Shown one piece after another: positions 1-56,514 of a stretch of DNA of 56,514 bases. The position numbers were made by a program, and so were the translations under genes. Source of the DNA: an uncultured Verrucomicrobiota bacterium (lineage in GTDB: Bacteria > Verrucomicrobiota > Verrucomicrobiia > Limisphaerales > J093). Numbering within the stretch: position 1 is the first letter of the stretch; the number at the start of each line of letters is the position of its first letter. Below the pieces are notes generated by a model. The model searched no databases. It was not told the DNA's origin and worked only from the letters and a program-made list of their open reading frames with translations. The DNA lies in NCBI GenBank assembly GCA_964472515.1, contig CAYYMW010000003.1:1-56514 (forward strand). The letters run 5' to 3'.

Positions 1-519
1 ACGGTGGCCTTGTTCATGATGCACGGGGCGATTTACGGGCTCATGAAGACGGAGGGGCCGCTCCAGGATAAACTGCGGCGGTGGGTGATCAACACGATCA
101 TCTTCTTCATCATCTGCTACGCGATCACCACCATGGCCACCCTGCTTTATGTGCCGCACATGGCGGCCCGTCTGCGCGCGAATCCATGGCTCTTCAGCAT
201 CGCGCTCCTCAACATGCTGGCCATTGCGAACATCCCCCGGGAGATTCACCTGGGGCGCGAGGCGCGGGCGTTCCTCTCCTCCTGCGTGGCGATGGCCGCG
301 CTGATGGCCCTGTTCGGCCTCGAAATGTATCCGAACCTCGTCTTCAGCAACCCCTCGCCGGAGAACAGCCTGACGATCACAAACGCGGCCTCGTCACAGA
401 AGACCTTGGGGATCATGCTGACCATCGCGATCATCGGCATCCCCATCGTGCTGGCCTACACGATCAGTATCTACACCATCTTCCGCGGCAAGGTGAAGAT
501 GGACCGGATGAGCTACTGA
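1..519 (+). CDS. cydB: Cytochrome bd ubiquinol oxidase subunit II, C-terminal part (5' end outside window)
   Basis: Hydrophobic helices; motifs MHGAIY, MYPNLVFS...SLTITNAASSQKTL and terminal YTISIYTIFRGKV typical of the CydB C-terminus. Confidence 0.9.
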   Translation, partial: TVALFMMHGAIYGLMKTEGPLQDKLRRWVINTIIFFIICYAITTMATLLYVPHMAARLRANPWLFSIALLNMLAIANIPREIHLGREARAFLSSCVAMAALMALFGLEMYPNLVFSNPSPENSLTITNAASSQKTLGIMLTIAIIGIPIVLAYTISIYTIFRGKVKMDRMSY

Positions 520-539
520 CGGGGCAGGAGCGGTAACGG

Positions 540-1649
540 TTACGGCTGAGCCTGCTTCAGGGCCTTGCGGAGGTACGGCTCCAGCCCTTGCGCGTTAAAG
601 TAGAACCCGAGAGAGTTGCAGTGGACGCCGTCCACCAAGCCCTCGGCTTGGTCGCGAGCGAGCATCTTGAGGCCGTCCACGTAGAGGATGCACCGATCCC
701 CACTCCTGGCACGCTGCTTGACCAGGTCTTGCGCGGTTTGGCGTTTGGCCGCCTGCCCCTTGGCAACCGAGGGACTGGTGGCCTCGGACGGAAAGTAGAA
801 GGGCCCCACCACCAGGATGGGAACCTGGGGTTGTTGTTTGCGGATGGTCTCGACAAAGCCCGGCAACGCGGCGGCGTATTGCTCGGCCGATGGATTGGCC
901 CAGAAATCGAGCACCACGCAGGCGGCGTCGATCCCGGCGATGATCTCCGCCAGTTCCGGTTCGCCCAGCCCGTTGCCACTAAAGCCCAGGTTCACGAAAT
1001 CGGTGTTCAGCCGCCGCCCAAGGATCGCCTGGAGGGAGCCCCCCGGATTGGAGGCGCAGCCGCCCTGGGTGATGCTGGAGCCGTAGTACACCACCGGCTT
1101 GGCGTGGGCGAAGGGCGTGGCGGATTCGAGGCGCGCGCCTGCGTCGAGACTGATCTCCCGGATGGTGACCGGTTTGTAGAGGGGCAGGTAGATCGTGATG
1201 TCCTGCATCTGGCGGCTGCCGCCTGTCCCCCACTCGGCGCGAATCTTGCCCGCTTGGTCCGGCCAGGCGCTGGCGATGTATCGTGTCCCGACGTACAGGT
1301 CGAAGCCGTTTTCCCCCACGCTCGCCATGTGGTGCATGTTGGAAAAGGCGGGATTCTCCGCGACCAACCCGACGGTCGCCGAGTCGGTACGAAATCGGAT
1401 GCGCCCGCCGCTGGGGGATTGAGCCAGGTCCCATACCGGCGGCCTGACACGGTCTTTGAACCGTGCCGGCAACCGGCGGAGCACGGGTGAATCCTCCTGG
1501 AACCATGGCAATCCGCAGACCGCCAGCCGTGGGTCAGGCGAGGGGATTATCTGGCGGGTGGGCGGGGCTTCCGTGGCCTCGGCCGCAAAGAGAGCCGGGT
1601 GGACGGTTGCGGCCAGAAGGAGAATGCTGCCAAGGACGGTGGTTTTCAT
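540..1649 (-). CDS. Secreted SGNH/GDSL hydrolase (GxDLY N-terminal domain + Lipase_GDSL_3), likely carbohydrate esterase
   Basis: Signal peptide from MKTTVLG (ATG 1649; ORF track starts 1694); NGFDLY motif, YGSSITQG block I, NLGFSGNG block II, DGVH block V. Confidence 0.85.
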   Translation of the reverse strand: MKTTVLGSILLLAATVHPALFAAEATEAPPTRQIIPSPDPRLAVCGLPWFQEDSPVLRRLPARFKDRVRPPVWDLAQSPSGGRIRFRTDSATVGLVAENPAFSNMHHMASVGENGFDLYVGTRYIASAWPDQAGKIRAEWGTGGSRQMQDITIYLPLYKPVTIREISLDAGARLESATPFAHAKPVVYYGSSITQGGCASNPGGSLQAILGRRLNTDFVNLGFSGNGLGEPELAEIIAGIDAACVVLDFWANPSAEQYAAALPGFVETIRKQQPQVPILVVGPFYFPSEATSPSVAKGQAAKRQTAQDLVKQRARSGDRCILYVDGLKMLARDQAEGLVDGVHCNSLGFYFNAQGLEPYLRKALKQAQP

Positions 1650-1775
1650 AAGCACAACGTTCGTCCGCCAAACCAAACTACCCCGCGCCTTCAACGCGAC
1701 AGGCGCCCAACCCCGACCGGGTGGGCATTACGAGGCCGTCGTTGCCGACGACCAGGGTGATCTCAAGCGCAGCCG

Positions 1776-4181
1776 CTACTTCGCCGCCGCCGTGACAGGC
1801 GTGATCTCATAGGCCACGCCCGCCTTGGTGTTGAATTCCACGAGGGTCGGTTCGACCTGGCGGATGTTCAGCGACGAGGCCCGGCCCTTGGCCGGTTTGA
1901 CGGTGACCGGCACGGCGGTCCGCAGCCGGCACGGGTGGCCGAGGCCGGACTCGATGCGGGCCGAAGCCAGTTGCCCCTGCCGCCAGGTCGCGTCCACGGT
2001 GAAGTCGCCGCGCGCCTTGAGTCCGCTGACGTGCCCGTCGGCCCACGCCTTGGGCAGGGCGGGCAGGAGTTCGACCTCACCGGCGTGGCTTTGCACGAGC
2101 ATCTCGCAGACGGCGGCAGTCCCGCCGAAGTTGCCATCGATCTGGAAGGGAGGATGAAGATCGAAAAGGTTCGGCGCGGTGCTCTTGCGCAGCAGGGCCA
2201 CGAGGTTCTCGTAAGCCTGTTCCGCATCGCCCAGGCGGGCCCAGAAGTTGATAATCCACGCCCGGCTCCACCCGGTGTGACCACCGCCGTTCTTGAGGCG
2301 GCGCTCCAGCGTGACGCGGGCGGCCTTGGCAAACTCCGGTGTGCCACGCGGCGTGATCTCACGGCCCGGGTGCAGTGCGAAGAGGTGGGAGATGTGCCGA
2401 TGCCCCGGCTCGGGTTCATCATAGTCCTCGGACCATTCCATGATCTGACCGTGCTTGCCGATGGCGATCGGGGGCAGGCGCTTCACCGTGGCCCGCAACT
2501 TTTCGCGGTAATCGGCGTCGATGCCCAGCACTTCACTGGCGGCAATGCAGTTGTTGAACAGGTCGCGGATGATCTGCGTGTCCATGGAGGCGCCCATGCA
2601 GAGGTTGCCGACCGTGCCGTCCGGCAGGCGGTAGGAGTTCTCCGGCGAGATGGAGGGGCCGCTGACCAGCCGGCCCTTGGGATCGGGCACCAGGTAGTCG
2701 AGGAAGAACTGGGAGGCCTCCTTCATGATGGGGTAACTGCGCTTGGCGAGGAAGGTCTTGTCGCCGGCGAAGGCGTAATGCTCCCACAGATGCTGGCAGA
2801 GCCAGGCGGCTCCCATCGGCCAGAGTCCGTACTGGGGGCCGTCCCCCGGCACCGTGAAGCCCCAGACATCGGTGATGTGATGGGCCACGAAGCCTCCCGC
2901 GCCGTAGTGGATCTTGGCGGTCTTGCGGCCCGGCTCGCGGAGGGAGTCGGTCAACTCCACCAACGGCAGGGTGCATTCGGAGAGATTCGCCGGTTCCGCC
3001 GGCCAATAGTTCATCTGCAGGTTGATGTTCAGATGGTAGTCGGCATTCCACGGCGGGTTCATCCCCTCGGCCCAGAGGCCTTGCAGGTTGGCGGGGAGAT
3101 CGCCGGGACGCGAACTGGCAATCAGCAGATAGCGGCCGTATTGGAAGTAGAGGGCCAGCAGATGGGGATCGTCTTTCCCGGCCTTGACGGCCGCGAGCCG
3201 TTCGTCGGTGGGCGTGTTGGCGGCCTGGACTCCGCCCAGGTCCAGCGACACCCGGCCGAAGAGCTTCTGGTAATCCTCCACGTGCGCCGCGAGCAGTTCC
3301 TTGTAAGACTTCTTGGCCGCCTTGGCCACATAGTCTTCGGAGGTTTGACCGGCTTCCTGTCCGCCAAAGCTGGTGGCCGCGCCGAGGATCAACACCACGG
3401 ACGTGGCGTCCCGCACTTCGAGTCTCTGGGTCGGCGTAAACATGGTGCCGCCTTGGGGTATGGCCTTGAGCACCACCTGATACTCCTGGCCTTGGCCGCG
3501 ATCCAATTGCCCCTGCATCACCACCCGGTCCGGGTTCCGCGTGGTCGTGATGAACTCCTGCTCGCGGTCCAGCGTGGCGAAGAGATTGAGCGCGCCCGGT
3601 TGGCTGGAGCTGACGCGGATCACGATGACTTGGTCCTGATGGCTGGCGAAGATCTCCCGGGTGTACTCCGTCTGGCCGACCTTGTACTTCACGCGGGCCA
3701 CGCCGGTTTCGAGGTCGAGTTCACGGCGGTAGTCCGTTACCTGCTCATGGCCGGGCAATTGCAGGCGCAGATCGCCCAACGATTGGTAGGGACGAACGTG
3801 CATCGGATTGCCCATGAGCTTCTTCTCCGCCAATTTCATGGCCTCGGCGGGCTTGCCGTCGAACAAGAGCTTGCGTACCTCGGGAAGGGCCTTGAGCGCT
3901 TCCGGGTTGTTGACCTCGCGTGGGCCGCCCGACCAGAGCGTATCCTCGTTGAGTTGGATGCGTTCCTTGGCGGTGCCGCCGAAGATCATGCCGCCCAGAC
4001 GTCCGTTGCCGATGGGCAGCGCCTGCTGCTCCCAGTTGGTGCCCGGTTGGCGGAACCAGATCTTCCATTGGCCGCTGCCGGACGGGTCGCTTTTCGGCGC
4101 TGCGTGGGCGCTGCCGTTCGCGACCGCCAAGGCCGCCAGGAGAAGACTCGAGCACAGGAAATCGGACCAGACACGCTTCAT
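1776..4181 (-). CDS. Glycoside hydrolase family 95 (alpha-L-fucosidase/alpha-L-galactosidase type)
   Basis: Signal peptide from MKRVW (ATG 4181); ALPIGNGRLG, QLNEDTLWSG, YFQYGRYLLIASSR, NLQGLW, YHLNINLQMNYW, HRHISHL, HPPFQIDGNFG. Confidence 0.93.
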   Translation of the reverse strand: MKRVWSDFLCSSLLLAALAVANGSAHAAPKSDPSGSGQWKIWFRQPGTNWEQQALPIGNGRLGGMIFGGTAKERIQLNEDTLWSGGPREVNNPEALKALPEVRKLLFDGKPAEAMKLAEKKLMGNPMHVRPYQSLGDLRLQLPGHEQVTDYRRELDLETGVARVKYKVGQTEYTREIFASHQDQVIVIRVSSSQPGALNLFATLDREQEFITTTRNPDRVVMQGQLDRGQGQEYQVVLKAIPQGGTMFTPTQRLEVRDATSVVLILGAATSFGGQEAGQTSEDYVAKAAKKSYKELLAAHVEDYQKLFGRVSLDLGGVQAANTPTDERLAAVKAGKDDPHLLALYFQYGRYLLIASSRPGDLPANLQGLWAEGMNPPWNADYHLNINLQMNYWPAEPANLSECTLPLVELTDSLREPGRKTAKIHYGAGGFVAHHITDVWGFTVPGDGPQYGLWPMGAAWLCQHLWEHYAFAGDKTFLAKRSYPIMKEASQFFLDYLVPDPKGRLVSGPSISPENSYRLPDGTVGNLCMGASMDTQIIRDLFNNCIAASEVLGIDADYREKLRATVKRLPPIAIGKHGQIMEWSEDYDEPEPGHRHISHLFALHPGREITPRGTPEFAKAARVTLERRLKNGGGHTGWSRAWIINFWARLGDAEQAYENLVALLRKSTAPNLFDLHPPFQIDGNFGGTAAVCEMLVQSHAGEVELLPALPKAWADGHVSGLKARGDFTVDATWRQGQLASARIESGLGHPCRLRTAVPVTVKPAKGRASSLNIRQVEPTLVEFNTKAGVAYEITPVTAAAK

Positions 4182-4188
4182 GGTGGAA

Positions 4189-4217
4189 ACCGTTCCGAAA
4201 TCCGCGCGGGCCGTCAA
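4189..4217 (-). promoter_or_regulatory. Candidate sigma70 promoter of the GH95 gene, leaderless geometry
   Basis: Minus strand TTGACG-N17-AACGGT-N7-ATG(4181); the -10 is a weak match. Confidence 0.35.
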
Positions 4218-4477
4218 GCTTGCAGAGTTCGTCTCCAACCGCCTTCCCCGTCACCCGGTCCACCCAGTCCATCGAGGCCTGGGTTCGGCATCCGTCTTCC
4301 GCCTAGGCTGCACCCGGCGGTATGAACAGGAACCAACACCCACCAAGCGAGGGGCCGCACCCAGGCGCCATCAGGGCCGGCCTTCGATGCGGGTCGATTC
4401 GGATTACCCCGGGAGCAGTTCAGGCTCGCCATCGGCACGCTGCCCGGCATAATCGCCCGCGAACTCGTACAACGCCC

Positions 4478-5503
4478 ATGAAGCTCGAGCGCTACGAAGG
4501 CAATCCGATTCTCTCGCCCACGCCGGACCATCCCTGGGAGGACTTGGCCGTGTTCAATCCCGCGGCCTACTATGACGAGGCCAACGGGGAGGTGCTGCTC
4601 CTCTACCGCGCCGCCGAGTCCGGACCGGAGTACAAGTGCTACTTCGGGCTCGCCAAGAGCAGGGATGGCTACCGCTTCGAGCGGCTCTCGGACCGCCCGG
4701 CAATGGACGTCAGCGTCGAGGGATTCGACGGGGCCACCATCCAGGACCCGCGCATTATCAAGCTGGGGGATTGGTATTACGTGACCTATGCCTGCCGGCA
4801 CTATCCGTTTGGCCAGTTCTGGATTCCCGAGGTGCGGCAGAAGTATCTCAAGCCTCCGTGCCCGCCCGAGTTCCCGCATTACCTGCGTACCAACGCCACG
4901 CTGACCGGCCTGGCCATGACGCAGAACTTCAAGTCGTGGATTCGCGCTGGTTGGCTGACTAACCCCCTGCTCGACGACCGGGATGCCATCCTTTTTCCCG
5001 AGAAGATCAACGGCAAGTTCGTGCTGATCCACCGCCCGCTCGAGTGGATCGGCCCCGAGTACGGCACTGAGCATGCCTGCGCATGGATTGCCTTCAGCGA
5101 CGATCTGATGGGCTTTCCCTTCGCCAAGAGCAAGCAACTCCTGCGCAACCGATTCCCTTGGGAGGTCTACAAGATGGGGGTCAACACCCCACCCATCAAG
5201 ACACCGCACGGCTGGTTTACCCTGTACCATGCGGTGGGGGCGGATAAACACTATCGGTTGGGAGCGGTCTTGCTCGACCTGAATGATCCGAGCGTGGTGC
5301 TGCACCGCACGCCCGACTGGCTGATGGAGCCGGAGAAGGATTACGAGCTCGAAGGGTTCTACCGCGGTGTTTGTTTCCCCTGCGGGACCATTGTGAAGGA
5401 TGGGACCCTCTTTGTTTATTACGGCGGCGGGGATAAAGTCTGCGCGGTGGCTACCTGCAATTTCCAGGCATTGATCGACCATCTCCTTTCCTGTCCGGCC
5501 TGA
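4478..5503 (+). CDS. Glycoside hydrolase family 130 (beta-mannoside phosphorylase/glycosidase, five-bladed propeller)
   Basis: Start MKLERYEGNPIL; AVFNPAA, LLYRA, QDPRI, YYVTY, DRDAILFPEKINGKFVLIHRP, PIKTPHGW, YRLGAVLLDL, VCFPCG, YYGGGD. Confidence 0.88.
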   Translation: MKLERYEGNPILSPTPDHPWEDLAVFNPAAYYDEANGEVLLLYRAAESGPEYKCYFGLAKSRDGYRFERLSDRPAMDVSVEGFDGATIQDPRIIKLGDWYYVTYACRHYPFGQFWIPEVRQKYLKPPCPPEFPHYLRTNATLTGLAMTQNFKSWIRAGWLTNPLLDDRDAILFPEKINGKFVLIHRPLEWIGPEYGTEHACAWIAFSDDLMGFPFAKSKQLLRNRFPWEVYKMGVNTPPIKTPHGWFTLYHAVGADKHYRLGAVLLDLNDPSVVLHRTPDWLMEPEKDYELEGFYRGVCFPCGTIVKDGTLFVYYGGGDKVCAVATCNFQALIDHLLSCPA

Positions 5504-5521
5504 ACCTCCATCCGATTGCCC

Positions 5522-5974
5522 ATGAATAAGTCCGAATGTGCCGTGGCCGCTTTCAAGGCGGGTTTCAACTGCTCGCAGGCGGTCCTCTCCGCCTTCGCCG
5601 ATGAAATCGGGATGAGCCGTGAAGCGGCCCTCCGGGTCGCCACCGGTTTCGGTGGCGGCATGGGCCGTACCGCCGGCACCTGCGGCGCGGTGACGGGCGC
5701 CGTCATGGTCTTGGGCTTGCGCCTCGGCGGCTTTGACCCGTCGGATCGCCAAGTCAAGGAGCAAACCTACGCGGCCGTGCGCGAGTTCCTCCGCCGGTTC
5801 GAGAGCAAGCATGGCCCGGTTCGTTGTGCGGACCTGCTGGGATGCGACATTAGCACGGATGAGGGCCTGGCGGCCGCGCGGTCGGCGGAATTGTTCACCA
5901 AACGTTGCCCGCTCTTTGTGGATGAGGCCGCCAGGATTCTCGGCGAGATGCTGCCTCCCCCGCCCGCTGCCTGA
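5522..5974 (+). CDS. C-GCAxxG-C-C family putative redox/metal-binding protein
   Basis: FNCSQAV, GFGGGMG..GTCGAVTGA, RCADLLG and RCP give the family's Cys pattern. Confidence 0.88.
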   Translation: MNKSECAVAAFKAGFNCSQAVLSAFADEIGMSREAALRVATGFGGGMGRTAGTCGAVTGAVMVLGLRLGGFDPSDRQVKEQTYAAVREFLRRFESKHGPVRCADLLGCDISTDEGLAAARSAELFTKRCPLFVDEAARILGEMLPPPPAA

Positions 5975-5994
5975 ATCCGTTTTCCCTCACGGCT

Positions 5995-7869
5995 ATGACC
6001 ATGCATCCGGTCGATCTGACGATCATCTTCCTGTATTTGGTGCTCATGTCGGTGGTCGGGTGGTGGGTGTCCAAGAAGGCCTCGGAGAGCGCGGAATCCT
6101 ACTTCCTGGCGGGCAAGAGCCTGCCGTGGTGGATCATCGGGGTGGCGCACGGTTCGAGCGGGGTGGACATCACCGGGACCATGTGGTTCGTGATGATGTT
6201 TTTCATCTACGGCGTGAAGGGGGTCTGGCTGCTGTGGGTGTGGCCGCTCTTCAGCGTCATTTTCCGGATGATGTACCTGGGCACGTGGGTGCGGCGCTCG
6301 AACGTGCTGACCGGTGCCGAGTGGATGCGCACGCGCTTCGGGTTTACGCGCGGGGCCGAGCTCGCCTATCTGAGCGTGGTGGTGTACGCGCTGGTCCATG
6401 TGGTGGGGTTCCTTTGCTACGCCTTCCGCGGCATCGCGGAATTCACCAAACCGTTCTTTCCCTGGGATCTCCCTTACGAAGCCTACGGCACCGCCATGCT
6501 GCTGGTGACGGGCATCTACTGCGTGGTGGGCGGCATGTACAGCGTGGTGATGAACGACCTGATCCAGTTCGTCCTTAAGGTGATCGCAGCGGTGGGCATT
6601 GCGGCGATCGCCATCATCTACATCCGCCCGGAGCAGATCATGGCGGCGGTGCCGGCGGGCTGGGACCAACTCTTCTTTGGGTGGAAATTGAACCTCGATT
6701 GGTCGCAGCTCAACCCGGCGCTGCATGAGCGGGTGACGGGGCCGGGAGGTGACGGCTATTCGCTCTTCATGTTCTTTACCGCGATGCTGTTCTTCAAGGG
6801 CGTCCTGGTGAGTATGGCCGGCCCCACGCCGAACTACGCCATCCAGCATGTGCTCTCCACCCGCAGCCCGCGTGAGGCGGCCCTCGAGAACATGATGATG
6901 GCGGTGGTTTCGCTGGCCCCGCGCTTCCTGCTCATCGCCGCGATCGCGGTCCTTGGTATTGTGTTCTTCGGGAACGATCTGGCGCAGTTGGTGGCTGCCA
7001 AGGGCAAAAGTGCCAAGTTCGAGGAGATCCTGCCGCAGGTTCTCAGTCGCAACTACATCCCGGTGGGCTTCAAAGGCATTCTCATCGCGGCGCTACTGGC
7101 GTCGTTCATGAGTACGTTCGTCTCGACCGTCAATTCCGGTGCGGCCTACGTGGTGAACGACATCTACAAGCGTTACCTCAATCCGGACGCCCCGGCCAAG
7201 CGCTTGGTGCGGCTGGGATGGATCACTTCGAGTGTCGTCATCCTGCTGGGCATCCTCTTCGGTTTCCTGACCCAGAACGTGCATGGGATCACCAAGTGGA
7301 TTACCTCCGCGCTGATTCCCGCTTTTGTCATTCCGAACGTCCTGAAATGGCATTGGTGGCGGTTCAACGGTTATGGGTTCTTCGCCGGCATGGTGGGCGG
7401 AACCGCTGGCGCCCTGATCATTCCGGGCTTCTTCAGGGGCGTCCCCGAGGTGTTCGTGTTCCTGATCATCCTCGCTGTCAGCGGCTTGGCCTCCGTGATC
7501 GCTTGCCTTTGCACCAAGCCCGAGCCGGATGAGGTCCTGAAGAGCTTCTACCGCACCGTGCGGCCGTGGGGTTTCTGGAAACCGATCGTTGAGAAATGCC
7601 GGGCGGACGACGCTGGGTTCGAGGGCAACCGTGACTTTGGCCGGGACATGTTCAACGTGGGCGTCGGGTTGGTCTGGCAGACGGCCATGGTCGCCGCGCC
7701 CATCTACCTGGTGATTCAACATTGGAATGAGTTTGCGATTTCCATGGGCGTCTTCAGCGTCACCTCTCTGATTCTGAAGTTCACCTGGTATGACCACCTC
7801 GGCCCGGGCGAGATGTACCTGACCAAGGACGGCCTGCCTGAACCGGTACCGAGCGGGCCACCGCGTTGA
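5995..7869 (+). CDS. Sodium:solute symporter (SSS family), probable oligosaccharide/sugar importer
   Basis: About 14 TM helices; YFLAGKSLPWW, GGMYSVVMNDLIQF, ASFMSTFVSTVNSGAAYVVNDIY; C-terminal FYRTVRPWGFWKP. Confidence 0.9.
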   Translation: MTMHPVDLTIIFLYLVLMSVVGWWVSKKASESAESYFLAGKSLPWWIIGVAHGSSGVDITGTMWFVMMFFIYGVKGVWLLWVWPLFSVIFRMMYLGTWVRRSNVLTGAEWMRTRFGFTRGAELAYLSVVVYALVHVVGFLCYAFRGIAEFTKPFFPWDLPYEAYGTAMLLVTGIYCVVGGMYSVVMNDLIQFVLKVIAAVGIAAIAIIYIRPEQIMAAVPAGWDQLFFGWKLNLDWSQLNPALHERVTGPGGDGYSLFMFFTAMLFFKGVLVSMAGPTPNYAIQHVLSTRSPREAALENMMMAVVSLAPRFLLIAAIAVLGIVFFGNDLAQLVAAKGKSAKFEEILPQVLSRNYIPVGFKGILIAALLASFMSTFVSTVNSGAAYVVNDIYKRYLNPDAPAKRLVRLGWITSSVVILLGILFGFLTQNVHGITKWITSALIPAFVIPNVLKWHWWRFNGYGFFAGMVGGTAGALIIPGFFRGVPEVFVFLIILAVSGLASVIACLCTKPEPDEVLKSFYRTVRPWGFWKPIVEKCRADDAGFEGNRDFGRDMFNVGVGLVWQTAMVAAPIYLVIQHWNEFAISMGVFSVTSLILKFTWYDHLGPGEMYLTKDGLPEPVPSGPPR

Positions 7870-7931
7870 GGGGGAAGCCGGTTGCTCCGGCGAGGTTGAC
7901 ACCCGAGGGCGGCTGCGGCAGGGTCGTGACC

Positions 7932-9746
7932 ATGAACAAAGCCGGGTTCTTGTGGCTCCACCTGGGTTTGGCGGTCTTGTCATGCGGCCCCGCTTGGGCA
8001 CAGCACGGGGGCGGAACGGACTCAGTCCCCTTCTTCCGCGCCACCGCCGCGCAAGGGTTGGCGCAGACCAACCAGCAACTGTCGCTCACCTGCCTCCAAA
8101 ACCTGCGCTCCCTCTGGTTCGCCGGCGCGAAATTCGCCACGGACAATCAAGATGTCTGGCCGGCCAGTTGGGCTGGCTTCACCAACTACATCGGCGACCC
8201 GAAGCTGCTCTACTGCCCCGCCGACACCGGTCATCCGGCTCAGACCAACTGGACGACCGTGGATTTCGACGCCCTCAGTTACGAGCTCGTTTCGCCTGGC
8301 TTCAAGGAAGACGGCTCCGATGCGAGGTTCGCCCGTTGCCGCGTGCACGGCAATTTCGTCGGGATGGGCGGCACGCCGAAACATGCCCGTCCTTACGCGG
8401 CGCAGGTGTTTCCGCTGGCTGCCGAAGGCAGCCTGGTGCCTCCGGCCACCGCCTTGAGCGCGGCCCGCGAGGCCAACGTGTCGCAACGCTGCCTGAATCA
8501 GATTAAACAGATCGGCCTGGCCGCCCGCCTCGCCGCCCTGGACAACCAGGATATCTTGCCCGCCACAATCAGCGAGTTGACCAACACGCTGTATTATCCC
8601 TCCTCGTTGATCTGTCCCGCCGATCCGTTCACCCCTGTGCCGGCGAACTTCGGCGAGGTGGACCTGGCCGCCGTCACCTACGTGATCCTGGCCCCCGGCG
8701 CCAAGGAGAGCGACCCGGTGCAGCCTTGCGCCCGGTGCCGCATCCACGGGCACGTGGTGGATACTTATGGCGCGGCCACGACCGGGACCAACCGCTACCC
8801 GCCCCGCCTCATCGTGGGCCATCCCCTCAGCCAGACCATCGAACCGGACCACCCCGGCACCCTCTCCGTCACTACCGGTGATCCCTCCCTCGGCCCGTTC
8901 CAATACCAGTGGCGGCGGGTGCAGCCCATCGATGCCCAGGGCGAGCCCTTCACCAACACCGTGGTCATCGAAAGCGCGACGAACCAGATCTATGCCATCC
9001 CGGCGGCACAAGCCGCCGACGAAGGGTACTACGACGTCATCGTCCGAGACGCCCAAGGCGGCTACCAACTCAGCGCCATGGCTTACGTGCGCGTGGAACC
9101 GCTTACGAACATGCTTGCGGACCCCGGTTGGGAAACCAACGTCTGCGTCTCGAACTTGCGCCAAATCCGCCTTGCCGCTCGCATGCAGGGCAGCCCTTCC
9201 CGCGCCCACCCGGACACCCTGGACGCCCTGCCGCCCTACCTCGGTTGGCCGCTGGCCCTGTATTGCCCCAGCGATCCGCACTACACGCCGTTGCGTGCTC
9301 TGCCGCCAGATGATCCAGAGCCGACGAATACCCCAGCGCTCAACCTCCCTGCCGAACCGCAGCGTCCGGTGCCCACCGCTTGGGACAAGGTCACCTTCGC
9401 CGACACCAGCTACCTTCTCTGCCAGGGCGTGCCCTACGACGCCACCAACCGCGTCCTGGCCACCTGCAAGATTCACGGCTTTCAGGTCCTACCCGACGGC
9501 ACCGTGAAACTGACGGGCACGCAGCCCTTGGCGCCGCAGTTGACCATTCAGACATCCGGAGCCGGGGCTGAACTCGTCCTCACCGTGCGTGGCGTGGCGG
9601 GCACGAGTTGCCTTATCGAGACCTCGACCGACCTGCGGCAGTGGACGGGCGTGACCACGAACCTCCTGGGCGAGACGGCCCTCCAAGTCACCAACGTCAC
9701 CTGGCAGGCCGAGGGCGGTCGCTACTACCGCGCCTCCGTGCGTTAG
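7932..9746 (+). CDS. Secreted multidomain protein: three pseudopilin-head-like Cys/His repeats + Ig-like domain + C-terminal beta-sandwich ending RYYR
   Basis: Signal peptide MNKAGF...AWA|Q; three repeats CxxN(L/I)xx(L/I)...CP(A/S)D...C(R/K)(V/I)HG; Ig motif QYQW...ADEGYYDVIV. Confidence 0.75.
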   Translation: MNKAGFLWLHLGLAVLSCGPAWAQHGGGTDSVPFFRATAAQGLAQTNQQLSLTCLQNLRSLWFAGAKFATDNQDVWPASWAGFTNYIGDPKLLYCPADTGHPAQTNWTTVDFDALSYELVSPGFKEDGSDARFARCRVHGNFVGMGGTPKHARPYAAQVFPLAAEGSLVPPATALSAAREANVSQRCLNQIKQIGLAARLAALDNQDILPATISELTNTLYYPSSLICPADPFTPVPANFGEVDLAAVTYVILAPGAKESDPVQPCARCRIHGHVVDTYGAATTGTNRYPPRLIVGHPLSQTIEPDHPGTLSVTTGDPSLGPFQYQWRRVQPIDAQGEPFTNTVVIESATNQIYAIPAAQAADEGYYDVIVRDAQGGYQLSAMAYVRVEPLTNMLADPGWETNVCVSNLRQIRLAARMQGSPSRAHPDTLDALPPYLGWPLALYCPSDPHYTPLRALPPDDPEPTNTPALNLPAEPQRPVPTAWDKVTFADTSYLLCQGVPYDATNRVLATCKIHGFQVLPDGTVKLTGTQPLAPQLTIQTSGAGAELVLTVRGVAGTSCLIETSTDLRQWTGVTTNLLGETALQVTNVTWQAEGGRYYRASVR

Positions 9747-9946
9747 GTGGCTTTGCCCCGAACGACCGCCGAAGGCATCGACACCGGTGCGGGGCGGAGA
9801 CGCGGCTCACATGTGAGTTCATGGCGACTCCCATCGTGAGAAGAGACCCGGGCAATCCGATAACCACCGGGGCCGACGCACTTTGGGGAGCGCGTGGAGG
9901 AGGCTTGACGGGAGGGTCGCCTGGCGCAAGGCTGCTCTACCTAGCG

Positions 9947-10225
9947 ATGAGAAAGGTCACGGAATCGACGAGATGGGCTGTGGAAGTGAGCTTGGGCTGG
10001 CCTGGAGGCATGGGCGTCGGGTTGGGTTGGTTACTCAAGTCGTTGGCCCTGTTGGTGGCGGCTGGTCGGGCGGATGAATATCCGCGGCCGGGAGCCTCGA
10101 GGTCGCCGACGGTTGCGGGAGCGGTTTGGAGCTCAATCAGCAAGGAACTGGGCAGCTACGCGATCATCCCATGGGACAGTCCCAACTGCTTCGTCAGGGC
10201 GCGAAACACCTACACTTCGCCGTGA
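9947..10225 (+). CDS. Short hypothetical ORF with signal-peptide-like segment, possibly a gene remnant
   Basis: MRKVTEST...GWLLKSLALLVAAGRA|DEYP followed by only about 50 aa; fills an otherwise empty 500-bp gap. Confidence 0.25.
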   Translation: MRKVTESTRWAVEVSLGWPGGMGVGLGWLLKSLALLVAAGRADEYPRPGASRSPTVAGAVWSSISKELGSYAIIPWDSPNCFVRARNTYTSP

Positions 10226-10250
10226 CCGCGCGATGCCGGATCGACTCACT

Positions 10251-11669
10251 ATGTCTCGCTCACATACAACGCACGGTTGGTGCGCACGGATGCTGGAATT
10301 GGGTTTCGCCGCGTGGTTCTGTGCAAGCCTCGTTCAAGCCGGCACTGCGCTCAACCCCACGAACAGGGTCCGGTTGGAGGGTACCTCGTTTCGCGACGAC
10401 TCCGGGCCCTTTTTGGCGCTGGGGGCGTCCTATTTCCAAGCCCTGCATCACGCCAAGTACGACCGGCCTCGACTGGAGAGCAACCTGGCCTTGCTGGCCA
10501 CCAACGGGTTCAACTACGTGCGCGTCCTGGGCATGGTCAGTTGGGAGGGCTTGGAGATGGCTCCCGTGGCCTTTACCAACCGGGCGGGCCGGGCGGTGGC
10601 CGCCTGGCCGGACTACTGGCGGCAGTTCGACGATCTCCTCGAGTCCGCGGGTCGCCACGGTTTGCGGGTCGAGTTGACGGTGTTTGCCGACGCCCAGTAC
10701 GTGGTGCCGGGGCGAGCGGAGCGGTTGGCGCATCTGGATGCCGTGCTCGCCCACCTGGCGGGACGGGAAGGACGGGTGCTCTGCGTGGAGGTAGCCAACG
10801 AAGCCTGGCAGAACGGCTTTCCCGGGACGCAAGGGGTGGCCGATTTACGGGCGTTTACCCGGCACTTGGCGGATCGAACCTCGGTGCCTGTGGCGATCTC
10901 TTCGCCGCCGGACACGAGTGACCAAGGCATCATCGAGCTCTACCGCGAGAGCGCGGCGGATCTTGCCACGGTGCATTTCAGCCGGGATACGCGCACGGCG
11001 GAGGGCGGATGGTTGCCGGTGCGGGACTGCTTTCGCGCGGCGCACCTGCCGGGCGTGCCGCCGGTATGCAGCAACGAGCCGATTGGGCCGGGGGCATCCG
11101 TCGCGGCGGAAGCCGACCCCGTCAAGCTCTGCGCGGCGGCGGCGTTTGCCTATCTCGCCAACCTGCCGGCCTACGTGTTTCACTCCCGCGCCGGCATTTA
11201 CGGCTACTCCCAGTGTTGTCCGCCGGGCGGCGTGGCACTGCGCTTCGAGGATACCCCCGGCATCAGCGCTTTTCGTTTCCTGGGTCCATTGCTGCCGCCG
11301 GACCTCGCCGGTTGGCAGCGGCACGATGGCCTTGAAGCCGCCGCGCCGTTCACGGTCTTCTGCGCCGGCCAGACCAACCGCTACTGGACCGAGGTGCCGG
11401 GAGCCACCGACGGGTGCCATCGCAACATCGGAGCGATCAACGGTGCCGATTGGGTGGGACTGGCCACCGGGATACTCAGGGACGGCTTGACGCTGCAGGC
11501 GCGCCGGGCCGTGCGCTTCACTGTCTTCAATCCGCTTACCGGGCAGGAGGTGAACCGGTTTGTCATGAAAGCTGGAGGACGCTGCCGTTTACTTCCCGGC
11601 CCTGGGGTTTACCTTTTCAAGGGGCGCTTTGAGGACGTGCCGTCCACGGACAGGGACACGATCAAGTAG
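10251..11669 (+). CDS. Secreted clan GH-A-like (GH5-like) TIM-barrel hydrolase, family unassigned
   Basis: Hydrophobic leader (start 10251 or 10290); GFNYVRVL, EVANE (acid/base-like), VHFSR, SNEPIG (nucleophile-like). Confidence 0.65.
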   Translation: MSRSHTTHGWCARMLELGFAAWFCASLVQAGTALNPTNRVRLEGTSFRDDSGPFLALGASYFQALHHAKYDRPRLESNLALLATNGFNYVRVLGMVSWEGLEMAPVAFTNRAGRAVAAWPDYWRQFDDLLESAGRHGLRVELTVFADAQYVVPGRAERLAHLDAVLAHLAGREGRVLCVEVANEAWQNGFPGTQGVADLRAFTRHLADRTSVPVAISSPPDTSDQGIIELYRESAADLATVHFSRDTRTAEGGWLPVRDCFRAAHLPGVPPVCSNEPIGPGASVAAEADPVKLCAAAAFAYLANLPAYVFHSRAGIYGYSQCCPPGGVALRFEDTPGISAFRFLGPLLPPDLAGWQRHDGLEAAAPFTVFCAGQTNRYWTEVPGATDGCHRNIGAINGADWVGLATGILRDGLTLQARRAVRFTVFNPLTGQEVNRFVMKAGGRCRLLPGPGVYLFKGRFEDVPSTDRDTIK

Positions 11670-11757
11670 ACGACCGACTTCGATCTACAGGCGCGACCGA
11701 GGGCGCGCGAGTTGATGGCGTCGCCTTACCTTGGCCTTGGTTCGGGTCACGCGCGGC

Positions 11758-13158
11758 TCACAGCTTCAGGCGGAAGAAGCGGGCGGCCTCTGTCGGGGCC
11801 ATGGTCCAGGGGGTCTGTGCACCCGTTTCATTCTGCCACGGGCCTGCGGGTGTGGGGGCGCTTTGCAGGGTGCCGGAGTTCCACCGCAGGGCCAAGACGG
11901 TGCCGATGCGAACGATACTCAGCTTCGGGGTTACCCGGCCAGTGCGCTGAGGGTTTTGCCGGAACATTGGCCACGGGCTGTCGGCAGGCGGGGAGTCGCC
12001 TTTGAGGGCGTAGACCTTCCCGTCGAAGGACGAGATGTAGACCGTGCCGTCCGCGCCGATGACGGGTGACGCAGTCACCATGCCGCCGGTCTGAAATACC
12101 CAGCGCAGCTCGGCCGTCGTGCTGTCGATGGCGTAGAGTTTAGAGTCATCGGAACCCACATAGACGGTGCCGTCCGCAGCCACCGCAGGGGAGGAGGATA
12201 CGGCACCAGTGGTGGAGTACTCCCAGAGCCTTTCCCCGGTGACGCCGTTGAAGGCGTGGAGCTTGAAGTCGTCACCACCGACGAACACGGTTCCGTCCGC
12301 TCCGACGGCTGGAGAGGACTCCACCGGCATGGTGATGGGGAACGCCCAGCGCTTCTGGCCGGACTGAGCGTCCAAGGCGTAGAGGTTGAAGTCCACCGAT
12401 CCGATGTAGACGACGCCGTTCGCCCCCAGAGCGGGCGAGGCGGTGACCATCTCCCCCGTCAAGAAGCTCCAGCGGATTTGCCCGGTGCGGCCGTCCAAGG
12501 CGTAGACCCGTTTGTCCCACGAGCCGAAGTAGACCGTTCCGTCGGCGCCAATGGCGGGAGAGGAGGTGACGGAAGACTCTGTGGCGAAGCGCCAGCGGCG
12601 TTGACCGGTGGCGGCGTCCACGGCGTGAATGGCTCCGTCAAATGAAGCAACAAGCACCGTGCCGTCGGCCGTGAGAGCGGGGGAGGAGGAAACGGGGGCC
12701 TGGCAGTCGTAGGTCCAACCCCGGCTGCCGGAACCGCCGGCCAAGGCAATCAGGCTGCCGTCGGCCACGCCGACATAGACCGTTCCGTCTTGGCCGACGG
12801 CCGGGGCCGTGTCGATCCAATTTCCGGCCAGAAATTCCCAGCGTTTCTCGCCGGTGGCGCCTTCCAGGGCATAGAGCTTGTTGTCATGCGATCCCACATA
12901 GACCGTGCCGTCCGCGCCGAGGGCGGGCGAGGAATCCATGTAGCTGCCAGTGGCGAACTCCCAGAGCTTGACGCCGGGAGGGATGGGTGCCGGAGCAGTC
13001 TCGGCGGGAGGAGAGGGACTCGTTGTTGTCTGCCCCGCCATGGCAGAGTTGCCTGGAGCATGGGCCAAGGCGAGGAGCAACGCGCAAATCGGCCAAGACG
13101 GTGTCGTGCCCGGGTGGCCAAGCCCAGTCTGCCTGCATCTCAACAGGGCCGCATTCAT
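11758..13158 (-). CDS. PQQ-like beta-propeller repeat protein with C-terminal RFFRL domain
   Basis: About eight repeats of SSPA(I/L/V)xxDGTVY(V/F)GSxDxxLYA(L/I)DxxTG..W; signal peptide; start 13158 (ORF extends to 13212). Confidence 0.9.
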   Translation of the reverse strand: MNAALLRCRQTGLGHPGTTPSWPICALLLALAHAPGNSAMAGQTTTSPSPPAETAPAPIPPGVKLWEFATGSYMDSSPALGADGTVYVGSHDNKLYALEGATGEKRWEFLAGNWIDTAPAVGQDGTVYVGVADGSLIALAGGSGSRGWTYDCQAPVSSSPALTADGTVLVASFDGAIHAVDAATGQRRWRFATESSVTSSPAIGADGTVYFGSWDKRVYALDGRTGQIRWSFLTGEMVTASPALGANGVVYIGSVDFNLYALDAQSGQKRWAFPITMPVESSPAVGADGTVFVGGDDFKLHAFNGVTGERLWEYSTTGAVSSSPAVAADGTVYVGSDDSKLYAIDSTTAELRWVFQTGGMVTASPVIGADGTVYISSFDGKVYALKGDSPPADSPWPMFRQNPQRTGRVTPKLSIVRIGTVLALRWNSGTLQSAPTPAGPWQNETGAQTPWTMAPTEAARFFRLKL

Positions 13159-13239
13159 AAGTGCCTTCGCGACAGGATATGGATGTTCTGAGGTGGCAAG
13201 GACTACCACCAATCACGCACCGCCGCCAGCCTTTCCTGC

Positions 13240-15921
13240 TTACTCCTGCCAGTCCAGCGGCACGGTTTGCTCGGTCAACACCGCCGCCGGACGATCCTGG
13301 TAGAGGCGGCGGGTGTAGGCATCCTTGAGCCCGCGCACGGTTACGGTGGTACGTGTTCCGGGCGTAATCCCCTCCGTGGTGAGCCGCACCCGGTTGCCGT
13401 CCACTGTCAGGGCGGTGATCCTGCCGCTGGAAAGGCCGTAATGGGAGACATCCTCGGCGGTGGCTTGGTCCAACCGCTTCGAGAAGGTGAGGTCAGCGCG
13501 CTCGCCGGTGTGCTTCACCCCCACAATCCTGGGAGCCTCGGTGTACATGTAGAGGCCGAGGAAATACTCGTAAACCGTGGTGTTCTGCACCCCCAGCTTG
13601 GTGCAGGCCTGTTCGAAGGCGCGGATCCAAACCCAGTTGCGCCGGTTCTGCGTCTGGGAGCCGGTGTCCGCCTGGATCATCACGGGTTGGTTGGTCACCC
13701 CGGCGCGGATGGCTTGGAGAAAGGGGGCGTACTTGTTGACGTAAGCGGGAAGCAGGTCGGCGCGGATCCAGTCCGGCCAGTGGGTTTGCAGGCAGAAGAG
13801 GTCGGGCTTGACGGTGCGGGCGATTTCCGTGGGGTCTTCGCCGCTGTCCTCCAGCACACGCTGCAAGCCGTTGGCGTCGGTCAGTGCCAGGGTCCAGACG
13901 CACACCAGCCTGCCCGGCGCGGTGGCGCGAATGCCCTGCGGGCCGTTGACCAGATCGTCGAGGAAACCGGTCAGGCTCGCATGGCGAAAGGTGAGCCATT
14001 TCTGCCACAGGGCGGGGTTGTTGGCGGGATAGAGCGGGGCGCTCGGATTCAGAATGTCCGGCAAGGCCTGCTCCTCCGGGAACTGTTGGCGGAAGGCGGC
14101 GAGGCATTGCGGACAGAAGCAGGCGTAGGCGGGGCTTCCGATTCCCGGGTACTCCGGCCAGTGAGGTTCCATCAGGTCCACTCCCTCGAAGGCTTGGTTG
14201 GTGAGCATGCTCGCCATCTGCGCCTTCTTCCACGCGCGGTAGTCCGGGTTATTGAGACACAGGCGGGTGTAGCCGTCGTTGAGCGGTTTCCCCAGCAGGT
14301 CGCTGCGGGTGACCATCCGCCACGCTTCCCAGCCCGGCGGCAGGTCATTGGTGCTGTAGCTGCCGTTGGCAAAAGTGGAGTACCACACCCCGATGCCGGC
14401 CCGGTGGAAGGCGGCGATGAGGTCCGGCCGCACGTTGCTGTCGGCGGTGAGAATGTACCGCGCGATGCTGTACCCACTCGCGCGAATCTCGGAAGCGATG
14501 CTCTCGGCGGAGCGGTCACGGTAGTAGCTGAAGGCCGGGTCAACCTCCACGCTCCGGCCAAAGGCCGGGAAGAAGGGACGGTCCACACAGGTCTTCAGGT
14601 AATCGGCATACAGGGCCTGCTGCGCCGCGCCCCGGTAAGGGCTGAGGTAGTGGAAGAAATCGAAAGTGACAAACTGCTCCACAAAGGGCGCTTCCGCCGC
14701 GAGTTGCCGGGTCAGGCGGGCGAGGTCCGTCACCCCGAACCGATCCGGCGCGGTCTGGATCAGGCGGAAGGATTCGAGATCGCTCCAAAAGGCCACGCCC
14801 GTGGCCACACAGGCGTTGCGCACGGCGCGGAAATACGGGATGACACGGTCCTCCAAATCCTTGTCCCAGCCGCGCGCGCCCACGCCGTCCTGCAACATCA
14901 GGATGTCGAGACCCGCCCCTTCGAGGAACTTCTTGTAGAACCGCTCGATGGTATCGGCGGTCACCGAACCGGAATAGAAGGGGGCGAACGAGACGGGCTT
15001 GGGGCCGGAGAGTTGTTTGCAGTGGTCGCTGACCCGGCGGAAGAAGGCCCGGAGAGTGGTTGTCTCGGCGTCGGTGTAACTGCCGTCCCAGCTTTCCTGC
15101 GGCAGGTACCAACCCGCGAAGGAACGATGGTGACCGTAGCGCGCCCAGAGTTCGGAGGCGAGAGCGCAACTGGTGTCCCCCGCCTGCTTCAGGTAGGTGG
15201 CGTCGGTGCTTTGCGTCCACCAACCGTCATCCATCGCCAGCCCCGGAAAGACCTTCAGCCCGTGCGCATCCGCGTAGGCCATGATCGTTTCGGTGACATC
15301 GTTCGTCGCCCCCTCGGCGGGCAGGAACCGGTTCTGGTTGTACTGGTGCCACTGCAGGAAGATCATTCGCAGCCCGGCCCGGCGCATCGCGTCCAACTCC
15401 TGCTGCCAGGCGTTGGTGTCCATTCTCATCATCCAGGTCTGGTACTGGATGAAGGTGCCGTCCAGGTGCAGGCCCGCTTCTCCCGTCGGTCCCGCCGCCG
15501 GCTGGGGCACGAAGAACGCCCCCGGCCGTCGCTTGTTCAGTTCAAACCGCACTTCCTCCCCGGCGGCGCCCGCGTCGGTGACCGGATGAAAGCTGCGGTC
15601 CGTGGCCCGCTCCGGCTCCAGCAACCGCCCCTGCGGTGACCACCCACTGCCGGCCAGCAACTCGGTAGGCGATGCCTGCGCCTTCCACGAGAGGGTGACC
15701 GAATCTGGGTGGTCCTGGATGGAGATGGAGGGCGGCGTGTACGCCGGGGCCGCCGCGTTGTCGGCCGAGTCCGTCCGCCCCCAACCCGCACTGCACGCCA
15801 GGAGGCACCCAAGCAGTCCCAGCCGCACAGCTACACCGTGCCAGCAAGCCCTCGACCCGCGAGCTCCAATCACACCACTCGCACCCCTGACCGCCCTGTA
15901 CGAGATGAACCGTGTCGTCAT
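13240..15921 (-). CDS. Secreted DUF4434-domain protein with a second glycoside-hydrolase-like barrel and a C-terminal Ig (Big_5-like) domain
   Basis: LDGTFIQY, WQQELDAM, FAGWYLPQE, LMLQDGVG, FWSDLESF match DUF4434; second domain has LCLNNPDY, FEGVDLMEP, CFCPQC; C-terminal LTFSKRLD...TVTVRGLKD. Confidence 0.75.
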   Translation of the reverse strand: MTTRFISYRAVRGASGVIGARGSRACWHGVAVRLGLLGCLLACSAGWGRTDSADNAAAPAYTPPSISIQDHPDSVTLSWKAQASPTELLAGSGWSPQGRLLEPERATDRSFHPVTDAGAAGEEVRFELNKRRPGAFFVPQPAAGPTGEAGLHLDGTFIQYQTWMMRMDTNAWQQELDAMRRAGLRMIFLQWHQYNQNRFLPAEGATNDVTETIMAYADAHGLKVFPGLAMDDGWWTQSTDATYLKQAGDTSCALASELWARYGHHRSFAGWYLPQESWDGSYTDAETTTLRAFFRRVSDHCKQLSGPKPVSFAPFYSGSVTADTIERFYKKFLEGAGLDILMLQDGVGARGWDKDLEDRVIPYFRAVRNACVATGVAFWSDLESFRLIQTAPDRFGVTDLARLTRQLAAEAPFVEQFVTFDFFHYLSPYRGAAQQALYADYLKTCVDRPFFPAFGRSVEVDPAFSYYRDRSAESIASEIRASGYSIARYILTADSNVRPDLIAAFHRAGIGVWYSTFANGSYSTNDLPPGWEAWRMVTRSDLLGKPLNDGYTRLCLNNPDYRAWKKAQMASMLTNQAFEGVDLMEPHWPEYPGIGSPAYACFCPQCLAAFRQQFPEEQALPDILNPSAPLYPANNPALWQKWLTFRHASLTGFLDDLVNGPQGIRATAPGRLVCVWTLALTDANGLQRVLEDSGEDPTEIARTVKPDLFCLQTHWPDWIRADLLPAYVNKYAPFLQAIRAGVTNQPVMIQADTGSQTQNRRNWVWIRAFEQACTKLGVQNTTVYEYFLGLYMYTEAPRIVGVKHTGERADLTFSKRLDQATAEDVSHYGLSSGRITALTVDGNRVRLTTEGITPGTRTTVTVRGLKDAYTRRLYQDRPAAVLTEQTVPLDWQE

Positions 15922-16028
15922 GCGGACAGAAGTTAGCCAACGCCGTGTCAAAGTACACTCGCAAACCGCCGCGAACAGCAGGATGGCTCCACCAGCGCTT
16001 GCCAATGGAGCCTGCGGGCAAGAGGGAT

Positions 16029-17219
16029 CTATGGGACTTCTTGGACCCGGAAGAAGCGGGCTGAATCGATTACCTCAACCTCCCGGCTGGCGACCTCCTC
16101 CGTGGCCACAAATGGGTCACCGACGGGCAACCATGCGCTCATGGTGGGGGAGGCTTCCAGTTGGTACTTGTGGCCAAACGTGAGACTCATCCGTACGTTG
16201 ACGCGGCTCACACCAAGCGTCAGCGAGGGGGGGGCGGGCGGATGAGTGATCAGTACGACGGCGTTGGTGGAGTAACCTCGGCCCGCACTGAGTATTTCCA
16301 AATCGGCCACTTGTCCCCCGACCACACTGGCGCGAACCTCGGCACCGTTGCCCAAGGCGTCCATGATTCTCACCGCCGGGGGCGGATTGGTGTCGTAACC
16401 GTAGCCGGGGTCGGTGACCGTCACCCCGACGAGAAAGCCATTCACGACCTGCGCGGTGGCTGTGGCGCGATGGGGAACTGCGTTGGCCTCGTTCTGGTAC
16501 AATGAGCTTACTTCCAGCTCGGACAAAGCCCGGTTGTAGATGCGAACGTCGTCGATGGCTCCCGAGAAGGAGTAGAGGTCCGGCGTGCTGCCAATGCGCA
16601 GTGGCCCCGCGGTTTGTTTGATGCCGGAGGTGTCAAACGCCGTGGTAGCGTTGAGGCTGCCGTTGACGTAGATTGCAAGGAGGCTACGCGGGCTGTCGAT
16701 GACGGCCGCGAAGTGGTACCAGACGGATGGGGCAATACCGCCGCGCTTGCTTTCGATGCCCTTGCGGCCGTTGGCCTCTACGAACGGGGTTGCGGTGAAG
16801 TTCAGCTTTCCCTGATTGTGGAGGAACACCGCAAATTGCCGGTTGAGCCAGGGTGACTCATCGGGAAGGTCGCCTTTCCACAGGAGTGTCTGCCACGTGG
16901 GCGACAGGGTGTCGGCCATGAACCAAGCGCTCAAGGTCAGTTCGGTATCAAGGTGCAGGGCTGGATTGTCGGACACCTCAATGTAGTGACTCGCGAGGCC
17001 GTCGAGCCACAGAGCGTGGTCCTTGAGGCCAAACCGGTTGCCCGTGGGAGTCGTTCCCAACACCGCCCCGTGGTGGTTATTGCCACTTTCGTCATTGGCA
17101 TTCCCGTCGAGCGGATACCAAGCTACCAGCCCGTTGGTCATGAATGGTGGTTGGGCGTTTCCGACTGCGGAAAGCCCGACTGCCATCGCCAGAACCGTGA
17201 TCGTCGTTGCGAATCTCAC
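16029..17219 (-). CDS. Secreted LamG-like jellyroll (ConA-like lectin) protein with C-terminal RFFRV domain
   Basis: GLVAWYPLDGNANDESGN, WYHFAAV, IYVNG, FSGAIDDVRIYNRALS; GTG start with AAGGAAAGGAG SD. Confidence 0.88.
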   Translation of the reverse strand: MRFATTITVLAMAVGLSAVGNAQPPFMTNGLVAWYPLDGNANDESGNNHHGAVLGTTPTGNRFGLKDHALWLDGLASHYIEVSDNPALHLDTELTLSAWFMADTLSPTWQTLLWKGDLPDESPWLNRQFAVFLHNQGKLNFTATPFVEANGRKGIESKRGGIAPSVWYHFAAVIDSPRSLLAIYVNGSLNATTAFDTSGIKQTAGPLRIGSTPDLYSFSGAIDDVRIYNRALSELEVSSLYQNEANAVPHRATATAQVVNGFLVGVTVTDPGYGYDTNPPPAVRIMDALGNGAEVRASVVGGQVADLEILSAGRGYSTNAVVLITHPPAPPSLTLGVSRVNVRMSLTFGHKYQLEASPTMSAWLPVGDPFVATEEVASREVEVIDSARFFRVQEVP

Positions 17220-17919
17220 CCGATCTCCTTTCCTTGGCCTCGCGCCGGCGCGGAAACAAAGTGGGACAAGCAGCAGGAGCCTTTGTCCAAAGAGCCAGCC
17301 CGCTCCGCCGGGGCCTCCCCAAGCAGTGAGTGCCTGGACAAATGCTACCCCGAGACTGGGCGGTTCCCTGCAAACCGCAGCCGTCGCTACGCCAACAACA
17401 TTTCCCTTAATGTTGATGTTGATGTTGCGAACCGTGTCTCATCCTAAGGCGAAGCTCAGGTCAAATGCAAGGTGCAAACTCCTTTCTCGATCAGCACGGT
17501 CTGCGCGATTCGCGCCAAATGGACTGTTACTCGAGAAAAGGGTGACCGGTTCAGATGAATGGGGCGTGGTGCCAGAAGCCGGGGTTGCCCTATAGGCACA
17601 ATGCTATGAGCATCGAAGCGAAGTTAGAGTCTCAGCCCAGCTGCGGCGGCGCTGTGCCACTGCCTGTCTGGACCATCAGAGCAAGCTGCTCGATGAAGTG
17701 GTCCAACTGCCGCTTCATTGTCGCTGAGGCAGACATGCGCCGGAAACCGGGCCTGACGCGCTGGGCAGGAGGCGTCGTCATTGTTCATGAGGGCATGTAT
17801 CGAGAGACACTCCCACGCCAAGTACAGGGTTGAAAACGAACCAGCACACCGTTCTTCCGCCAGCCATGTAGTCCCCACCCTTCCAACCCTTACTGATGTA
17901 GCATTGGAGGCCGAATCCG

Positions 17920-19686
17920 CTACCACTCGATTTGGACGGCTCCGGATCGCTCGTGGCGCACCCGGACCACGCAATCGCCGTTGGGCAAGGGCGTGATCGC
18001 ATACCCGGGGCGCCCGGGGATGGCTTGGGCAACCCGCTTGAGCTTGCTTGACCCCGCGCGGACCGCCGCTGGCTCCCGACAGAGGCGGAGAACTTCGCTG
18101 CCCGCGCGGTCAAACGTGGTGTAGGCCACGCTGCGGTCGGCGTATTGGACCGAGCGTACCACCGAAGACGATCCCAGCAGGTGGTTCTCCTGGGGCGGAG
18201 CCCATTCCGGGACGGAGGCCATGCCGCGCTGGAAATGCCGCATGTAGTCGCCGTAACCGTCCGAGAACCAGTACCCGGTGCCTTCATCGATGCTCGTCTT
18301 GACGAGGCCGTTCGTCCGCGAGGAATAGGTGGACCAGTTGAACGAGCGAAACGCGCGCTCGCGCGAGTCGGGGTCTCCCGTCAACTCATGCCAAAGCGCG
18401 CGCACGGAGGCGTACCGCGCGGTGTGACTGGACATCTTGTCCATGTCGTTGATCTGCTCGGAAATCACCTCCGCGCCCAATTGGACGCCCTTCTCCGGCA
18501 GGCCGGCCATGGTGTGGGAATCAGCCGCAAAGAAAGCGGTGACCCAGTCGAGAATGCGCTTCGCGTGGATTCTGGCCTGGGGATCGCTCTCCGGATGCAG
18601 CAGCAGGTAACGCGCAGTTTCCAGGGGCGAGTACTGGTTGCGGTTGGTGCGGTAGTCCGGGTAGATCAGGACGTCCTCGAAATACTGCGTCCACACCTGG
18701 TTCTGCACCGGGTAGGTCATGAGCCACTTCCACGCCAAATCTCGCGCGCGGCGATAATCACTCACGTTGCCCAGCCTGAGGCGCAGCAACTCGTCGAACA
18801 GCCGGATCGGCCCCAGGGTATTGGCGCAATACTCCTCGCGAATGCGCTTTCCAGTCAGGGCGTCCACCCGGAAGGGCCACGGGGAGTGGCTTTCGTCTCC
18901 CGGTCGGACGTGCCGGGCCAGGGCATCGGCGCAGCGCAGCGCAGCGGCGAGGTACTTGTTCTCCAGCGTGACCTCGTAGAATTGCAGAAACGCAAAGCCC
19001 GCCTCCCCCACTTTGTCGGGTTCCAGGAAGCCGATGCCGTCGCCGCGCCCGCAGGGGGTATGGTTCTCCTGATCGCAGTAGATGGTGTCGTTCGCGCCCC
19101 GGTACTCGGGATTGCCAGCATCGGCGCAGGAATAGGGCACGAGCGCCCAGGCGTCGGTGGCCGTCGTACTGCCATGGGCCAGCAGGTGATCGAGCATCTC
19201 GCGCACGCGGCCCAAGATCTCCTCATCTCCGCTGTAGGCGTAATAGAGCAAGGCGGAATCCGTGAGCATGGCGAAGAGGCCCGCCGGGTGGTGCACCCAG
19301 GGCCGGCCCGAATAAACCAGGTGGTTCGGGTCGTTGGGACCGTAGAAGGTGGGATGGGTGAAGTAAGTGCGGTAACCATCAGGCTGAACCGGGATCGCCT
19401 TGAAGGCCCGCCACGCGTTGCTCACGATCACCCCGTACGGGGATTCCGCTGGCAGCCAGGAGATCAGCTTGCCCCGGGCGTCCACGCGCACTTCGTGCCA
19501 CATCAGGCGTTCCCCGCGCGTGGCGACTGTGTCCCCAGCAGCAGCCTGCACCCAACCCGGCCACAGCCCCGCTGCCAGGCCGGCCAGGCACAGCCAATAG
19601 CGCCAGCAGCGTTGCGCTCGTCCCAGGAGGGTTGGGCCGAAGGCCGACCTCGTGCCAAGGTGTCCACTGGGCGATGCTGTGTTCAT
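17920..19686 (-). CDS. Secreted hypothetical protein, probable (alpha/alpha)6-barrel glycosidase/lyase-like with a C-terminal beta domain
   Basis: Long ORF with signal peptide (WLCLAGLAAGLWPGWVQA|A); helical repeats such as KYLAAALRCADALA and YRRARDLAWKWL; rich in W/Y/D/E. Confidence 0.55.
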   Translation of the reverse strand: MNTASPSGHLGTRSAFGPTLLGRAQRCWRYWLCLAGLAAGLWPGWVQAAAGDTVATRGERLMWHEVRVDARGKLISWLPAESPYGVIVSNAWRAFKAIPVQPDGYRTYFTHPTFYGPNDPNHLVYSGRPWVHHPAGLFAMLTDSALLYYAYSGDEEILGRVREMLDHLLAHGSTTATDAWALVPYSCADAGNPEYRGANDTIYCDQENHTPCGRGDGIGFLEPDKVGEAGFAFLQFYEVTLENKYLAAALRCADALARHVRPGDESHSPWPFRVDALTGKRIREEYCANTLGPIRLFDELLRLRLGNVSDYRRARDLAWKWLMTYPVQNQVWTQYFEDVLIYPDYRTNRNQYSPLETARYLLLHPESDPQARIHAKRILDWVTAFFAADSHTMAGLPEKGVQLGAEVISEQINDMDKMSSHTARYASVRALWHELTGDPDSRERAFRSFNWSTYSSRTNGLVKTSIDEGTGYWFSDGYGDYMRHFQRGMASVPEWAPPQENHLLGSSSVVRSVQYADRSVAYTTFDRAGSEVLRLCREPAAVRAGSSKLKRVAQAIPGRPGYAITPLPNGDCVVRVRHERSGAVQIEW

Positions 19687-19815
19687 GGACACCATGCTAT
19701 CGGGAAGGTGCCCGAAGTCCACGCGGAAAGCGCCTGGGTCCACGGGCGGTGTGCGCAGTCTTGGGCGCGCCTTGCAGCGCACCGCACTTGCTTTCCCGCC
19801 CTACCCGTGAGGCAC

Positions 19816-22338
19816 CTACTTCTTGGGGGTGTAGCGGAGCAGCAGGCTGGAGTGCTTGACGGGCATCCGCAACTCGAAGTCCTTCGACAAGACCTCCCCG
19901 GTCACCACCGACTTGTGGACCGCACGGGACTCGTCGATCTGCTCGACCGTGTAGCGCGTACCCGCCGATAGCCCACGCAGGCCGGTTTGGATGACCGGGT
20001 AGGGGCAATCGTTGCGACGAAAGGCCAGGACGATGCCCGAGCCAAGGTCAGGACGATGGAGTTGCCAGGCCACCAAGCCATCCGGAGCCGTTCCCGCGCG
20101 AGTCAACGGGTAGAAGTCGCCGTACCAGTACTTCTGGCAGGCCTTGACCTCCGCGAGGGCTTCACGCGCTTTGGGAATGGAGAAGCTTGGATTGAGGAAA
20201 TCGAACTGGCAAATGGCCCCGCCGGAGGCCGCGCTGCGCAGCACGTAGGGGTCGGGCTCCCAGGAGCAGGAGGTGAACAGCGGCAGATACGGCCCCACGC
20301 CCACCACCTGCGATTGGTCCCAGGCCGCGTGGCCGGGGGCGCAACCGGTATCGCTGCGCCACAGGGGCACCGAACGTTGGATGGTCTCCAAATCGATGCG
20401 GCGGCCGCCGCTGGCGCAGTTGTCGATCCACAGACCCGGATGCCGCGCGCGAAGTTCGTCCCACATGGCGTAATGGCCTTCGACGTACCGGATCTCACTG
20501 ATCCCCTGGCGGTCGGGAGCGTCCGCGCTGCGCCAGAACGGCAGGGGATCGAGGTTGAAATCGTTGCGGTAAACGTCCAAGCCGAACTCGGTGATGCGTT
20601 GTGAGAGGAGGTCTGTGAGCCAGCGCCGGGCGGCGGGATCGCCCAGGTTGAAGAGGCCGCCCTTGGCGCCCCCGAGGACGAACTCGGGATGCTCTCTGGC
20701 GATCTGCGTCCCTTCCGCGACCCGCTCGGGTTCGAACCAGAGGAGGAACTTCAGCCCGTCCCGATGGCAGGCATCGCCCACCGGCTTCAGCCCATTGGGG
20801 AAGGCCTTGGGCCGGCAGAACCAGTTGCCGACGCCGTTCGGGAAGCCTCCCTCGAACCAGGCGGCGTCGAACCAATGAGTGTCGCAGCCAAGTTCGCGCG
20901 TCACCTTCGCCGCGTGGATTTGACCCGCCTCCGTGCTCCACTCCGGGCGGGAGCCGACATAGCGGTCAAAGCACTGTGAAGCGACCGGCAGCCGCAAAGG
21001 CCGCCCGTTGAGCCTGGGGACATACTCGAAGAGCAGCAAACGGCGAAAGCGCGCCTGGGCTGCCATGCGGTCGTGCTGCCACGGCATGACCAGGACGCGC
21101 GGCGTCCGGATGCGCTCCCCCGGGAGCAGCTTCAGGTGGGTGAGTTCCATGCCCGTCTGAAGACGGGTAGGACCGGCGGCGGAACGCTCCATCCGTGCCG
21201 CCCACTGTCCGGACCAACCAATGGCGGTGAAGAGCCCTTCCTCTCCGTATTGGAGTTGGAAGAACGGGAAGGTGCCGTTGGAGGGACGCCCGCCGACCGG
21301 GGCCAGGGCCACGGGTTTGCCGACTTCGAGCTGGGTTTCCAACGGGAGGAACGATTGCTCGGCGCAAATATCGCCTGTCAGGTGATGCAGCGTGACGGGC
21401 TTGCGGTAGTAGCCCGTGCGCAGGCTGGCATCAAGCACCTGGACGTTCTCGAGCAAAGGGCTGTCCTGCGTGCTCGTGTTCTCGAAATAGAGCAACCACT
21501 CCACGGCGGGATAGCGATTGAAGGCGGTTGCGCTGGCCGTCACGCGCAGGCCGGTCTGCGGATCGGTCCAGGTGACGTTCTGCACCCGCCTGCTCTGGGT
21601 GTCCTTGACCTCCACGGTTCGGGGCCACTGCGCCAGGAGTTGGGCGCCAGGTTGACCGCGGTAGACAAACGAAAACGGCAGCGCGCGTCCCAGGATCGGC
21701 TGGCGATCTTCATCGGCCCAGACTTCCCTGCCATCGGCGAGGACGACGCGCGCATCCGCCCAATCAGCCTGGTCGTGGCCGGGGCCGTCGGGAGTCGAGT
21801 CTACCTTGAGAGTCAGTTCCCGCGTGTCGTCGGGCAGGGCCACCTCGATTGCCACCGGCTCGTTGGTGCCGCGCAGCGTTGGGGAATGGAACAACTCCTT
21901 CCCACCTGCTTCGACGCTGAACTGGACGCTCCCTCTGACCCCGCCCGAGTCGAAGTTGTTGTCGATCCCAATGGAGGCCCGGAAGGCCCGCGCTCCCGCA
22001 GGCAAATGCAGGAGGATCTCACTATTTGCGTGGGTGCCCAAGCCGTGGCCGAACGGCTTCTGGCCGATGCGGAGAGGGGTCTCCATGCAGGATTGGCCGA
22101 AACGCAAGGAGCTGTGGTCCTGGCGGCGCAACTCGACGCGCACGGCGGGCCCGCGGCCGGCCGGAGGTTCGCCCGTGAAAGCCAGGCTCATCCAATCCAC
22201 CATCTCCTGCACCTGGGCGGGACTGGCCATGACCGCATCCTGCGGGGCGTCCATTGGGATTTCCTTGTCCTCGAACGCGCTGGTGGTCAACGGCAGAGCC
22301 ACCAAGCCAGCGGCGAGGGCTGCGAGAGTCTTGAACAT
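19816..22338 (-). CDS. NPCBM/NEW2 domain + GH36 alpha-galactosidase
   Basis: GLGTHANSEI...IGID...SVQFSV...DQADWADA (NPCBM); FDAAW, KFLLWFEPE, VYRNDFN, IDNCASGGRRID, WRSD (GH36 catalytic motifs). Confidence 0.9.
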   Translation of the reverse strand: MFKTLAALAAGLVALPLTTSAFEDKEIPMDAPQDAVMASPAQVQEMVDWMSLAFTGEPPAGRGPAVRVELRRQDHSSLRFGQSCMETPLRIGQKPFGHGLGTHANSEILLHLPAGARAFRASIGIDNNFDSGGVRGSVQFSVEAGGKELFHSPTLRGTNEPVAIEVALPDDTRELTLKVDSTPDGPGHDQADWADARVVLADGREVWADEDRQPILGRALPFSFVYRGQPGAQLLAQWPRTVEVKDTQSRRVQNVTWTDPQTGLRVTASATAFNRYPAVEWLLYFENTSTQDSPLLENVQVLDASLRTGYYRKPVTLHHLTGDICAEQSFLPLETQLEVGKPVALAPVGGRPSNGTFPFFQLQYGEEGLFTAIGWSGQWAARMERSAAGPTRLQTGMELTHLKLLPGERIRTPRVLVMPWQHDRMAAQARFRRLLLFEYVPRLNGRPLRLPVASQCFDRYVGSRPEWSTEAGQIHAAKVTRELGCDTHWFDAAWFEGGFPNGVGNWFCRPKAFPNGLKPVGDACHRDGLKFLLWFEPERVAEGTQIAREHPEFVLGGAKGGLFNLGDPAARRWLTDLLSQRITEFGLDVYRNDFNLDPLPFWRSADAPDRQGISEIRYVEGHYAMWDELRARHPGLWIDNCASGGRRIDLETIQRSVPLWRSDTGCAPGHAAWDQSQVVGVGPYLPLFTSCSWEPDPYVLRSAASGGAICQFDFLNPSFSIPKAREALAEVKACQKYWYGDFYPLTRAGTAPDGLVAWQLHRPDLGSGIVLAFRRNDCPYPVIQTGLRGLSAGTRYTVEQIDESRAVHKSVVTGEVLSKDFELRMPVKHSSLLLRYTPKK

Positions 22339-22546
22339 AGATCCGCAGGCTACGCCGGGGCCCAACCGCACGCCAGCAAACTCTGGCATGCGGGGCAAGA
22401 GCGCTGCTGGCGCCCACTTGACAGCGCCTGGGAGGCTTGGAGCATAGTCTCACGGGTAGTGCTTGTCGTTGCCGAACCGCCTTACCGATGGATAGGCTCG
22501 AGGTGTCGACTAGAGGGCAACTACAGCCGGGGCACATATCAACATT

Positions 22547-23182
22547 ATGAATGGCAAATGGCTTATTTTGATTCTGTTAACAACCCTTGTAGGCGTGCTG
22601 AGCGGATGCGGCACCATCCCCCCCGCCACCGTGACACCCCAGGCCATTCGAAATCCGAAGGTGGGTTACGACGGGTATGAACTTCGCATCCCCGACGGCT
22701 ATCGCGTGGCGGACATCAAGACCAACGCACCGGAGGTCGACCTCACGCTCAGCGCCAACGCGACCTGGCTTCAAGAACGGGCAAGGCAGCAACAGGGGGC
22801 CGGCGGACGTGTTCTCTTCTACGAGAGTTATCTCGTTTTCAACGGCAAGTTCACGGTGCTCTTCGCTGCCAAGGCCATGCAATTGCAGGGTCCTGCCATC
22901 AGCATGCTATCCGATTTCCAAGTGCGGCACACCCTTGAGCGGGAAATGGAATGGTGGCGCGAGTACACCAGCGGGCGGGAGGTGGTGACGGTGGGCGATC
23001 ACCTGGCGGGTTGGGTGACCATTGACCGTGTCCCCGACCTGCGCCCGAGCACGGCTTGCCGCGTCGTCCTTGTCCCAGGCAAGTACAACGAGGTCTTTTT
23101 CTTCGTTGCCTGCTCAGCCACTGAGGACAAGGACGGCCTTGACCCGTTCCTGCAGGACTTGGTGCGCGGCCTGAAGTTCTAG
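22547..23182 (+). CDS. Hypothetical lipoprotein
   Basis: Lipobox LSG|C after a basic and hydrophobic leader. Confidence 0.7.
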   Translation: MNGKWLILILLTTLVGVLSGCGTIPPATVTPQAIRNPKVGYDGYELRIPDGYRVADIKTNAPEVDLTLSANATWLQERARQQQGAGGRVLFYESYLVFNGKFTVLFAAKAMQLQGPAISMLSDFQVRHTLEREMEWWREYTSGREVVTVGDHLAGWVTIDRVPDLRPSTACRVVLVPGKYNEVFFFVACSATEDKDGLDPFLQDLVRGLKF

Positions 23183-23370
23183 GCCCCGGAACTGATTCAG
23201 CCCGGGTTCATCGCGTCAGGCCTTCCGACACCCCGGTGTACAGCGACGGAGGCTGGCTGTGCCCGGCCCAACGTCCCTCACGCATCCCCCACGGGGTCGA
23301 GAGCGCCACCACGAGCCCGTCGGTCTGCTTTTGACCTGCTTCCCCCGTTCCCGATGGCTATTCTCCCCCC

Positions 23371-23939
23371 ATGACGGCACGATGCGTGATTGTGGTGGGC
23401 GGAGGAGCGGCGGGATTCTTCGCCGCGATCGCCTGCGCCGAGGCGCGCCCGTATGTCGAGGTCACTGTGATCGAGAAAGGCGCCCAATTCCTTTCAAAAG
23501 TGAAGATCTCCGGCGGCGGCCGCTGCAACGTCACCCACGCCTGCTTTGAGGCTCGCGAACTCGCCGCCCACCACCCGCGCGGCAGCCGCGAATTGATCGG
23601 GCCCTTCCAGCGGTTCCAACCTCGGGACACCGTTGCGTGGTTCGCCCAGCGGGGCGTGAAGATGTATACCCAGCCTGACGGCTGCCTCTTTCCCGTCACT
23701 GACTCCTCCCAGACGATTGTCGATTGCCTCCTCCAGGCAGCCCGCCAAGTGGGCGTCCGGTTGCGCACCCAAAGCGGAGTCGAGCGCATCACCCGCTAGC
23801 CGGGGGAGGCTTCACGGTCGCCTCGACCGGCGGAGAAACCCTCACCTGCGAGCGCCTCCTCCTAGCCACCGGCGGCTTCAACTTCCAGGCCGCCTGGACC
23901 ACCGGGTGGTTCGCCGGCCGCGCCATGGCGGGGGATTAG
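23371..23939 (+). pseudogene. HI0933/YhiN/BaiN-family flavoprotein pseudogene (frameshift plus large internal deletion)
   Basis: GGGAAG, KVKISGGGRCNVT, GCLFP, then TAG at 23797-23799. The next frame continues LAGGGF...LLLATGG and joins directly to the family's C-terminal motif GGFNFQAAWTTG, so roughly half the protein is missing. Confidence 0.85.
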
Positions 23940-23941
23940 GC
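23892..23941 (+). repeat. Direct repeat, left copy (3' end of the HI0933 gene)
   Basis: gcctggaccaccgggtggttcgccggccgcgccatggcgggggattaggc; 48/50 identical to 26143-26192. Confidence 0.95.
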
Positions 23942-23945
23942 AAGA

Positions 23946-24599
23946 TCAGTAACTCCTCAGCAACTTCGGTCCCAGCAGTCGCTCCACCAACCGATATACC
24001 CGAGTGCCAGTCCGCTCCGGCCAATATCCCTTGGGATGATCGGCGTCCCCCTCCAGCGAACGGGCTCGACGAACGGCCTCCTTTACCTTATCGGCCGGGT
24101 AGTGCTCAGCTTTGAGGCGGGTCTTGTTGAACTCGCCCAAAACCCGGCGCAACCGCTTGTCGACTTCACTACCGCCTCCCAAGACATGCCCTGGAGCAAC
24201 GTCCTCGTGGTGCAAAAGGAGCCAGAGGTCGAAGCAGGGATTGCTCATCGCGATCTGAACGCCTCGCCGACGCGCCCGACTCAATGCGTCTGTCAGGCCC
24301 TTTCGGTGGTTAGGCTCGACCCAGTGGTCAGTATCCAATAGTATCCAGAACTCGTCATCCTCGTTGGAATCGTAATGTTTGCGAGCCTCTTCCAACCGCT
24401 GGACCACGTGTCCCGGTGACGAGCGGCCCTCGCCTGCTGGGGTTTCAAGAACGAAGACGTGAATCCGAGTTTGGCCAAGGAAGTCGAAATACTGTTTGGG
24501 TGCGCAAGTATCCTCTGTCGCCACAAAGAACAGTCGGTCGTCCCGGTAGGTCATCTCTGACCGGGCCAATGGCCTCGGCTTACGGTGAAGAAGTCCCAT
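23946..24599 (-). CDS. rloB: RloB family protein (AbiLii-like, TOPRIM-like)
   Basis: FFVATED...KQYF, WILLDTDH, SNPCFDLWLLLHH, terminal T-x-V-Y-x-L-V-E. Confidence 0.9.
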   Translation of the reverse strand: MGLLHRKPRPLARSEMTYRDDRLFFVATEDTCAPKQYFDFLGQTRIHVFVLETPAGEGRSSPGHVVQRLEEARKHYDSNEDDEFWILLDTDHWVEPNHRKGLTDALSRARRRGVQIAMSNPCFDLWLLLHHEDVAPGHVLGGGSEVDKRLRRVLGEFNKTRLKAEHYPADKVKEAVRRARSLEGDADHPKGYWPERTGTRVYRLVERLLGPKLLRSY

Positions 24600-24602
24600 G
24601 GC

Positions 24603-25976
24603 TCAGGCCGGGTGAACCTCCTGCATCAGCCGGTCCAGATTCCCGAGGAACGGAATGGCGCCAAAGCGTCCCTCCAAGTAGCCCTTTTGGATGCGCAAAT
24701 CCTGCCGGACCTTGAAATCGGAGAGAGAATAGATCTCGGTGGCACCCGCCGGCGATTTCTCGGCAAACCAGATCTCATCCCGCCGAAGAAGGTCCAAGTC
24801 GAGCAGGTTCGACTCGTGCGTCGTAAGGATCAATTGACTGCCTTGGGGGCATCGTGTCGCCAAGAAGCACTCCAGGAACTTCCTCGCGAGCAGCGGGTGC
24901 AGGCTCCGATCAATCTCATCGATGACGTACACTCTGGGCCGACGGTGGAGGGAATCCAATGCCGGCACCAGATGTGCAAGGCGAATAGTGCCGTCTGACT
25001 CTTGATCGAATGGCAGGACGACCTTCTCGCCGGTCGTTGCCCTATGTTCGGCCTGGATGCTCAACTGTGCCACGCGACCATCTGGCATCCTCATGAGGGT
25101 GACTTCCGGCCCTTGCCGCAGCAGCGGGGAATACAGACTGTCGTGATCGACACCAGTGCCTGCTGCGGCCAATTCTTCGGGCGAGAGCCTGAGCGAACCT
25201 AAGTTAAGCTCTCGGGCCTCGGTTCGGACACCGTCGATCCCAGTACCCGCCTCAAACAAGAACCGCCCGAGAAAGCCCGCGAACTCCTCGTCATGGATCA
25301 ATGTTGGAGCCAGCCTTATGTATTGGGAATCGGGCGGTACTACCGCCACCCCCTCGTTGAACCACTCCAAGACCGGTCGGATGAGGGGACCTTGACCAGT
25401 CCCCTCCACGTTCTTCCAGATCGCGGTCAGGAACAACTGATTGCGACGAACCCCAATGGAAGCCAGAGCTTCGATCTTGCGATGATCGCCTCGCTTCGGA
25501 TCGGACAGGTCTTTTCCCAATTCGACTTTGACCTCGCCCTCCGTGGTCAACCGCTCGAACAGCAAACGTTCCCTCTCACCATCGAGCAGCGATAGCCACT
25601 CAGTCGCAACTTCCTTCTCTGTCACCCCAAAACCGTAAACGTACGCTCCCTCCGCAGCGCTAAACCGGTACTCCAACTTGGTGGGGTTCGCCGCCATCTG
25701 GGAATCCATCGCGAACCGCTGCCGCGGGATCGGCGCATCCGGGTTGGTGCCTTCGAGAATCAAGCGCTGCCCAAACTCGAAGGCCTTCACCCAGTTCGAC
25801 TTGCCGGAGCCGTTTGCACCGTAAAACACGGCTACAGGCAGCAGGTCGTGATCTGTCCCGGCCAAGGGCGTTACGTGGGCGGGGTGGTGGCTGCCCAATC
25901 GCTTGCTGGCGACCATTGAAAGCGTCTGCTCTTCGGCAAACGATCTGAAGTTCGCAACGCTGAAGGAAATCAACAT
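24603..25976 (-). CDS. AAA_21/ABC-type ATPase (RloA/AbiLi-like)
   Basis: MLISFSVANFRSF, Walker A YGANGSGKS, signature QESDGT, Walker B YVIDEIDRSLHP, H-loop TTH, terminal YLEGRFGAIP. Confidence 0.92.
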   Translation of the reverse strand: MLISFSVANFRSFAEEQTLSMVASKRLGSHHPAHVTPLAGTDHDLLPVAVFYGANGSGKSNWVKAFEFGQRLILEGTNPDAPIPRQRFAMDSQMAANPTKLEYRFSAAEGAYVYGFGVTEKEVATEWLSLLDGERERLLFERLTTEGEVKVELGKDLSDPKRGDHRKIEALASIGVRRNQLFLTAIWKNVEGTGQGPLIRPVLEWFNEGVAVVPPDSQYIRLAPTLIHDEEFAGFLGRFLFEAGTGIDGVRTEARELNLGSLRLSPEELAAAGTGVDHDSLYSPLLRQGPEVTLMRMPDGRVAQLSIQAEHRATTGEKVVLPFDQESDGTIRLAHLVPALDSLHRRPRVYVIDEIDRSLHPLLARKFLECFLATRCPQGSQLILTTHESNLLDLDLLRRDEIWFAEKSPAGATEIYSLSDFKVRQDLRIQKGYLEGRFGAIPFLGNLDRLMQEVHPA

Positions 25977-26142
25977 GGTGCGTGTTTTTCGCAAATGCCC
26001 ACCCAGAAGCGCAGTAATCGACGCCATTAGTGGGCGATGCTTGCGAATTTATCACAACAATCTACGGAGATCAACATGAGGGATGTTTGATCGAGGCTTC
26101 ACGGCCTCAGGCCCGGCCTGCCTTAAGGGCTGATCGTGTAAT

Positions 26143-26192
26143 GCCTGGACCACCGGGTGGCTCGCCGACCGCGCCATGGCGGGGGATTAGGC
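26143..26192 (+). repeat. Direct repeat, right copy (displaced duplicate of the HI0933 3' end)
   Basis: gcctggaccaccgggtggctcgccgaccgcgccatggcgggggattaggc; two mismatches versus the left copy. Confidence 0.95.
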
Positions 26193-26204
26193 CCAGTATC
26201 CGCC

Positions 26205-26690
26205 TCACGGGTCGAAGAACACATCCACCGACACGTACGCCTTCCCCTTTTCCGGGAACTCTTTGGTGTAACCCGCCTGGCCAAGACTGACGGCATCCAC
26301 GGCCACGTCGGTTACCATCTCCAACACCCCCGAAGCGGCCCTGGAATAGCGGCCGGCGGCCTCGAAGCGCAAGCTCCCGAGGCTCCGTGGCGGCAGCACC
26401 AGCGAGCGCTGGTTGTCGGCCTTGTTGGCGGAGAAGCGCACGGTCGAGCCATCCATCCGCACGTCGCAAATCGCTGCCACCAGGTCCGTGCGGCCGTCCA
26501 CCAAACCGATGCGCTTCTTCTGGGTTACGGCGACGTTGCTGACGGTAACCGTCCTGGTCTGTCCGGTGATGTCCTTGACCTGGATCTCTCCCTGGCGTTC
26601 GATGGAAACGCTGATCTCCCCCACCTTGACACTCCGCTTCTCCAACGCAAGACGCTGAAACGCGGCATCCTGCGGAAACCGTTCCGTCAT
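26205..26690 (-). CDS. Hypothetical beta-rich protein, possibly the 3' fragment of a broken gene
   Basis: Protein-like composition and GC-skewed codons; no signal peptide; upstream frames interrupted by stops. Confidence 0.45.
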   Translation of the reverse strand: MTERFPQDAAFQRLALEKRSVKVGEISVSIERQGEIQVKDITGQTRTVTVSNVAVTQKKRIGLVDGRTDLVAAICDVRMDGSTVRFSANKADNQRSLVLPPRSLGSLRFEAAGRYSRAASGVLEMVTDVAVDAVSLGQAGYTKEFPEKGKAYVSVDVFFDP

Positions 26691-26740
26691 CAACCAAGCG
26701 TAATGAGCGGGATCTCAAGCCTTCTCCTCACGCAATCCGA

Positions 26741-27004
26741 TCAATTGGGAAACCAGTTTGTCCGCAGCCGTCGAGGCTTGGGGGCTTCCTCCTGCAACGG
26801 CACCCGGTATGCGTGTAGCGCGTCCTCGACTCGCCCCTGTCCCAGCGCGCTGGCCACTTCTCGCTCTGCTTCCTGCAAGCGCTGCCGTTGCGCTTCACGC
26901 TCCCTTGGCGCGGGCTCCTCCTCGGCACGCCGCTGATGCAGACGTTCTCGTTCTATCTCGACGCACTGCTTTTCCTCGCGGCGAGCTAGGTCGTGTTCGG
27001 GCAC
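26741..27004 (-). pseudogene. E/R-rich coiled-coil fragment, possible upstream piece of a degraded gene
   Basis: EREAQRQRLQEAEREVASAL helix, then loss of protein-like character near 26800. Confidence 0.25.
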
Positions 27005-27100
27005 TTGCGCTGGATCAGGCGTTGCGGGCCTGGCTGCCCGGCTGGGGTTGGACAGGGCGGGTCTGGTGAAATCGAGTCTGCGCGAAGCTGCAAATTACCC

Positions 27101-27128
27101 TTGCGTGGCGTGACGAGGACGTTACATT
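27101..27128 (+). promoter_or_regulatory. Candidate sigma70 promoter of the prs operon
   Basis: TTGCGT-N16-TACATT about 75 nt upstream of the prs GTG. Confidence 0.4.
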
Positions 27129-27150
27129 CCCCTCCTGCTGGTTGACGTCG

Positions 27151-27180
27151 AATCCACCGTGCGCGGTGGATTTTTGTTTT
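27151..27180 (+). terminator. Terminator-like hairpin + U tract in the prs leader
   Basis: aatccaccg-tgcg-cggtggatt followed by tttgtttt. Confidence 0.5.
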
Positions 27181-27201
27181 TCAACCCAAAGACAATCCGC
27201 T

Positions 27202-28146
27202 GTGAAAATCTTCAGTGGCAGTTCTAACTTGCCTCTGGCCAAAGCCATCTGCAAGGCCATCGGCATCGAACTCGGCCGGTGCGAGGTCTCGCAATTCCCG
27301 GATGGGGAGACCTTTGTCAAGATCGAGGACAACGTCCGCGGGGCGGATACCTTCGTCGTCCAATCCACCAGCCCGCCGACGAACCATCATCTGATGGAGA
27401 TGTTCATCATGATCGATGCGTTGCGGCGCGCGAGCGCGTCCCGCATCACCGCCGTCCTGCCTTTCTACGGTTACGCGCGACAGGACCGCAAGGACCAGCC
27501 GCGGGTTCCGATTACCGCCAAGCTGGTCGCCAATCTTCTCGTGGCCGCAGGCGCCAACCGGGTCCTCACCATGGATTTGCACGCCCAGCAGATTCAGGGG
27601 TTCTTCGATATCCCGGTGGATCATCTCTACGCTGCGCCGGTCATTTACGAGTACCTGCACCGCAAGAACCTGCCCGACCTGATCGTCGTCAGCCCGGACG
27701 TTGGCGGCATCAAGATGGCCCATGCCTACGCCCAGGTGCTGGGCACCGAGTTGGCCATCGTCGCCAAGCGCCGCAAGAGCCCGACGGAGGTGGAGTCCAT
27801 GACCGTGATTGGGGACGTGGCCGGCCGCAACGTGCTGCTCGTGGACGACTTGACGGAAACCGCGGGCACGCTGACCGCCGCCGCCACGATTCTCAAGAAG
27901 GGCGGCGCCAAGAACGTGATGGCGTGCGTCAGCCACGCGATCCTCAACGATTTGGCCATCACGCGGCTCAAAAAATCTATTATTGACGAACTCATCACGA
28001 CTGATAGTGTGTGCCGCCCCGCCATAGACGGGGTGAATATCACCACGCTAAGCGTGGCGGGTTTGCTGGGCGAAGCGATTCAGCGGATTCATATGAATTC
28101 GTCGGTGACTTCGCTGTTTGAATTTAAGGGCGGGCGCGTCGGTTAG
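27202..28146 (+). CDS. prs: Ribose-phosphate pyrophosphokinase
   Basis: GTG start KIFSGSSN; FPDGE, PFYGYARQDRK, MDLHAQQIQGFF, VSPDVGG, VDDLTETAGT. Confidence 0.97.
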   Translation: MKIFSGSSNLPLAKAICKAIGIELGRCEVSQFPDGETFVKIEDNVRGADTFVVQSTSPPTNHHLMEMFIMIDALRRASASRITAVLPFYGYARQDRKDQPRVPITAKLVANLLVAAGANRVLTMDLHAQQIQGFFDIPVDHLYAAPVIYEYLHRKNLPDLIVVSPDVGGIKMAHAYAQVLGTELAIVAKRRKSPTEVESMTVIGDVAGRNVLLVDDLTETAGTLTAAATILKKGGAKNVMACVSHAILNDLAITRLKKSIIDELITTDSVCRPAIDGVNITTLSVAGLLGEAIQRIHMNSSVTSLFEFKGGRVG

Positions 28147-28174
28147 CGCGCCGCCTTGCGCAACAGGATAACGC

Positions 28175-28975
28175 ATGAAATCAGTACCGTTGACGGTCTT
28201 CCCGCGGACTGCGGTGAAACGCTCCGGCGTCAAGAAACTGCGGACCGGCGGCCGCGTGCCAGCCGTGATTTACGGCCGCCGCCGCCCGCCCCAGAACCTC
28301 GAGCTCAAAGCCAAGGAACTCGAGGATCTGCTCCATCACTCCGCCTCGGAGAATATTCTCCTCAACCTGACGGTGAGCGGCGATGCCGAGCCCACCCGGC
28401 TGGCTTTGGTGCAGGATATCCAGCACCATCCCATGGGCGGCCACATGCTCCACGTCGATCTCCACGAGGTCGCGGAAGACGAGCGGGTGACCATTCTGGT
28501 GCCCGTCGAGAGCGTGGGCGAGGCCGCCGGAGTCAAGAATGGCGGCGTGCTCGAGCACGTGCTGTTCAAGCTGCGTGTGCGCGCCCTGCCGAAGGATTTG
28601 CCCGAGTACATCACCATCGACGTGTCCCACCTGGAGATCGGCCAGGCGGTTCACATCGGTGAGATCAAGCCGCCTGCGGACACGGAGATTCTGGGCGACA
28701 AGCACATTTCCGTGGTGGCCGTGGCGGCGCCGATCTCCGAGGAACAGGAAGCGGCAGCCGAAGCGGCATCTGACACGGCCTTGGGCGAACCCGAGGTTCT
28801 CACCGAGAAGAAGGAAGAAGGCGAAGAAGGAGCGGCCCCCAAGGCGGGGGAGAAGGCTCCAGCCAAGCCCGGCGAGAAAGCGGCTGCGGCCAAGCCCGGC
28901 GACAAGGCAGCTCCGGCGGCCAAGGCGGGCGAAAAGGCCCCTGCCGCCGAGAAGAAGCCCGAGAAGAAGAAGTAA
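28175..28975 (+). CDS. rplY: 50S ribosomal protein bL25 / general stress protein Ctc
   Basis: RVPAVIYG, DIQHHP...HVD, VGEAAGVKNGG, LEIGQAVHI; A/K/P/E-rich tail. Confidence 0.95.
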   Translation: MKSVPLTVFPRTAVKRSGVKKLRTGGRVPAVIYGRRRPPQNLELKAKELEDLLHHSASENILLNLTVSGDAEPTRLALVQDIQHHPMGGHMLHVDLHEVAEDERVTILVPVESVGEAAGVKNGGVLEHVLFKLRVRALPKDLPEYITIDVSHLEIGQAVHIGEIKPPADTEILGDKHISVVAVAAPISEEQEAAAEAASDTALGEPEVLTEKKEEGEEGAAPKAGEKAPAKPGEKAAAAKPGDKAAPAAKAGEKAPAAEKKPEKKK

Positions 28976-29026
28976 CGCGGATCCCGCCTTGCGGCAACGC
29001 GGGGCGGTTCCGGCGGTTCCCAAGCG

Positions 29027-29632
29027 ATGTCGGACTGGCGTCTTGTGGTCGGCTTGGGCAACCCGGGCGGCGAATACGCCCGGACACGGCACAACGCGGG
29101 CTTCATGCTCGCGGATCGGCTGGCCGCCCGCTGGCGCGCCGGCTGGCGGCAGGAAGCGCGGTTTCAGGCGCAACTGGCCGAAGGCGCCGAGCGTGGCGCG
29201 CGGTGCCTGTTGTGCAAACCGCAAACGTACATGAACGCCAGCGGAACGGCGGTGGCAGCAGTGGCGGCCTACTACCGGATCGAGGCGGTGAGTGTGTTGG
29301 TGTTGGTCGACGACGCGGACCTGCCCTTGGGCGCGTTGCGCATGCGGGCCGACGGCGGTAGCGGCGGCCACCATGGCTTGGAATCGATCGAGAGCCATCT
29401 GGGCTCCCGGGCTTATGCCCGGTTGCGGCTGGGCATCGGACGCCGGCCCGAAGCGGGACGCCAGATCACCGGCCACGTGCTGGGGCGGTTTGGCGACGAC
29501 GAGACAGATATGTTGGGGCGGGTGCTGGACACAGCGGTCGAACAGACCTGCTGCTGGCTGGCGGAAGGGCCGCAGGCGGCCATGAACAAGTTTAACGGGG
29601 TCGTTGACGACCCCACGAAAAAGGACAGTTAA
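29027..29632 (+). CDS. pth: Peptidyl-tRNA hydrolase
   Basis: VGLGNPG, TRHNAGF, KPQTYMNASG, GGSGGHHG, RLRLGIGR. Confidence 0.96.
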   Translation: MSDWRLVVGLGNPGGEYARTRHNAGFMLADRLAARWRAGWRQEARFQAQLAEGAERGARCLLCKPQTYMNASGTAVAAVAAYYRIEAVSVLVLVDDADLPLGALRMRADGGSGGHHGLESIESHLGSRAYARLRLGIGRRPEAGRQITGHVLGRFGDDETDMLGRVLDTAVEQTCCWLAEGPQAAMNKFNGVVDDPTKKDS

Positions 29633-29947
29633 GTGAAACGGTACGAAGGTTTGTTTATCCTGAACACCGCGGGCAAAGAAGAAGGCGTGAAGGACATGAT
29701 CGACAAGATCTCCGCCGACCTCGCCGCCCAAGGCGCGAAGATCGAGACCGTCCAGAAGATGGACAAGCGCCCGTTTGCCCGCGTAGCGGACAAGCGGAAC
29801 AGCGCGGGGTTCTACGTCAATGTCATCTTCGAGGCGCAGCCTACCCTCATCGCCCAACTGCGCGCCCGCTATGCCCTGAACGAGGACGTCTTCCGCGTCG
29901 TCTTCACGATCGCTCCGGCGCCCAAAGAGGCCCCTGCGGCCGCCTGA
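29633..29947 (+). CDS. rpsF: 30S ribosomal protein bS6
   Basis: KRYEGLFIL, AGFYV, LNEDVFR; position between pth and ssb. Confidence 0.93.
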   Translation: MKRYEGLFILNTAGKEEGVKDMIDKISADLAAQGAKIETVQKMDKRPFARVADKRNSAGFYVNVIFEAQPTLIAQLRARYALNEDVFRVVFTIAPAPKEAPAAA

Positions 29948-29950
29948 TCC

Positions 29951-30415
29951 ATGGCCGGTTTCAACAAGGTCGTCCTGGTCGGCAACCTGACCCGCGACCC
30001 CGAGCTTAAGTACACCCCCAAGGGTACGGCCATCGGGGTCATCCGTCTCGCCGTTACGCGCAAGTACCGCAACGAAGCCGGCGAGACCAAGGAAGACACG
30101 ACCTTTCTCGACGTGGAGGCCTTTGGCCGCTCCGCCGAGACCATCGGCCAGTACATGCGCAAGGGCAGCCCCATCCTCATCGAGGGCCGTCTGCGCATGG
30201 ACACATGGGACGACAAGCAGACCGGCCAGAAGCGCTCCAAGCTCGTGGTGGTCGCCGAAGGTTTTCAATTCCTGGGCGGTCCCCGTTCGGGCGAAGGCGC
30301 CGCCCCTTCTCCACAAGCCCCGGCCGCCTCCCGGCCCGCGCCGCCTCCGCCCGCTGAGATGGGCGGGGGGGAGGCCGAGACCGCACCGCCGGATGACGAC
30401 GATGTCCCCTTCTAG
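29951..30415 (+). CDS. ssb: Single-stranded DNA-binding protein
   Basis: FNKVVLVGNLTRDPELKYT, IEGRLRMDTW, acidic tail DDDDVPF. Confidence 0.97.
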   Translation: MAGFNKVVLVGNLTRDPELKYTPKGTAIGVIRLAVTRKYRNEAGETKEDTTFLDVEAFGRSAETIGQYMRKGSPILIEGRLRMDTWDDKQTGQKRSKLVVVAEGFQFLGGPRSGEGAAPSPQAPAASRPAPPPPAEMGGGEAETAPPDDDDVPF

Positions 30416-30465
30416 GCCGTTTCCCGGCCTCCGCAGCGAAACACCCTTTCCACAGCCCATTGTTT

Positions 30466-31068
30466 ATGGCCAAGACTGAAGTAATTCTCACCAGCAATAT
30501 CGTCGGCCTCGGCGCCGAATCCGACCAGGTGAAGGTCGCCGCCGGCTACGCGCGCAACTACCTCTATCCCCAAGGCTTGGCGATCCCCCAGACCGCCGCG
30601 AACAAGCGCCGCCTCGAGTCGCTGCGCCAACGCCGCGCCGAGCGTGAGGCGCATGAGCTCAATGCCATGACCGAGCTCGCCGCCTCGCTTTCCAAGATGC
30701 TCATCAAGCTCTCGGTCAAGACCGGCTCCGACGGCAAGATGTTTGGCGCCGTCACCGCCGGCACCCTCACCGACGAACTCAAGAGCCATTACGAGATTCA
30801 CTTGGACAAGAAGAAGATTCATCTCGAGCAACCGATCCGGACCCTCGGCGAGCACGAAGTCGAGCTGCGCCTCCATCCGAACGTCAATTCCAAGCTCAAG
30901 GTGGTGATCGAAAGCTCCAACCCGCCTGAGATTCCCGAGGTCACCGCCGACGCCAAGGGCGGCAAGGGCGGCGAAGGCCGTCCCCCGCGCCCGGGCCGTG
31001 AAGGCCGCGAGCCCCGTGCTGGCGAGAAGGAAGCGCGTCCCGCCCGTCCGAAGGCCGAGAAGAAGTAG
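30466..31068 (+). CDS. rplI: 50S ribosomal protein bL9
   Basis: VKVAAGYARNYL, GKMFGAVT, PIRTLGEHEVELRLH. Confidence 0.96.
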   Translation: MAKTEVILTSNIVGLGAESDQVKVAAGYARNYLYPQGLAIPQTAANKRRLESLRQRRAEREAHELNAMTELAASLSKMLIKLSVKTGSDGKMFGAVTAGTLTDELKSHYEIHLDKKKIHLEQPIRTLGEHEVELRLHPNVNSKLKVVIESSNPPEIPEVTADAKGGKGGEGRPPRPGREGREPRAGEKEARPARPKAEKK

Positions 31069-31099
31069 TCCTTGCGACGGGCCTTTTCCCTTTCGCGCC

Positions 31100-31124
31100 A
31101 ACGGCAGCCTGCACGGCTGCCGTT
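31100..31124 (+). terminator. Hairpin downstream of rplI (probable terminator)
   Basis: aacggcagcc-tgcac-ggctgccgtt, perfect 10-bp stem, short T run after it. Confidence 0.5.
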
Positions 31125-31244
31125 TGCCTTTGGGAGGGGACTGGCCGGGGGCGAACGCTTCGCATCATGACACGCGCTGCCCTTGCGTCGGACCCTTTTT
31201 GGTCCGACCTTGTCGGCGAGGCGGTTATGTGACCCGTCTCCTCC

Positions 31245-32429
31245 ATGAGCGACAAGAACATGCTCGAAGGCGATCTTCAGGATCAGGCCCATCGGGAGTA
31301 CCACTCCGACCTCGGGGTGACCCGGACCCAGATCGTGAAGCTGCCCGGCTTCCGGGTCGAATCCGGCTACGACCTGCCCGAAGTCCATGTTTCGTATCAG
31401 ACGCTGGGCCAGCTCTCGCCCGCCAAGGACAACGCGATTCTCGTTTGCCATGCCTTGTCGGGAGATGCCCACGTGGCAGGATTGAGCCCCGCCACCGGAC
31501 GGCCGGGTTGGTGGGATTTTCATGTCGGCCCCGGCAAGGCCATCGACACCAACCGCTTTTTCGTCATCACGAGCAACGTGCTCGGCGGCTGCAGCGGCAC
31601 CACCGGCCCTTCCTCGGTCAATCCGGACACCGGGCGGCCCTACGCCACCGACTTCCCCCCCGTCTCCATCCGCGACATGGTCAAAGCCCAGGCCCTCCTG
31701 CTGGACCACCTCGGAATCCAGCGGGTCTTTTCGGTGGGTGGCGGTTCCATGGGCGGGATGCAGGCCCTGGTCTGGGCGCTCGAGTATCCGGAGCGCGTCC
31801 AGACCTGCCTGGCCATCGCCACCTGCACGGCCCACAACGCCATGCAGATCGCCTTCAACGAGGTTGGCCGCCAGGCGATCATGTCCGATCCCCATTGGCA
31901 CGCCGGTTACTACTACGACTGCGAGCGCCCCACCCAGGGCCTGGCGGTGGCACGGATGGTCGGTCATGTCACCTACCTGAGCGAGTGGTCCATGCACAAG
32001 AAGTTCGGACGCCGGCTCCAACGCCCCACCGTCCCGGACGATCTCTTCCCCGATTTCTTCTCGGTGGAAAGCTACCTCCAGCACCAAGGCGAGAGCTTCG
32101 TCAAACGGTTCGACCCGAATTCCTACCTCTACCTGACCAAGGCCATCGACCGCTTTGACCTCTTCGAGCACCAAGCGGCGCGCGAAGCGTTGCGCCATAC
32201 CCAGGCCCATTTCCTGGTCATTTCCTTCGAGTCGGACTGGCTGTATCCCCCGACCCAATCACGCGACTTGGTCAAGCAACTCAAGCGGCACAACCTCAGC
32301 GCCACCTACCTGAACCTGGATACCCCTTACGGCCACGACTCCTTCCTCATCCGCAACCCCGAATTCAGCCGGGCGCTCGGCAATTTCCTGACCAGCGAGT
32401 ACCGGCAGCTCACCGCCGGCCACGCCTGA
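31245..32429 (+). CDS. metX: Homoserine O-acetyltransferase
   Basis: CHALSGDAH, NVLGGCSGTTGP, GGSMGG nucleophile elbow, FDPNSYLY, DWLYP, YGHDSFL. Confidence 0.95.
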   Translation: MSDKNMLEGDLQDQAHREYHSDLGVTRTQIVKLPGFRVESGYDLPEVHVSYQTLGQLSPAKDNAILVCHALSGDAHVAGLSPATGRPGWWDFHVGPGKAIDTNRFFVITSNVLGGCSGTTGPSSVNPDTGRPYATDFPPVSIRDMVKAQALLLDHLGIQRVFSVGGGSMGGMQALVWALEYPERVQTCLAIATCTAHNAMQIAFNEVGRQAIMSDPHWHAGYYYDCERPTQGLAVARMVGHVTYLSEWSMHKKFGRRLQRPTVPDDLFPDFFSVESYLQHQGESFVKRFDPNSYLYLTKAIDRFDLFEHQAAREALRHTQAHFLVISFESDWLYPPTQSRDLVKQLKRHNLSATYLNLDTPYGHDSFLIRNPEFSRALGNFLTSEYRQLTAGHA

Positions 32430-32469
32430 GCGACGCTGCCGGCTTGGCTGAGACACCTTATTCTCCAGT

Positions 32470-33099
32470 ATGTCCGCTACCCTCTATGACCTGGTGATCG
32501 ATTGGGTTCCCCCCAAGTCCCGGGTGCTGGATCTTGGCACGGGCGACGGCGCCTTTCTGGAGCGCCTGGTCAAGGCCCGGCAAGTGCGGGGCGAGGGCGT
32601 GGAGCGCGAGGCCGAGTCGGTCACCCACTGCATCGGCCGCGGGTTGGTGGTGCACCAGGGCGACATTCTCGACGGGTTGGACCAGTACGAGAGCGGTTCT
32701 TTCGATTACATCCTGCTGCTGGGCACGCTGCAGGAGTTGGTCGATCCCCAACCCGTCTTGCGCGAGGCTTTCCGCGTGGGCCGGCGGGTGATCGTTTCCT
32801 ACAGCAACTTTGCGCATGTCCGTTCCCGTCTGCAGTTGCTGTTCAAGGGCCGCTCACCGGTGACGCGCGCCCTGCCTTGGCCGTGGTACCGCACGACCAA
32901 CCTGCACTTCTTCTCGGTTCTCGACTTCGACGAACTCTGCCGCGACTCCGGCTTCCGCATCCTGCAAGAGGCCTACTTCAACCATCGCGGGCGCATCCAC
33001 GCCTGGCCTAATCTCCGGGCCGAGCATGCGCTTTGCCTGCTCGAATCCACCCAACCGCCCCCACCGGCAGCACCTGCCGCCCTCAGCCCCTCCATCTGA
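32470..33099 (+). CDS. metW: Methionine biosynthesis protein MetW
   Basis: VLDLGTGDG SAM motif, SYSNFAH, LPWPWYRTTNLHF; directly after metX. Confidence 0.9.
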   Translation: MSATLYDLVIDWVPPKSRVLDLGTGDGAFLERLVKARQVRGEGVEREAESVTHCIGRGLVVHQGDILDGLDQYESGSFDYILLLGTLQELVDPQPVLREAFRVGRRVIVSYSNFAHVRSRLQLLFKGRSPVTRALPWPWYRTTNLHFFSVLDFDELCRDSGFRILQEAYFNHRGRIHAWPNLRAEHALCLLESTQPPPPAAPAALSPSI

Positions 33100-33598
33100 G
33101 CTGCGTTCCCGATGCCTCGGGCAGGGGATGTCCCGTGCTGAAGCCGGTCGGCAACCGGGCATAAAGGGCCGGACGATAGTGCTGGATCAGGGCCGCCAGC
33201 CAGTGGCGCATGAAGATCCAAAGCCAATCGCGCCCGCCGTTGCCCGAACCGCGCAGCCGCCGACGGACGCCGGCATTCGTGGCATAGACCGCCTCCGCGC
33301 GATCCATCAGTTTGAGTTGCCACTCGCGCGGCAATTCCTCCCCCAGCCAGACGCAGACTTCCTCCCACACACCGGTAGCCACGATAGCCGGCACGAGCAC
33401 GGTCTCCTCCGCAATCCGTGGCGGATGCGGCCAGGCAGGCCAATCTCCGGGGCCGGTGGGGCCTTCGATCTCCTGGAGGAGCGAGGAGGCCGGGCTCTGG
33501 CGCGTGGGTTTGGCGGTTCCGCCGGAAGCGCGCTTGGAAGCGGAGCGCAGGCCTTTTGGCCGAATGCAGGGCGGCTGGCAGGTGGCTGGAGAGTTCAT
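33083..33598 (-). CDS. Hypothetical protein directly downstream of the RM gene
   Basis: C-terminal half is protein-like (W-rich helix RDWLWIFMRHWLAALI); N-terminal half low complexity, true start uncertain; overlaps the metW stop by 17 nt. Confidence 0.45.
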   Translation of the reverse strand: MNSPATCQPPCIRPKGLRSASKRASGGTAKPTRQSPASSLLQEIEGPTGPGDWPAWPHPPRIAEETVLVPAIVATGVWEEVCVWLGEELPREWQLKLMDRAEAVYATNAGVRRRLRGSGNGGRDWLWIFMRHWLAALIQHYRPALYARLPTGFSTGHPLPEASGTQLRWRG

Positions 33599-33602
33599 GC
33601 TT

Positions 33603-33626
33603 GAGACTCCTTACGTGGTCTCCTGA
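33603..33626 (+). repeat. 24-bp palindromic-element arm that supplies the RM gene stop codon
   Basis: gagactccttacgtggtctcctga, 21/24 to the reverse complement of 35149-35172; the minus strand reads QETT-TAA. Confidence 0.8.
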
Positions 33627-36600
33627 GGAGAGGTTGGGGGTGGGGCAGGATCGCCTTCGACGATCTTGATTTCGGCTTCGGTGAGGCCGTAAAGGTCGTA
33701 AACGAGGCGGTCAATCTGGGTGTCGGTGGCCGCGATCTGGCGGGCGAGGGCGGTCTGCTCCTGCGGGGTTCGCGCGGCGGCGGCCTGCTGGTGCAGCGCC
33801 AGCATTTGCTCGACCAGCTTCACCATGCGGTCGCGGCGGGATTTGTCCGAGGGGTTCGACGAATCGATGACGCGGATGGGAACGCGCTCCATGTACTGGT
33901 AAATGAGGCGATAGCGGAACTCCCCCGCGCGGATTCCGAAAGGGATGCTGAGGTTGGCGATCGCAAACCAGAACACCCGGCTGTTCAGCACCCCCAGCAG
34001 ATAAGGGTCGTCAGTGCCAAGGCAATAGGCGGTGTTGGCGAGGTAGTGAGCGCCGGAGTCAAGGCTGAAGCGAGGCCCCTTACAGATGTCGGGAAAGATG
34101 ATCTTCGGCTGGCTGAACGCCTCGTAGTACGCCACGTCGTCCTGAATCTCGTACCATTCGTAGCGTCCAGGTTTGCGCCCTCGCTTCGCGCTCTTGTCCC
34201 GTTTCGGGGTCAAATCCTCCTTCCATTGCGCCAAGTGATCGCGGATCGCTGGATACCTGTCGATCTCGACTCCGCGCCGCGTGAAGATGATCCAGAGTCC
34301 GGTTTCGTGGAAGATGAACCGACGAATATCCTCTCCACCGAGCAGGGGGTGAATCAGCTCAGCGCTCCGTCTGTCTTTGGCAATGAGCCGCTTCCTCGTC
34401 TCCGCATCGATGATGAACGCCTCGTTCATTCCCGTCTTGATGCCGTAGAACATCCTCCGTTCAACATACTCCCCCAGCGGTTTGCCGGCTTTCATCACCT
34501 TGGCAAAGACGGCGGCTTCGGCGTCAGACTTCAGCGACCACGCCTCGGCCGAGAGGCGCTCGTGGGGAATTGTGTAATGATGGGCGACCACATGCTCGGC
34601 CAGCTTCAAGCTCTTCAACGACGTCACCTTGGATACCTCGACCCGCGTGGGTTTCGCGCCCTTGCCGAGCAGGGGGATGCAGACGTAGGTGTCTTTGGCG
34701 TTGGCGAAGACTGCCAGGCCGCCAAAGTCCACGATGCGCCGCACTGCCGCGTGCTGCTTCAGCGTGCGCCGGAGCGGTTCACCGTAAGACGCGCGAAGGA
34801 AACTGCTGGAGACGATGATGCTGAAGAGTCCGCCCTCGCGCAGGAGCTTGACACCCTGCTCCATGAAGTAGGCGTAGAGGTCCGCGGTGCCATCATACGC
34901 TTGGTAGTGCCTCTCGAAGTAGTCCTTGAGGTGGGACAGCGATTCCTGGCGAACATACGGCGGGTTGCCGATGACGGCATCAAAGCCGCCTTCCCAGGCG
35001 GGCTCGGCCGGTGGCGCCGGGGGCGGTGCCTTGGCGCCCTTCGACTGCTTGTAGCTGTAGCTGCCATGCACCGGCACGCCGGGCATCCCAAAGTCCAAGG
35101 GCGAGGCGGCGGCGGTTTCCCGCAGGGCGCCGTCGTCGCCCTCACCAGGTAGGAGACGACGTAAGGAGTCTCTGTCTAGTTCTTCCGAAGATGCTTGAGA
35201 CTCGTCACCTCGTCTCCTACGGAAGACCTGCGGGAACTCGGTTGGCCAGTCGAACACGTTCAGACGGAACCGTTCCTCGTCGTCGAGCAGGGCCATCTGC
35301 TGCTGGGCGTAGAAGTCCGGGCCGATCAGGGAGTTGCCGCACTTGATGTTGTCGCCGAGGTCGGGCAGGGCGCGCTCCTGCGAGAAGCGGAACACCGTTT
35401 GCAGGCTCTGTTCGGTTTCCCCTTCCAGCACCTTCAACAGGAGGGACAACTTGGTGACCTCGACGGCCTGGGCATCGATATCGACTCCAAAAATGTGGTT
35501 GAGGAGAATCTGCTTGCGGGTGGCGATGGTCAGTTTCCACCCACCGCCGCTGGTCTGGACGATGGGCGGGTTCTTGCCGCGCAAGAGCCAGTGACCACGC
35601 GTCGCATTGGCAGGCGGCGACGTAGGGAGTCTCGCTTCCTTCCCAGGCGGCTGCAAGAGAGTCTCGCTACCTCGACTCCCACCCTCAGCGTGACCAGGCA
35701 GGGCGGTTTGAGTCTCGTTACCTCGACTCCTACCCGCAGCGTGGCCGAGGAGCCGGGTGTAGAAGTCCAGGTGCCAGTCGAGAAGGTACTGGTAAGCGCC
35801 GATGAGGAACGAGCCTGACCCGCAGGCGGGATCGAGGATGCGCAGTTTGGCGACGCGGCCGAGGATTGCCATGGCCGTCCGGGAATCGCAGGCGGCAGGA
35901 GGCGGCGCCTTGCCCGCTCCAGAGCGGACGGGAGTCTCGTTGCCCCGATTCCCACCCAAGCAGTCCTCGACGAGTTTGCCCACCGTCTGGCGGACGATGT
36001 AGTCCACGATGTAGGTGGGGGTGTAATAGACGCCCCCGGCCTTCTTGACCTCCGGCTTGTCGTCCACCACGGCCCGGTGCCCTTCGGTCAACCGGATGAC
36101 TTTGCCGAGAAACTGTTCGTACACTTGGCCAAGGATGTCGGCCGAGACGACTTCGAAGGCGTAGGGGCAGTCCGGGTAGTACAGGCTGCGCAGGAGGTCG
36201 CGCAGGAGTTTGTCGTCGAGGTCGAGAGTCCGCGTCAGTTCGTCGGGAGCCTCGTGCCGGTCCTTCTCAGGCTTGAAGTGGAACAGGCCGGAGTTGTAGC
36301 GGGCGTCAGCGGCTTCGAACACCTCGCAAAGGCGCGGGTAGACGCGCTCGCCGTTGACGAGGGCGCGGAGGCGGCCGTAATCCTCGATCCCGCGGTCCTC
36401 GCAGATGCGCAGGAAGATGATGCGGTCGATGATGCGCTGGACCGCGAAGTTGAGTTCGCGCTGGGTAAGGTTGGGATTGCGGAGCGCGAGGTTGCGGGCC
36501 AGTTCCAGCCGCCAGCCTTCAATGGTCTCCAGAAAGGCCTGGTCGAAGGTGGTGGTGCCCTTTTTGGCCTTGGTGGACTCGGCGAATTGATCGAACCCGC

Positions 36601-37123
36601 CCTTGAGGACGGCGTCGCGGGAAAAGCGCTCGCAAATCCAGTCCCATTTCTCCGCGTAGTCGCGGAAGGTGCAGTAGAAGATGCGGGCCTTGGCCGCTGG
36701 ATCGTCCTTGTGCGGCTTGTAGCGACCGTCATAGACCGCGAACTCCTCGAAGTCGCTCAGCAGGCTCAGCGGCAGCTTGGCGGTAAAGGCGTAACGGCGG
36801 AGTTGGAAGGCGGGGCCCACGTCTCGATGGACATCCACCGACGGACGTTTGGCCTCCAGAAAGAACTTGCGCGTGCCGCCGATGCGGAAGGAATAGTCGG
36901 GCGCCCGGACCTCGCGGCCAATGCGGAGGACGTCTTCATGGATCACATCCCGGTAGGCCTCGGCGTAACCCTGCTCGTTGTCCATGTCCCAGCCCAGCGC
37001 TTTGAAGAAGGGATCGAGGAAATCGCGGCGGACCTGGGTCTCGTTGTAGGCGCCGGCTTTGTAGGCGTCGAGTTGCTGCCCAAAGCGGGCGACCAAGTCG
37101 AGGATAGCAGCAGGAGCCGGCAT
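33611..37123 (-). CDS. Type IIG restriction-modification enzyme (fused REase + m6A MTase + TRD; Eco57I/TaqI-like)
   Basis: PDY...LEAKRP nuclease motif, YNSGLF, GVYYTP, LDPACGSGSFL (motif I), FGVDID, VIGNPPY (motif IV), TaqI-C-like KIIFPDI. Confidence 0.93.
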   Translation of the reverse strand: MPAPAAILDLVARFGQQLDAYKAGAYNETQVRRDFLDPFFKALGWDMDNEQGYAEAYRDVIHEDVLRIGREVRAPDYSFRIGGTRKFFLEAKRPSVDVHRDVGPAFQLRRYAFTAKLPLSLLSDFEEFAVYDGRYKPHKDDPAAKARIFYCTFRDYAEKWDWICERFSRDAVLKGGFDQFAESTKAKKGTTTFDQAFLETIEGWRLELARNLALRNPNLTQRELNFAVQRIIDRIIFLRICEDRGIEDYGRLRALVNGERVYPRLCEVFEAADARYNSGLFHFKPEKDRHEAPDELTRTLDLDDKLLRDLLRSLYYPDCPYAFEVVSADILGQVYEQFLGKVIRLTEGHRAVVDDKPEVKKAGGVYYTPTYIVDYIVRQTVGKLVEDCLGGNRGNETPVRSGAGKAPPPAACDSRTAMAILGRVAKLRILDPACGSGSFLIGAYQYLLDWHLDFYTRLLGHAAGRSRGNETQTALPGHAEGGSRGSETLLQPPGKEARLPTSPPANATRGHWLLRGKNPPIVQTSGGGWKLTIATRKQILLNHIFGVDIDAQAVEVTKLSLLLKVLEGETEQSLQTVFRFSQERALPDLGDNIKCGNSLIGPDFYAQQQMALLDDEERFRLNVFDWPTEFPQVFRRRRGDESQASSEELDRDSLRRLLPGEGDDGALRETAAASPLDFGMPGVPVHGSYSYKQSKGAKAPPPAPPAEPAWEGGFDAVIGNPPYVRQESLSHLKDYFERHYQAYDGTADLYAYFMEQGVKLLREGGLFSIIVSSSFLRASYGEPLRRTLKQHAAVRRIVDFGGLAVFANAKDTYVCIPLLGKGAKPTRVEVSKVTSLKSLKLAEHVVAHHYTIPHERLSAEAWSLKSDAEAAVFAKVMKAGKPLGEYVERRMFYGIKTGMNEAFIIDAETRKRLIAKDRRSAELIHPLLGGEDIRRFIFHETGLWIIFTRRGVEIDRYPAIRDHLAQWKEDLTPKRDKSAKRGRKPGRYEWYEIQDDVAYYEAFSQPKIIFPDICKGPRFSLDSGAHYLANTAYCLGTDDPYLLGVLNSRVFWFAIANLSIPFGIRAGEFRYRLIYQYMERVPIRVIDSSNPSDKSRRDRMVKLVEQMLALHQQAAAARTPQEQTALARQIAATDTQIDRLVYDLYGLTEAEIKIVEGDPAPPPTSPQETT
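35149..35220. repeat. 72-bp inverted-repeat element inserted in frame in the RM gene
   Basis: Arms gtaggagacgacgtaaggagtctc (35149-35172) and gagactcgtcacctcgtctcctac (35197-35220), 21/24 complementary, 24-bp spacer. Confidence 0.9.
35610..35733. repeat. Cluster of three more 24-bp arms (one inverted pair plus a copy at 51-bp period) in the RM gene
   Basis: 35610-35633 gcaggcggcgacgtagggagtctc; 35659-35682 gagtctcgctacctcgactcccac; 35710-35733 gagtctcgttacctcgactcctac. Confidence 0.85.
35932..35955. repeat. Degenerate solo 24-bp arm in the RM gene
   Basis: gagtctcgttgccccgattcccac, translated as GNRGNET. Confidence 0.7.
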
Positions 37124-37129
37124 GGATAG

Positions 37130-37158
37130 GTTTTAGCCAGCGTCGCCCGGTTTGTCAG
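37130..37158 (-). promoter_or_regulatory. Candidate leaderless promoter of the RM gene
   Basis: Minus strand CTGACA-N17-TAAAAC-N6-ATG(37123). Confidence 0.4.
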
Positions 37159-37326
37159 CTTCCTTCTTCCGGTTGGATTGGAGCGGTGCATGCCGAGGTT
37201 GTCGGTGGATTCAAGTGGCGGCGGCGCCGCAGCGCCCGCCTCCAGGCGGTGGCTGTGGCCGCACCGGCAGGGCAGGGGACTAGCGCGGAGTTGAACTCGA
37301 CCCGGCCGGGCGGCGCGAATGTCCTT

Positions 37327-37355
37327 TTGCCACCCGGGCGGCCGGATGGTACGCT
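37327..37355 (+). promoter_or_regulatory. sigma70 promoter of tyrS, leaderless geometry
   Basis: TTGCCA-N17 (ending TGG)-TACGCT-N8-ATG(37364). Confidence 0.6.
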
Positions 37356-37363
37356 CGCGCCGC

Positions 37364-38644
37364 ATGAACATTTTGGAAGAGCTGAAGTGGCGCGGGTTGT
37401 TTGCGGATTGCACGGATGAACCGGAGTTGGCCAAGCGCTTGGCTGCCGGTCCCATCACCCTGTACTGCGGCTTCGACCCCACGGCCGACAGCCTCCACGT
37501 CGGTAATCTGGTGCCCCTGCTCGCGCTCCGTCGCTTTCAACTGGCTGGCCACCGGCCCATTGCGCTGGCCGGCGGCGCCACCGGCACCATCGGTGATCCC
37601 AGCGGCAAGACCCAGGAGCGCCAACTCCAGACCAAGGAGACCATTGCCAACAACATTGCCTGCGTGAAGGAGCAGCTCCGCCGGTTGCTCGATTTCGACG
37701 CTCCCGCCAATCCTGCCCGCCTGTTGGACAACGCCGAATGGACCGCTCCGGTCACCTACCTGGACTTCCTGCGGGACGTCGGCAAGCACTTCTCCGTGAA
37801 CATGATGGTCAGCAAGGAGAGCGTGCGCGCCCGCATGGAGGATCGTGAGCACGGCATCAGTTACACCGAGTTCAGCTACATGCTGCTGCAAGCGTTCGAC
37901 TTTCATCATCTGCGCCAGACCGTGGAATGCGAGTTGCAGATCGGTGGCAGCGACCAGTGGGGGAACATCACGGCCGGCATCGACTTGTGCCGCAAGAAAA
38001 GCAACCACTACGTCTTCGGCCTCACTCTACCGCTGATTACCAACGCCGACGGCACCAAGTTCGGCAAATCCGTGGCGGGCGCGGTCTACCTCGATCCTCG
38101 CAAGACCAGCGTTTACCGCTTCTACCAGTTCTGGATTCGCACGGACGACCGTGACGTGGTCCGCTACCTCAAGTACTTCACGTTCCTGGCTCCCGATATG
38201 ATCGAAGCGCTGGCGCAGCAGCATGCCGCCAAGCCTGAGGCCCGCGACGCGCACAAGGCGCTGGCGCGGTCGATGACCGACCTCATTCACGGTTCCGCTG
38301 CCACGCAGGAGGCCATCCGCGCGAGCGAGATTCTCTTTGGCGGGGGGCTTGAGGGCATCTCGGAAGCCACTTTTAACGATATTGTGGGTGAAGTCCCCAC
38401 GAAGCCCATCCTCCGGGCGCAGGTGGAAGGGGCGGGTCTGTCGTTGGTGGAGGCGCTGGTCTTGGCCGGCCTTTGCCCGAGTAAAGGGCAGGCGCGCAAA
38501 GATATAGAGGGTGGTGGTATTAACGTCAACAACCAGCGGGAGACCAATTTTCAGCGTCAGATCTCCGCTACCGACCTGCTCTTCGGCAAGCATGTGTTGC
38601 TGCGGAAGGGCAAGCGCAACTATGTGGTGCTGAGCTTGGAGTAG
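37364..38644 (+). CDS. tyrS: Tyrosine--tRNA ligase
   Basis: YCGFDPTADSLHVGN (HIGH), QIGGSDQWGNI, KFGKS (KMSKS), C-terminal S4 domain RKGKRNY. Confidence 0.97.
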   Translation: MNILEELKWRGLFADCTDEPELAKRLAAGPITLYCGFDPTADSLHVGNLVPLLALRRFQLAGHRPIALAGGATGTIGDPSGKTQERQLQTKETIANNIACVKEQLRRLLDFDAPANPARLLDNAEWTAPVTYLDFLRDVGKHFSVNMMVSKESVRARMEDREHGISYTEFSYMLLQAFDFHHLRQTVECELQIGGSDQWGNITAGIDLCRKKSNHYVFGLTLPLITNADGTKFGKSVAGAVYLDPRKTSVYRFYQFWIRTDDRDVVRYLKYFTFLAPDMIEALAQQHAAKPEARDAHKALARSMTDLIHGSAATQEAIRASEILFGGGLEGISEATFNDIVGEVPTKPILRAQVEGAGLSLVEALVLAGLCPSKGQARKDIEGGGINVNNQRETNFQRQISATDLLFGKHVLLRKGKRNYVVLSLE

Positions 38645-38664
38645 AACCGGGGACGCCGCACAAT

Positions 38665-38688
38665 CCGCCTGCTTCGAACGTCAGGCGG
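38665..38688. terminator. Hairpin between convergent tyrS and HDOD genes
   Basis: ccgcctg-N10-caggcgg; no long U tract. Confidence 0.35.
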
Positions 38689-38760
38689 TTGCTTCGAGCC
38701 GGTTGAGGAAGGGGGGCAGCGGAGGGGAGGTCTCAGCCGCTGGAAGGGACGGAGGGCGGC

Positions 38761-39672
38761 TTAGACCAAGCCTTCGAGGATGCTGGGGAGGCGATCCAAG
38801 TACAGCTTGAGTTTGCCTTGGGCTACCTCCCTTTCCTCTTCGCGGGGGGAGGGGAAGAGGATCGCCCAAGCGTCGGATTCCAGCCACATCTGTTCGGAGA
38901 CGGGCTCCGGGTTCCCGCTGGCACCCAAGCCGGCGTGCCGGATGAGGAGGTCGGACACATGCACGGCCGCGACAATTTGAGGATGCCGTTGCGCGTGGTG
39001 GGGCGCGTGATGATACAGGGCCGCCTCGATCATGACCTCGGGCAGGTTGTGGCCGCGTAAGTACATCGCGCCCAAGGTGGCGTGGTTCATGCCCAACACC
39101 TCGGTTTCGATGTCAAGCAGCGGCCCTTCGCCGGCGTCAACCCGGCGGCGCACCTCCATGAAGTGGGCGGGAAAGGCGGCGGCCATGGTGATCTTGCCGA
39201 CATCATGCACCAACCCGGCGACGTAATCGGCCTCGTCCGCCAGCGCGCGGGTTCCGGCGATCACCTCGCCGGTCAGCAGGGCAATGCCGATGCAGTGCTG
39301 CCAGAACTCCCGCCAAGGGAAGGGGGTGGCTCCGGCCAGTTTCTGGAAGTCCTCGATCACCGGCGTGACCATGGCCAACTGGCGTATCTGCCTGACTCCC
39401 AAATAGAAAACCGCTTCTTCGATGCTCTTGACCGGAGTGGTGATGCCGTAGTAGACGGAGTTTACCAACCGCAGCAAGCGGGAGGTCAGGCTGGGATCGC
39501 GGCGAATGACGTCGGAGATTTGGGAAGTGTAGCTTTGATCCGCGTCGAGCAGTTCCCGCAGCGCGCTGTTGATGCTGCTGAGGGAAGGCAGCCGGGGGCA
39601 ATTCTTCAACTGGGCGTCGATTGCGTCGACGTCAAGTTTCGCCACCGGTTGAGACACGGCACCCAGGTCCAT
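38761..39672 (-). CDS. HDOD domain protein
   Basis: LPSLS, DPSLTSRLLRLVNS, FWQHC, GLVHDVGK, NHATLG, HHAP. Confidence 0.92.
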   Translation of the reverse strand: MDLGAVSQPVAKLDVDAIDAQLKNCPRLPSLSSINSALRELLDADQSYTSQISDVIRRDPSLTSRLLRLVNSVYYGITTPVKSIEEAVFYLGVRQIRQLAMVTPVIEDFQKLAGATPFPWREFWQHCIGIALLTGEVIAGTRALADEADYVAGLVHDVGKITMAAAFPAHFMEVRRRVDAGEGPLLDIETEVLGMNHATLGAMYLRGHNLPEVMIEAALYHHAPHHAQRHPQIVAAVHVSDLLIRHAGLGASGNPEPVSEQMWLESDAWAILFPSPREEEREVAQGKLKLYLDRLPSILEGLV

Positions 39673-39795
39673 AGTTAACGACACACACTATCGTCACAGT
39701 GCGGCAGAAGTTTACCTTTCGACCGGGCTTTTACAAAAGAAAACTCAAGCCGCGCGATAAAGTACTGGGCAAAAGCTGCCGATGAGCATAATGCA

Positions 39796-40281
39796 ATGAC
39801 ATCTGACTTTCTGGACTTAATCCGTTCGGCGGTGGAAGAGGTGTTCGACACCATGCTGAGCACCAAGGTGGAACGTGAGCCTTCCGGGGATGCTGGCGCA
39901 GTGACTGGGGCGCAAGTGGTTGGCTCAGTTTGTTTTATTGGTCAGCTTTCCGGGGTGGTCTGCATTTGGACCTGTCCGGAGCATGCCGACCGCATCACGT
40001 GCCAACTCCTCGGTTTGGGAGACACTGACGAGCGCACGGACGAGATGATCAACGACGCTTTTGGGGAGGTCACCAACATGGTGGGTGGCCACTTCAAGTC
40101 GCGTCTGACCGACCGCGGCTATCCCTGCCGCCTTTCCATTCCTTCGATCGTGCGCGGGAGCCAGTTGGTTATCGAATCGGTGACCGACACCCAGCGCATG
40201 GTGGCGCACTTCCGGTGCGGCAAGTACCCACTCATGGTGGAGTTGATCATCAAGACCACGAATTCTAACGGAGCGAACTGA
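39796..40281 (+). CDS. cheX: CheX-family phosphatase-like protein
   Basis: DAFGEVTNMVGG (ExxN) and LSIPSIVRG. Confidence 0.85.
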   Translation: MTSDFLDLIRSAVEEVFDTMLSTKVEREPSGDAGAVTGAQVVGSVCFIGQLSGVVCIWTCPEHADRITCQLLGLGDTDERTDEMINDAFGEVTNMVGGHFKSRLTDRGYPCRLSIPSIVRGSQLVIESVTDTQRMVAHFRCGKYPLMVELIIKTTNSNGAN

Positions 40282-40282
40282 C

Positions 40283-41416
40283 ATGGGCCCCAAGATTCTG
40301 ACCGTCGACGACAGCAAGACCATCCGCATGATCATTGCGAAGGCGTTCAAGCCCTTCGACTGCGAAGTGCTGGAAGCCAGCAACGGGGTGGAGGGTCTGG
40401 CCATGGCCGGCAAGGAGCGTCCCGACCTGATCATTCTCGACCTGACCATGCCGATCATGGACGGCTTCGAGACGCTGACCAAGCTGAAGTCGGACCCGGA
40501 GTTGAAAGCGATCCCGGTGGTGATGCTCACCGCCGAAGCCGGCCGGGAGAACGTGCTGCGGATTGCCCGGCAGGGCGTGCGCGACTACCTGGTCAAGCCG
40601 TTCAAGGAGGACTTGGTGGTCGAACGGGTGGGACGGATCATCGACCTCAAGCCCAAGGGCGATACGACGGCCAAGACCAAGCGCTTTGACGATCCGCTGA
40701 ACGTCCTGGTGGTGGACGACAAGACGGCGATCCACGACCAGGTTCGGGATGGTCTGGCGGTGGACACGCCGTGGAAGGTCTCGGGCCGGTCGGCGACCGG
40801 GGAGACGGTGGATTTCTGCACCAAGACGGCGCCCGACGTCATCCTGATCAGTCTTTCGCTCCCGGACAACGGCGGGTACACGCTCTTCCAGTTGTTGCGG
40901 GCCAGCGCCAAGACCAAGACGGTGCCCATTTTTGCCCTCTGCGTGAAGACGGCCACCGACGAGCAGGCGCGGGCACAGCAGGCCGGGTTCACCGGCGTGG
41001 TGACCAAGCCGATCGACTTCGAGGATCTTAAGGCCAAGATCATCCGGACCCTGAGTCTGGATACGTCGCACAAGTACTTCTCGCAACAGCAGGGGCTGCT
41101 GGTGCTGAAGGTGCCGGGCATGTTTACGCAGACGGTGTCGAACGACGTGCAGTTTCATCTGCGCCGCAAGGTGGCCGAGGCGGTCGACGGCGGGTTGAAC
41201 CGCATGGTGATGGACTTGGGCGCCATCGAGCGGGCGGATATCGCGGTGATCAAACTGGGCTACACGGTGATCCAGTTGTGCCGCGAGCTTTCGATGAAAA
41301 TCCGGGTGGTGGCCTCGGCGGCGGTGTTGCAGGAGTGCCGCAACTACGAGGAAACCAAAGAATGGCCTTTTTCGGGTTCCGTTGAGGAAGCCCTCAAGGC
41401 GTTCGAGCATCAATAG
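40283..41416 (+). CDS. Response regulator: canonical REC + degenerate REC + STAS-like domain
   Basis: REC1 has VDD, LDLTMP, LTA, KPF; REC2 has VDD and KP but ISLSLP where the phospho-Asp should be; C-terminal MVMDLGAIERAD. Confidence 0.85.
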   Translation: MGPKILTVDDSKTIRMIIAKAFKPFDCEVLEASNGVEGLAMAGKERPDLIILDLTMPIMDGFETLTKLKSDPELKAIPVVMLTAEAGRENVLRIARQGVRDYLVKPFKEDLVVERVGRIIDLKPKGDTTAKTKRFDDPLNVLVVDDKTAIHDQVRDGLAVDTPWKVSGRSATGETVDFCTKTAPDVILISLSLPDNGGYTLFQLLRASAKTKTVPIFALCVKTATDEQARAQQAGFTGVVTKPIDFEDLKAKIIRTLSLDTSHKYFSQQQGLLVLKVPGMFTQTVSNDVQFHLRRKVAEAVDGGLNRMVMDLGAIERADIAVIKLGYTVIQLCRELSMKIRVVASAAVLQECRNYEETKEWPFSGSVEEALKAFEHQ

Positions 41417-41492
41417 AAACCCAAGCCGCTCGCCCGCCCGGGGCCGCTGGTCCCGGCGGCGCGGGGTGGGGGCGGATGCGATAGGTGAGCAC

Positions 41493-42005
41493 ATGCGCAC
41501 AATGCGGAATCGGTGGTGGGGGATGGTGGCGGGCGCCGGGCTGATGGCAGGCTCGGCGGCGCCGGCCAACCAAGCCTACCTGCCCCGAACCGGGCCGGCG
41601 AACCTGCGGTTTGCGCTGGCGCGGCCTGCGGCGCCGCGGCCGGTGCTGCCGCCGCTGTCGACGGAATCCGTGACGGGCGCTTTGCCGACCCACGAGGTGC
41701 CGGTGAGCGCTCCGCCACCTAGTCTGGTTTCGGCGGAGGTGCTGGTCTCCACCGATCTCTGGCTGCAGTTTTGGGACGAGTTCCATGCCACGGACAAGGA
41801 GACTTCGGTCGGGCCGATCGTGCCCGTGCCGGCCGATCCCGAGCTGGGCGCCGGCACGCTGACTCCGCAGATGCTGGTGCCTTTCTTCCGCCGGCTTCCC
41901 GGCCAGAGCAACGTGATCGAGTTGCCTTTGGCGGTGCCCGCCCCGGCGTTTCTGCCCCCCGCCGCCGCTGCCACCGAGAGCACGGCGACCTATCTGAGTC
42001 GTTAA
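41493..42005 (+). CDS. Hypothetical exported Pro-rich protein
   Basis: Signal-like N-terminus (RNRWWGMVAGAGLMAGSAAPA); co-oriented within the operon. Confidence 0.6.
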   Translation: MRTMRNRWWGMVAGAGLMAGSAAPANQAYLPRTGPANLRFALARPAAPRPVLPPLSTESVTGALPTHEVPVSAPPPSLVSAEVLVSTDLWLQFWDEFHATDKETSVGPIVPVPADPELGAGTLTPQMLVPFFRRLPGQSNVIELPLAVPAPAFLPPAAAATESTATYLSR

Positions 42006-42027
42006 CGTTTTTCTCCCGCGCTATCCT

Positions 42028-43431
42028 ATGGAATCGACCGTCAAGCTGGCGCCACCTTGGGTGGCTGCATCGCCGCGCCGGGGCTGGCTGGACGCCGCCC
42101 GGATTCTGGCCCTGACCGGGCTGGTGGCCGGTGCGCTCGCGAACGAACCGGTTCCTCCGCCGGAGCCGGTCGGCCCCGCCGCCGCGCCGTCCCAACCGCC
42201 GGTTGCCGCGCCGCCCGAGCCGGCCGTCGCGGAAGAGGGCGCCACTAACATGGTGGAGGGGGTGCTGCGGAAATCCGCCAATTTGGTGCAGAGCTCCAAC
42301 CTGCTCAGTTCAGTCTATCGAGACCGGGAGCACGAGCGTTTCGCCGGCTTTCAGAACCAGTTGGAGGCCGCCCGGGAACTGCGGCGGCAGAAGATGCACG
42401 CCCAGGCCGAAGCCAAGTTGGTCGCCTTGGTGCAGGGGCTGGACACGCCTGACGGGGTGCGGCGCGCGTCCATGATCGAGCTGGCCTTGACGGCCCAGGA
42501 CAACCATGAGCTGCCTCGGGCGCAACAGATTTACACCCAGTTCATCAACACCTACCCGGAGGACCCGGGGATTCCGGAGCTGCTCTTGCGCCAAGGGCTG
42601 CTCTACCGCGAGATGGGGGGCTATGCCAACGCGATCAACAAGTTCTTTGCGGTGCTCAACAGCTCGCTCAAGGTGCGCGGGGAGAGTTTGGAGTACTACC
42701 AGAAACTGGTGTTGCAGGCCCAGGCGGAGATCGCGGATACTTATTACCTGCAGGGCAAGTACCAGGACGCCAGCTACAACTACACACGCCTGCTGAAGAC
42801 CGAGAGTCTGGTGCTCAACCGGGCGGGGGTGCGTTACAAGCTGGCCCAGTGTTACACCCAGATGGACCGTCACACCGAGGCGATCTCGGTGGCCCAGGAC
42901 TATTTACGGCTGCACGCCGGCCAGCCGGACGAGCCGGAGATCCGCTACCTGCTGGCGACCTCCTTCAAGAAGGTGGGGCGGAAGCGGGAAGCCGTGGAGC
43001 AGGTCATGGCGATCTTGGAGGACCAGCAACGGCGCAAGTCCCTCCAGCCCGACCGCTGGGTTTACTGGCAGCAGCGCACGGGCAACGATATCGCCAACCA
43101 GCTTTACCACGAGGGCGACTTCCAGAACGCTCTGCTCATCTATACGCAATTGGCCGAGAGCGGCGCCGAGCCCGCCTGGCAGCTCCCGGCCCTGTACCAG
43201 GTCGGCCTCGTCTACGAGCGGCTCAACCAGCCGAACCGCGCGGCGGAGGTTTACGACCGCATCGCGGCGCGCTCGGCCGAGGTGGCCACCAACTCGCCGA
43301 CACCGGGTTTGTCCCTGGTCATGGATATGGCCCGCTGGCGGAAGTCTTTCCTCAGTTGGCAGACCACAACCGAGCTGGCCGCGCGCGAGTTTCAAAGCTC
43401 GGTCACCAACTCCGTGGCGGTCACCAAATGA
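42028..43431 (+). CDS. Tetratricopeptide repeat protein (exported)
   Basis: Repeated helices such as LLLRQGLLYREMG, AEIADTYYLQGKYQDA, ALYQVGLVYERL. Confidence 0.85.
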   Translation: MESTVKLAPPWVAASPRRGWLDAARILALTGLVAGALANEPVPPPEPVGPAAAPSQPPVAAPPEPAVAEEGATNMVEGVLRKSANLVQSSNLLSSVYRDREHERFAGFQNQLEAARELRRQKMHAQAEAKLVALVQGLDTPDGVRRASMIELALTAQDNHELPRAQQIYTQFINTYPEDPGIPELLLRQGLLYREMGGYANAINKFFAVLNSSLKVRGESLEYYQKLVLQAQAEIADTYYLQGKYQDASYNYTRLLKTESLVLNRAGVRYKLAQCYTQMDRHTEAISVAQDYLRLHAGQPDEPEIRYLLATSFKKVGRKREAVEQVMAILEDQQRRKSLQPDRWVYWQQRTGNDIANQLYHEGDFQNALLIYTQLAESGAEPAWQLPALYQVGLVYERLNQPNRAAEVYDRIAARSAEVATNSPTPGLSLVMDMARWRKSFLSWQTTTELAAREFQSSVTNSVAVTK

Positions 43432-43865
43432 ACCCGCCGGGCAACCCTGCGGAGGCTTACACGGCGGTTGCCGCCAGCCTGCGGCGCCACTTGGAACTCT
43501 GCGGCGAACTCCTGGCGGTGGTCGAGCGCGAGCACCAGGACTTTCGGCCGGGCGGCACTCCCAAGTTCGAGGGAGCCGCCGCCAAAAAGAACTTGCTTCC
43601 CCGGCTCAACCAATCGCTAGATCAACTCCGCCAACATCGGGCCTGGTGGCAACGCCTCAGCCCGGCTGAGCGCGCGCAGCAGAAGGAAATTGCCTCCCTG
43701 CTGCGGCAGAACCAGGAACTAATCATGCGGATCCTTGTGCTGGACCGCGAAAACGAGCAGTTGCTTCTGCGCCAGGGCATGGTGCCGCCCCAGCACCTGC
43801 CCTCGGTCAACCGGCAGCGGCCCCATTATGTGGCGGGCCTCTACCGGCGCGGAACTTCCGCCTGA
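43428..43865 (+). CDS. FlgN-like flagellar export chaperone
   Basis: ATGA overlap with the TPR gene; all-helical; LLAVVERE...KKNLLPRL...RILVLDRENEQLLL resembles FlgN. Confidence 0.5.
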   Translation: MNPPGNPAEAYTAVAASLRRHLELCGELLAVVEREHQDFRPGGTPKFEGAAAKKNLLPRLNQSLDQLRQHRAWWQRLSPAERAQQKEIASLLRQNQELIMRILVLDRENEQLLLRQGMVPPQHLPSVNRQRPHYVAGLYRRGTSA

Positions 43866-43867
43866 GC

Positions 43868-45325
43868 ATGCCGATCGAGAAAATCATTGTGGTGGAAGAC
43901 GAACTCGCGGTTCGCAAGAACCTCGAGCTTCAGCTTCGCCAGCGGCGTTACGATGTGGCGTCCGTGGGCACCCTGGCTGCTGCTCAGGAACTCCTGGGCA
44001 AGGACACCTGGGACCTGATCTTCCTGGATGTCCGCCTCCCCGACGGCGAGGGCACGGACCTCCTCCGCCAGCTCCAGACCCGTCCCCAACGCCCGCTGGT
44101 GGTGATCACCACCGGTTTTGGCTCCGTGCAATCCGCGGTCGAGTGCATGCGCAGCGGGGCGTTCGACTACCTCGTCAAGCCCTACTCGAACGAGCAGGTG
44201 GAGGTGACGCTGGGCAAGGCCGACGAGTACAGCCAATTGGTGCGGGTCAACCGTTTCCTGAGCCACGAGAACGACGAGGACTCGCCCAACGATTTGCTCG
44301 GCAAGAGCGCCGCCATGGAGCAGTTGCGGCAGCTCATCCGCAAGGTCGCCCGCACCCAAGCCACCGTCTTGATCCAGGGCGAAAGCGGCACCGGCAAGGA
44401 ACTGGTGGCCCGTGCCATCTACCGCCAGAGCCCCCGCGCCAGCTCCCCCTTTATCAAGGTCAACTGCGCGGCAATCCCGGAGAACCTCATCGAGAGTGAG
44501 TTCTTCGGTCATGAAAAGGGCGCCTTTACCGGCGCGCTGAACAAGCGCGAGGGCCGTTTCGAGCTCGCCCACAACGGCACCATCCTCCTCGACGAGATCA
44601 GCGAGATTTCCTCCTCGGTGCAGGCCAAGCTGTTGCGCGTGCTTCAGGAGCGCGAACTCGAACGCGTGGGCGGCAACCGCACCATCAAGGTGGATGTCCG
44701 CGTCATCGCCACCACCAACCGCCACCTTGAGCAAAGCGTCGAGCGCAAGGAGTTCCGTCAGGACCTCTACTTCCGGCTCAACGTCGTTCCCATTCACGTG
44801 CCCCCGCTTCGTGAGCGGCGGGAGGACATTCCCTGTCTGGCCGAGCAGTTCATGCAGCGTTACGCCCGCAAGCACGGCGTGCGCGTCCAGGGCATCTCGG
44901 CCCGGTGCCTCGACGCCCTGCGCATGCACGACTGGCCCGGCAACGTTCGCGAACTCCAGAACGTGATCGAGCGGGCCGTCATCCTGTGCTGCGACGGCGA
45001 AGCCCTGGAGCCCGATGGCTTGGGTTTCAGCAAGCTTTCTACCGCCCCCGCTGCCACCTCGGCGGCCGCCACCTCCGCATCGCCTGCCGCCAGCGCCGCC
45101 TCGAGCGAAGGCGTCAGCCTGGCGGATTGGGAGAAGCGCCACATCCTGGCCACGCTCGAAAAGACCAATTGGAACCGCACCCACGCGGCCCGCTTGCTCG
45201 ACATCAGCATCCGCACCCTGCGGAACAAGCTCAACGAGTACCGGGCGGCGGGCATCAACATCGGCGATGCCGGCGGCGCCGACGAAGCCGAAGAGGACAG
45301 TTCCGCGGTCAAGGGCGCGGCTTGA
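43868..45325 (+). CDS. sigma54-dependent response regulator (REC-AAA+-HTH; NtrC/FleR/FlbD type)
   Basis: FLDVRLPDG, GESGTGKE, GAFTGA, LLDEISE, WPGNVREL, HTH NRTHAARLLDISIRTLRNKL. Confidence 0.95.
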   Translation: MPIEKIIVVEDELAVRKNLELQLRQRRYDVASVGTLAAAQELLGKDTWDLIFLDVRLPDGEGTDLLRQLQTRPQRPLVVITTGFGSVQSAVECMRSGAFDYLVKPYSNEQVEVTLGKADEYSQLVRVNRFLSHENDEDSPNDLLGKSAAMEQLRQLIRKVARTQATVLIQGESGTGKELVARAIYRQSPRASSPFIKVNCAAIPENLIESEFFGHEKGAFTGALNKREGRFELAHNGTILLDEISEISSSVQAKLLRVLQERELERVGGNRTIKVDVRVIATTNRHLEQSVERKEFRQDLYFRLNVVPIHVPPLRERREDIPCLAEQFMQRYARKHGVRVQGISARCLDALRMHDWPGNVRELQNVIERAVILCCDGEALEPDGLGFSKLSTAPAATSAAATSASPAASAASSEGVSLADWEKRHILATLEKTNWNRTHAARLLDISIRTLRNKLNEYRAAGINIGDAGGADEAEEDSSAVKGAA

Positions 45326-45350
45326 CCCGGGCGGCGTGCTGCGTCAGGCT
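45322..45350 (+). promoter_or_regulatory. Candidate leaderless promoter of the DUF355 gene
   Basis: TTGACC-N17-CAGGCT-N6-ATG(45357); the -35 overlaps the upstream stop codon. Confidence 0.45.
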
Positions 45351-45356
45351 GCCGCC

Positions 45357-45851
45357 ATGGACCTCAAGCTCGCCATCGTGCCCATTCAGAAGCCTGAGCC
45401 ACTCAACTTCGTGCTCGGGCAGACCCATTTCATCAAGTCCGTGGAGGACCTCCACGAGACGCTGGTCTCCTCCGTCCCCGGCATCCGGTTTGGCCTCGCG
45501 TTCTGCGAGGCTTCCGGCAAGTGCCTGATCCGCTGCAGCGGCACGGACCCGGCCATGGTGGACCTCGCCCGCACCAACGCCCAGGCCATCGGCGCCGGGC
45601 ACAGCTTCATTGTGTTTCTGGCCGAGGGGTACTTCCCCATCAATATCCTCAACGCGCTTAAGCAGGTGCCCGAGGTGTGCCGGATCTTCTGCGCCACCGC
45701 CAATCCCACCCAGGTGGTGGTCGCCGAGACCGCGCAGGGCCGGGGCATTCTGGGGGTCGTCGACGGCTCGTCACCCCTCGGGGTGGAAGGCGAGGCGGAC
45801 GTCGCGTGGCGCAAGGGCTTCCTGCGCCAGATCGGCTACAAGCTGGGCTGA
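45357..45851 (+). CDS. Adenosine-specific kinase family (DUF355) protein
   Basis: NFVLGQTHFIKSVEDL, FGLAFCEASG, GHSF, EVCRIFCATANP, GVVDG, FLRQIGYKL. Confidence 0.9.
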   Translation: MDLKLAIVPIQKPEPLNFVLGQTHFIKSVEDLHETLVSSVPGIRFGLAFCEASGKCLIRCSGTDPAMVDLARTNAQAIGAGHSFIVFLAEGYFPINILNALKQVPEVCRIFCATANPTQVVVAETAQGRGILGVVDGSSPLGVEGEADVAWRKGFLRQIGYKLG

Positions 45852-46260
45852 AGCGATCTGGCAGGGAGTTGGCGGCCCGCGAGGCTTGGCTGCAAACGGG
45901 GCATGGATCGTGGCCATGGCGCGACCGCGAGCATTCCCGTTCCGCCGCCTTCGGCCCGGGAAGCTGCCAGGCCGAGCGGTGTGGGGAAGAGGCAGGTTGG
46001 TCTGGAAAGTAAGTTGTGCGCAACTCTTGCACTCCGCAGTTGGTGTTGAGCAAAACCTGCGCACCGGAGACTCGCTTTGCTCTCGGCTATCAACGATTCC
46101 CGACAACCGGCCATGAAAGTCTCGGGATCGGCTGGCCGGGCCTGAACCAGACAAACACATGCAGCCCGCTGACGGGCAGGGGTTAGCGGGCCGACCGTGC
46201 CAAGGGAGTCTCGCCGCGCCAGACGGACTGTAACTATGAGCAGCGGGCTACCGTCCTATG

Positions 46261-46276
46261 TGGCATGACCCCTGCT
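46261..46276 (+). promoter_or_regulatory. Candidate sigma54 (-24/-12) promoter of the T2SS-like operon
   Basis: TGGCATGACCCCTGCT versus TGGCACGNNNNTTGCW; exact GG-N10-GC spacing, two mismatches; 70 nt before ATG 46347. Confidence 0.6.
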
Positions 46277-46346
46277 CAGGCGGGGATAGCGTCGGCGGCA
46301 GCGCGATGAAATGCCCCAGGAACAACAACCTCAAATCAAACGCATC

Positions 46347-46922
46347 ATGAAAAGCATCACGAAGATCACTGTATTGGCGGTGGCCCTGGCAGGGCTGCTG
46401 GCCGGAACCACCGGGGCACTCGCACAAGAAGGGCCTGGACAGGGACAGGGCGGCCAGCGCCAGCGGCAGGGACCGGGCAACTTCGACCCGGCGCAAATGC
46501 AGCAGCGCATGATGGAGCGCTATCGCGAACAACTGGAGATCAAGGACGACGCCGAGGGCAAGGCCATCGAGGGGTTGATCACCAAGGTGAACGAAGCGCG
46601 GCGTGACGTCGGATTTGGCGGCGGCCGGGGCATGTTCGGCGGGCCGCAGCGCAACCGGCAACAGGGCGACAACGCGGCCCAGGGCCAAGGCCAGGGCCAG
46701 AATCGTCGCGGGTTCGGGCCGGCGCCCAGCCCCGAAGCCGAGGCGCTGCAGAAAGCGATCGAGTCGAAGGCCGGGGCCGCTGAATTGAAGGCCGCGATGG
46801 CCAAGTTCCGCGAGTCGCGCAAAGCCAGCGAAGCCAAGCTCGCCAAAGCCCAGGAAGAACTGCGCGCCGTGCTGAGCGTGCGCCAGGAAGCGATCGCGCT
46901 GTCGATGGGTCTGCTCAATTAG
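46347..46922 (+). CDS. Exported G/Q/R-rich helical protein heading the secretion operon
   Basis: Signal peptide MKSITK...GALA|Q; low-complexity GQGQ linkers; two amphipathic helical blocks. Confidence 0.75.
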   Translation: MKSITKITVLAVALAGLLAGTTGALAQEGPGQGQGGQRQRQGPGNFDPAQMQQRMMERYREQLEIKDDAEGKAIEGLITKVNEARRDVGFGGGRGMFGGPQRNRQQGDNAAQGQGQGQNRRGFGPAPSPEAEALQKAIESKAGAAELKAAMAKFRESRKASEAKLAKAQEELRAVLSVRQEAIALSMGLLN

Positions 46923-46979
46923 TGTTGGCGGGCGGCTTTGGCCGCCCCCGACCGACTCCCAACCCTATTCCCCCGTCCT

Positions 46980-48731
46980 ATGCCGCCCGCCGAACCGACG
47001 GTGAATCCTCTTCCCGAGCTGCTGGAGAAGATGACGGCGGCCCGTCAACTGTCTCCCGCCGACGCCCGCGCGCTCGCGGCCGGGAAGGGGCCGGACGGCG
47101 TCGTGCCGCCAAGCGAGGAAGCGGTGCTGCGCTGGGTGGCCAAGGAATATGGAATGGCGTTTACGTTGCTCGAGGAGGTCGAGCCGGACAAGGAGCTGCT
47201 ATCGCTCTTCCCGGCTCGACTCCTCCTGAAGGATGAACTGCTTCCGTTGCGACGGGTCAATGGCAGCGTTGAAATCGCCACGAGCCGGCTCTTTGCGACG
47301 CAAGGGTTGGACGCGCTGCGAAGCCTGACCGGGCTGCGGTTGCGGGCGGTGCTGGCCCCCACCGAGGCGATCCAGCGGGAGATGAAGAAGCGCCTGGGCG
47401 TGGGCGCGGACACGATCGACACCCTGGACGAGGCCTCGCCCATCCAAGTGGTGGATGAGGGGGACGAGGATACCGACCTGGACAGCGCGGCGGAGGATGC
47501 GTCGATCATCCGGTTCGTCAACCAGGTGCTGCAGGACGCCATCGACCTGCGGGCGTCGGACATTCACCTGGAGCCCTTCGAGGACGAGTTGCGCATCCGG
47601 TACCGCATCGACGGCGTGCTGCAAGAGGTGCCGGTGCCGGCGCAGATCAAGCGGTTCCAGCCGGCGATTGTCTCGCGTGTCAAGATTCTCAGCCACCTGA
47701 ACATTGCCGAGAAGCGGCTGCCGCAAGACGGACGCATCAAAGTGCGTCTCGCCGAAGCCGAGGTGGACATCCGTGTCTCCGTGATTCCGATGCTTCACGG
47801 TGAGGCGGTGGTGATGCGCCTGCTGCGCCAAAACGCCACCCTGCGCGGCATGAAGGAGTTGGGCATGGACCGCCGCGAGTTCACTTGTTTCCAGCGGGTG
47901 CTCCAACTGCCGCACGGGATCATCCTGGTCACGGGGCCGACCGGCAGCGGCAAGACCTCGACGTTGTATACGGCGCTCAACGAGATCAACGACGCGGTGC
48001 GGAAGATCATCACGATCGAGGACCCGATCGAGTACCAGCTCAAGGGGGTCAACCAGATCCAGGTCTCGGAGAAGGCGGGGCTGACGTTCGCGCGGGGGCT
48101 GCGGTCGATCCTGCGCCATGACCCCGACGTGATTCTGGTGGGCGAAATCCGCGACAAGGAGACCGCGCAAATCGCGGTGCAAGCCTCGCTGACCGGCCAC
48201 TTGGTATTTTCGACGCTGCATACGAACGACGCGCCGGGGGCCGTGACACGGTTGGTGGACATGGGGGTGGAGCCGTACCTGGTGGCCTCGTCCTTGGAGG
48301 CGGTGCTGGCGCAACGGCTGGTGCGGGTGCTCTGCCGGCACTGCAAGGTGGTGGACGACTCCGCCACGGGCCGGACGCTCAAAGCGCAGTTGGGCATCCC
48401 CGCCACCGCCACGATTTACCGCTCCGTTGGGTGCAGGGAGTGCCGGAACACCGGGTTCTTCGGCCGGCGCGCGATTTTCGAGTGGATGGACAGCGACGAG
48501 GAAATCCGGCAGTTGGTGCTCAGGAACGCGTCCACCGACATGGTGGCCGCCGCGGCCCGCAAAGCAGGGATGAAAACCCTGGCCGAGGATGGTTGGCGGC
48601 TGGTGGGATTGGGGGTGACCACCGTGGACGAGGTCTTGAGTGTGACCACCGCGAAAGAGGTGGCCCTCACCACGACCCAGGCGGAGAACGCCGGGGAAAC
48701 CGTGGCGAGTCTGGCTTTGAAGGAACCTTGA
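46980..48731 (+). CDS. gspE: Type II secretion/type IV pilus assembly ATPase (GspE/PilB)
   Basis: ASDIHLEP, EKRLPQDG, GPTGSGKTSTLY, TIEDPIE, DPDVILVGEIRD, GHLVFSTLHTN, CRHC/CREC zinc motifs. Confidence 0.95.
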   Translation: MPPAEPTVNPLPELLEKMTAARQLSPADARALAAGKGPDGVVPPSEEAVLRWVAKEYGMAFTLLEEVEPDKELLSLFPARLLLKDELLPLRRVNGSVEIATSRLFATQGLDALRSLTGLRLRAVLAPTEAIQREMKKRLGVGADTIDTLDEASPIQVVDEGDEDTDLDSAAEDASIIRFVNQVLQDAIDLRASDIHLEPFEDELRIRYRIDGVLQEVPVPAQIKRFQPAIVSRVKILSHLNIAEKRLPQDGRIKVRLAEAEVDIRVSVIPMLHGEAVVMRLLRQNATLRGMKELGMDRREFTCFQRVLQLPHGIILVTGPTGSGKTSTLYTALNEINDAVRKIITIEDPIEYQLKGVNQIQVSEKAGLTFARGLRSILRHDPDVILVGEIRDKETAQIAVQASLTGHLVFSTLHTNDAPGAVTRLVDMGVEPYLVASSLEAVLAQRLVRVLCRHCKVVDDSATGRTLKAQLGIPATATIYRSVGCRECRNTGFFGRRAIFEWMDSDEEIRQLVLRNASTDMVAAAARKAGMKTLAEDGWRLVGLGVTTVDEVLSVTTAKEVALTTTQAENAGETVASLALKEP

Positions 48732-48734
48732 CGC

Positions 48735-50027
48735 ATGCCCGTGTTCCGTTACAGAGCGGTCGAGGCGAGTGGGGCGATCACCGAGGGTGACCTCGAAGCC
48801 GGCGGGCGGCCGGAGGCTTTCCGGTTGATGGAGGCGCGCAAGCTTCGCCCCATCAGCCTGTCCGAACGGGTGAACGGGGAGGCCGCCAAACCCGGCAAGA
48901 ACGGCAAGCTTCCCGCCAGCAGGCCTTCCGCCAGCAAGGCGGCGCAGGAGGAGCAACCTGAGCCCGAGCCGGTCTCCCTCGGTGGGGGCAAGATCACGGC
49001 GCGGATTCTGGAGGATTTTACCCGGCTGCTGTCGAGCTTGCTGGCAGCGGGCGTGGCCCTGAGCCGGGCCCTGGTCATTCTGCAGCGCGAAGCCGCCAAC
49101 CCCACGGCCAAGGCCAAGTGGAAGGAGGTGCATGACCTGGTGGTGGACGGCATGTCGCTGGCGGATGCCATGGCCAAGTCACCCGACGTCTTCCCGCGGG
49201 TGTATGTGGCGATGGTCGAGGCGGGGGAAGCGGGCGGCTTTCTGGATGTGGTCCTCGCCCAAATTGCCGATTTTCAAGCCCGCGAGAAGGAGATGCGCGG
49301 CAAGGTGATGACGGCGCTGTTGTACCCGTCGATCTTGCTGGTGCTGGCGCTGGGCGTGCTGATCTTCCTATTGGTGTTCTTCATTCCCCAGTTCCAGACC
49401 ATCTTCGTCGGCTTCGGCGCCGAGCTGCCGTGGCTGACCCGGATGATCGTGGGCGCCAGTGAGGTGATGCGCTCATACGGGCCGTTTGTGGCGCTGGGGG
49501 CCGCGATCGGCATCTTCATGCTGCGGAGTTGGCTGGTCTCGCCCACCGGGCGGCGCACGTGGGAGGACCTTATCCTGCGGCTGCCGGTGATTGGCAGCTT
49601 GGTGGCCCAATACGCGATGGCAAGGTTCTGCCGGATGCTGGGGACCTTGCTCGGCGCGGGCGTGCCGTTGATCAGCGGGCTGCACGTGGCCCGGCGGTCG
49701 ATCGGCAACCAGATCTTGGTGGACGCCGTGGAGAACTCGATCGATATGGTGAAGGAGGGCAAGCCGCTGGGGGTGAGTCTCGGGGAGTGTCCGCGGCTGT
49801 TTTCCGGCTCGACCCTCGAAATGATCGCGGTGGCGGAGGAGAGCGGCAAGCTTGATGGCGAACTGGTGCGCATCGCGAATGTCACCGAAGGCGACCTGGA
49901 TCGCCGGCTCAAGACGGCAGTGGCCATGGCGGAGCCGTTGATGCTCTTCCTGATTGCCGGGTTCATTGGCACCATCTTCATCGGCATGGTGATTCCCATT
50001 TTTTCGCTGCAAGACTACATCAAATAG
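48735..50027 (+). CDS. gspF: Type II secretion inner-membrane platform protein (GspF/PilC)
   Basis: AGEAGGFL, YPSILL, FCRMLGTLLGAGVP, AEESGKL, EPLML. Confidence 0.95.
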   Translation: MPVFRYRAVEASGAITEGDLEAGGRPEAFRLMEARKLRPISLSERVNGEAAKPGKNGKLPASRPSASKAAQEEQPEPEPVSLGGGKITARILEDFTRLLSSLLAAGVALSRALVILQREAANPTAKAKWKEVHDLVVDGMSLADAMAKSPDVFPRVYVAMVEAGEAGGFLDVVLAQIADFQAREKEMRGKVMTALLYPSILLVLALGVLIFLLVFFIPQFQTIFVGFGAELPWLTRMIVGASEVMRSYGPFVALGAAIGIFMLRSWLVSPTGRRTWEDLILRLPVIGSLVAQYAMARFCRMLGTLLGAGVPLISGLHVARRSIGNQILVDAVENSIDMVKEGKPLGVSLGECPRLFSGSTLEMIAVAEESGKLDGELVRIANVTEGDLDRRLKTAVAMAEPLMLFLIAGFIGTIFIGMVIPIFSLQDYIK

Positions 50028-50039
50028 AAACCCCAACGC

Positions 50040-50510
50040 ATGCGCATGAAAACCCAACCAAGCCCCTTCCGAACGACCCGCCGCGAGCGCCGGCGCGGGT
50101 TCACGCTGATCGAACTGCTGCTCGTGCTGGTCATTCTGGGCGTCCTGGCCGCTATCGTCGTCCCCAAATTCGCCGGCCGCACCGAGCAGGCGCGTCTGAC
50201 CGCCGCGCAAACGCAGATCGCCACCTTCGGCACGGCGCTGGACGCCTTCGAGGTGGACAACGGCTACTATCCCAAAGGCCGCAACGGGCTGCTGGACCTG
50301 TTCACCCAACCGCGCGACACCACCAATTGGAAGGGCCCGTACCTGAAGAACGACGTGCCCATGGACCCCTGGGGCAAGGAGTATATCTACGAGTGCCCGG
50401 GCAAGCAGAACCCGAACGGCTATGACCTCTATTCGCTGGGGCCGGACGGCCGCGAGGGCACCGAGGATGACATCACCAGCTGGCAGCAGGGCAGCCAGAA
50501 GAAGAAGTAG
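50040..50510 (+). CDS. gspG: Major pseudopilin GspG
   Basis: G|FTLIELLLVLVILGVLA; ALDAFEVDNGYYP; WKGPYL; DPWG..Y; YSLGPDG. Confidence 0.95.
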   Translation: MRMKTQPSPFRTTRRERRRGFTLIELLLVLVILGVLAAIVVPKFAGRTEQARLTAAQTQIATFGTALDAFEVDNGYYPKGRNGLLDLFTQPRDTTNWKGPYLKNDVPMDPWGKEYIYECPGKQNPNGYDLYSLGPDGREGTEDDITSWQQGSQKKK

Positions 50511-50516
50511 CGTCCT

Positions 50517-51149
50517 GTGCGGAATCCACGATCCAGAGCGGCGGCGTGGGCGCCAGGTTCCCGGCGGCAGGGCGCGGGGCCGGGTGGCGCGCGCGCGTTT
50601 ACGCTGATCGAGCTGATCCTCGTAATGGCGCTGCTCGCGGTCGTCCTCTCGGTGTCAGCGCCGTCGCTCGCCCGGTTCTTTCGGGGACGCAGCCTGGACT
50701 CGGAAGCGCTGCGCCTGCTGGCGTTGACGCGCTACGCGCAAAGCCGGGCGGTCTCGGAAGGGGTGCCGATGGCCCTGTGGATCGACGAACAGAACGGCCG
50801 CTACGGCCTGCAGGTCGAGCACACTTACACCAACCGCGCGGAGGACGAGGATGACCGCGCGGTGGAATACAACGTCGATGAGAAACTGACGCTGGAGCTG
50901 GCGCCTGTCACAGGAGTCAACCCCATCCTGCAGACCAACCTGTTGGAAGCGCGCACGCAGGAACGAATCAACGCCGTCCTGATTCGCTTTTCGCCCGAGG
51001 GCTTCCAATCCGAGCTCAGCCCCGAGTGGATCTGCCTCCGGGAAAAGCCCGATCAACCCCAACCCGCGTCCCTCTGGGTGGCCCAGAGCGAGAACGGGCT
51101 CAACTATGAACTGCGCACGAATCAACCGCTCTTCCGGGTGCGCCGTTAA
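50517..51149 (+). CDS. Minor pseudopilin, GspH/FimT-like
   Basis: A|FTLIELILVMALL; LTRYAQSRAV. Confidence 0.85.
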   Translation: MRNPRSRAAAWAPGSRRQGAGPGGARAFTLIELILVMALLAVVLSVSAPSLARFFRGRSLDSEALRLLALTRYAQSRAVSEGVPMALWIDEQNGRYGLQVEHTYTNRAEDEDDRAVEYNVDEKLTLELAPVTGVNPILQTNLLEARTQERINAVLIRFSPEGFQSELSPEWICLREKPDQPQPASLWVAQSENGLNYELRTNQPLFRVRR

Positions 51150-51573
51150 GCGCCCCTGCCGCGGGTTCACGCTGGTCGAGACGCTCGCCGCCTTGGTGTT
51201 CATGGCGATCGTCATCCCGGTGTCCGTGGAAGCGGTGCGGCTGGCCGGGCGCGCGGGCTTGGTGGCCGAGCGCAAGGCGGTGGCCGCCCGCGTGGCCGAG
51301 CGCATGTTGAACGAACTGGTGGTGACCGGGCAGTGGCAGGGCGCGCAGCCCACCGGCGAGGTGCGCGACCGCCTGCTGACCTACCGTTGGTACGCGGAGC
51401 AGGAAGCCTGGCAACTGGCCGAGCTCCAACAGTTGACGGTCCGTGTCACCTTCCAAGCCCAGGGCCAGGAATACGATGTGCGGTTGAGCACGCTGGTGGA
51501 CAGCGCGACCGCCACCTCGACCACAAGCAACACCACCAGCACCAGCACGACCGGCAGCAGCGGCACGCAATGA
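51106..51573 (+). CDS. Minor pseudopilin, GspI-like
   Basis: G|FTLVETLAAL; Thr/Ser-rich tail; exact start uncertain. Confidence 0.8.
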   Translation: MNCARINRSSGCAVKRPCRGFTLVETLAALVFMAIVIPVSVEAVRLAGRAGLVAERKAVAARVAERMLNELVVTGQWQGAQPTGEVRDRLLTYRWYAEQEAWQLAELQQLTVRVTFQAQGQEYDVRLSTLVDSATATSTTSNTTSTSTTGSSGTQ

Positions 51574-52277
51574 CCACCCGCTTTCCATCGACCCGGTTCC
51601 GGGCGCTGGCCGCCTTCACCTTGTTGGAGGTGATGCTGGCGGTGGTGGTGTTCAGTATCGTGCTGCTGGCCATGCATCTGGTCTTCCACGGCGCGCTGCG
51701 CCTGCGCAACAAGACGGTGGCGGCGGTGGAATCCGGTGTGCCCTTGCAGCAGGCCCTGGCAATCCTTGAGCGCGACCTGGCCAACCTCGTCCCCCCCGGC
51801 GGGCTGGCAGGCGCCATCCAAAGCACGCCCACGCTGACCACGCTGCAGGGGCAGGTCAGCCCGTACTTTTACACCACCGTGGGTCTGCTGCGTGACGAAA
51901 CGCCCTGGAGCGACCTGCAGCGGGTCGCCTACCGCCTCCTGGAGCCGACGAACAACAGCGCCGGGCGGGACCTGTACCGCTCCGTGGTGCGCAATCCGCT
52001 GCCGGTGACGCAGGAAGAGCCCGAGGATCAGTTTCTGCTCCACGGCGTCGATGATCTCCTTTTTGAGTACTACGACGGCACCGCGTGGCGCCCGACTTGG
52101 GACGCCACGAACGAAGTCTCATTGATGCCCGCCGCCATCAAGCTGGCGCTCTACCTGACCCGCGACCGCACCAACAGCACGCTGCTGCGCGAACCCGTGG
52201 AACTGGTGGTACGGGTGCCGGTGCAGGCGTTTACCAACCAGACGGCGCAAGCCACCAACACGACCGGAGGCGCATGA
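51570..52277 (+). CDS. Minor pseudopilin, GspJ-like
   Basis: ATGA overlap; A|FTLLEVMLAV; LERDLAN; YYDGTAWRPTW; PAAIKLAL. Confidence 0.85.
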   Translation: MTTRFPSTRFRALAAFTLLEVMLAVVVFSIVLLAMHLVFHGALRLRNKTVAAVESGVPLQQALAILERDLANLVPPGGLAGAIQSTPTLTTLQGQVSPYFYTTVGLLRDETPWSDLQRVAYRLLEPTNNSAGRDLYRSVVRNPLPVTQEEPEDQFLLHGVDDLLFEYYDGTAWRPTWDATNEVSLMPAAIKLALYLTRDRTNSTLLREPVELVVRVPVQAFTNQTAQATNTTGGA

Positions 52278-53647
52278 AGACGACCCTCGCCCCATCGGTT
52301 CGTGAACGTGGTTCGGTGCTGATCATCGTGCTGTGGATTTCCTTCGGGCTGGTGAGCCTGGCGTTGTATTTCGCGCATTCCATGAGTTTCGAGCTGCGGA
52401 GCGCGGACAACCGCCTCGCCGCCCGGGAAGCCGCGCACGCCATCGCGGGCACGGCGTGCTATGTCAGCAACCTGCTGGCAACGGCGGAAGAACCAGGGGT
52501 GATGCCCGATCCGCTGACTTACGTTGCCGAGGAAATTCCGGTGGGCGAAGCCACGACCTGGCTGATCGGCCGCGATCCGGCGGCCACCCTTCCGGAGGAA
52601 CCGTACTTTGCCCTGGCGGACGAGGCCTCGAAGCTCAACCTGAACACGGCCACCGCGGCGATGCTGCAATTGTTGCCGCGCATGACGGCTGAACTGGCGG
52701 CGGCGATCGTCGATTGGCGCGACTCCGACTCCACGGTGAGCGACGGCGGCGCGGAAGAGGATACTTATGCCCGGCTCAATCCGGCCTATCACTGCAAGAA
52801 CGCCGCCTTCGAGTCGGCGGAGGAGCTGCGGTTGGTCTACGGCATGACCCTCGAGATACTCTACGGCGAGGACACCAATCTCAATGGCGTGCTGGACCCC
52901 AACGAGAACGACGGGGATGTCTCCCCGCCTTCCGACAACCGCGACGGCCGGCTTGACCCCGGCCTGCTCGAATACCTGACCGTCTGGACCCGGGAGCCGA
53001 CCACCGCCTCGGACGGTTCGTCGCGGATCGACATTACCTCCACGAACCTGCAGTCGCTCTCCACGTTGCTGGGAGAGCAACTGGACACGCAGCGGGCCAA
53101 CGCCGTGATGGCGCAACTCCGCAACGCGACGGGCATCCGCAGTGTGCTCGAGTTCTACCTCCGCAGCGGCATGTCGCAGGATGAGTTTGCGCTGATCGAA
53201 GGCAACCTCGTTGCCGGCACCAACACCGTGGGTTTGGTCAATGTCAATACGGCCAGTGAAGCGGTGCTGGCCTGCATCCCGGGCATCGGGACGGACATGG
53301 CCCCGCTGCTGGTCAGCGCCCGGCAGGGCAATACGGCTTACTCGGACTCCATCGCCTGGGTATCGACGGTGCTGGACCAGGACACGGCAGTTCAGGCGGG
53401 ACCGTATCTCACCGGGCGCAGCTACCAGTTCACGGCGGACATTGCCGGATTGGGCCACCATGGCCGGGGTTACCAACGGGTGCGCCATGTGCTTGACGCG
53501 GCGGACGGTTCTCCGCAGCTCGTGCGCCGCCAGGATCTGACCCATCTGGGCTGGGCGCTCGGGCAGGAAGTGCGGCGCACGCTGGTGCAGGCGCGGCGCA
53601 ACGCGCAACCGGCCTTTCAGACCGCAGGACGTTTGACCACGCAATAA
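52274..53647 (+). CDS. gspK: Minor pseudopilin GspK
   Basis: RG|SVLIIVLW; DEASKLNLN; AAAIVDWRD; ELRLVYGM; VNVNTASEAVL..IPGIG. Confidence 0.9.
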   Translation: MKTTLAPSVRERGSVLIIVLWISFGLVSLALYFAHSMSFELRSADNRLAAREAAHAIAGTACYVSNLLATAEEPGVMPDPLTYVAEEIPVGEATTWLIGRDPAATLPEEPYFALADEASKLNLNTATAAMLQLLPRMTAELAAAIVDWRDSDSTVSDGGAEEDTYARLNPAYHCKNAAFESAEELRLVYGMTLEILYGEDTNLNGVLDPNENDGDVSPPSDNRDGRLDPGLLEYLTVWTREPTTASDGSSRIDITSTNLQSLSTLLGEQLDTQRANAVMAQLRNATGIRSVLEFYLRSGMSQDEFALIEGNLVAGTNTVGLVNVNTASEAVLACIPGIGTDMAPLLVSARQGNTAYSDSIAWVSTVLDQDTAVQAGPYLTGRSYQFTADIAGLGHHGRGYQRVRHVLDAADGSPQLVRRQDLTHLGWALGQEVRRTLVQARRNAQPAFQTAGRLTTQ

Positions 53648-53649
53648 CC

Positions 53650-55095
53650 ATGGACTTGTTGCCACTTAACCCGGGTCGACCGGGGCTGTTCAGACCCCAG
53701 GCGGGAACCACCCTGCTCGGGTTGGGCTTTGCCGAGGGCCGGATGGCGGCCGTGGAAGTGCGGCGCATCAACGGCTCCGTCGAAATCAAACACCGGCTCG
53801 CGGCCCCGCTGGCGGTGGACCTGCTGACCACCGCGCCGGAGTTGGTGGGCCGCGAGATTCACAAGCACCTCGAAGCGGCGGGGATACGCGCGCGCCAGTG
53901 CGTGGTGTGCCTGCCGGTCCACTGGGTCTTGACCGTCGCCTGCGACGTGCCCGCACTCTCGGGCGACGACCTGGCCAGTTTCCTGCAACTCGAGGCCGAA
54001 CGCGGTTTTCCGTGCAGCGTGGACAGCCTGGTGGTTTCCCACAGCCGCTATCGCACCCCCGGGGGACGGGACTGTGCGACCTTGGTGGGAGTCCCCCGAG
54101 GTCACGTCCAGCGGTTGGAGGAAGTCCTGCGCGCCGCCCAACTGCGGCCGGTCAGCTTCACTTTGGGTCTGCCCGCCTTGGCGGGCACGGAGCCGGGACT
54201 GGCGCTGCACCCGGGCAAGGGAGCCGTGGCCCTCGAGGTGGTCTGTGGGGGCGGAGTGGCGGCGCTGCGGCAGGTCCAGCCAGCGGGTGAAGCGGACGAC
54301 GAGGAGTCCAGCGTGGACCATCTGGCCCGGGAAATCCGCATCATGCTGGGCCAACTCCCCGATGACCTGCGCGAACTGACCCGCCGGGTTCGCATCTACG
54401 GCACGTCGGCGAACGAGGCGGGGCTGAAAGTCGAGGAGTTGGTGGCGAAGCTGGTCACTTTGGGTCTGGTGGCAGAGGGGATCACGCAAGTAGTTCCGGG
54501 CGAATGGCCTCTAAAGGTTCCTGCGGAGGCGACGCCAACCCCGGAGCTGAGCGTGACGGTGCGCGCGCTGGCCGGCAAGACACCGGAACTGGAGTTCCTG
54601 CCCCCGAAGGTGAGCCGCTGGCAGCAGTTGGCCAACCGTTACTCGCGCGGGCGGCTCGCCTGGGCCGGGATTGCCGCCGGCGGTCTGGCGATCATGGTGG
54701 CGCTTGCATTCGGCGTCCAACAGGCGCAGCTTGCCTATTGGAGGGGCAAATGGGACGGCATGAAGACGCGGGTCAACGAGCTGGACGACATCCAACAGCG
54801 CATCCGGCAATTCCGGCCGTGGTACGACCCGTCCTGCCGGTCCTTGAGCGTGTTGCGGTGCCTGACCGAGGCCTTTCCGGAGGACGGCGGGGTGTCCGCC
54901 AAGACCGTCGAGTTGCGGGAGAAAGCAGGGGTGGTCTGCACGGGCACCGCGCGGGATAGTCAGGCCCTGCTGCGCACGCTCGACAAGCTGCGCGCGGCCA
55001 AAGAGATTTCCGGCCTGCAACTCGAACAGATGCGCGGACGTTCCCCGCTGCAGTACTCCTTCCGTTTCCAGTGGAACGAGCGAGGCAACCCATGA
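53650..55095 (+). CDS. GspL/PilM-PilN-like alignment protein
   Basis: Actin-like cytoplasmic part, LEFLPP linker, one TM helix, periplasmic ferredoxin-like part (VVCTGTA); operon position. Confidence 0.75.
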   Translation: MDLLPLNPGRPGLFRPQAGTTLLGLGFAEGRMAAVEVRRINGSVEIKHRLAAPLAVDLLTTAPELVGREIHKHLEAAGIRARQCVVCLPVHWVLTVACDVPALSGDDLASFLQLEAERGFPCSVDSLVVSHSRYRTPGGRDCATLVGVPRGHVQRLEEVLRAAQLRPVSFTLGLPALAGTEPGLALHPGKGAVALEVVCGGGVAALRQVQPAGEADDEESSVDHLAREIRIMLGQLPDDLRELTRRVRIYGTSANEAGLKVEELVAKLVTLGLVAEGITQVVPGEWPLKVPAEATPTPELSVTVRALAGKTPELEFLPPKVSRWQQLANRYSRGRLAWAGIAAGGLAIMVALAFGVQQAQLAYWRGKWDGMKTRVNELDDIQQRIRQFRPWYDPSCRSLSVLRCLTEAFPEDGGVSAKTVELREKAGVVCTGTARDSQALLRTLDKLRAAKEISGLQLEQMRGRSPLQYSFRFQWNERGNP

Positions 55096-55628
55096 AGCTG
55101 CAAAACCGACAGAAACTGCTCGCCATCGTGGCGTTGGCCGCCGTCGGCCTGCTCGCGGGCGACCGGCTCTTGTTCACGCCGCTCGTCAATCAGTGGAAGG
55201 CGCGCGCCACCGAGTTGAGCCGCCTGCGGGAGAACGTGCGCCGCGGCACGCAGTTGATCGAGCGCGACACGGTCTTGAAGGCGCAATGGCGGTCAATGCG
55301 CACGAATGCGTTGCCGGCGGAGGCCTCCGTGGCGGAAAACCAATTGTTGCGCGCCTTCGACCGCTGGTCGCAGGACACCCGCGTGAGTGTCAACTCGGTC
55401 AAGCCGCAATGGAAATCCGGAGCGGGCGACTACACCACGCTGGAGTGCCGGGTGGACGCCAACGGCAATCTTCCCGCGCTGACCCGGTTCCTGCATAATC
55501 TCGAACGCGACGCCCTCGCCGTCAAGGTCGAGACGGTGGACATCACCGCCCGCGACGAGAACGGCGAGGTGCTCACCCTGGGATTGCAGGTGAGCGGATT
55601 GGTGCTCAACGAGAAACCGGCCAAATGA
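55092..55628 (+). CDS. GspM/PilO-like protein
   Basis: N-terminal TM + coiled coil, GNLPALTRFLHNLE; ATGA overlap. Confidence 0.75.
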   Translation: MKLQNRQKLLAIVALAAVGLLAGDRLLFTPLVNQWKARATELSRLRENVRRGTQLIERDTVLKAQWRSMRTNALPAEASVAENQLLRAFDRWSQDTRVSVNSVKPQWKSGAGDYTTLECRVDANGNLPALTRFLHNLERDALAVKVETVDITARDENGEVLTLGLQVSGLVLNEKPAK

Positions 55629-56206
55629 GACTGCCCTTACCTTTGATCGTGCTCGGCGTGGCCTGCGCCTGCGGGATGGGATCATCCGCGGGCGCTGAGG
55701 CGACCAACGCGCCTGCCGCCCGGGTGTCCGGGGCGCGCAATCTCGATTACGACGCCTTCCGGGCGATCAACGAGAAGAACATCTTCAACTCCAAGCGCTC
55801 CGGACGGTCGTCCGGCGGCAACCGCGAGGCTCGCAGGCCGGCGCGGGTCGACACTCTGAGCCTGGTGGGCACAATGAACTACGACAAGGGGCCGCTCGCC
55901 TTCTTTCAAGGTTCCGACGGCGACTATCGGAAGGCCGTTGCGCCCGGCGCGAAGATCGCCGGCTTCCGGATCGCCGCCGTGGAGGCCCAGGCCGTCACCC
56001 TGCAGGATGGGACCAACACCTATAAGCTGAGCCTTGGAACCGAGATGCGGCGCGAAGACGGCGGCGCGTGGAAGGTGAACGAATGGTCCGAACCGGCCGT
56101 GGATGCCAGTGCCGGCAGCAGCGCCAGTTCCAGCGGTGACGCGGGTGGCGAAGAAAACGAAATCCTCAAGAAATTACGGCAGAAACGAGAAAAGGAAATG
56201 CAATGA
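55625..56206 (+). CDS. GspC/PilP-like hypothetical protein
   Basis: N-terminal hydrophobic segment; KNIF, LSLVGT, AVTLQDG beta-rich HR-like domain; terminal LKKLRQKREKE. Confidence 0.55.
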   Translation: MRLPLPLIVLGVACACGMGSSAGAEATNAPAARVSGARNLDYDAFRAINEKNIFNSKRSGRSSGGNREARRPARVDTLSLVGTMNYDKGPLAFFQGSDGDYRKAVAPGAKIAGFRIAAVEAQAVTLQDGTNTYKLSLGTEMRREDGGAWKVNEWSEPAVDASAGSSASSSGDAGGEENEILKKLRQKREKEMQ

Positions 56207-56514
56207 AGACGCCCATCCTTTACGCGATGACGGCGGCCTGGCTCTGGCTGGGGCCGGCCCTTTCCTTCGCCCAGCCTGCGGACGCCCCGCCGGAGAACCC
56301 GCCGCCCGGCGACACGAACGAGGCGCGTCAAGCCAATCCTCCCCCGGAGCCTGCGCCTGGCGAGACGCCTGAGAACGCCCCGCCACCAGCGGTTCCCGAC
56401 GCCGCTCCCGGCGCCAACGAGGCCCCGACGCCCGGCGGTCCCGAATCCGCGCCCGCCGAAGCTCCTGCCACCGCGCCCGCAGCCACCCCACCCGTCCGCC
56501 GGGAGGTTCGGCCC
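56203..56514 (+). CDS. Exported protein with Pro/Ala-rich N-terminus, truncated by window end; probably the secretin (GspD) by position
   Basis: ATGA overlap, signal peptide MKTPIL...SFA|Q; only low-complexity sequence is visible. Confidence 0.4.
   Translation, partial: MKTPILYAMTAAWLWLGPALSFAQPADAPPENPPPGDTNEARQANPPPEPAPGETPENAPPPAVPDAAPGANEAPTPGGPESAPAEAPATAPAATPPVRREVRP

Follow-up and report, generated by a model that had tools for sequence, protein, structure and literature searches.

A predicted Sec-exported verrucomicrobial protein with three shortened H-X9-DG / DUF1559-type heads and an invariant Cys3His set

The stretch of DNA analysed here (56 514 nucleotides, from an uncultured member of the Verrucomicrobiota; termed the window) contains an open reading frame at 7866–9746 on the + strand. 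Translation from the ATG at 7932, which agrees with the N-termini of the orthologues, gives a multi-domain protein of 604 residues and roughly 60 kDa that begins with a Sec signal peptide and two repeats of ∼105 residues; an Ig-like domain separates these from the third repeat, and the C-terminus is formed by a β-sandwich ending in RYYRASVR. A preliminary description of the same DNA had already named the signal peptide, the three repeats, the Ig domain between repeats 2 and 3 and the RYYR domain, all of which were recovered. The full-length family comprises 24 clusters, in which repeats 1, 2 and 3 fall into separate orthologous groups, and 22 orthologous sequences (41–86% identical) were aligned. 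Comparison with the 86%-identical homologue gave a dN/dS of 0.32. Wastewater metatranscriptomes contain short RNA-seq contigs that match the gene exactly, with DNA carry-over being possible, and a promoter/terminator scan of the flanks of the gene gave nothing above shuffled expectation. Searches of the protein against Pfam and NCBIfam returned noise alone (DM, FliI and HGG_STG, E > 0.01).

The signal peptide (residues 1–23; 7932–8000, + strand) was assigned by sequence as Sec-type, with predicted cleavage at AWA|Q and without a twin-arginine motif. It reads MNKAGFLWLHLGLAVLSCGPAWA|Q, and both the Gln after the cleavage site and the hydrophobic N-terminus are kept across the 22-sequence alignment; residues 1–27 were modelled by AF2 with a pLDDT of <50. 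A lipoprotein was ruled out, since Cys18 lies outside any lipobox and is unconserved. Export across the inner membrane is all that these features indicate of the destination of the protein.

The repeats, termed mini-heads in the following, were delimited by HMM boundaries, all on the + strand. Mini-head 1 spans residues 45–150 (8064–8381) and carries as candidate ligands C54 (8091–8093), C95 in a CPAD motif (8214–8216), C136 (8337–8339) and H139 (8346–8348). Mini-head 2, which starts AAREANVSQRCLNQIKQIGLAARL, spans residues 178–283 (8463–8780), the corresponding residues being C187 (8490–8492), C228 (8613–8615), C269 (8736–8738) and H272 (8745–8747), whereas mini-head 3 spans residues 397–526 (9120–9509) with C405 (9144–9146), C445 in a CPSD motif (9264–9266), C512 (9465–9467) and H515 (9474–9476). 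All of these Cys and His residues are fixed in the 22 orthologues, as the claimed invariance of three Cys and one His per repeat would have it, and the repeat starts given previously (8091, 8490 and 9144) are exactly the first Cys of each mini-head. The motifs CP(A/S)D, (S/T)Y and C(R/K)(V/I)HG were found in all three repeats; the CxxN motif listed with them is wrong for repeat 2, which reads C-L-N-Q-I-K-Q-I and has its Asn at +2 instead of +3. Pairwise BLASTP gave E = 6.6e-25 with 37% identity for repeats 1 and 2, E = 6.5e-10 for repeats 1 and 3 and E = 1.7e-8 for repeats 2 and 3, so that the likeness is not due to chance, and the repeats are judged to be true paralogues, real and ancient.

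Mini-head 1 was modelled by AF2 as a helix (39–71) followed by three short strands with a pLDDT of about 90, and mini-head 2 as a single domain reached a pLDDT of 96.5 and a pTM of 0.87; the single-head model consists of a long N-terminal helix (2–27) and strands at 74–76, 89–93 and 99–101. Mini-head 3 contains a Pro-rich insertion of 27 residues (450–476; 9279–9359, + strand), which is predicted to be disordered (pLDDT < 50 at residues 452–476) and is restricted to P0001–P0003 within the 22-sequence alignment. The linker between mini-heads 1 and 2 (8382–8462, + strand) carries a conserved ARPY...FP motif (P154, Y155 and P161) in the same alignment.

The Ig-like β-sandwich (I-set / Ig_3 type) occupies about residues 288–390 (8793–9101, + strand), with strands in the AF2 model at 294–388. 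It matched Ig domains in Foldseek (best E = 2.3e-5, TMt 0.81), and Ig_3 was matched by 16 of the 22 orthologues, the window protein itself lying below the Pfam reporting threshold. The C-terminal β-sandwich of ∼74 residues (531–604; 9522–9746, + strand) is predicted by AF2 to have six strands (536–603) and is marked by an S-x-D-L-x-x-W motif and the terminal RYYRASVR directly before the stop codon, the ending being conserved as (R/Q)(F/Y)YR. This sandwich is conserved in relatives with three or two heads as well as in larger Ig/CBM6 proteins. It had no match in Pfam, NCBIfam or, by profile search, PDB sequences, and its profile yielded 176 candidates and 13 matches from a database of 5.8 billion sequences, all of them short unannotated fragments.

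The mini-head is widespread, with 1125 clusters at E ≤ 1e-10. The repeat profile gave 5670 matches, the best 150 of which provided the view of the Cys/His residues and of the architectures described here. Among the matches listed, heads with the Cys-Cys-Cys-His (C3H) set occur mostly in non-pilin architectures. Single-head C3H proteins match the repeat profile at E = 1e-27 to 1e-31; in P0031 and P0119 the single head is membrane-anchored, and in proteins of the P0101 type a transmembrane segment and a coiled coil precede the head. Relatives with the same head-Ig-head core bear additional Ig domains and a CBM6, the CBM6 being carried by a two-head relative.

The origin of the mini-head was traced by profile comparisons. 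Alignment of the repeat profile with the H-X9-DG alignment by hhalign covered the entire repeat (108 aligned columns; 99.1%, E = 6.8e-19), a result that carries some circularity because the H-X9-DG alignment was gathered with the repeat profile. In the 5.8-billion-sequence database the repeat profile found proteins annotated as prepilin-type or H-X9-DG at E = 1e-9 to 1e-4, and, with E values as low as 4e-5, similarity to solved type IV pilins and GspG was seen at the N-termini of the H-X9-DG set. PF07596 was touched by 13 of the 22 orthologues at E ≤ 1, and its gathering score of 23.3 bits was exceeded by three of the ten orthologues scanned (31.6, 27.4 and 30.6 bits), over profile positions 2–43 of 268 only; the window protein gave no match to PF07596 even at E ≤ 10 and none to TIGR04294. 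In P0127, P0145 and P0210 a G|FTLIE leader runs straight into a Cys3-His mini-head, and the TIGR02532 scores of these proteins are 24–34 bits against a cut-off of 16.3. The homology of the repeat to pseudopilin-like/DUF1559 heads, first suggested from the letters of the sequence, is upheld by the full-length hhalign alignment and by these leader-bearing proteins. The repeat spacing is H-X6-DG, as in HGFQVLPDG of repeat 3 and in the family consensus HGHxVxTDG. From these comparisons the mini-head is a shortened paralogue of the globular H-X9-DG / DUF1559 head, and its H-X6-DG spacing and additional Cys set it apart as a sub-type.

The window protein itself matched neither N_methyl (PF07963) nor TIGR02532, α1N is absent from all three of its heads, and a scan of the window for the prepilin-leader motif found it only in the GspG–J genes at 50–52 kb. 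Since the head follows a true leader elsewhere and the window protein has none, the heads have been detached from α1N and concatenated, in keeping with the original proposal. A profile or Foldseek check had been recommended; the profile comparison was clearly positive, but structural similarity to pilins is weak, the sole extended PDB match of a single head being Thermus PilA4 (6xxd) with non-significant values (E = 4.3, prob 0.15, TMq 0.52). The link to pilins thus rests on homology to a family without a solved head structure. Foldseek matches of the whole model were to Ig domains only and were uninformative on the heads, and the repeat profile had no matches among PDB sequences, PilJ included. 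The T2SSG, GspH, T2SSI, T2SSJ and T2SSK profiles of Pfam and NCBIfam did not match the window protein, nor did the repeat profile match GspG–K of the window. In the databases searched no Pfam or NCBIfam model or solved structure covers the mini-head or the architecture, and a literature search returned no paper on the three-head architecture or on either the H-X9-DG or the C3H head.

Among the matches listed, 253 of 255 complete heads, drawn from many architectures, have the Cys-Cys-Cys-His set, the other two having Asp in place of His, and in P0143, which has seven heads, all four residues are lost together. The CP(I/x)HG hairpin resembles a CPxCG metal knuckle, and weak matches to Rieske (CxxH box) were obtained for two orthologues. 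Owing to the resemblance of the CxxHG hairpin to a metal knuckle, the set is best read as a structural Zn(Cys3His) clamp, and the odd count of invariant Cys is evidence against disulfides alone. We therefore lean towards the view that the four invariant residues of each head bind one structural metal, most likely Zn2+. The idea of a C3H metal-binding module, raised in the preliminary description, is strengthened by the conservation and by the substitution pattern, and it is from these that we infer metal binding itself. A point against a metal clamp is that Zn sites rich in Cys are seldom found in oxidising compartments outside the cytoplasm. The Sec-type, rather than Tat-type, signal favours acquisition of the metal after export over an Fe–S cluster (Rieske-like or mitoNEET-like 3Cys-1His), which is regarded as unlikely; a c-type haem was ruled out by the absence of a CxxCH motif.

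Canonical H-X9-DG heads have the first two Cys and the invariant His and lack the third Cys, and the two shared Cys could pair as a disulfide. On the same pattern, the mini-heads might be disulfide-stabilised, in which case the additional CxxH would be a dyad with redox or catalytic activity, or else a site that binds a metal or thiol ligand weakly; the oxidising compartment and the use of disulfides by classical pilins (PMC4471445) would suit such an arrangement. It is nevertheless unlikely to be the correct description, as it leaves unexplained why the His is invariant in canonical heads that have no third Cys, why Asp is the sole tolerated replacement of the His among the matches listed and why the four residues are lost jointly in P0143, and three tandem catalytic centres on an adhesin-like scaffold would be unusual.

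The gene is preceded on the same strand by genes for GH130, C_GCAxxG and an SSF symporter, and the locus is flanked by GH95, SGNH esterase, DUF4434 and LamG genes. The 86%-identical homologue keeps this gene order, whereas the neighbourhoods of P0009, P0008, P0016 and P0004 (47–52% identity) are completely different and lack both T2SS and pilus genes. The loss of synteny at 47–52% identity indicates that the linkage to sugar genes is recent and probably incidental, and operon-based functional inference was dropped because the neighbourhood is kept only in the 86%-identical homologue. This bears directly on the proposal that the protein is a glycan-capture accessory which, placed in the periplasm or at the surface, would bind an oligosaccharide and pass it to the adjacent Na+/solute symporter and GH130. 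Apart from the gene content and its repetition in the close homologue, the proposal can draw on the CBM6 of the two-head relative, on the Pfam short name SBP_bac_10 for DUF1559 and on the designation of the latter as a solute-binding family in PMC2754498; we consider it decidedly improbable, given the lost synteny, the lack of any detected sugar-binding motif or fold in the heads and a 'solute-binding' label for DUF1559 that has no experimental basis, its function being given as unknown in PMC10632474.

A T2SS operon (GspE-F-G-H-I-J-K-(L)-M, 46938–55628, with GspG–K at 50040–53647) is present in the window as had been reported, ∼37 kb from the three-head gene; the T2SS connection and the pilus-tip or assembly role that had been attached to it are unsupported in view of this distance and of the unconserved neighbours. 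That the free heads attach to a pseudopilus or type IV filament, at its tip or along its side, and act there as a cap, tip adhesin or assembly modulator, mimicking pilin–pilin head contacts, is very improbable despite their homology to prepilin-type heads, the completeness of the operon and the many H-X9-DG prepilins encoded by PVC genomes as possible partners (PMC10632474), because the four more distant homologues adjoin unrelated genes, α1N and Glu5, which are required for incorporation into a filament, are both missing and C3H heads mostly belong to non-pilin architectures among the matches listed.

The probable overall explanation is that of a Sec-exported three-head protein whose heads derive from pilin-type heads. 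The mini-head has retained the α1C helix with its C-x-x-N-L-K-Q-I-G-L-A sequence, together with the CPxD loop, the SY strand and the His...DG hairpin; it has shed about 20 and about 26 loop residues, the hairpin has changed from H-X9-DG to H-X6-DG, and a Cys has been acquired three residues ahead of the His. Neither the hydrophobic α1N helix nor a G|FxxxE site for processing is present, and without α1N both processing by prepilin peptidase and polymerisation into a filament should be impossible. The putative ligands are one Cys in the helix, one in CPxD and the two residues of the Cys-x-x-His knuckle at the β2–β3 turn, and through them a metal ion would tie the helix, the α–β loop and the C-terminal hairpin together in a very small domain. 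Tentatively, the three rigid heads may be modules for ligand binding or adhesion that work without any pilus machinery, either in the periplasm or on the cell surface; the Ig domain would space the heads, the C-terminal sandwich is also found at the C-terminus of Ig/CBM6-rich relatives, and the additional Ig and CBM6 domains of the head-Ig-head relatives provide a context for a binding role. More speculatively, the Cys3His mini-head could be a new autonomous, metal-dependent extracytoplasmic binding module of pilin descent that is used by PVC bacteria in soluble multi-head proteins, in stalk proteins tethered to the membrane and in large adhesins, with the conserved Cys-Cys-His as a metal site across DUF1559 / H-X9-DG, a superfamily to which the largest paralogue family of model Planctomycetes belongs, although we regard this wider claim as doubtful. 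The family shows in any case that a DUF1559-type head can exist without the pilin helix and with a strictly conserved Cys3His set. A predicted soluble, anchor-free three-head protein lends itself to expression, to metal and structural analysis and to screening for ligands, and the results could extend to the superfamily; if the reading as binding modules is true, three-head proteins would be the most tractable soluble entry to what the DUF1559 / H-X9-DG superfamily binds.

The closest known system is the H-X9-DG / DUF1559 family (PF07596, TIGR04294; Planctomycetota, Verrucomicrobiota), which, like the mini-head, is confined to PVC bacteria and is among their largest paralogue families, with 68 copies in one model species, two of them essential (PMC10632474). 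Common to it and the window protein are a helix with C-x-N-N-L-K-Q-I-G-L-A, a CPxD loop, an SY strand, the invariant His and a DG turn. The window protein differs in having no leader or α1N, in a head of about 105 residues compared with about 160–270, in the H-X6-DG spacing with an extra invariant Cys that creates CxxH, and in the three heads of its single chain, which also contains an Ig domain and a sandwich at the C-terminus; it falls short of the PF07596 and TIGR04294 thresholds. The single-head C3H proteins (P0127, P0145, P0210, P0031, P0119 and the P0101 type) have the same mini-head and the same C-C-C-H set, but they contain one head that is membrane-tethered, through the helix of a prepilin or another hydrophobic helix, or placed on a coiled-coil stalk and have neither the Ig domain nor the C-terminal sandwich.

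The plan predicted for the mini-head resembles that of GspG and the classical type IV pilins, in which an N-terminal helix packs against a small antiparallel sheet and a staple lies near the C-terminal hairpin. In GspG a Ca2+ site reportedly lies in the β2–β3 loop; the staple proposed here would be a Cys3His-bound metal, whereas Ca2+ or a disulfide is used there, and if the metal clamp is true a Cys/His-bound metal would be the third C-terminal staple of pilins beside these two. No profile match links the window protein to GspG–K, and its similarity to a solved pilin is limited to TM 0.52 and E = 4.3.

The minor pilin PilJ of Clostridioides difficile, the structure of which reportedly contains a Cys-coordinated zinc, keeps its processed α1N and is built into the pilus; the window protein, in contrast, has three heads, no anchor and no detectable sequence kinship with PilJ. 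PilJ carries two pilin-type heads per polypeptide, the second of which has no α1N and projects as an interaction surface (PMC9556784). The window protein represents a second and more extreme case beside PilJ, the single known dual-pilin protein. In modular type IV pilins such as Streptococcus sanguinis PilB and PilC, a pilin module and adhesion-type domains are joined in one protein (PMC6916266). There a functional domain is grafted on a filament-competent pilin, whereas here it is the heads that have been grafted, and the part that forms the filament is missing.

The ORF runs from 7866 to 9746 on the forward strand, and the preferred start, the ATG at 7932, gives a product of 604 aa. Its N-terminus, MNKAGFLWLHLGLAVLSCGPAWA followed after the predicted cleavage site by QH, is an ordinary Sec signal peptide with neither a twin-arginine motif nor a lipobox; the Gln after the cleavage site is conserved in the orthologues and Cys18 is not (22-sequence alignment). 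The three repeats claimed in the preliminary description are real: pairwise BLASTP among them gave E values of 6.6e-25, 6.5e-10 and 1.7e-8, the three-way alignment gave 32-38% identity and an HMM built from the repeats placed the heads at aa 45-150, 178-283 and 397-526. The motifs CP(A/S)D, (S/T)Y and C(R/K)(V/I)HG were found exactly as described; CxxN(L/I) holds in repeats 1 and 3 and fails in repeat 2, which reads C-x-N-Q-I. Head 3 carries a 27-aa proline-rich insertion, HYTPLRALPPDDPEPTNTPALNLPAEPQRP (aa 450-476, window 9279-9359), which is predicted to be disordered and lies between the CPSD loop and the next conserved Trp; in the 22-sequence alignment, the window protein shares it with its two closest homologues only.

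The window protein had no match of its own in Pfam or NCBIfam. PF07596 (DUF1559) was touched by 13 of 22 orthologues and its gathering score was exceeded by three of the ten orthologues scanned, the match in every case being confined to profile positions 2-43 of 268, which represent the helix after the prepilin leader. A search with a profile from 40 repeats (A3) retrieved two groups: short proteins that each hold a single full copy of the domain, among them one named 'pseudopilin PulG' by its source, and ∼220-aa proteins (E 1e-9 to 1e-4) with source annotations of prepilin-type N-terminal cleavage/methylation and H-X9-DG. An alignment (A4) was built from the H-X9-DG proteins thus retrieved. 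Profile-profile comparison of the repeat with A4 gave a probability of 99.1% (E 6.8e-19); the 108 aligned columns start in the first helix and finish in the last strand. Compared with the canonical head, the repeat lacks two large segments, one of ∼20 residues that follows the conserved 'LP' and one of ∼26 residues that separates the SY strand from the His. The C-x-x-H-G His is the counterpart of the His in H-X9-DG; the hairpin of the repeat is three residues shorter (H-X6-DG), and this spacing accounts for the lack of a TIGR04294 match. The A4 profile matched solved type IV pilins and GspG with E values down to 4e-5, as well as the leaders of GspG, GspH and GspJ from the window, and the A4 proteins are, judged by these matches, genuinely pilin-class at their N-termini. 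In three relatives (P0127, P0145 and P0210) a canonical G|FTLIE leader, scoring 24-34 bits on TIGR02532 (cut-off 16.3) and, in P0127, 26 bits on PF07963, is followed directly by the same C-C-C-H mini-head. On the A4 alignment and these leader-bearing mini-heads, the repeat is read as a pilin-type head of reduced length that retains alpha1C and, in the window protein, is separated from alpha1N, which bears out the earlier proposal of heads detached from their membrane helix.

The AlphaFold2 (AF2) model of the full-length protein, calculated with the 22-sequence alignment, was confident (mean pLDDT 81.7, pTM 0.72); disorder was limited to the signal peptide and the insertion in head 3. In each head a long helix leads into short helices and three strands; the remaining domains are an Ig sandwich (aa 294-388) and, at the C-terminus, a sandwich of six strands (536-603). 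Head 2 modelled alone with 40 repeat sequences reached a pLDDT of 96.5 and a pTM of 0.87. Foldseek with the whole model returned only Ig domains; a single head gave nothing significant against the PDB, the sole extended match being the Thermus type IV pilin PilA4 (E 4.3, TMq 0.52). Profile searches of the PDB found no solved structure for the C3H (Cys3-His) head or the canonical H-X9-DG head. The suggested similarity to pilin and DUF1559 proteins was thus recovered by profile and not as a significant structural match, and the pilin relationship stands on topology together with homology at the sequence level.

When 1.84 billion representatives were searched exhaustively with the profile, 5670 proteins passed E ≤ 1e-3; 1125 of them also passed E ≤ 1e-10, and 47 passed E ≤ 1e-30. 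Among the matches listed, proteins with complete heads comprised 32 with three heads, 19 with two (signal peptide, head, Ig, head and the same C-terminal sandwich), three with one head and a clear prepilin motif, 22 with one head and a hydrophobic helix directly upstream and 98 other single-head proteins, mainly with an N-terminal TM segment, then a coiled coil, then the head. The commonest carrier (300-400 aa; P0101, P0104, P0106 and ∼90 alike among the matches listed) starts with a conserved segment, after which a single TM helix and a long coiled coil lead to the head, often with 'MMKRYGLLP' repeats at the C-terminus; these proteins had no Pfam match and look like membrane-tethered stalk proteins. 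Six relatives of ∼550-575 aa (P0026, P0098, P0110, P0122, P0126 and P0197) begin with a ∼420-aa unannotated domain; a hydrophobic helix resembling that of pilins ('...GMVLPALAKAKSKAQSIQC') and a single C3H head come after it, which makes the pilin-type helix internal rather than N-terminal. The head-Ig-head core precedes multiple Ig domains in P0073 and P0084 and a CBM6 in P0091. P0143 (1941 aa, no Pfam match at all) has seven tandem pilin-type heads without any of the four Cys/His residues, with N-L-x-Q-I-G helices and NPGD in place of CPAD, followed by about ten repeats of a 'SISSGP...YxCTATYDD' domain. This variety of architectures indicates that pilin-type heads have recurrently been concatenated and emancipated in these bacteria; the window family represents one well defined architecture of this kind. 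The C-terminal ∼74-aa beta-sandwich (window 9522-9743; S-x-D-L-x-x-W and a terminal R-(F/Y)-Y-R) matched nothing in Pfam, NCBIfam or the PDB. Exported proteins that otherwise differ from one another (P0073, P0084 and P0091, all of which end with it, and the two-head proteins) also carry it at the C-terminus or close to it, and it could be a sorting or anchoring domain.

The three Cys and one His of each repeat, C54/C95/C136/H139, C187/C228/C269/H272 and C405/C445/C512/H515, were kept without exception in the 22-sequence alignment; the remaining Cys residues of the window protein (18, 266, 497 and 560) were not invariant. Across all architectures among the matches listed, the helix Cys, the CPxD Cys and Cys-x-x-His were kept in 253 of 255 complete heads, both departures being His to Asp; the CPxD Asp was far more variable (87%). 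Of these residues, the third Cys is not kept in canonical H-X9-DG heads, which do retain the other two Cys and the His. One structural metal ion per head, rather than disulfides, would best fit the odd number of invariant Cys (three), the sole tolerated change, His to Asp, the joint loss of all four residues in P0143, the modelled position of C-x-x-H-G at the turn joining the last two strands and the likeness of CP(I)HG to the CPxCG knuckle, which probably also lies behind weak Rieske matches in two orthologues. As the signal peptide is Sec-type and not Tat-type, Zn2+ is the most likely candidate. In this very small domain, the site would link the helix to the alpha-beta loop and to the C-terminal hairpin; the equivalent tie is a disulfide in classical pilins and Ca2+ in GspG.

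The homologue count proposed in the preliminary description gave 24 relatives that are full-length or nearly so (41-86% identity) among 5.8 billion clustered proteins, all from metagenomes or MAGs and none with a functional name. Only two of 185,579 species-representative genomes, both Verrucomicrobiota MAGs, carry a full-length copy. A dN/dS of 0.32 against the 86%-identical homologue shows the gene to be under purifying selection. DNA of the organism is present in biofilm, sludge and wastewater metagenomes, and a few exact short contigs on the gene from wastewater metatranscriptomes are consistent with transcription, DNA carry-over being possible.

The locus is a glycan-utilisation neighbourhood (540-7869 and 10074-19782). 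An SGNH/GxDLY esterase (540-1694, −) and a GH95 alpha-fucosidase-type enzyme (1776-4238, −) lead to GH130 (4322-5503, +), a C_GCAxxG_C_C protein (5516-5974, +) and an SSF Na+/solute symporter (5995-7869, +), after which the gene follows on the same strand; beyond it lie an ORF without a Pfam match (10074-11669, +), a PQQ-like beta-propeller (11758-13212, −), a DUF4434 protein (13240-16005, −), a LamG protein (16029-17219, −) and another ORF without a Pfam match (17920-19782, −). The 86%-identical homologue retains this gene order, and four homologues at 47-52% identity have entirely different neighbours, including PSCyt2/PSD1/DUF1501, an epimerase, a tRNA synthetase, NADH dehydrogenase subunits and large repeat proteins. 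The claimed T2SS operon exists and is complete, as GspE-F-G-H-I-J-K-(L)-M (46938-55628): GspE (46938-48731), GspF (48735-50027), GspG (50040-50510), then GspH, GspI and GspJ, GspK (52085-53647), an unassigned 481-aa ORF, possibly GspL (53650-55095), and a GspM-type protein (55071-55628), with a sigma-54-dependent response regulator upstream (43868-45325). The suggested link to it was not upheld: the operon lies 37 kb from the gene, no T2SS or pilus genes were found in the homologue neighbourhoods examined (the four at 47-52% identity) and, with the neighbours changing, nothing ties the window protein to a pilus machine or a particular pathway. The accompanying Ig, CBM6 and recurrent C-terminal sandwich domains tentatively suggest an extracytoplasmic binding or adhesive role.

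The closest family is that of the uncharacterised DUF1559/H-X9-DG prepilin-type proteins (PMC10632474, PMC2754498). The repeat is homologous to the head of that family but departs from it in three defining features: it scores below the Pfam threshold, its His-to-DG spacing is not X9 and it has no prepilin leader. No description of the C3H mini-head or the three-head protein was found in the literature or in curated Pfam/NCBIfam models. Among described architectures, the dual-pilin fold of C. difficile PilJ (PMC9556784) comes closest; PilJ retains alpha1N, which is absent from the window protein, and is built into the pilus. The three-head protein is real, conserved and undescribed, and should offer a useful, putatively soluble handle on the very large DUF1559/H-X9-DG family.

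What the first reader, a model, noticed from the sequence alone, without database searches (positions are those of the whole stretch)
23892..26192. AbiL-like defence pair sits in a 2.25-kb cassette bounded by a 50-bp duplication of a protein gene's 3' end, with no integrase
Seen: the last 48 nt of the HI0933-family gene (through TAG) plus 2 nt recur 2251 bp downstream with two mismatches, and similarity stops sharply on both sides. Only an AAA_21 ATPase and an RloB gene lie between the copies; the RloB stop is 4 nt from the left copy. Established: integrative elements duplicate the 3' end of their target gene (attL/attR), and AAA_21 + RloB is the architecture of the lactococcal AbiL abortive-infection system. 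Inference: this is either a minimal defence cassette integrated in trans at a non-tRNA att site, or the relic of a larger island. The two mismatches suggest it is not recent.
Basis: partly seen in the sequence, partly recalled or inferred. Interest (0 to 1): 0.72.

Follow-up and report, generated by a model that had tools for sequence, protein, structure and literature searches.

The report
AbiL defence pair with duplicated target
A two-gene AbiL-type phage-defence operon was inserted long ago just after a flavoprotein gene, duplicating 50 bases of its target; there is no integrase, and the pattern matches the "insertion with long target duplication" so far described for restriction-modification genes.

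Summary
A 50-nt direct repeat (48/50 identical, only two copies in the 56.5-kb window) brackets a 2,201-nt insert. The insert holds only AbiLi (ABC/AAA_21 ATPase), AbiLii (RloB) and their upstream control region. The RloB stop lies 4 nt from the left copy.

One correction: the HI0933 "gene" is a pseudogene, with a 1-nt frameshift/stop near 23797 and a 660-nt internal deletion ending at 23867.

The arrangement is real and old. A contig from the same sample spans both junctions, and relatives about 99% and about 90% identical carry the cassette with both repeat copies.

I found no integrase, tRNA, terminal inverted repeats, excised form or reuse of the 50-mer. The pair sits inside a 4.68-kb strain-variable segment (22385-27064), which relatives about 95% identical replace with 357 unrelated nt.

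Among 80 AbiLi loci from other phyla, three more minimal AbiL cassettes are tightly bracketed by unrelated direct repeats of 45-209 nt, again without recombinases.

The best reading is an integrase-independent insertion with long target duplication, not an att-site integration. No clean one-copy empty site was found, so the mechanism stays inferred. I class it as a new member of a known kind, of moderate interest.

The parts
22385..27064 (.). Strain-variable segment between the GH36 gene and prs. It holds the lipoprotein ORF, the HI0933 pseudogene, the AbiL cassette and orf162. Relatives about 95% identical have 357 unrelated nt here.
   Evidence: blastn of L086-L092 against the window: homology ends at 22384 and resumes at 27065 (27053 in L092)
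22547..23182 (+). 211-aa ORF with a lipoprotein-like signal (…LSGC). No family hit.
   Evidence: called as a gene in Logan contig L002
23371..23939 (+). HI0933-family flavoprotein pseudogene. The N-terminal 142 codons end at TAG 23797-23799 after a probable 1-nt deletion. A 660-nt (220-codon) internal deletion has its junction at 23866/23867. The last 24 codons are intact.
   Evidence: loose ends '...GELLDIDGI' before 23867 from intact genes in other organisms
23892..23941 (+). Left copy of the 50-nt direct repeat: the last 48 nt of HI0933 through TAG, plus GC. T at 23910 is private to this strain; it is C in runs X1-X4.
23946..24599 (-). AbiLii / RloB-family protein (217 aa), the putative TOPRIM-type effector. 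The DxD motif (D89, D91) is present. D124 stands where at least 90% of 65 homologues have E.
   Evidence: Pfam RloB 2.3e-27; PADLOC AbiLii 3.4e-18; alignment
24603..26027 (-). AbiLi, an ABC/AAA_21 ATPase (longest ORF 474 aa). The homology-supported start is M18, ATG 25976-25974. Walker A, Walker B and H-loop are intact.
   Evidence: PADLOC AbiLi 5.4e-88; Pfam AAA_21; 80-sequence alignment
25977..26142 (-). Cassette-borne upstream region (115 nt from ATG 26027, 166 nt from ATG 25976). It holds GTGATAAATTCGC at 26043-26055, a one-mismatch copy of the palindrome GTGA-N5-TCAC conserved upstream of AbiLi in other phyla.
26143..26192 (+). Right copy of the 50-nt repeat, a displaced non-coding copy of the HI0933 3' end. 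A at 26168 (Gly to Asp) departs from the orthologue consensus.
26093..26117 (+). Possible further HI0933-derived remnant, colinear and in frame with the right repeat copy. Uncertain.
   Evidence: score 25 against shuffle mean 16.4; 2 of 500 shuffles reach it
26205..26693 (-). orf162, function unknown, convergent with the original HI0933 3' end. It is part of the variable segment.

Best explanation
The 2.2-kb unit (23942-26142) is a self-contained AbiL defence operon.

What it encodes (shown): its own upstream control region, AbiLi (an ABC-type ATPase) and AbiLii/RloB.

How it probably defends (inferred by analogy with PARIS): RloB is taken to be a TOPRIM/OLD-type nuclease. The ATPase senses a phage cue and releases or activates the nuclease.

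How it got here (inferred):
- It entered an ancestor of this Verrucomicrobiota lineage immediately after the stop codon of an HI0933-family gene.
- Entry was by an integrase-independent, illegitimate event that duplicated at least 50 nt of the target. This is 'insertion with long target duplication' (ILTD), the mode described for restriction-modification cassettes.
- The chemistry is unknown. Candidates are staggered breaks with fill-in, or template switching.

What followed:
- The arrangement was inherited vertically (shown for relatives about 99% and about 90% identical).
- Each repeat copy then picked up one point mutation.
- In the window's lineage the target gene decayed through a frameshift and a 660-nt microhomology deletion.
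- The repeats now share exact runs of only 24-25 nt, so RecA loop-out should be rare. This fits stable retention.
For: Cassette identity.

The duplication arose in situ:
- The repeat is unique and significant.
- Both copies differ from the orthologue consensus AWTTGWLAGRAMAGD* by one derived change each. 23910 is C in the sister strain, so the copies were once identical at the nucleotide level. The same 48 coding nt in orthologue L005 (about 60-67% protein identity) differ at 8 positions, by direct comparison of the sequences. The duplication therefore happened within this lineage.

No mobility apparatus:
- No recombinase, tRNA or terminal inverted repeats.
- The 50-mer is not reused elsewhere.

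Foreign origin: cassette GC is 0.58-0.60 against 0.64-0.67 in the flanks.

Age:
- X1-X4 contigs are colinear across the left junction. Contigs from X3 and X4 also cover the right repeat and its flank.
- In the relative about 90% identical (X6), a 2271-nt unitig ends exactly inside both repeat copies, as expected for k=31. The copies are identical over repeat positions 1-41.

Recurrence:
- Of 80 AbiLi loci, 74 have RloB directly downstream.
- Three others are tightly bracketed by unrelated direct repeats: L083, 209 nt; L011, about 45-54 nt; L019, 153 nt, which is the 3' end of pgl.
- The RloB stop is 5 nt (L083) and 0 nt (L011) from the repeat, against 4 nt in the window.
- Inverted-orientation and shifted controls score at background.

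Literature: ILTD is defined by direct repeats over 30 bp, an insert under 20 kb and no mobility genes. Some examples overlap gene 3' ends (PMC2853133).
Against: [quoted passage not shown] That is the defining proof of target duplication.
- The P5-study strain shows divergent HI0933 and orf162 alleles and no cassette coverage, but no contig crosses the junction.
- Only 4 of about 65 testable AbiL loci show tight repeats, so most insertions either lack them or have lost them.
- ILTD is a descriptive class. Its mechanism has never been shown.
- A 50-nt identity ending just past a stop codon is also what an att site at a gene's 3' end looks like.
- Only assembled contigs were available, not raw reads, so rare excised circles cannot be excluded.
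Confidence: 0.55

Rival explanations
1. The repeats are attL/attR of a site-specific integrative element. Either the pair is a relic left after the integrase and other genes were deleted (a CIME-like cis-mobilisable element), or it is a minimal cassette moved in trans by a tyrosine or serine recombinase encoded elsewhere.
For: The repeat covers the last 48 nt of a protein gene plus 2 nt and restores its stop codon, the classic design of elements that target gene 3' ends. Cassette GC is lower than the flanks. AbiLi relatives occur on some viral or prophage contigs.
Against: No recombinase lies between the repeats, in the 4.68-kb variable segment, or within about 10 kb on either side. The degenerate 48-mer is absent from GTDB species genomes and IMG/VR. 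Its one metagenome hit shows a single copy followed by HicAB, with no island. Three further AbiL cassettes have different repeats of different lengths and kinds (intergenic, a gene's 5' region, a 3' end). In two of them, as in the window, the RloB stop abuts the repeat, which independent decay would not produce repeatedly.
Confidence: 0.22
2. Campbell-type integration. A circular copy (cassette plus one repeat) looped out of a sibling genome by recombination between the repeats, was taken up, and re-integrated by RecA-dependent single crossover at the homologous HI0933 3' end. This regenerates the flanking repeats. It explains spread within a species, not the first event.
For: The geometry is exactly what a single crossover produces. 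The locus is mosaic between strains: breakpoints at 23172 and about 27235 in the P5-study strain, and whole-segment replacement in relatives about 95% identical. Homologous exchange therefore does act here.
Against: Fifty nt is near the lower limit for efficient homologous recombination. No circle or empty junction was seen in any contig set. Cassette divergence from the relative about 90% identical (about 8%) is similar to that of the flanks, as expected for vertical descent.
Confidence: 0.1
3. One-step homology-facilitated illegitimate recombination. Donor DNA carrying HI0933-3'end, AbiL and orf162 was anchored by homology on the right and joined on the left at the ACCGGCGG microhomology. 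The 660-nt HI0933 deletion arose in the same event.
For: The deletion's right edge (23867) is only 25 nt from the left repeat and lies in an 8-nt microhomology (ATGG / ITGG).
Against: In the relative about 90% identical (X6), which has the cassette and both repeat copies, every contig covering 23867 onward is preceded by the intact '...GELLDIDGI' sequence. None is preceded by the window's deletion junction, so the deletion looks later and lineage-specific. This model also does not explain the second repeat copy.
Confidence: 0.05

Closest known systems
Insertion with long target duplication (ILTD) of restriction-modification gene complexes (Nobusato et al. 2000, cited as ref. 37 in Furuta, Abe & Kobayashi 2010, PMC2853133)
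   Same: A complete nuclease-encoding defence unit under 20 kb is flanked by a unique direct repeat over 30 bp made of local target sequence, with no transposase or integrase. Repeat length varies between events (about 45 to over 400 bp). Some published repeats overlap the 3' end of a gene, as here.
   Different: The cargo is an Abi-type ATPase plus RloB pair, not an R-M system. No empty-site genome was available to prove the duplication. Here the insertion is ancient and fixed in several lineages.
Lactococcal AbiL (AbiLi/AbiLii), Campylobacter RloA/RloB, and the PARIS (AriA/AriB) class of ABC-ATPase plus TOPRIM/OLD defence systems (PMC13064643)
   Same: Two-gene operon with the ATPase first and RloB second. 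PADLOC and Pfam models match. ATPase motifs are intact.
   Different: Phylum Verrucomicrobiota, and chromosomal rather than plasmid-borne. The closest homologue found in the GTDB species genomes is 53% identical (L006); the large protein database could not be searched. AbiLii carries D at a position where at least 90% of homologues have E. No phenotype is known.
CIMEs (cis-mobilisable elements): decayed integrative elements that keep attL/attR at a gene's 3' end but lack integrase. Recalled from my own knowledge of Streptococcus thermophilus ICESt1/fda; not checked in the library.
   Same: Direct repeats at the 3' end of a protein gene bracket accessory or defence cargo without a recombinase.
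   Different: No cognate integrase-bearing element and no reuse of the site were found. Other AbiL cassettes use unrelated repeats.

Membership tests
AbiL defence system (PADLOC AbiLi + AbiLii) | AbiLi-type ABC/AAA_21 ATPase with intact nucleotide-binding motifs | tested here: met
   PADLOC AbiLi 5.4e-88 and Pfam AAA_21 9.2e-28. Walker A G70-N78, Walker B I369-D-E371 and H-loop T402-E405 are conserved in an 80-sequence alignment.
AbiL defence system (PADLOC AbiLi + AbiLii) | RloB/AbiLii gene directly downstream in the same operon | tested here: met
   Pfam RloB 2.3e-27 and PADLOC AbiLii 3.4e-18. A 3-nt gap separates the ORFs. The same pairing occurs in 74 of 80 related loci.
AbiL defence system (PADLOC AbiLi + AbiLii) | TOPRIM/OLD-type nuclease fold and catalytic residues in AbiLii | tested here: inconclusive
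   DxD (D89, D91) is conserved, but D124 replaces a glutamate conserved in at least 90% of homologues. phmmer against PDB gave no significant match, best E = 0.24. The single-sequence AlphaFold model had pLDDT 43 and was unusable. The fold assignment rests on the literature (PMC13064643).
AbiL defence system (PADLOC AbiLi + AbiLii) | Abortive-infection or anti-phage phenotype | not testable with these tools
   Needs a phage challenge.
Insertion with long target duplication (criteria of PMC2853133) | Direct repeat over 30 bp flanking an insert under 20 kb that holds the complete system | tested here: met
   A 50-nt repeat and a 2201-nt insert holding both genes and their upstream region.
Insertion with long target duplication (criteria of PMC2853133) | No mobility genes in or beside the insert; the repeat is not a multi-copy element | tested here: met
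   No recombinase or transposase domains. Two copies only in the window. No other context in GTDB genomes, JGI metagenomes or IMG/VR. The whole genome of the organism could not be searched.
Insertion with long target duplication (criteria of PMC2853133) | A related genome with an empty site carrying one copy of the repeat | tested here: inconclusive
   Relatives about 99% and about 90% identical have the cassette. Relatives about 95% identical lack the whole 4.68 kb. The P5-study strain has divergent HI0933 and orf162 alleles and no cassette coverage, but no junction contig.
Site-specific integrative element / CIME (attL-attR) | Cognate integrase in the element or nearby, or the same att used by related elements | tested here: not met
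   None found.
Site-specific integrative element / CIME (attL-attR) | The repeat reconstitutes the 3' end of the target gene | tested here: met
   The left copy supplies the last 16 codons and the TAG, although the gene is now a pseudogene.
Site-specific integrative element / CIME (attL-attR) | Detectable excised circle or attB | tested here: inconclusive
   No joints in contigs of 18 runs. Raw reads were not available for these runs.
DNA transposon / IS | Terminal inverted repeats and a short (under 15 bp) target duplication | tested here: not met
   No inverted repeats at 23942 or 26142. The duplication is 50 nt.

The most novel reading that the evidence does not exclude
AbiL-type (ABC ATPase + RloB) operons could be autonomous mobile units. 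Their ends would be set by the operon itself, from the operator-bearing promoter to the RloB stop codon. Their own nuclease and ATPase would make staggered breaks 45-209 nt apart and promote insertion. This would be a recombinase-free, self-inserting class of defence element, and it would explain how defence genes reach hotspots free of mobile elements.
Probability: 0.07. Interest if true: 0.85.

Novelty: new member of a known kind. Interest (0 to 1): 0.45.

Why it matters
How defence systems arrive at chromosomal sites that carry no mobile-element genes is an open question. This locus and three parallel ones in other phyla suggest that Abi/PARIS-like ATPase-nuclease pairs can be inserted as bare two-gene cassettes with long target duplications. 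That mode had been documented only for R-M systems.

The bracketing repeats also mark out the minimal functional unit, from operator and promoter to stop codon. They give a simple computational signature that could pick out unknown defence pairs, such as the unannotated two-gene unit bracketed by 217-nt repeats next to AbiL in L046.

Tried and rejected
- The search for homologous proteins failed for AbiLi (time-out) and AbiLii (database switched off). Close AbiL homologues in the large protein database could not be retrieved.
- The degenerate 48-mer search gave 0 hits in genome contigs and viral contigs. Its one metagenome hit (L005) was uninformative for att reuse.
- Orthologous HI0933 contexts at 60-67% identity (L003, L004) are not syntenic, so they give no empty site.
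- Rfam and tRNA scans of the repeat-bearing loci found nothing.
- Metatranscriptome contigs gave no cassette coverage.
- The consensus promoter and terminator scan found nothing above chance.
- phmmer against PDB found nothing significant. The single-sequence AlphaFold model of AbiLii was too poor (pLDDT 43) for a fold search.
- Loci L035 (paralogous MazEF modules), L073 (beside RT-Cas1; the repeat also matches in inverted orientation) and L017 (extra gene and an AcrB fragment inside) were not counted as ILTD cases.
- An apparent identical 115-nt spacer in the window and L083 was dropped. The conserved start of the window's AbiLi is probably M18, which gives 166 nt.
- An apparent X5 contig carrying the deletion junction in another context turned out to be two unrelated short matches.
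- X5, X18, X19 and X24 coverage is too low to infer absence of the cassette.
Full report
**1. The observation**

The 50-nt repeat is real. It lies at 23892-23941 and 26143-26192, is 48/50 identical, and the copies are 2251 nt apart.
- It has exactly two copies in the window even with 3 mismatches allowed; shuffles give none.
- It is the only repeat of at least 28 nt in the 56.5 kb above 90% identity.

Between the copies lie two tightly packed minus-strand ORFs and nothing else.
- 24603-26027 is Pfam AAA_21 (9e-28) and PADLOC AbiLi (5.4e-88).
- 23946-24599 is Pfam RloB (2.3e-27) and PADLOC AbiLii (3.4e-18).
- The RloB stop is 4 nt from the left copy.

A Logan contig from the same sample (ERR3839026) matches 23517-28908 at 100%, so both junctions are physically linked.

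**2.

The HI0933-family gene is a pseudogene.
- ORF 23371-23799 covers only Pfam positions 3-136 of 244 and ends at a TAG.
- The sequence then continues in another frame as GGGFTVASTGGETLTCERLLLATGG|FNFQAAWTTGWFAGRAMAGD*.
- Full-length relatives read ...LLLATGGCRT...(220 codons)...DIDGITGGFNFQ.AWTTGWLAGRAMAGD*.
- So there are two lesions: a probable 1-nt deletion near 23797, and a 660-nt in-frame deletion between two ACCGGCGG (TGG) microhomologies, with its right edge at 23867.
- That edge is confirmed by contigs of other organisms' intact genes. They match from 23867 onward and are preceded by '...GELLDIDGI'.

The orthologue consensus for the last 16 codons has L and G where the left copy has F (T at 23910) and the right copy has D (A at 26168).
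- In the sister strain (runs X1-X4), 23910 is C.
- The two copies were therefore once identical at the nucleotide level.
- The same 48 coding nt in orthologue L005 (about 60-67% protein identity) differ at 8 positions, by my direct comparison.
- The duplication therefore arose within this lineage.

**3. Population context**

The organism is an uncultured Verrucomicrobiota bacterium. The best HI0933 hits are 60-72% identical, and one is named Limisphaerales. It is found in wastewater metagenomes.

Four kinds of relatives were informative.
- (a) Runs X1-X4, about 98-99% identical: contigs are colinear across the pseudogene, the left repeat and RloB. Contigs from X3 and X4 also cover the right repeat and its flank. 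There are no joints.
- (b) Run X6, a relative about 88-92% identical: a 2271-nt unitig runs from repeat position 12 of the left copy to position 30 of the right copy, and the right-flank unitig also starts at position 12. This is the exact signature, at k=31, of two copies identical over positions 1-41. Cassette divergence (about 8%) is similar to that of the flanks. The insertion therefore predates this split. In X6 no contig carries the window's deletion junction, so the HI0933 deletion is probably later.
- (c) Contigs L086-L092, about 95% identical in GH36 and prs: window 22385-27064 (4680 nt: lipoprotein ORF, pseudogene, AbiL, orf162) is replaced by 357 unrelated nt.
- (d) The P5-study strain (X8, X9, X29): about 100% identical up to 23172 and from about 27264 onward. 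In between it shows only divergent alleles (80-84%) of the HI0933 N-terminus and orf162, with zero coverage of the cassette. It may be the cassette-free state, but no contig crosses the junction.

The space between GH36 and prs is thus a strain-variable spot, and the AbiL unit is nested inside it.

**4. Tests of the att-site reading**

- There is no tRNA in the window.
- No inverted repeats lie at the cassette ends.
- No recombinase domain occurs in any ORF of the variable segment.
- None occurs in the genes called for about 10 kb on either side: glycoside hydrolases on the left; prs, ribosomal proteins, pth, ssb and metXW on the right.
- A degenerate pattern covering the 48 coding nt of the repeat (wobble positions free) has 0 hits in 185,579 species genomes and 0 in IMG/VR. 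Its 1 hit in JGI metagenomes is an intact HI0933 gene followed directly by a HicB/HicA pair, with a single copy.
- Cassette GC (0.58-0.60) is below that of the flanks (0.64-0.67), which fits a foreign origin.

**5. Comparison with other AbiL loci**

Eighty AbiLi loci (34-53% identity, many phyla) were fetched. RloB follows directly in 74 of them.

I searched the 2.5 kb on each side of the pair for direct repeats. Most loci score at the level of the inverted-orientation control. Besides the window, three loci have minimal cassettes tightly bracketed by strong repeats.
- L083 (Cryomorphaceae): a 209-nt non-coding repeat, 97.6% identical. It lies 115 nt upstream of AbiLi and 5 nt after the RloB stop.
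- L011 (Burkholderiaceae): a repeat of about 45-54 nt covering the 5' region of a 104-aa gene. It lies 155 nt upstream and 0 nt after the stop.
- L019 (Bryobacteraceae): a 153-nt repeat, 85% identical, which is the 3' end of the housekeeping gene pgl. RloB there is frameshifted. Its 86%-identical relative L028 keeps a rearranged second pgl fragment beyond a secondary IS66 insertion.

None of the three holds a recombinase or a tRNA. A locus-wide control found few other high-identity repeat pairs with 2-4 kb spacing.

The repeats are unrelated in sequence, length and kind. The cassette ends share no motif. Yet in the window, L083 and L011 the unit ends 0-5 nt after the RloB stop. This argues against independent erosion of larger islands and against a common att site. 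It argues for insertion of the bare operon with duplication of whatever target was hit.

**6. Match to the literature**

This is the pattern defined as 'insertion with long target duplication' for R-M gene complexes. The criteria are direct repeats over 30 bp, an insert under 20 kb and no other mobile element. Repeat lengths are variable, about 45 to over 400 bp, and some overlap gene 3' ends. The mechanism is unknown; the authors suggest it involves DNA breakage (PMC2853133).

AbiL is classed with PARIS and Campylobacter RloAB as an ABC-ATPase plus TOPRIM/OLD system whose mode of action is untested (PMC13064643).

**7. The proteins**

- AbiLi keeps Walker A (GANGSGKSN), Walker B (IDE) and the H-loop (TTHE).
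- The Met conserved among homologues is M18, so the true start is probably ATG 25976.
- AbiLii keeps the DxD motif but has D124 where at least 90% of 65 homologues have E.
- The TOPRIM fold could not be verified here.

**8. Verdict**

Shown:
- the repeat;
- the AbiL cargo;
- the absence of mobility genes;
- the age and vertical inheritance of the arrangement;
- the decay of the target gene;
- the nesting in a variable segment;
- the recurrence of repeat-bracketed minimal AbiL cassettes elsewhere.

Inferred: the repeats are a target duplication made by an integrase-independent insertion (confidence about 0.55).

Rivals:
- att relic or trans-mobilised cassette: 0.22;
- Campbell-type re-integration: 0.10;
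- one-step homology-facilitated illegitimate recombination: 0.05.

The missing decisive datum is a one-copy empty site.

Noticed in passing
window 26043-26055; loci L013, L020, L021, L024, L026, L028, L029, L033, L038, L040, L042, L044, L048, L060, L067, L068, L074, L075, L083 (130 nt upstream of AbiLi): A 13-nt palindrome, GTGA-N5-TCAC (often TGTGAAAWWTCACA), sits upstream of AbiLi in 19 of 46 loci from several phyla. It often occurs twice, near -87 and -25. The background is 0.011 per 130 nt. Many other loci, and the window (GTGATAAATTCGC), have one-mismatch versions. It looks like a cassette-borne operator. No separate regulator gene is present, so one of the two proteins may autoregulate.
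   Followed up: partly
L046 5173-7790: In a Pirellulaceae genome, a 217-nt direct repeat (92% identical, spacing 2403) brackets two unannotated genes (278 and 272 aa, with no significant Pfam or PADLOC match) immediately upstream of AbiL. This is a possible unknown defence pair inserted in the same way.
   Followed up: partly
L005 1157-1670: In the only metagenome contig with the same HI0933 C-terminus, the stop codon is followed directly by a HicB/HicA toxin-antitoxin pair. The spot just after this gene therefore takes small accessory modules in more than one lineage.
   Followed up: partly
window 26093-26117 vs 23806-23831: GAGGCTTCACGG plus partial continuation recurs 49 nt upstream of the right repeat copy, in the same frame and order as in the pseudogene (2 of 500 shuffles reach its score). 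If real, the original duplication was longer than 50 nt and the right copy has since been eroded.
   Followed up: partly
L019 7961-7981 and 10285-10305: The last about 20 nt of both copies of the pgl-derived repeat contain the operator-like palindrome (GTGAAATAATCAC / GTGAAATAGTCAC), with the pgl stop codon inside it. The duplicated block there seems to include cassette-side sequence, which simple target duplication does not explain.
   Followed up: no
window 23946-24599 (AbiLii residue 124): Aspartate replaces a glutamate conserved in at least 90% of 65 RloB homologues (motif NPCF-E-LW). The effector may be attenuated, or the change may be tolerated.
   Followed up: no
L073 1369-3819: An RT-Cas1 fusion gene lies about 1.8 kb upstream of an AbiL pair in a Bacteroidota contig. 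Repeats of 91 nt around that pair also match in inverted orientation.
   Followed up: no
window 12038-12967: Six diverged 123/246-nt periodic repeats (61-71% identity) lie inside the long minus-strand ORF 11758-13212. This is probably a repeat-domain protein.
   Followed up: no
window 33597-35968: Several 33-37-nt direct repeats (for example 35659-35695 and 35710-35746, 89% identical) lie within the 1170-aa minus-strand ORF 33611-37123.
   Followed up: no
L086 1986-2342, L092 170-539: In relatives lacking the 4.68-kb segment, the 357-nt replacement between GH36 and prs is conserved between two lineages and carries a 54-aa ORF. It has no similarity to the window's segment.
   Followed up: partly

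Follow-up and report, generated by a model that had tools for sequence, protein, structure and literature searches.

Seven copies of a 24-nt palindromic arm occur in the window, i.e., the whole 56,514-nt stretch of DNA that was analysed, and they very likely represent a GTAG-tagged, dimer-forming REP family that inserted repeatedly into an intact Type IIG restriction-modification (RM) gene. The data show that the arms belong to this family, are insertions, lie in loops, have covarying hairpin stems, and are present in some relatives and absent from others. The arms are elements of the REP/REPIN type; the family itself is new, and the phenomenon of in-frame REPs has already been described for other repeats. 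The family provides a clean case of a REP-type hairpin that lies routinely in frame within working genes, far outside the Proteobacteria in which REPs have been studied.

Seven Arms in a Type IIG Restriction-Modification Gene

Scanning the window with the degenerate consensus GAGWCTCSYYACSTCGWCTCCYAC at up to three mismatches returned exactly the seven arms listed in the initial annotation (33603+, 35149-, 35197+, 35610-, 35659+, 35710+, and 35932+ in consensus orientation) and none further (Table 1), while 100 dinucleotide-preserving shuffles gave 0 matches. Four arms match this consensus without mismatch and three with 3 mismatches; the heads are GTAG (three arms), GTGG (two), GCAG (one), and TCAG (one). 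The absence of copies elsewhere, also proposed initially, extends to six mismatches from a strict consensus in the 56.5 kb. Likewise, the pair at 35149–35220 does measure 24 + 24 + 24 = 72 nt, the arms at 35659 and 35710 are spaced by 51 nt, and four arms share a reading frame, in which they encode RRRGDES, RSRGNET, GSRGSET, and GNRGNET. The internal arms lie, as described there, ahead of motif I (DPACGSGS), in the stretch from motif I to GVDID, and ahead of motif IV (NPPY), and one arm supplies the stop codon: the TAA at 33611–33613 is part of the GTAA loop of arm 1. This arm is predicted to fold as the family hairpin, and RM homologues stop about 10 aa earlier than the window protein. The 3' end of a gene, where arm 1 is found, is a classical REP position.

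Table 1. Arms, host gene, and neighbouring features in the window (coordinates and strand as in the window).
Feature	Position	Strand	Description
Small gene downstream of RM gene	33122..33448	-	No Pfam match
Arm 1, single, degenerate	33603..33626	-	TCAG replaces GTAG head; 3 mismatches; overlaps RM 3' end
Host RM gene	33611..37123	-	Type IIG restriction-modification enzyme, single chain, 1170 aa
Clade-specific loop, ~50 aa	34985..35131	-	Adjoins dimer; GxLRE..PLDxxMPGVPxHGSYSYK..PPP..EGG; outside repeat family
REP dimer, tail-to-tail, 72 nt (24+24+24)	35149..35220	.	Encodes RRRGDESQASSEELDRDSLRRLL; just before motif IV
Arm 2 of dimer	35149..35172	GTAG head on +	0 mismatches
Arm 3 of dimer	35197..35220	GTAG head on -	0 mismatches; 24-nt spacer from arm 2
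Arm 4, degenerate	35610..35633	+	GCAG head; 3 mismatches; partner in site-B dimer; RM frame reads ..RLPTSPP..
Tandem units, 2 x ~51 nt (17 codons), one arm each	35643..35748	.	Approximate boundaries
Arm 5 (GSRGSET)	35659..35682	-	From 51-nt tandem duplication of arm-6 unit
Arm 6 (RSRGNET)	35710..35733	-	0 mismatches; exactly the 24-mer consensus of the initial annotation; between motif I and GVDID
Arm 7 (GNRGNET), single, degenerate	35932..35955	-	3 mismatches; in insertion before motif I

By Pfam and PADLOC assignment, motifs, and predicted fold, the host ORF is an intact Type IIG enzyme, as had been suggested. An N-terminal PD-(D/E)xK nuclease domain (HSDR_N) is combined with an Eco57I/MmeI-type N6-adenine methyltransferase and a TaqI_C-type target-recognition domain (Pfam: Eco57I 3.8e-40; also HSDR_N, MmeI_Mtase, and TaqI_C; PADLOC: REase_MTase_IIG 3e-191). 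D76/E90/K92, DPACGSGS, and NPPY are invariant among the 120 homologues compared, and the predicted model matches CamA, BrxX/PglX, MmeI, BpuSI, and DrdV in Foldseek. A search for RNA-seq runs containing the RM gene listed none.

The seven arms form four clusters within 3.5 kb, with none in the surrounding 53 kb. Because these surroundings hold no copy, such an accumulation is unexpected (P ~5e-5 even with the background rate set to the upper limit that zero copies in 53 kb allow). Acquisition of the gene by recent horizontal transfer, with a donor rich in REPs, was considered as the cause of this local excess; it is unsupported, since the conserved portions of the RM gene match the neighbouring genes in both GC and GC3.

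Arm Structure and Covariation

The arm, 5'-GTAG-G-[GAGWC GA S GNRA S GA GWCTC], consists of a head and a short hairpin, in which a stem of 5 bp is followed by a tandem G.A mismatch and a single pair that closes a GNRA-like loop (predicted fold ....(((((..(....)..)))))). In the aligned arms 89.8% of cells are paired, compared to 76.2% in shuffles, and the covariation score of 0.320 exceeds the shuffled value of 0.113 (0 of 500 shuffles reach 0.320) as well as those of shifted registers (at most 0.045). Compensatory changes are found at pairs 8–21 (AU 40, CG 15, UA 15) and 12–17 (CG 54, GC 34). Among 110 unique arms, the tandem G.A/A.G mismatch is retained in 103 and 95, respectively, GTGA (51) and GTAA (26) are found as loops, and the heads include GTAG (77), GCAG (15), and GTGG (5). 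Five of the six reading frames of the arm are free of stop codons and the sixth contains TAG and TAA.

The ends of the elements are sharp (GTAGG...CCTAC). In the flanks of 89 dimers we observe a palindromic YY...RR bias with a pyrimidine-rich 5' flank, and no direct repeat indicative of a target-site duplication. These features bear on a reading of the dimers as IS-derived MITEs, i.e., terminal inverted repeats moved in trans by a DDE transposase. The dimers do resemble terminal inverted repeats of 24 nt that enclose a short core, variable and AT-richer, and the motif searches for a RAYT described below, which have low power, were negative. However, this reading is very unlikely considering the missing target-site duplication, the YY/RR palindromic flanks, the GTAG head as a REP hallmark (PMC3733652), and the hairpin that every arm forms on its own, compensatory changes included; moreover, arms often occur singly or in tandem arrays of one orientation, and the spacers are very short (10–66 nt) and unconserved. 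The initial annotation had spoken of a REP/MITE-like family. Its REP half stands, as the anatomy (GTAG head, hairpin covariation, absence of target duplication) is REP/REPIN-like and not that of an IS-derived MITE.

Distribution Across Verrucomicrobiota

The arm is present in at least 120 genome loci, with several per MAG. About four-fifths of the arm-bearing records listed are labelled Verrucomicrobiota, and the species in which the family occurs number more than 100, most of them in subdivision 3 (Limisphaerales, Pedosphaera). Complete Verrucomicrobiota chromosomes with the arm include OY969763.1 and OY969416.1. There is no link to phages, because the arm occurs in only 5 of 2.9 million viral contigs. 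The motif is not purely local, given the copies in other genomes, a point that the initial annotation had left to such a search. Local duplication or low-complexity expansion within the RM gene, to which the tandem arrangement of arms 5 and 6 and the lack of copies in the rest of the window would fit, is refuted as a complete explanation by the occurrence of the 24-mer in these unrelated loci. As the whole cause it is hardly credible: the flanks of the four sites are unrelated, and the site-C dimer is missing in a close relative and present in a paralogue family of 32% identity.

Adjacent arms are inverted tail-to-tail in 100 of 115 pairs, with spacers of about 10–66 nt that vary between species and are similar within one MAG (L033, L046, L075). 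In 59 of 83 dimers a C-G arm is paired with a G-C arm. Single arms and tandem arrays in the same orientation are also common in the family. Searches for RAYT/Y1 transposases by HUH and Y motifs only, which have low power, gave no match in the six-frame translated window and the 120 loci, nor among the 239 ORFs that lie 250 nt or less from an arm in the 843 kb of related loci. Inverted arms bracket a single small ORF (L064), which encodes a secreted-looking protein, not a transposase. An Rfam scan of 33000–37500 with E up to 10 yielded chance-level matches only, and a literature search with the arm sequence retrieved only unrelated primers.

The elements fall in long open frames less often than random positions do (34% vs. 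69%), yet open frames of 200 aa or more contain 59 of the 147 arm clusters. The genes concerned include those for ValRS, DnaE, Hsp70/DnaK, CTP synthase, PurL, and UvrD as well as two other Type IIG RM genes, and the arms are found in both orientations and in differing frames. One of these two RM genes carries a dimer at the same site as the window gene. Recognisable arms are present in only 6 of 120 RM homologues.

This pattern is relevant to the idea that the hairpins are retained for the benefit of the RM gene, as RNA or DNA structures tuning translation, mRNA stability, or transcription and hence the balance between restriction and modification, with REPs only as the source of parts. Compatible with it are the predicted stability of the 72-nt dimer as an RNA hairpin in the mRNA (-37.5 kcal/mol, z -6.3), the strong concentration of arms in the RM gene relative to its 53-kb surroundings, the two Type IIG genes (one with the same-site dimer) among about 59 other intragenic hosts, and the phylum-wide retention of the tandem G.A and GNRA motif. 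Yet the varied orientations and frames, the many unrelated housekeeping hosts, and the rarity of arms among RM homologues argue against it. Furthermore, in close relatives the dimer or the duplicate is missing, and three of the seven arms are decaying, so that we regard a benefit of this kind as quite improbable. The effect on mRNA structure or expression that the initial annotation thought possible would have its support in the predicted dimer hairpin.

Insertion Into Predicted Disordered Loops

Compared with homologous sequences, the arm-bearing segments are insertions. Homologues of about 1000 aa with 71–77% identity lack all three segments, and the 72-nt dimer corresponds to an exact 24-codon gap in P0002, P0003, and others. 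The insertion holding arm 7 is absent in 80 of 112 homologues, and at two of the three sites the inserts of the window protein are the longest of all 112. Homologues from distant taxa are without arms, so the suggestion in the initial annotation that these segments were inserted survives the alignment. P0002 contains an equivalent of arm 4 (SLLTSSPT) together with an orthologous remnant of arm 6 (GRSRGDE). GC3 is 0.62–0.78 in the insert segments and 0.80–0.87 in the rest of the RM gene.

In an AlphaFold model of the RM protein (120-sequence input, pTM 0.79), residues 392–405, 465–509, 639–708, and 1160–1170 have a pLDDT <50 and coincide with the arm-bearing segments. According to this model, the insertions are in predicted disordered loops of an enzyme whose catalytic motifs are kept, in line with the earlier notion of tolerant loops in an unbroken enzyme. 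Three Type IIG loops are thereby mapped as tolerating 24–75 extra residues, which is useful for enzyme engineering.

Arms 5 and 6 are similar beyond the arm itself: the similarity continues for 13 nt past the arm (37 nt at 89%), and at an offset of 51 the tandem units are identical at 38–39 of 51 positions. Hence, the proposed repeated colonisation is correct in that the arms come from a dispersed family, and requires amendment for arm 5, which arose locally through a 51-nt tandem duplication.

Gain and Loss at the Insertion Sites

Relatives of the window gene differ in their arms; close ones occur in metagenome runs X1–X5, from wastewater and biofilm communities. In X1, a contig of a close relative, positions 35133–35219 are swapped for 24 unrelated nt with the frame kept, and the dimer is gone; in contig X5 the 72-nt dimer is retained. 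Both contigs have 51 nt fewer at the arm-5 region, where the joint skips 77 nt and puts in 26, and there arm 4, a 26-nt spacer, and arm 6 constitute a canonical dimer. In the L095 subfamily (32% identical) the dimer site is empty or filled with a single arm or a dimer, with a constant left junction (TTY C/GTAGG). Between filled and empty states of site C a few nucleotides are replaced, with no clean insertion and no duplication. With its empty, single-arm, and dimer states, this one site provides a natural series that offers a handle on REP insertion and loss.

Inverted repeats within an RM gene are typical substrates of phase variation, and intragenic invertons have been described (bioRxiv 10.1101/2023.03.11.532203), which raises the question of whether a recombinase flips the inverted pairs and thereby recodes the RM enzyme. 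We consider this highly improbable, as the segment between the arms is merely 24–26 nt long, arms in more than 100 genomes are mostly intergenic, no strand-switching joint was found at the sites in contigs of four metagenome runs, and no recombinase adjoins the RM gene.

A Model for Spread and Persistence

On this reading, copies of the REP family entered the RM gene in at least four separate events, on either side of motif I, ahead of motif IV, and over the stop codon, and one more arm arose through the 51-nt tandem duplication. The inserts probably persist owing to stop-free frames (five of six), net lengths that are multiples of three, and disordered surface loops that tolerate other insertions in homologues, and for these reasons the RM enzyme stays intact. 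The 3'-terminal arm is read in the sixth frame, with its TAG and TAA, and ends the ORF. The GTAG head, a 5' flank rich in pyrimidines, and the lack of any target duplication suggest that the family spreads as single-stranded DNA hairpins processed by a Y1 (HUH) transposase of the RAYT type. In REPIN-RAYT systems, the gene for the cognate RAYT, a Y1 HUH transposase, is typically flanked by REPs, and two inverted REPs with a conserved spacer form one replicating unit.

The conservation of the arm over more than 100 species is wider than that of most REP families and may hint at a role other than that of selfish DNA. One might speculate that the GTAG hairpin is maintained by the host and bound by a conserved factor, and that gain and loss at the same nucleotides of Type IIG RM genes (empty, single, dimer, nested) provide a switch for tuning or diversifying these defence enzymes, though we think this unlikely.

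Comparison With Known Palindromic Repeats

Opitutus terrae contains GTAG REPs of families GTAG-17 to -20 (Di Nocera, De Gregorio and Rocco, 2013; PMC3733652), and in this and other species intragenic dimers encode 20–30 aa and REP ends serve as stop codons (PMC3733652). Members of the REP superfamily are 20–40 bp stem-loops with GTAG (or GYAG/GTRG) at one end, often form dimers of opposite orientation, and have many dispersed, mostly intergenic copies per genome (PMC3733652). The window family resembles the REPs of O. terrae, a member of the same phylum, in the GTAG (or GTGG) head with a short stem-loop, in inverted dimers, including tail-to-tail ones with variable spacers, and in many intragenic copies with REP ends giving stop codons; the O. 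terrae hosts include an N-6 DNA methylase. In contrast, the encoded peptides are different (VGPALAAG, VAGVADP, and GTGVPPV in O. terrae), and the 5-bp stem, conserved tandem G.A, GNRA-like loop, and spread over more than 100 species distinguish the window family. With seven arms at four sites, the window gene is also more heavily loaded than the double insertions of O. terrae. The peptide signatures of the present family, VGDEVTSL, RRRGDES, ETPHVVSY, SLLTSSPT, and SSRRLL, can flag repeat-derived loops, rather than protein features, to annotators of Verrucomicrobiota genomes.

With the REP/BIME and REPIN-RAYT elements of E. coli and Pseudomonas, the family shares the GTAG head, a hairpin with imperfect pairing, inverted pairs that can fold into one long hairpin, the lack of target duplication, a dinucleotide rich in pyrimidines on the 5' side of the head, and a mostly intergenic location. 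It differs in the shorter arm (24 nt), spacers that are not conserved between species, a far higher share of intragenic copies, conservation across a class or phylum instead of a species group, and no RAYT found in the motif search. Like Rickettsia RPEs, the arms are palindromic repeats in frame in functional, often essential genes at structurally tolerant positions. However, RPEs (Ogata et al., 2000, cited in PMC3733652) are CGTC-tagged according to PMC3733652. They are about 100–150 bp long, unrelated in sequence, and from an obligate intracellular alphaproteobacterium, compared to 24 nt and a GTAG tag here; the arms are not RPEs and have only the in-frame insertion behaviour in common with them. 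Bacterial MITEs (Correia/NEMIS, ERIC, RUP) share with the family a short length, inverted repeats, a non-autonomous nature, the capacity for co-transcription, and an occasional location inside genes, but they possess IS-type terminal repeats and target-site duplications, neither of which is seen in the window family.

Sequences Adjoining the Arms

The ~50-aa segment before NPPY was considered as a second mobile palindromic element and rejected, its 23-nt core being almost confined to one RM site: 26 of 28 metagenome matches are at this same site of RM homologues, and the core occurs nowhere else in the arm-bearing loci. The loop itself is present in about 45 of 112 RM homologues. The small gene downstream of the RM gene has a homologue directly after the RM gene of P0048 (tblastn 51% identity over 109 aa; L123, 3601–3963).

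Sequence and fold of the arm

The initial annotation described seven copies of a 24-nt arm in the reading frame of a Type IIG restriction-modification (RM) gene. A scan of the window with the degenerate consensus GAGWCTCSYYACSTCGWCTCCYAC, allowing up to three mismatches, recovers exactly these seven (arms 1-7 at 33603, 35149, 35197, 35610, 35659, 35710 and 35932); shuffled sequence as a control gives none, and nothing comparable occurs in the rest of the 56.5 kb. The grouping of four arm clusters within 2.4 kb, with the remaining 53 kb empty, departs strongly from chance: P is ~5e-5 even if the background rate is set as high as the absence of copies from those 53 kb allows. Further details hold as described: 35149-35220 is an inverted pair of 72 nt, arms 5 and 6 are 51 nt apart, four arms are read in one frame, and the TAA stop of the RM gene lies inside the loop of arm 1.

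Read from its GTAG end, the arm is GTAG-G-GAGWC-GA-S-GTRA-S-GA-GWCTC, and ViennaRNA folds a single arm as ....(((((..(....)..))))). In a set of 110 unique arms, drawn from the window and related loci, stem pair 8-21 is A-T, C-G or T-A, closing pair 12-17 is C-G or G-C, both G.A/A.G positions are nearly invariant, and 77 have GTGA or GTAA as the loop. Pair counting over the stem yields 89.8% paired cells (shuffles, 76.2%) and a covariation score of 0.320 (shuffles, 0.113), a value that none of 500 shuffles reached; shifted registers score 0.045 or below. The search pattern placed no constraint on S8/S13 and W4/W17, hence their complementarity was not imposed by the way the arms were collected. 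Five of the six frames are open, the sixth containing TAG (head) and TAA (loop). Rfam has no family matching the arm in the RM region of the window, and a literature search did not find its sequence.

Distribution in other genomes

One pass over a species-representative genome collection places the arm at 120 or more loci. Thus, the alternative that the motif reflects local duplication only fails. About four-fifths of the matches listed carry a Verrucomicrobiota label (Limisphaerales, Pedosphaera, subdivision 3, Verrucomicrobiales); the remainder have other labels or none, as recorded. Among these matches, 100 of 115 adjacent arm pairs are arranged tail to tail with the GTAG heads outward, spacers vary from species to species over a range of roughly 10-66 nt, and 59 of 83 dimers combine a C-G arm with a G-C arm. 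Dimers in the same set have sharp ends, a pyrimidine-rich left flank and a purine-rich right flank, with no direct repeat in the flanks. Other arrangements are a same-orientation array of five arms with a 44-45-nt period (L071, 1-250) and three tandem dimers ~190 nt apart (L022, 100-560).

Frames of at least 250 aa hold 34% of elements versus 69% of random positions at the same loci, so long open frames are avoided. Among the matches listed, 59 of 147 arm clusters lie inside frames that run for 200 aa or more without a stop, with 20 aa or more on either side. Many of these hosts are clearly real genes, encoding valyl-tRNA synthetase, DNA polymerase III alpha, Hsp70, CTP synthase, PurL, UvrD, ExoVII, xanthine dehydrogenase, a protein kinase and two further Type IIG RM enzymes. 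Depending on the frame of the arm, the peptides VGDEVTSL, RRRGDES, ETPHVVSY, SLLTSSPT and SSRRLL recur. Dimer lengths among the matches listed show no overall preference for multiples of three; the in-frame state of intragenic copies thus reflects selection and is not a property of the element.

Insertions in the RM gene

In PADLOC, the RM protein best matches a Type IIG restriction enzyme-methyltransferase (3e-191, over four stretches). Homologue alignments show that nuclease residues D76/E90/K92, motif I (DPACGSGS) and motif IV (NPPY) are all intact, and the predicted fold resembles CamA, BrxX/PglX, MmeI, BpuSI and DrdV. Arm 1 occupies the junction with a small conserved gene, lacking a Pfam match, that comes after the RM gene, a typical position for a repetitive extragenic palindrome (REP).

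Features of the window
Feature	Coordinates	Strand	Remarks
PQQ/BamB-like beta-propeller protein	11758-13212	-	123-nt (41-aa) repeats; source of the window's largest direct-repeat families
AbiLii/RloB-like	23946-24599	-	inside 50-nt repeat pair
AbiLi/AAA_21	24603-26027	-	inside 50-nt repeat pair; GC3 0.705 vs ~0.83 nearby
metX-metW	31245-33099	+	one side of RM gene
RM gene	33611-37123	-	1170-aa product; HSDR_N, Eco57I/MmeI-type methyltransferase and TaqI_C domains
tyrS	37319-38644	+	other side of RM gene
Three neighbouring ORFs	50093-51196		prepilin-type N-terminal motif (GFTLIELL..) at start; 38-nt repeat family

As initially annotated, the arms lie before motif I (site A), between motif I and GVDID (site B) and before NPPY (site C). 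The RM protein was aligned with 20, then 119 homologues, and insert lengths were scored across 112. The three low-complexity segments are indeed insertions: they are missing from the many homologues of ~1000 aa, among them homologues with 71-77% identity, which lack all three. Site A has 58 residues (baseline 27 in 80 of 112 homologues), site B 107 (baseline 56-57) and site C 92 (baseline 17 in 55 homologues), the latter two being the maximum of the 112. In nucleotides, a gap of 24 codons is exactly accounted for by the dimer (72 nt), which begins at TTC C|GTAGG, a junction common to homologue P0048 and the 32%-identical gene of locus L095. GC3 is 0.62-0.78 in the insert segments versus 0.80-0.87 in the rest of the gene and 0.81-0.86 in neighbouring genes; comparison with the neighbours gives no compositional hint of recent import of the RM gene. 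The proposed placement in tolerant loops agrees with an AlphaFold model built on 120 sequences (mean pLDDT 79, pTM 0.79), in which low confidence is limited to the arm-bearing segments (residues 392-405, 465-509, 639-708 and 1160-1170) and almost all else is confident.

Site C also has a ~50-aa loop (34985-35131, minus strand; also L124-L151), GELRE..PLDYxMPGVPLHGSYSYKK..PP..EPEWEGG, which is present in ~45 of 112 homologues and has a pLDDT below 50 in the model. It is 58% identical between RM genes 32% identical overall, with a 23-nt DNA core in common. Since 26 of 28 metagenome matches to this core fall at the same RM site, the loop is conserved and particular to this RM clade.

Turnover at the insertion sites

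The insertion at site B is also present in a homologue 80% identical (P0002), where the arms are partly read in other frames; the site-B dimer is thus old. Close relatives on wastewater and biofilm metagenome contigs have a canonical dimer there (arm 4, 26-nt spacer, arm 6) and lack the 51-nt duplicate of the window; thus arm 5 is a local tandem copy. At site C, 24 unrelated nt replace 35133-35219 (87 nt, including the whole 72-nt dimer) in contig X1 with the frame kept, and contig X5 retains the dimer. This site, in genes of the L095 subfamily, is either empty (FRRKTFSGELRD) or filled by a single arm or a dimer; the RM genes of L131, L138, L130, L132 and L095 show these states at one and the same nucleotide of the site before NPPY. 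The arm here substitutes for about six nt and is not a clean insertion, and the "empty" sequence FRRKTFSGELRD may be the remnant of an older arm. Such a natural series at one site could be used to study REP insertion and loss.

Only 6 of 120 homologues have recognisable arms. Other repeat-like peptides stand at the aligned insertion sites of P0002, P0048, P0088 and P0105, among them PHPDPLPxGEG and LSPGEGRGEG in Verrucomicrobiota homologues, and GAPPGRDSRAGHAPTE is found in a Gallionellales homologue. The loops are thus sites of landing and tolerance in general, and the peptides point to their use by other palindromic repeat families as well.

Relation to known repeats

GTAG-tagged REPs were defined by Di Nocera et al. 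(2013; PMC3733652), who report that intragenic copies, among them those of Opitutus terrae, are often dimers encoding 20-30 aa, that REP ends can supply stop codons, and that an N-6 DNA methylase is among the hosts. The O. terrae REPs differ in sequence from the arm, which thus belongs to a known kind of repeat but forms a new family; toward coding genes it behaves as Rickettsia palindromic elements do. The family stands out for its tandem G.A plus GNRA hairpin, for being conserved in a very large number of species and for the unusually heavy load that a single defence gene carries. A search for HUH/Y motifs found no RAYT, the Y1 transposase tied to REPs, in the window, the 120 loci or 239 ORFs within 250 nt of arms; the mobilising enzyme is thus putative.

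Other features of the window

A two-gene AbiL abortive-infection cassette containing no integrase is enclosed by direct repeats of 50 nt (23892-23941 and 26143-26192; 96% identical), which duplicate the end of the gene upstream, stop codon included. From its sequence, the 2.25-kb region resembles a defence cassette whose insertion duplicated a 50-bp target. The ORFs with prepilin-type motifs are probably a pseudopilin cluster. The 3.6-kb contig X5 matches the flanks of the RM gene at 85% or more but not the region (33850-34952) for the C-terminal part of the methyltransferase and the target-recognition domain, as would fit an exchange of the specificity domain among close relatives.
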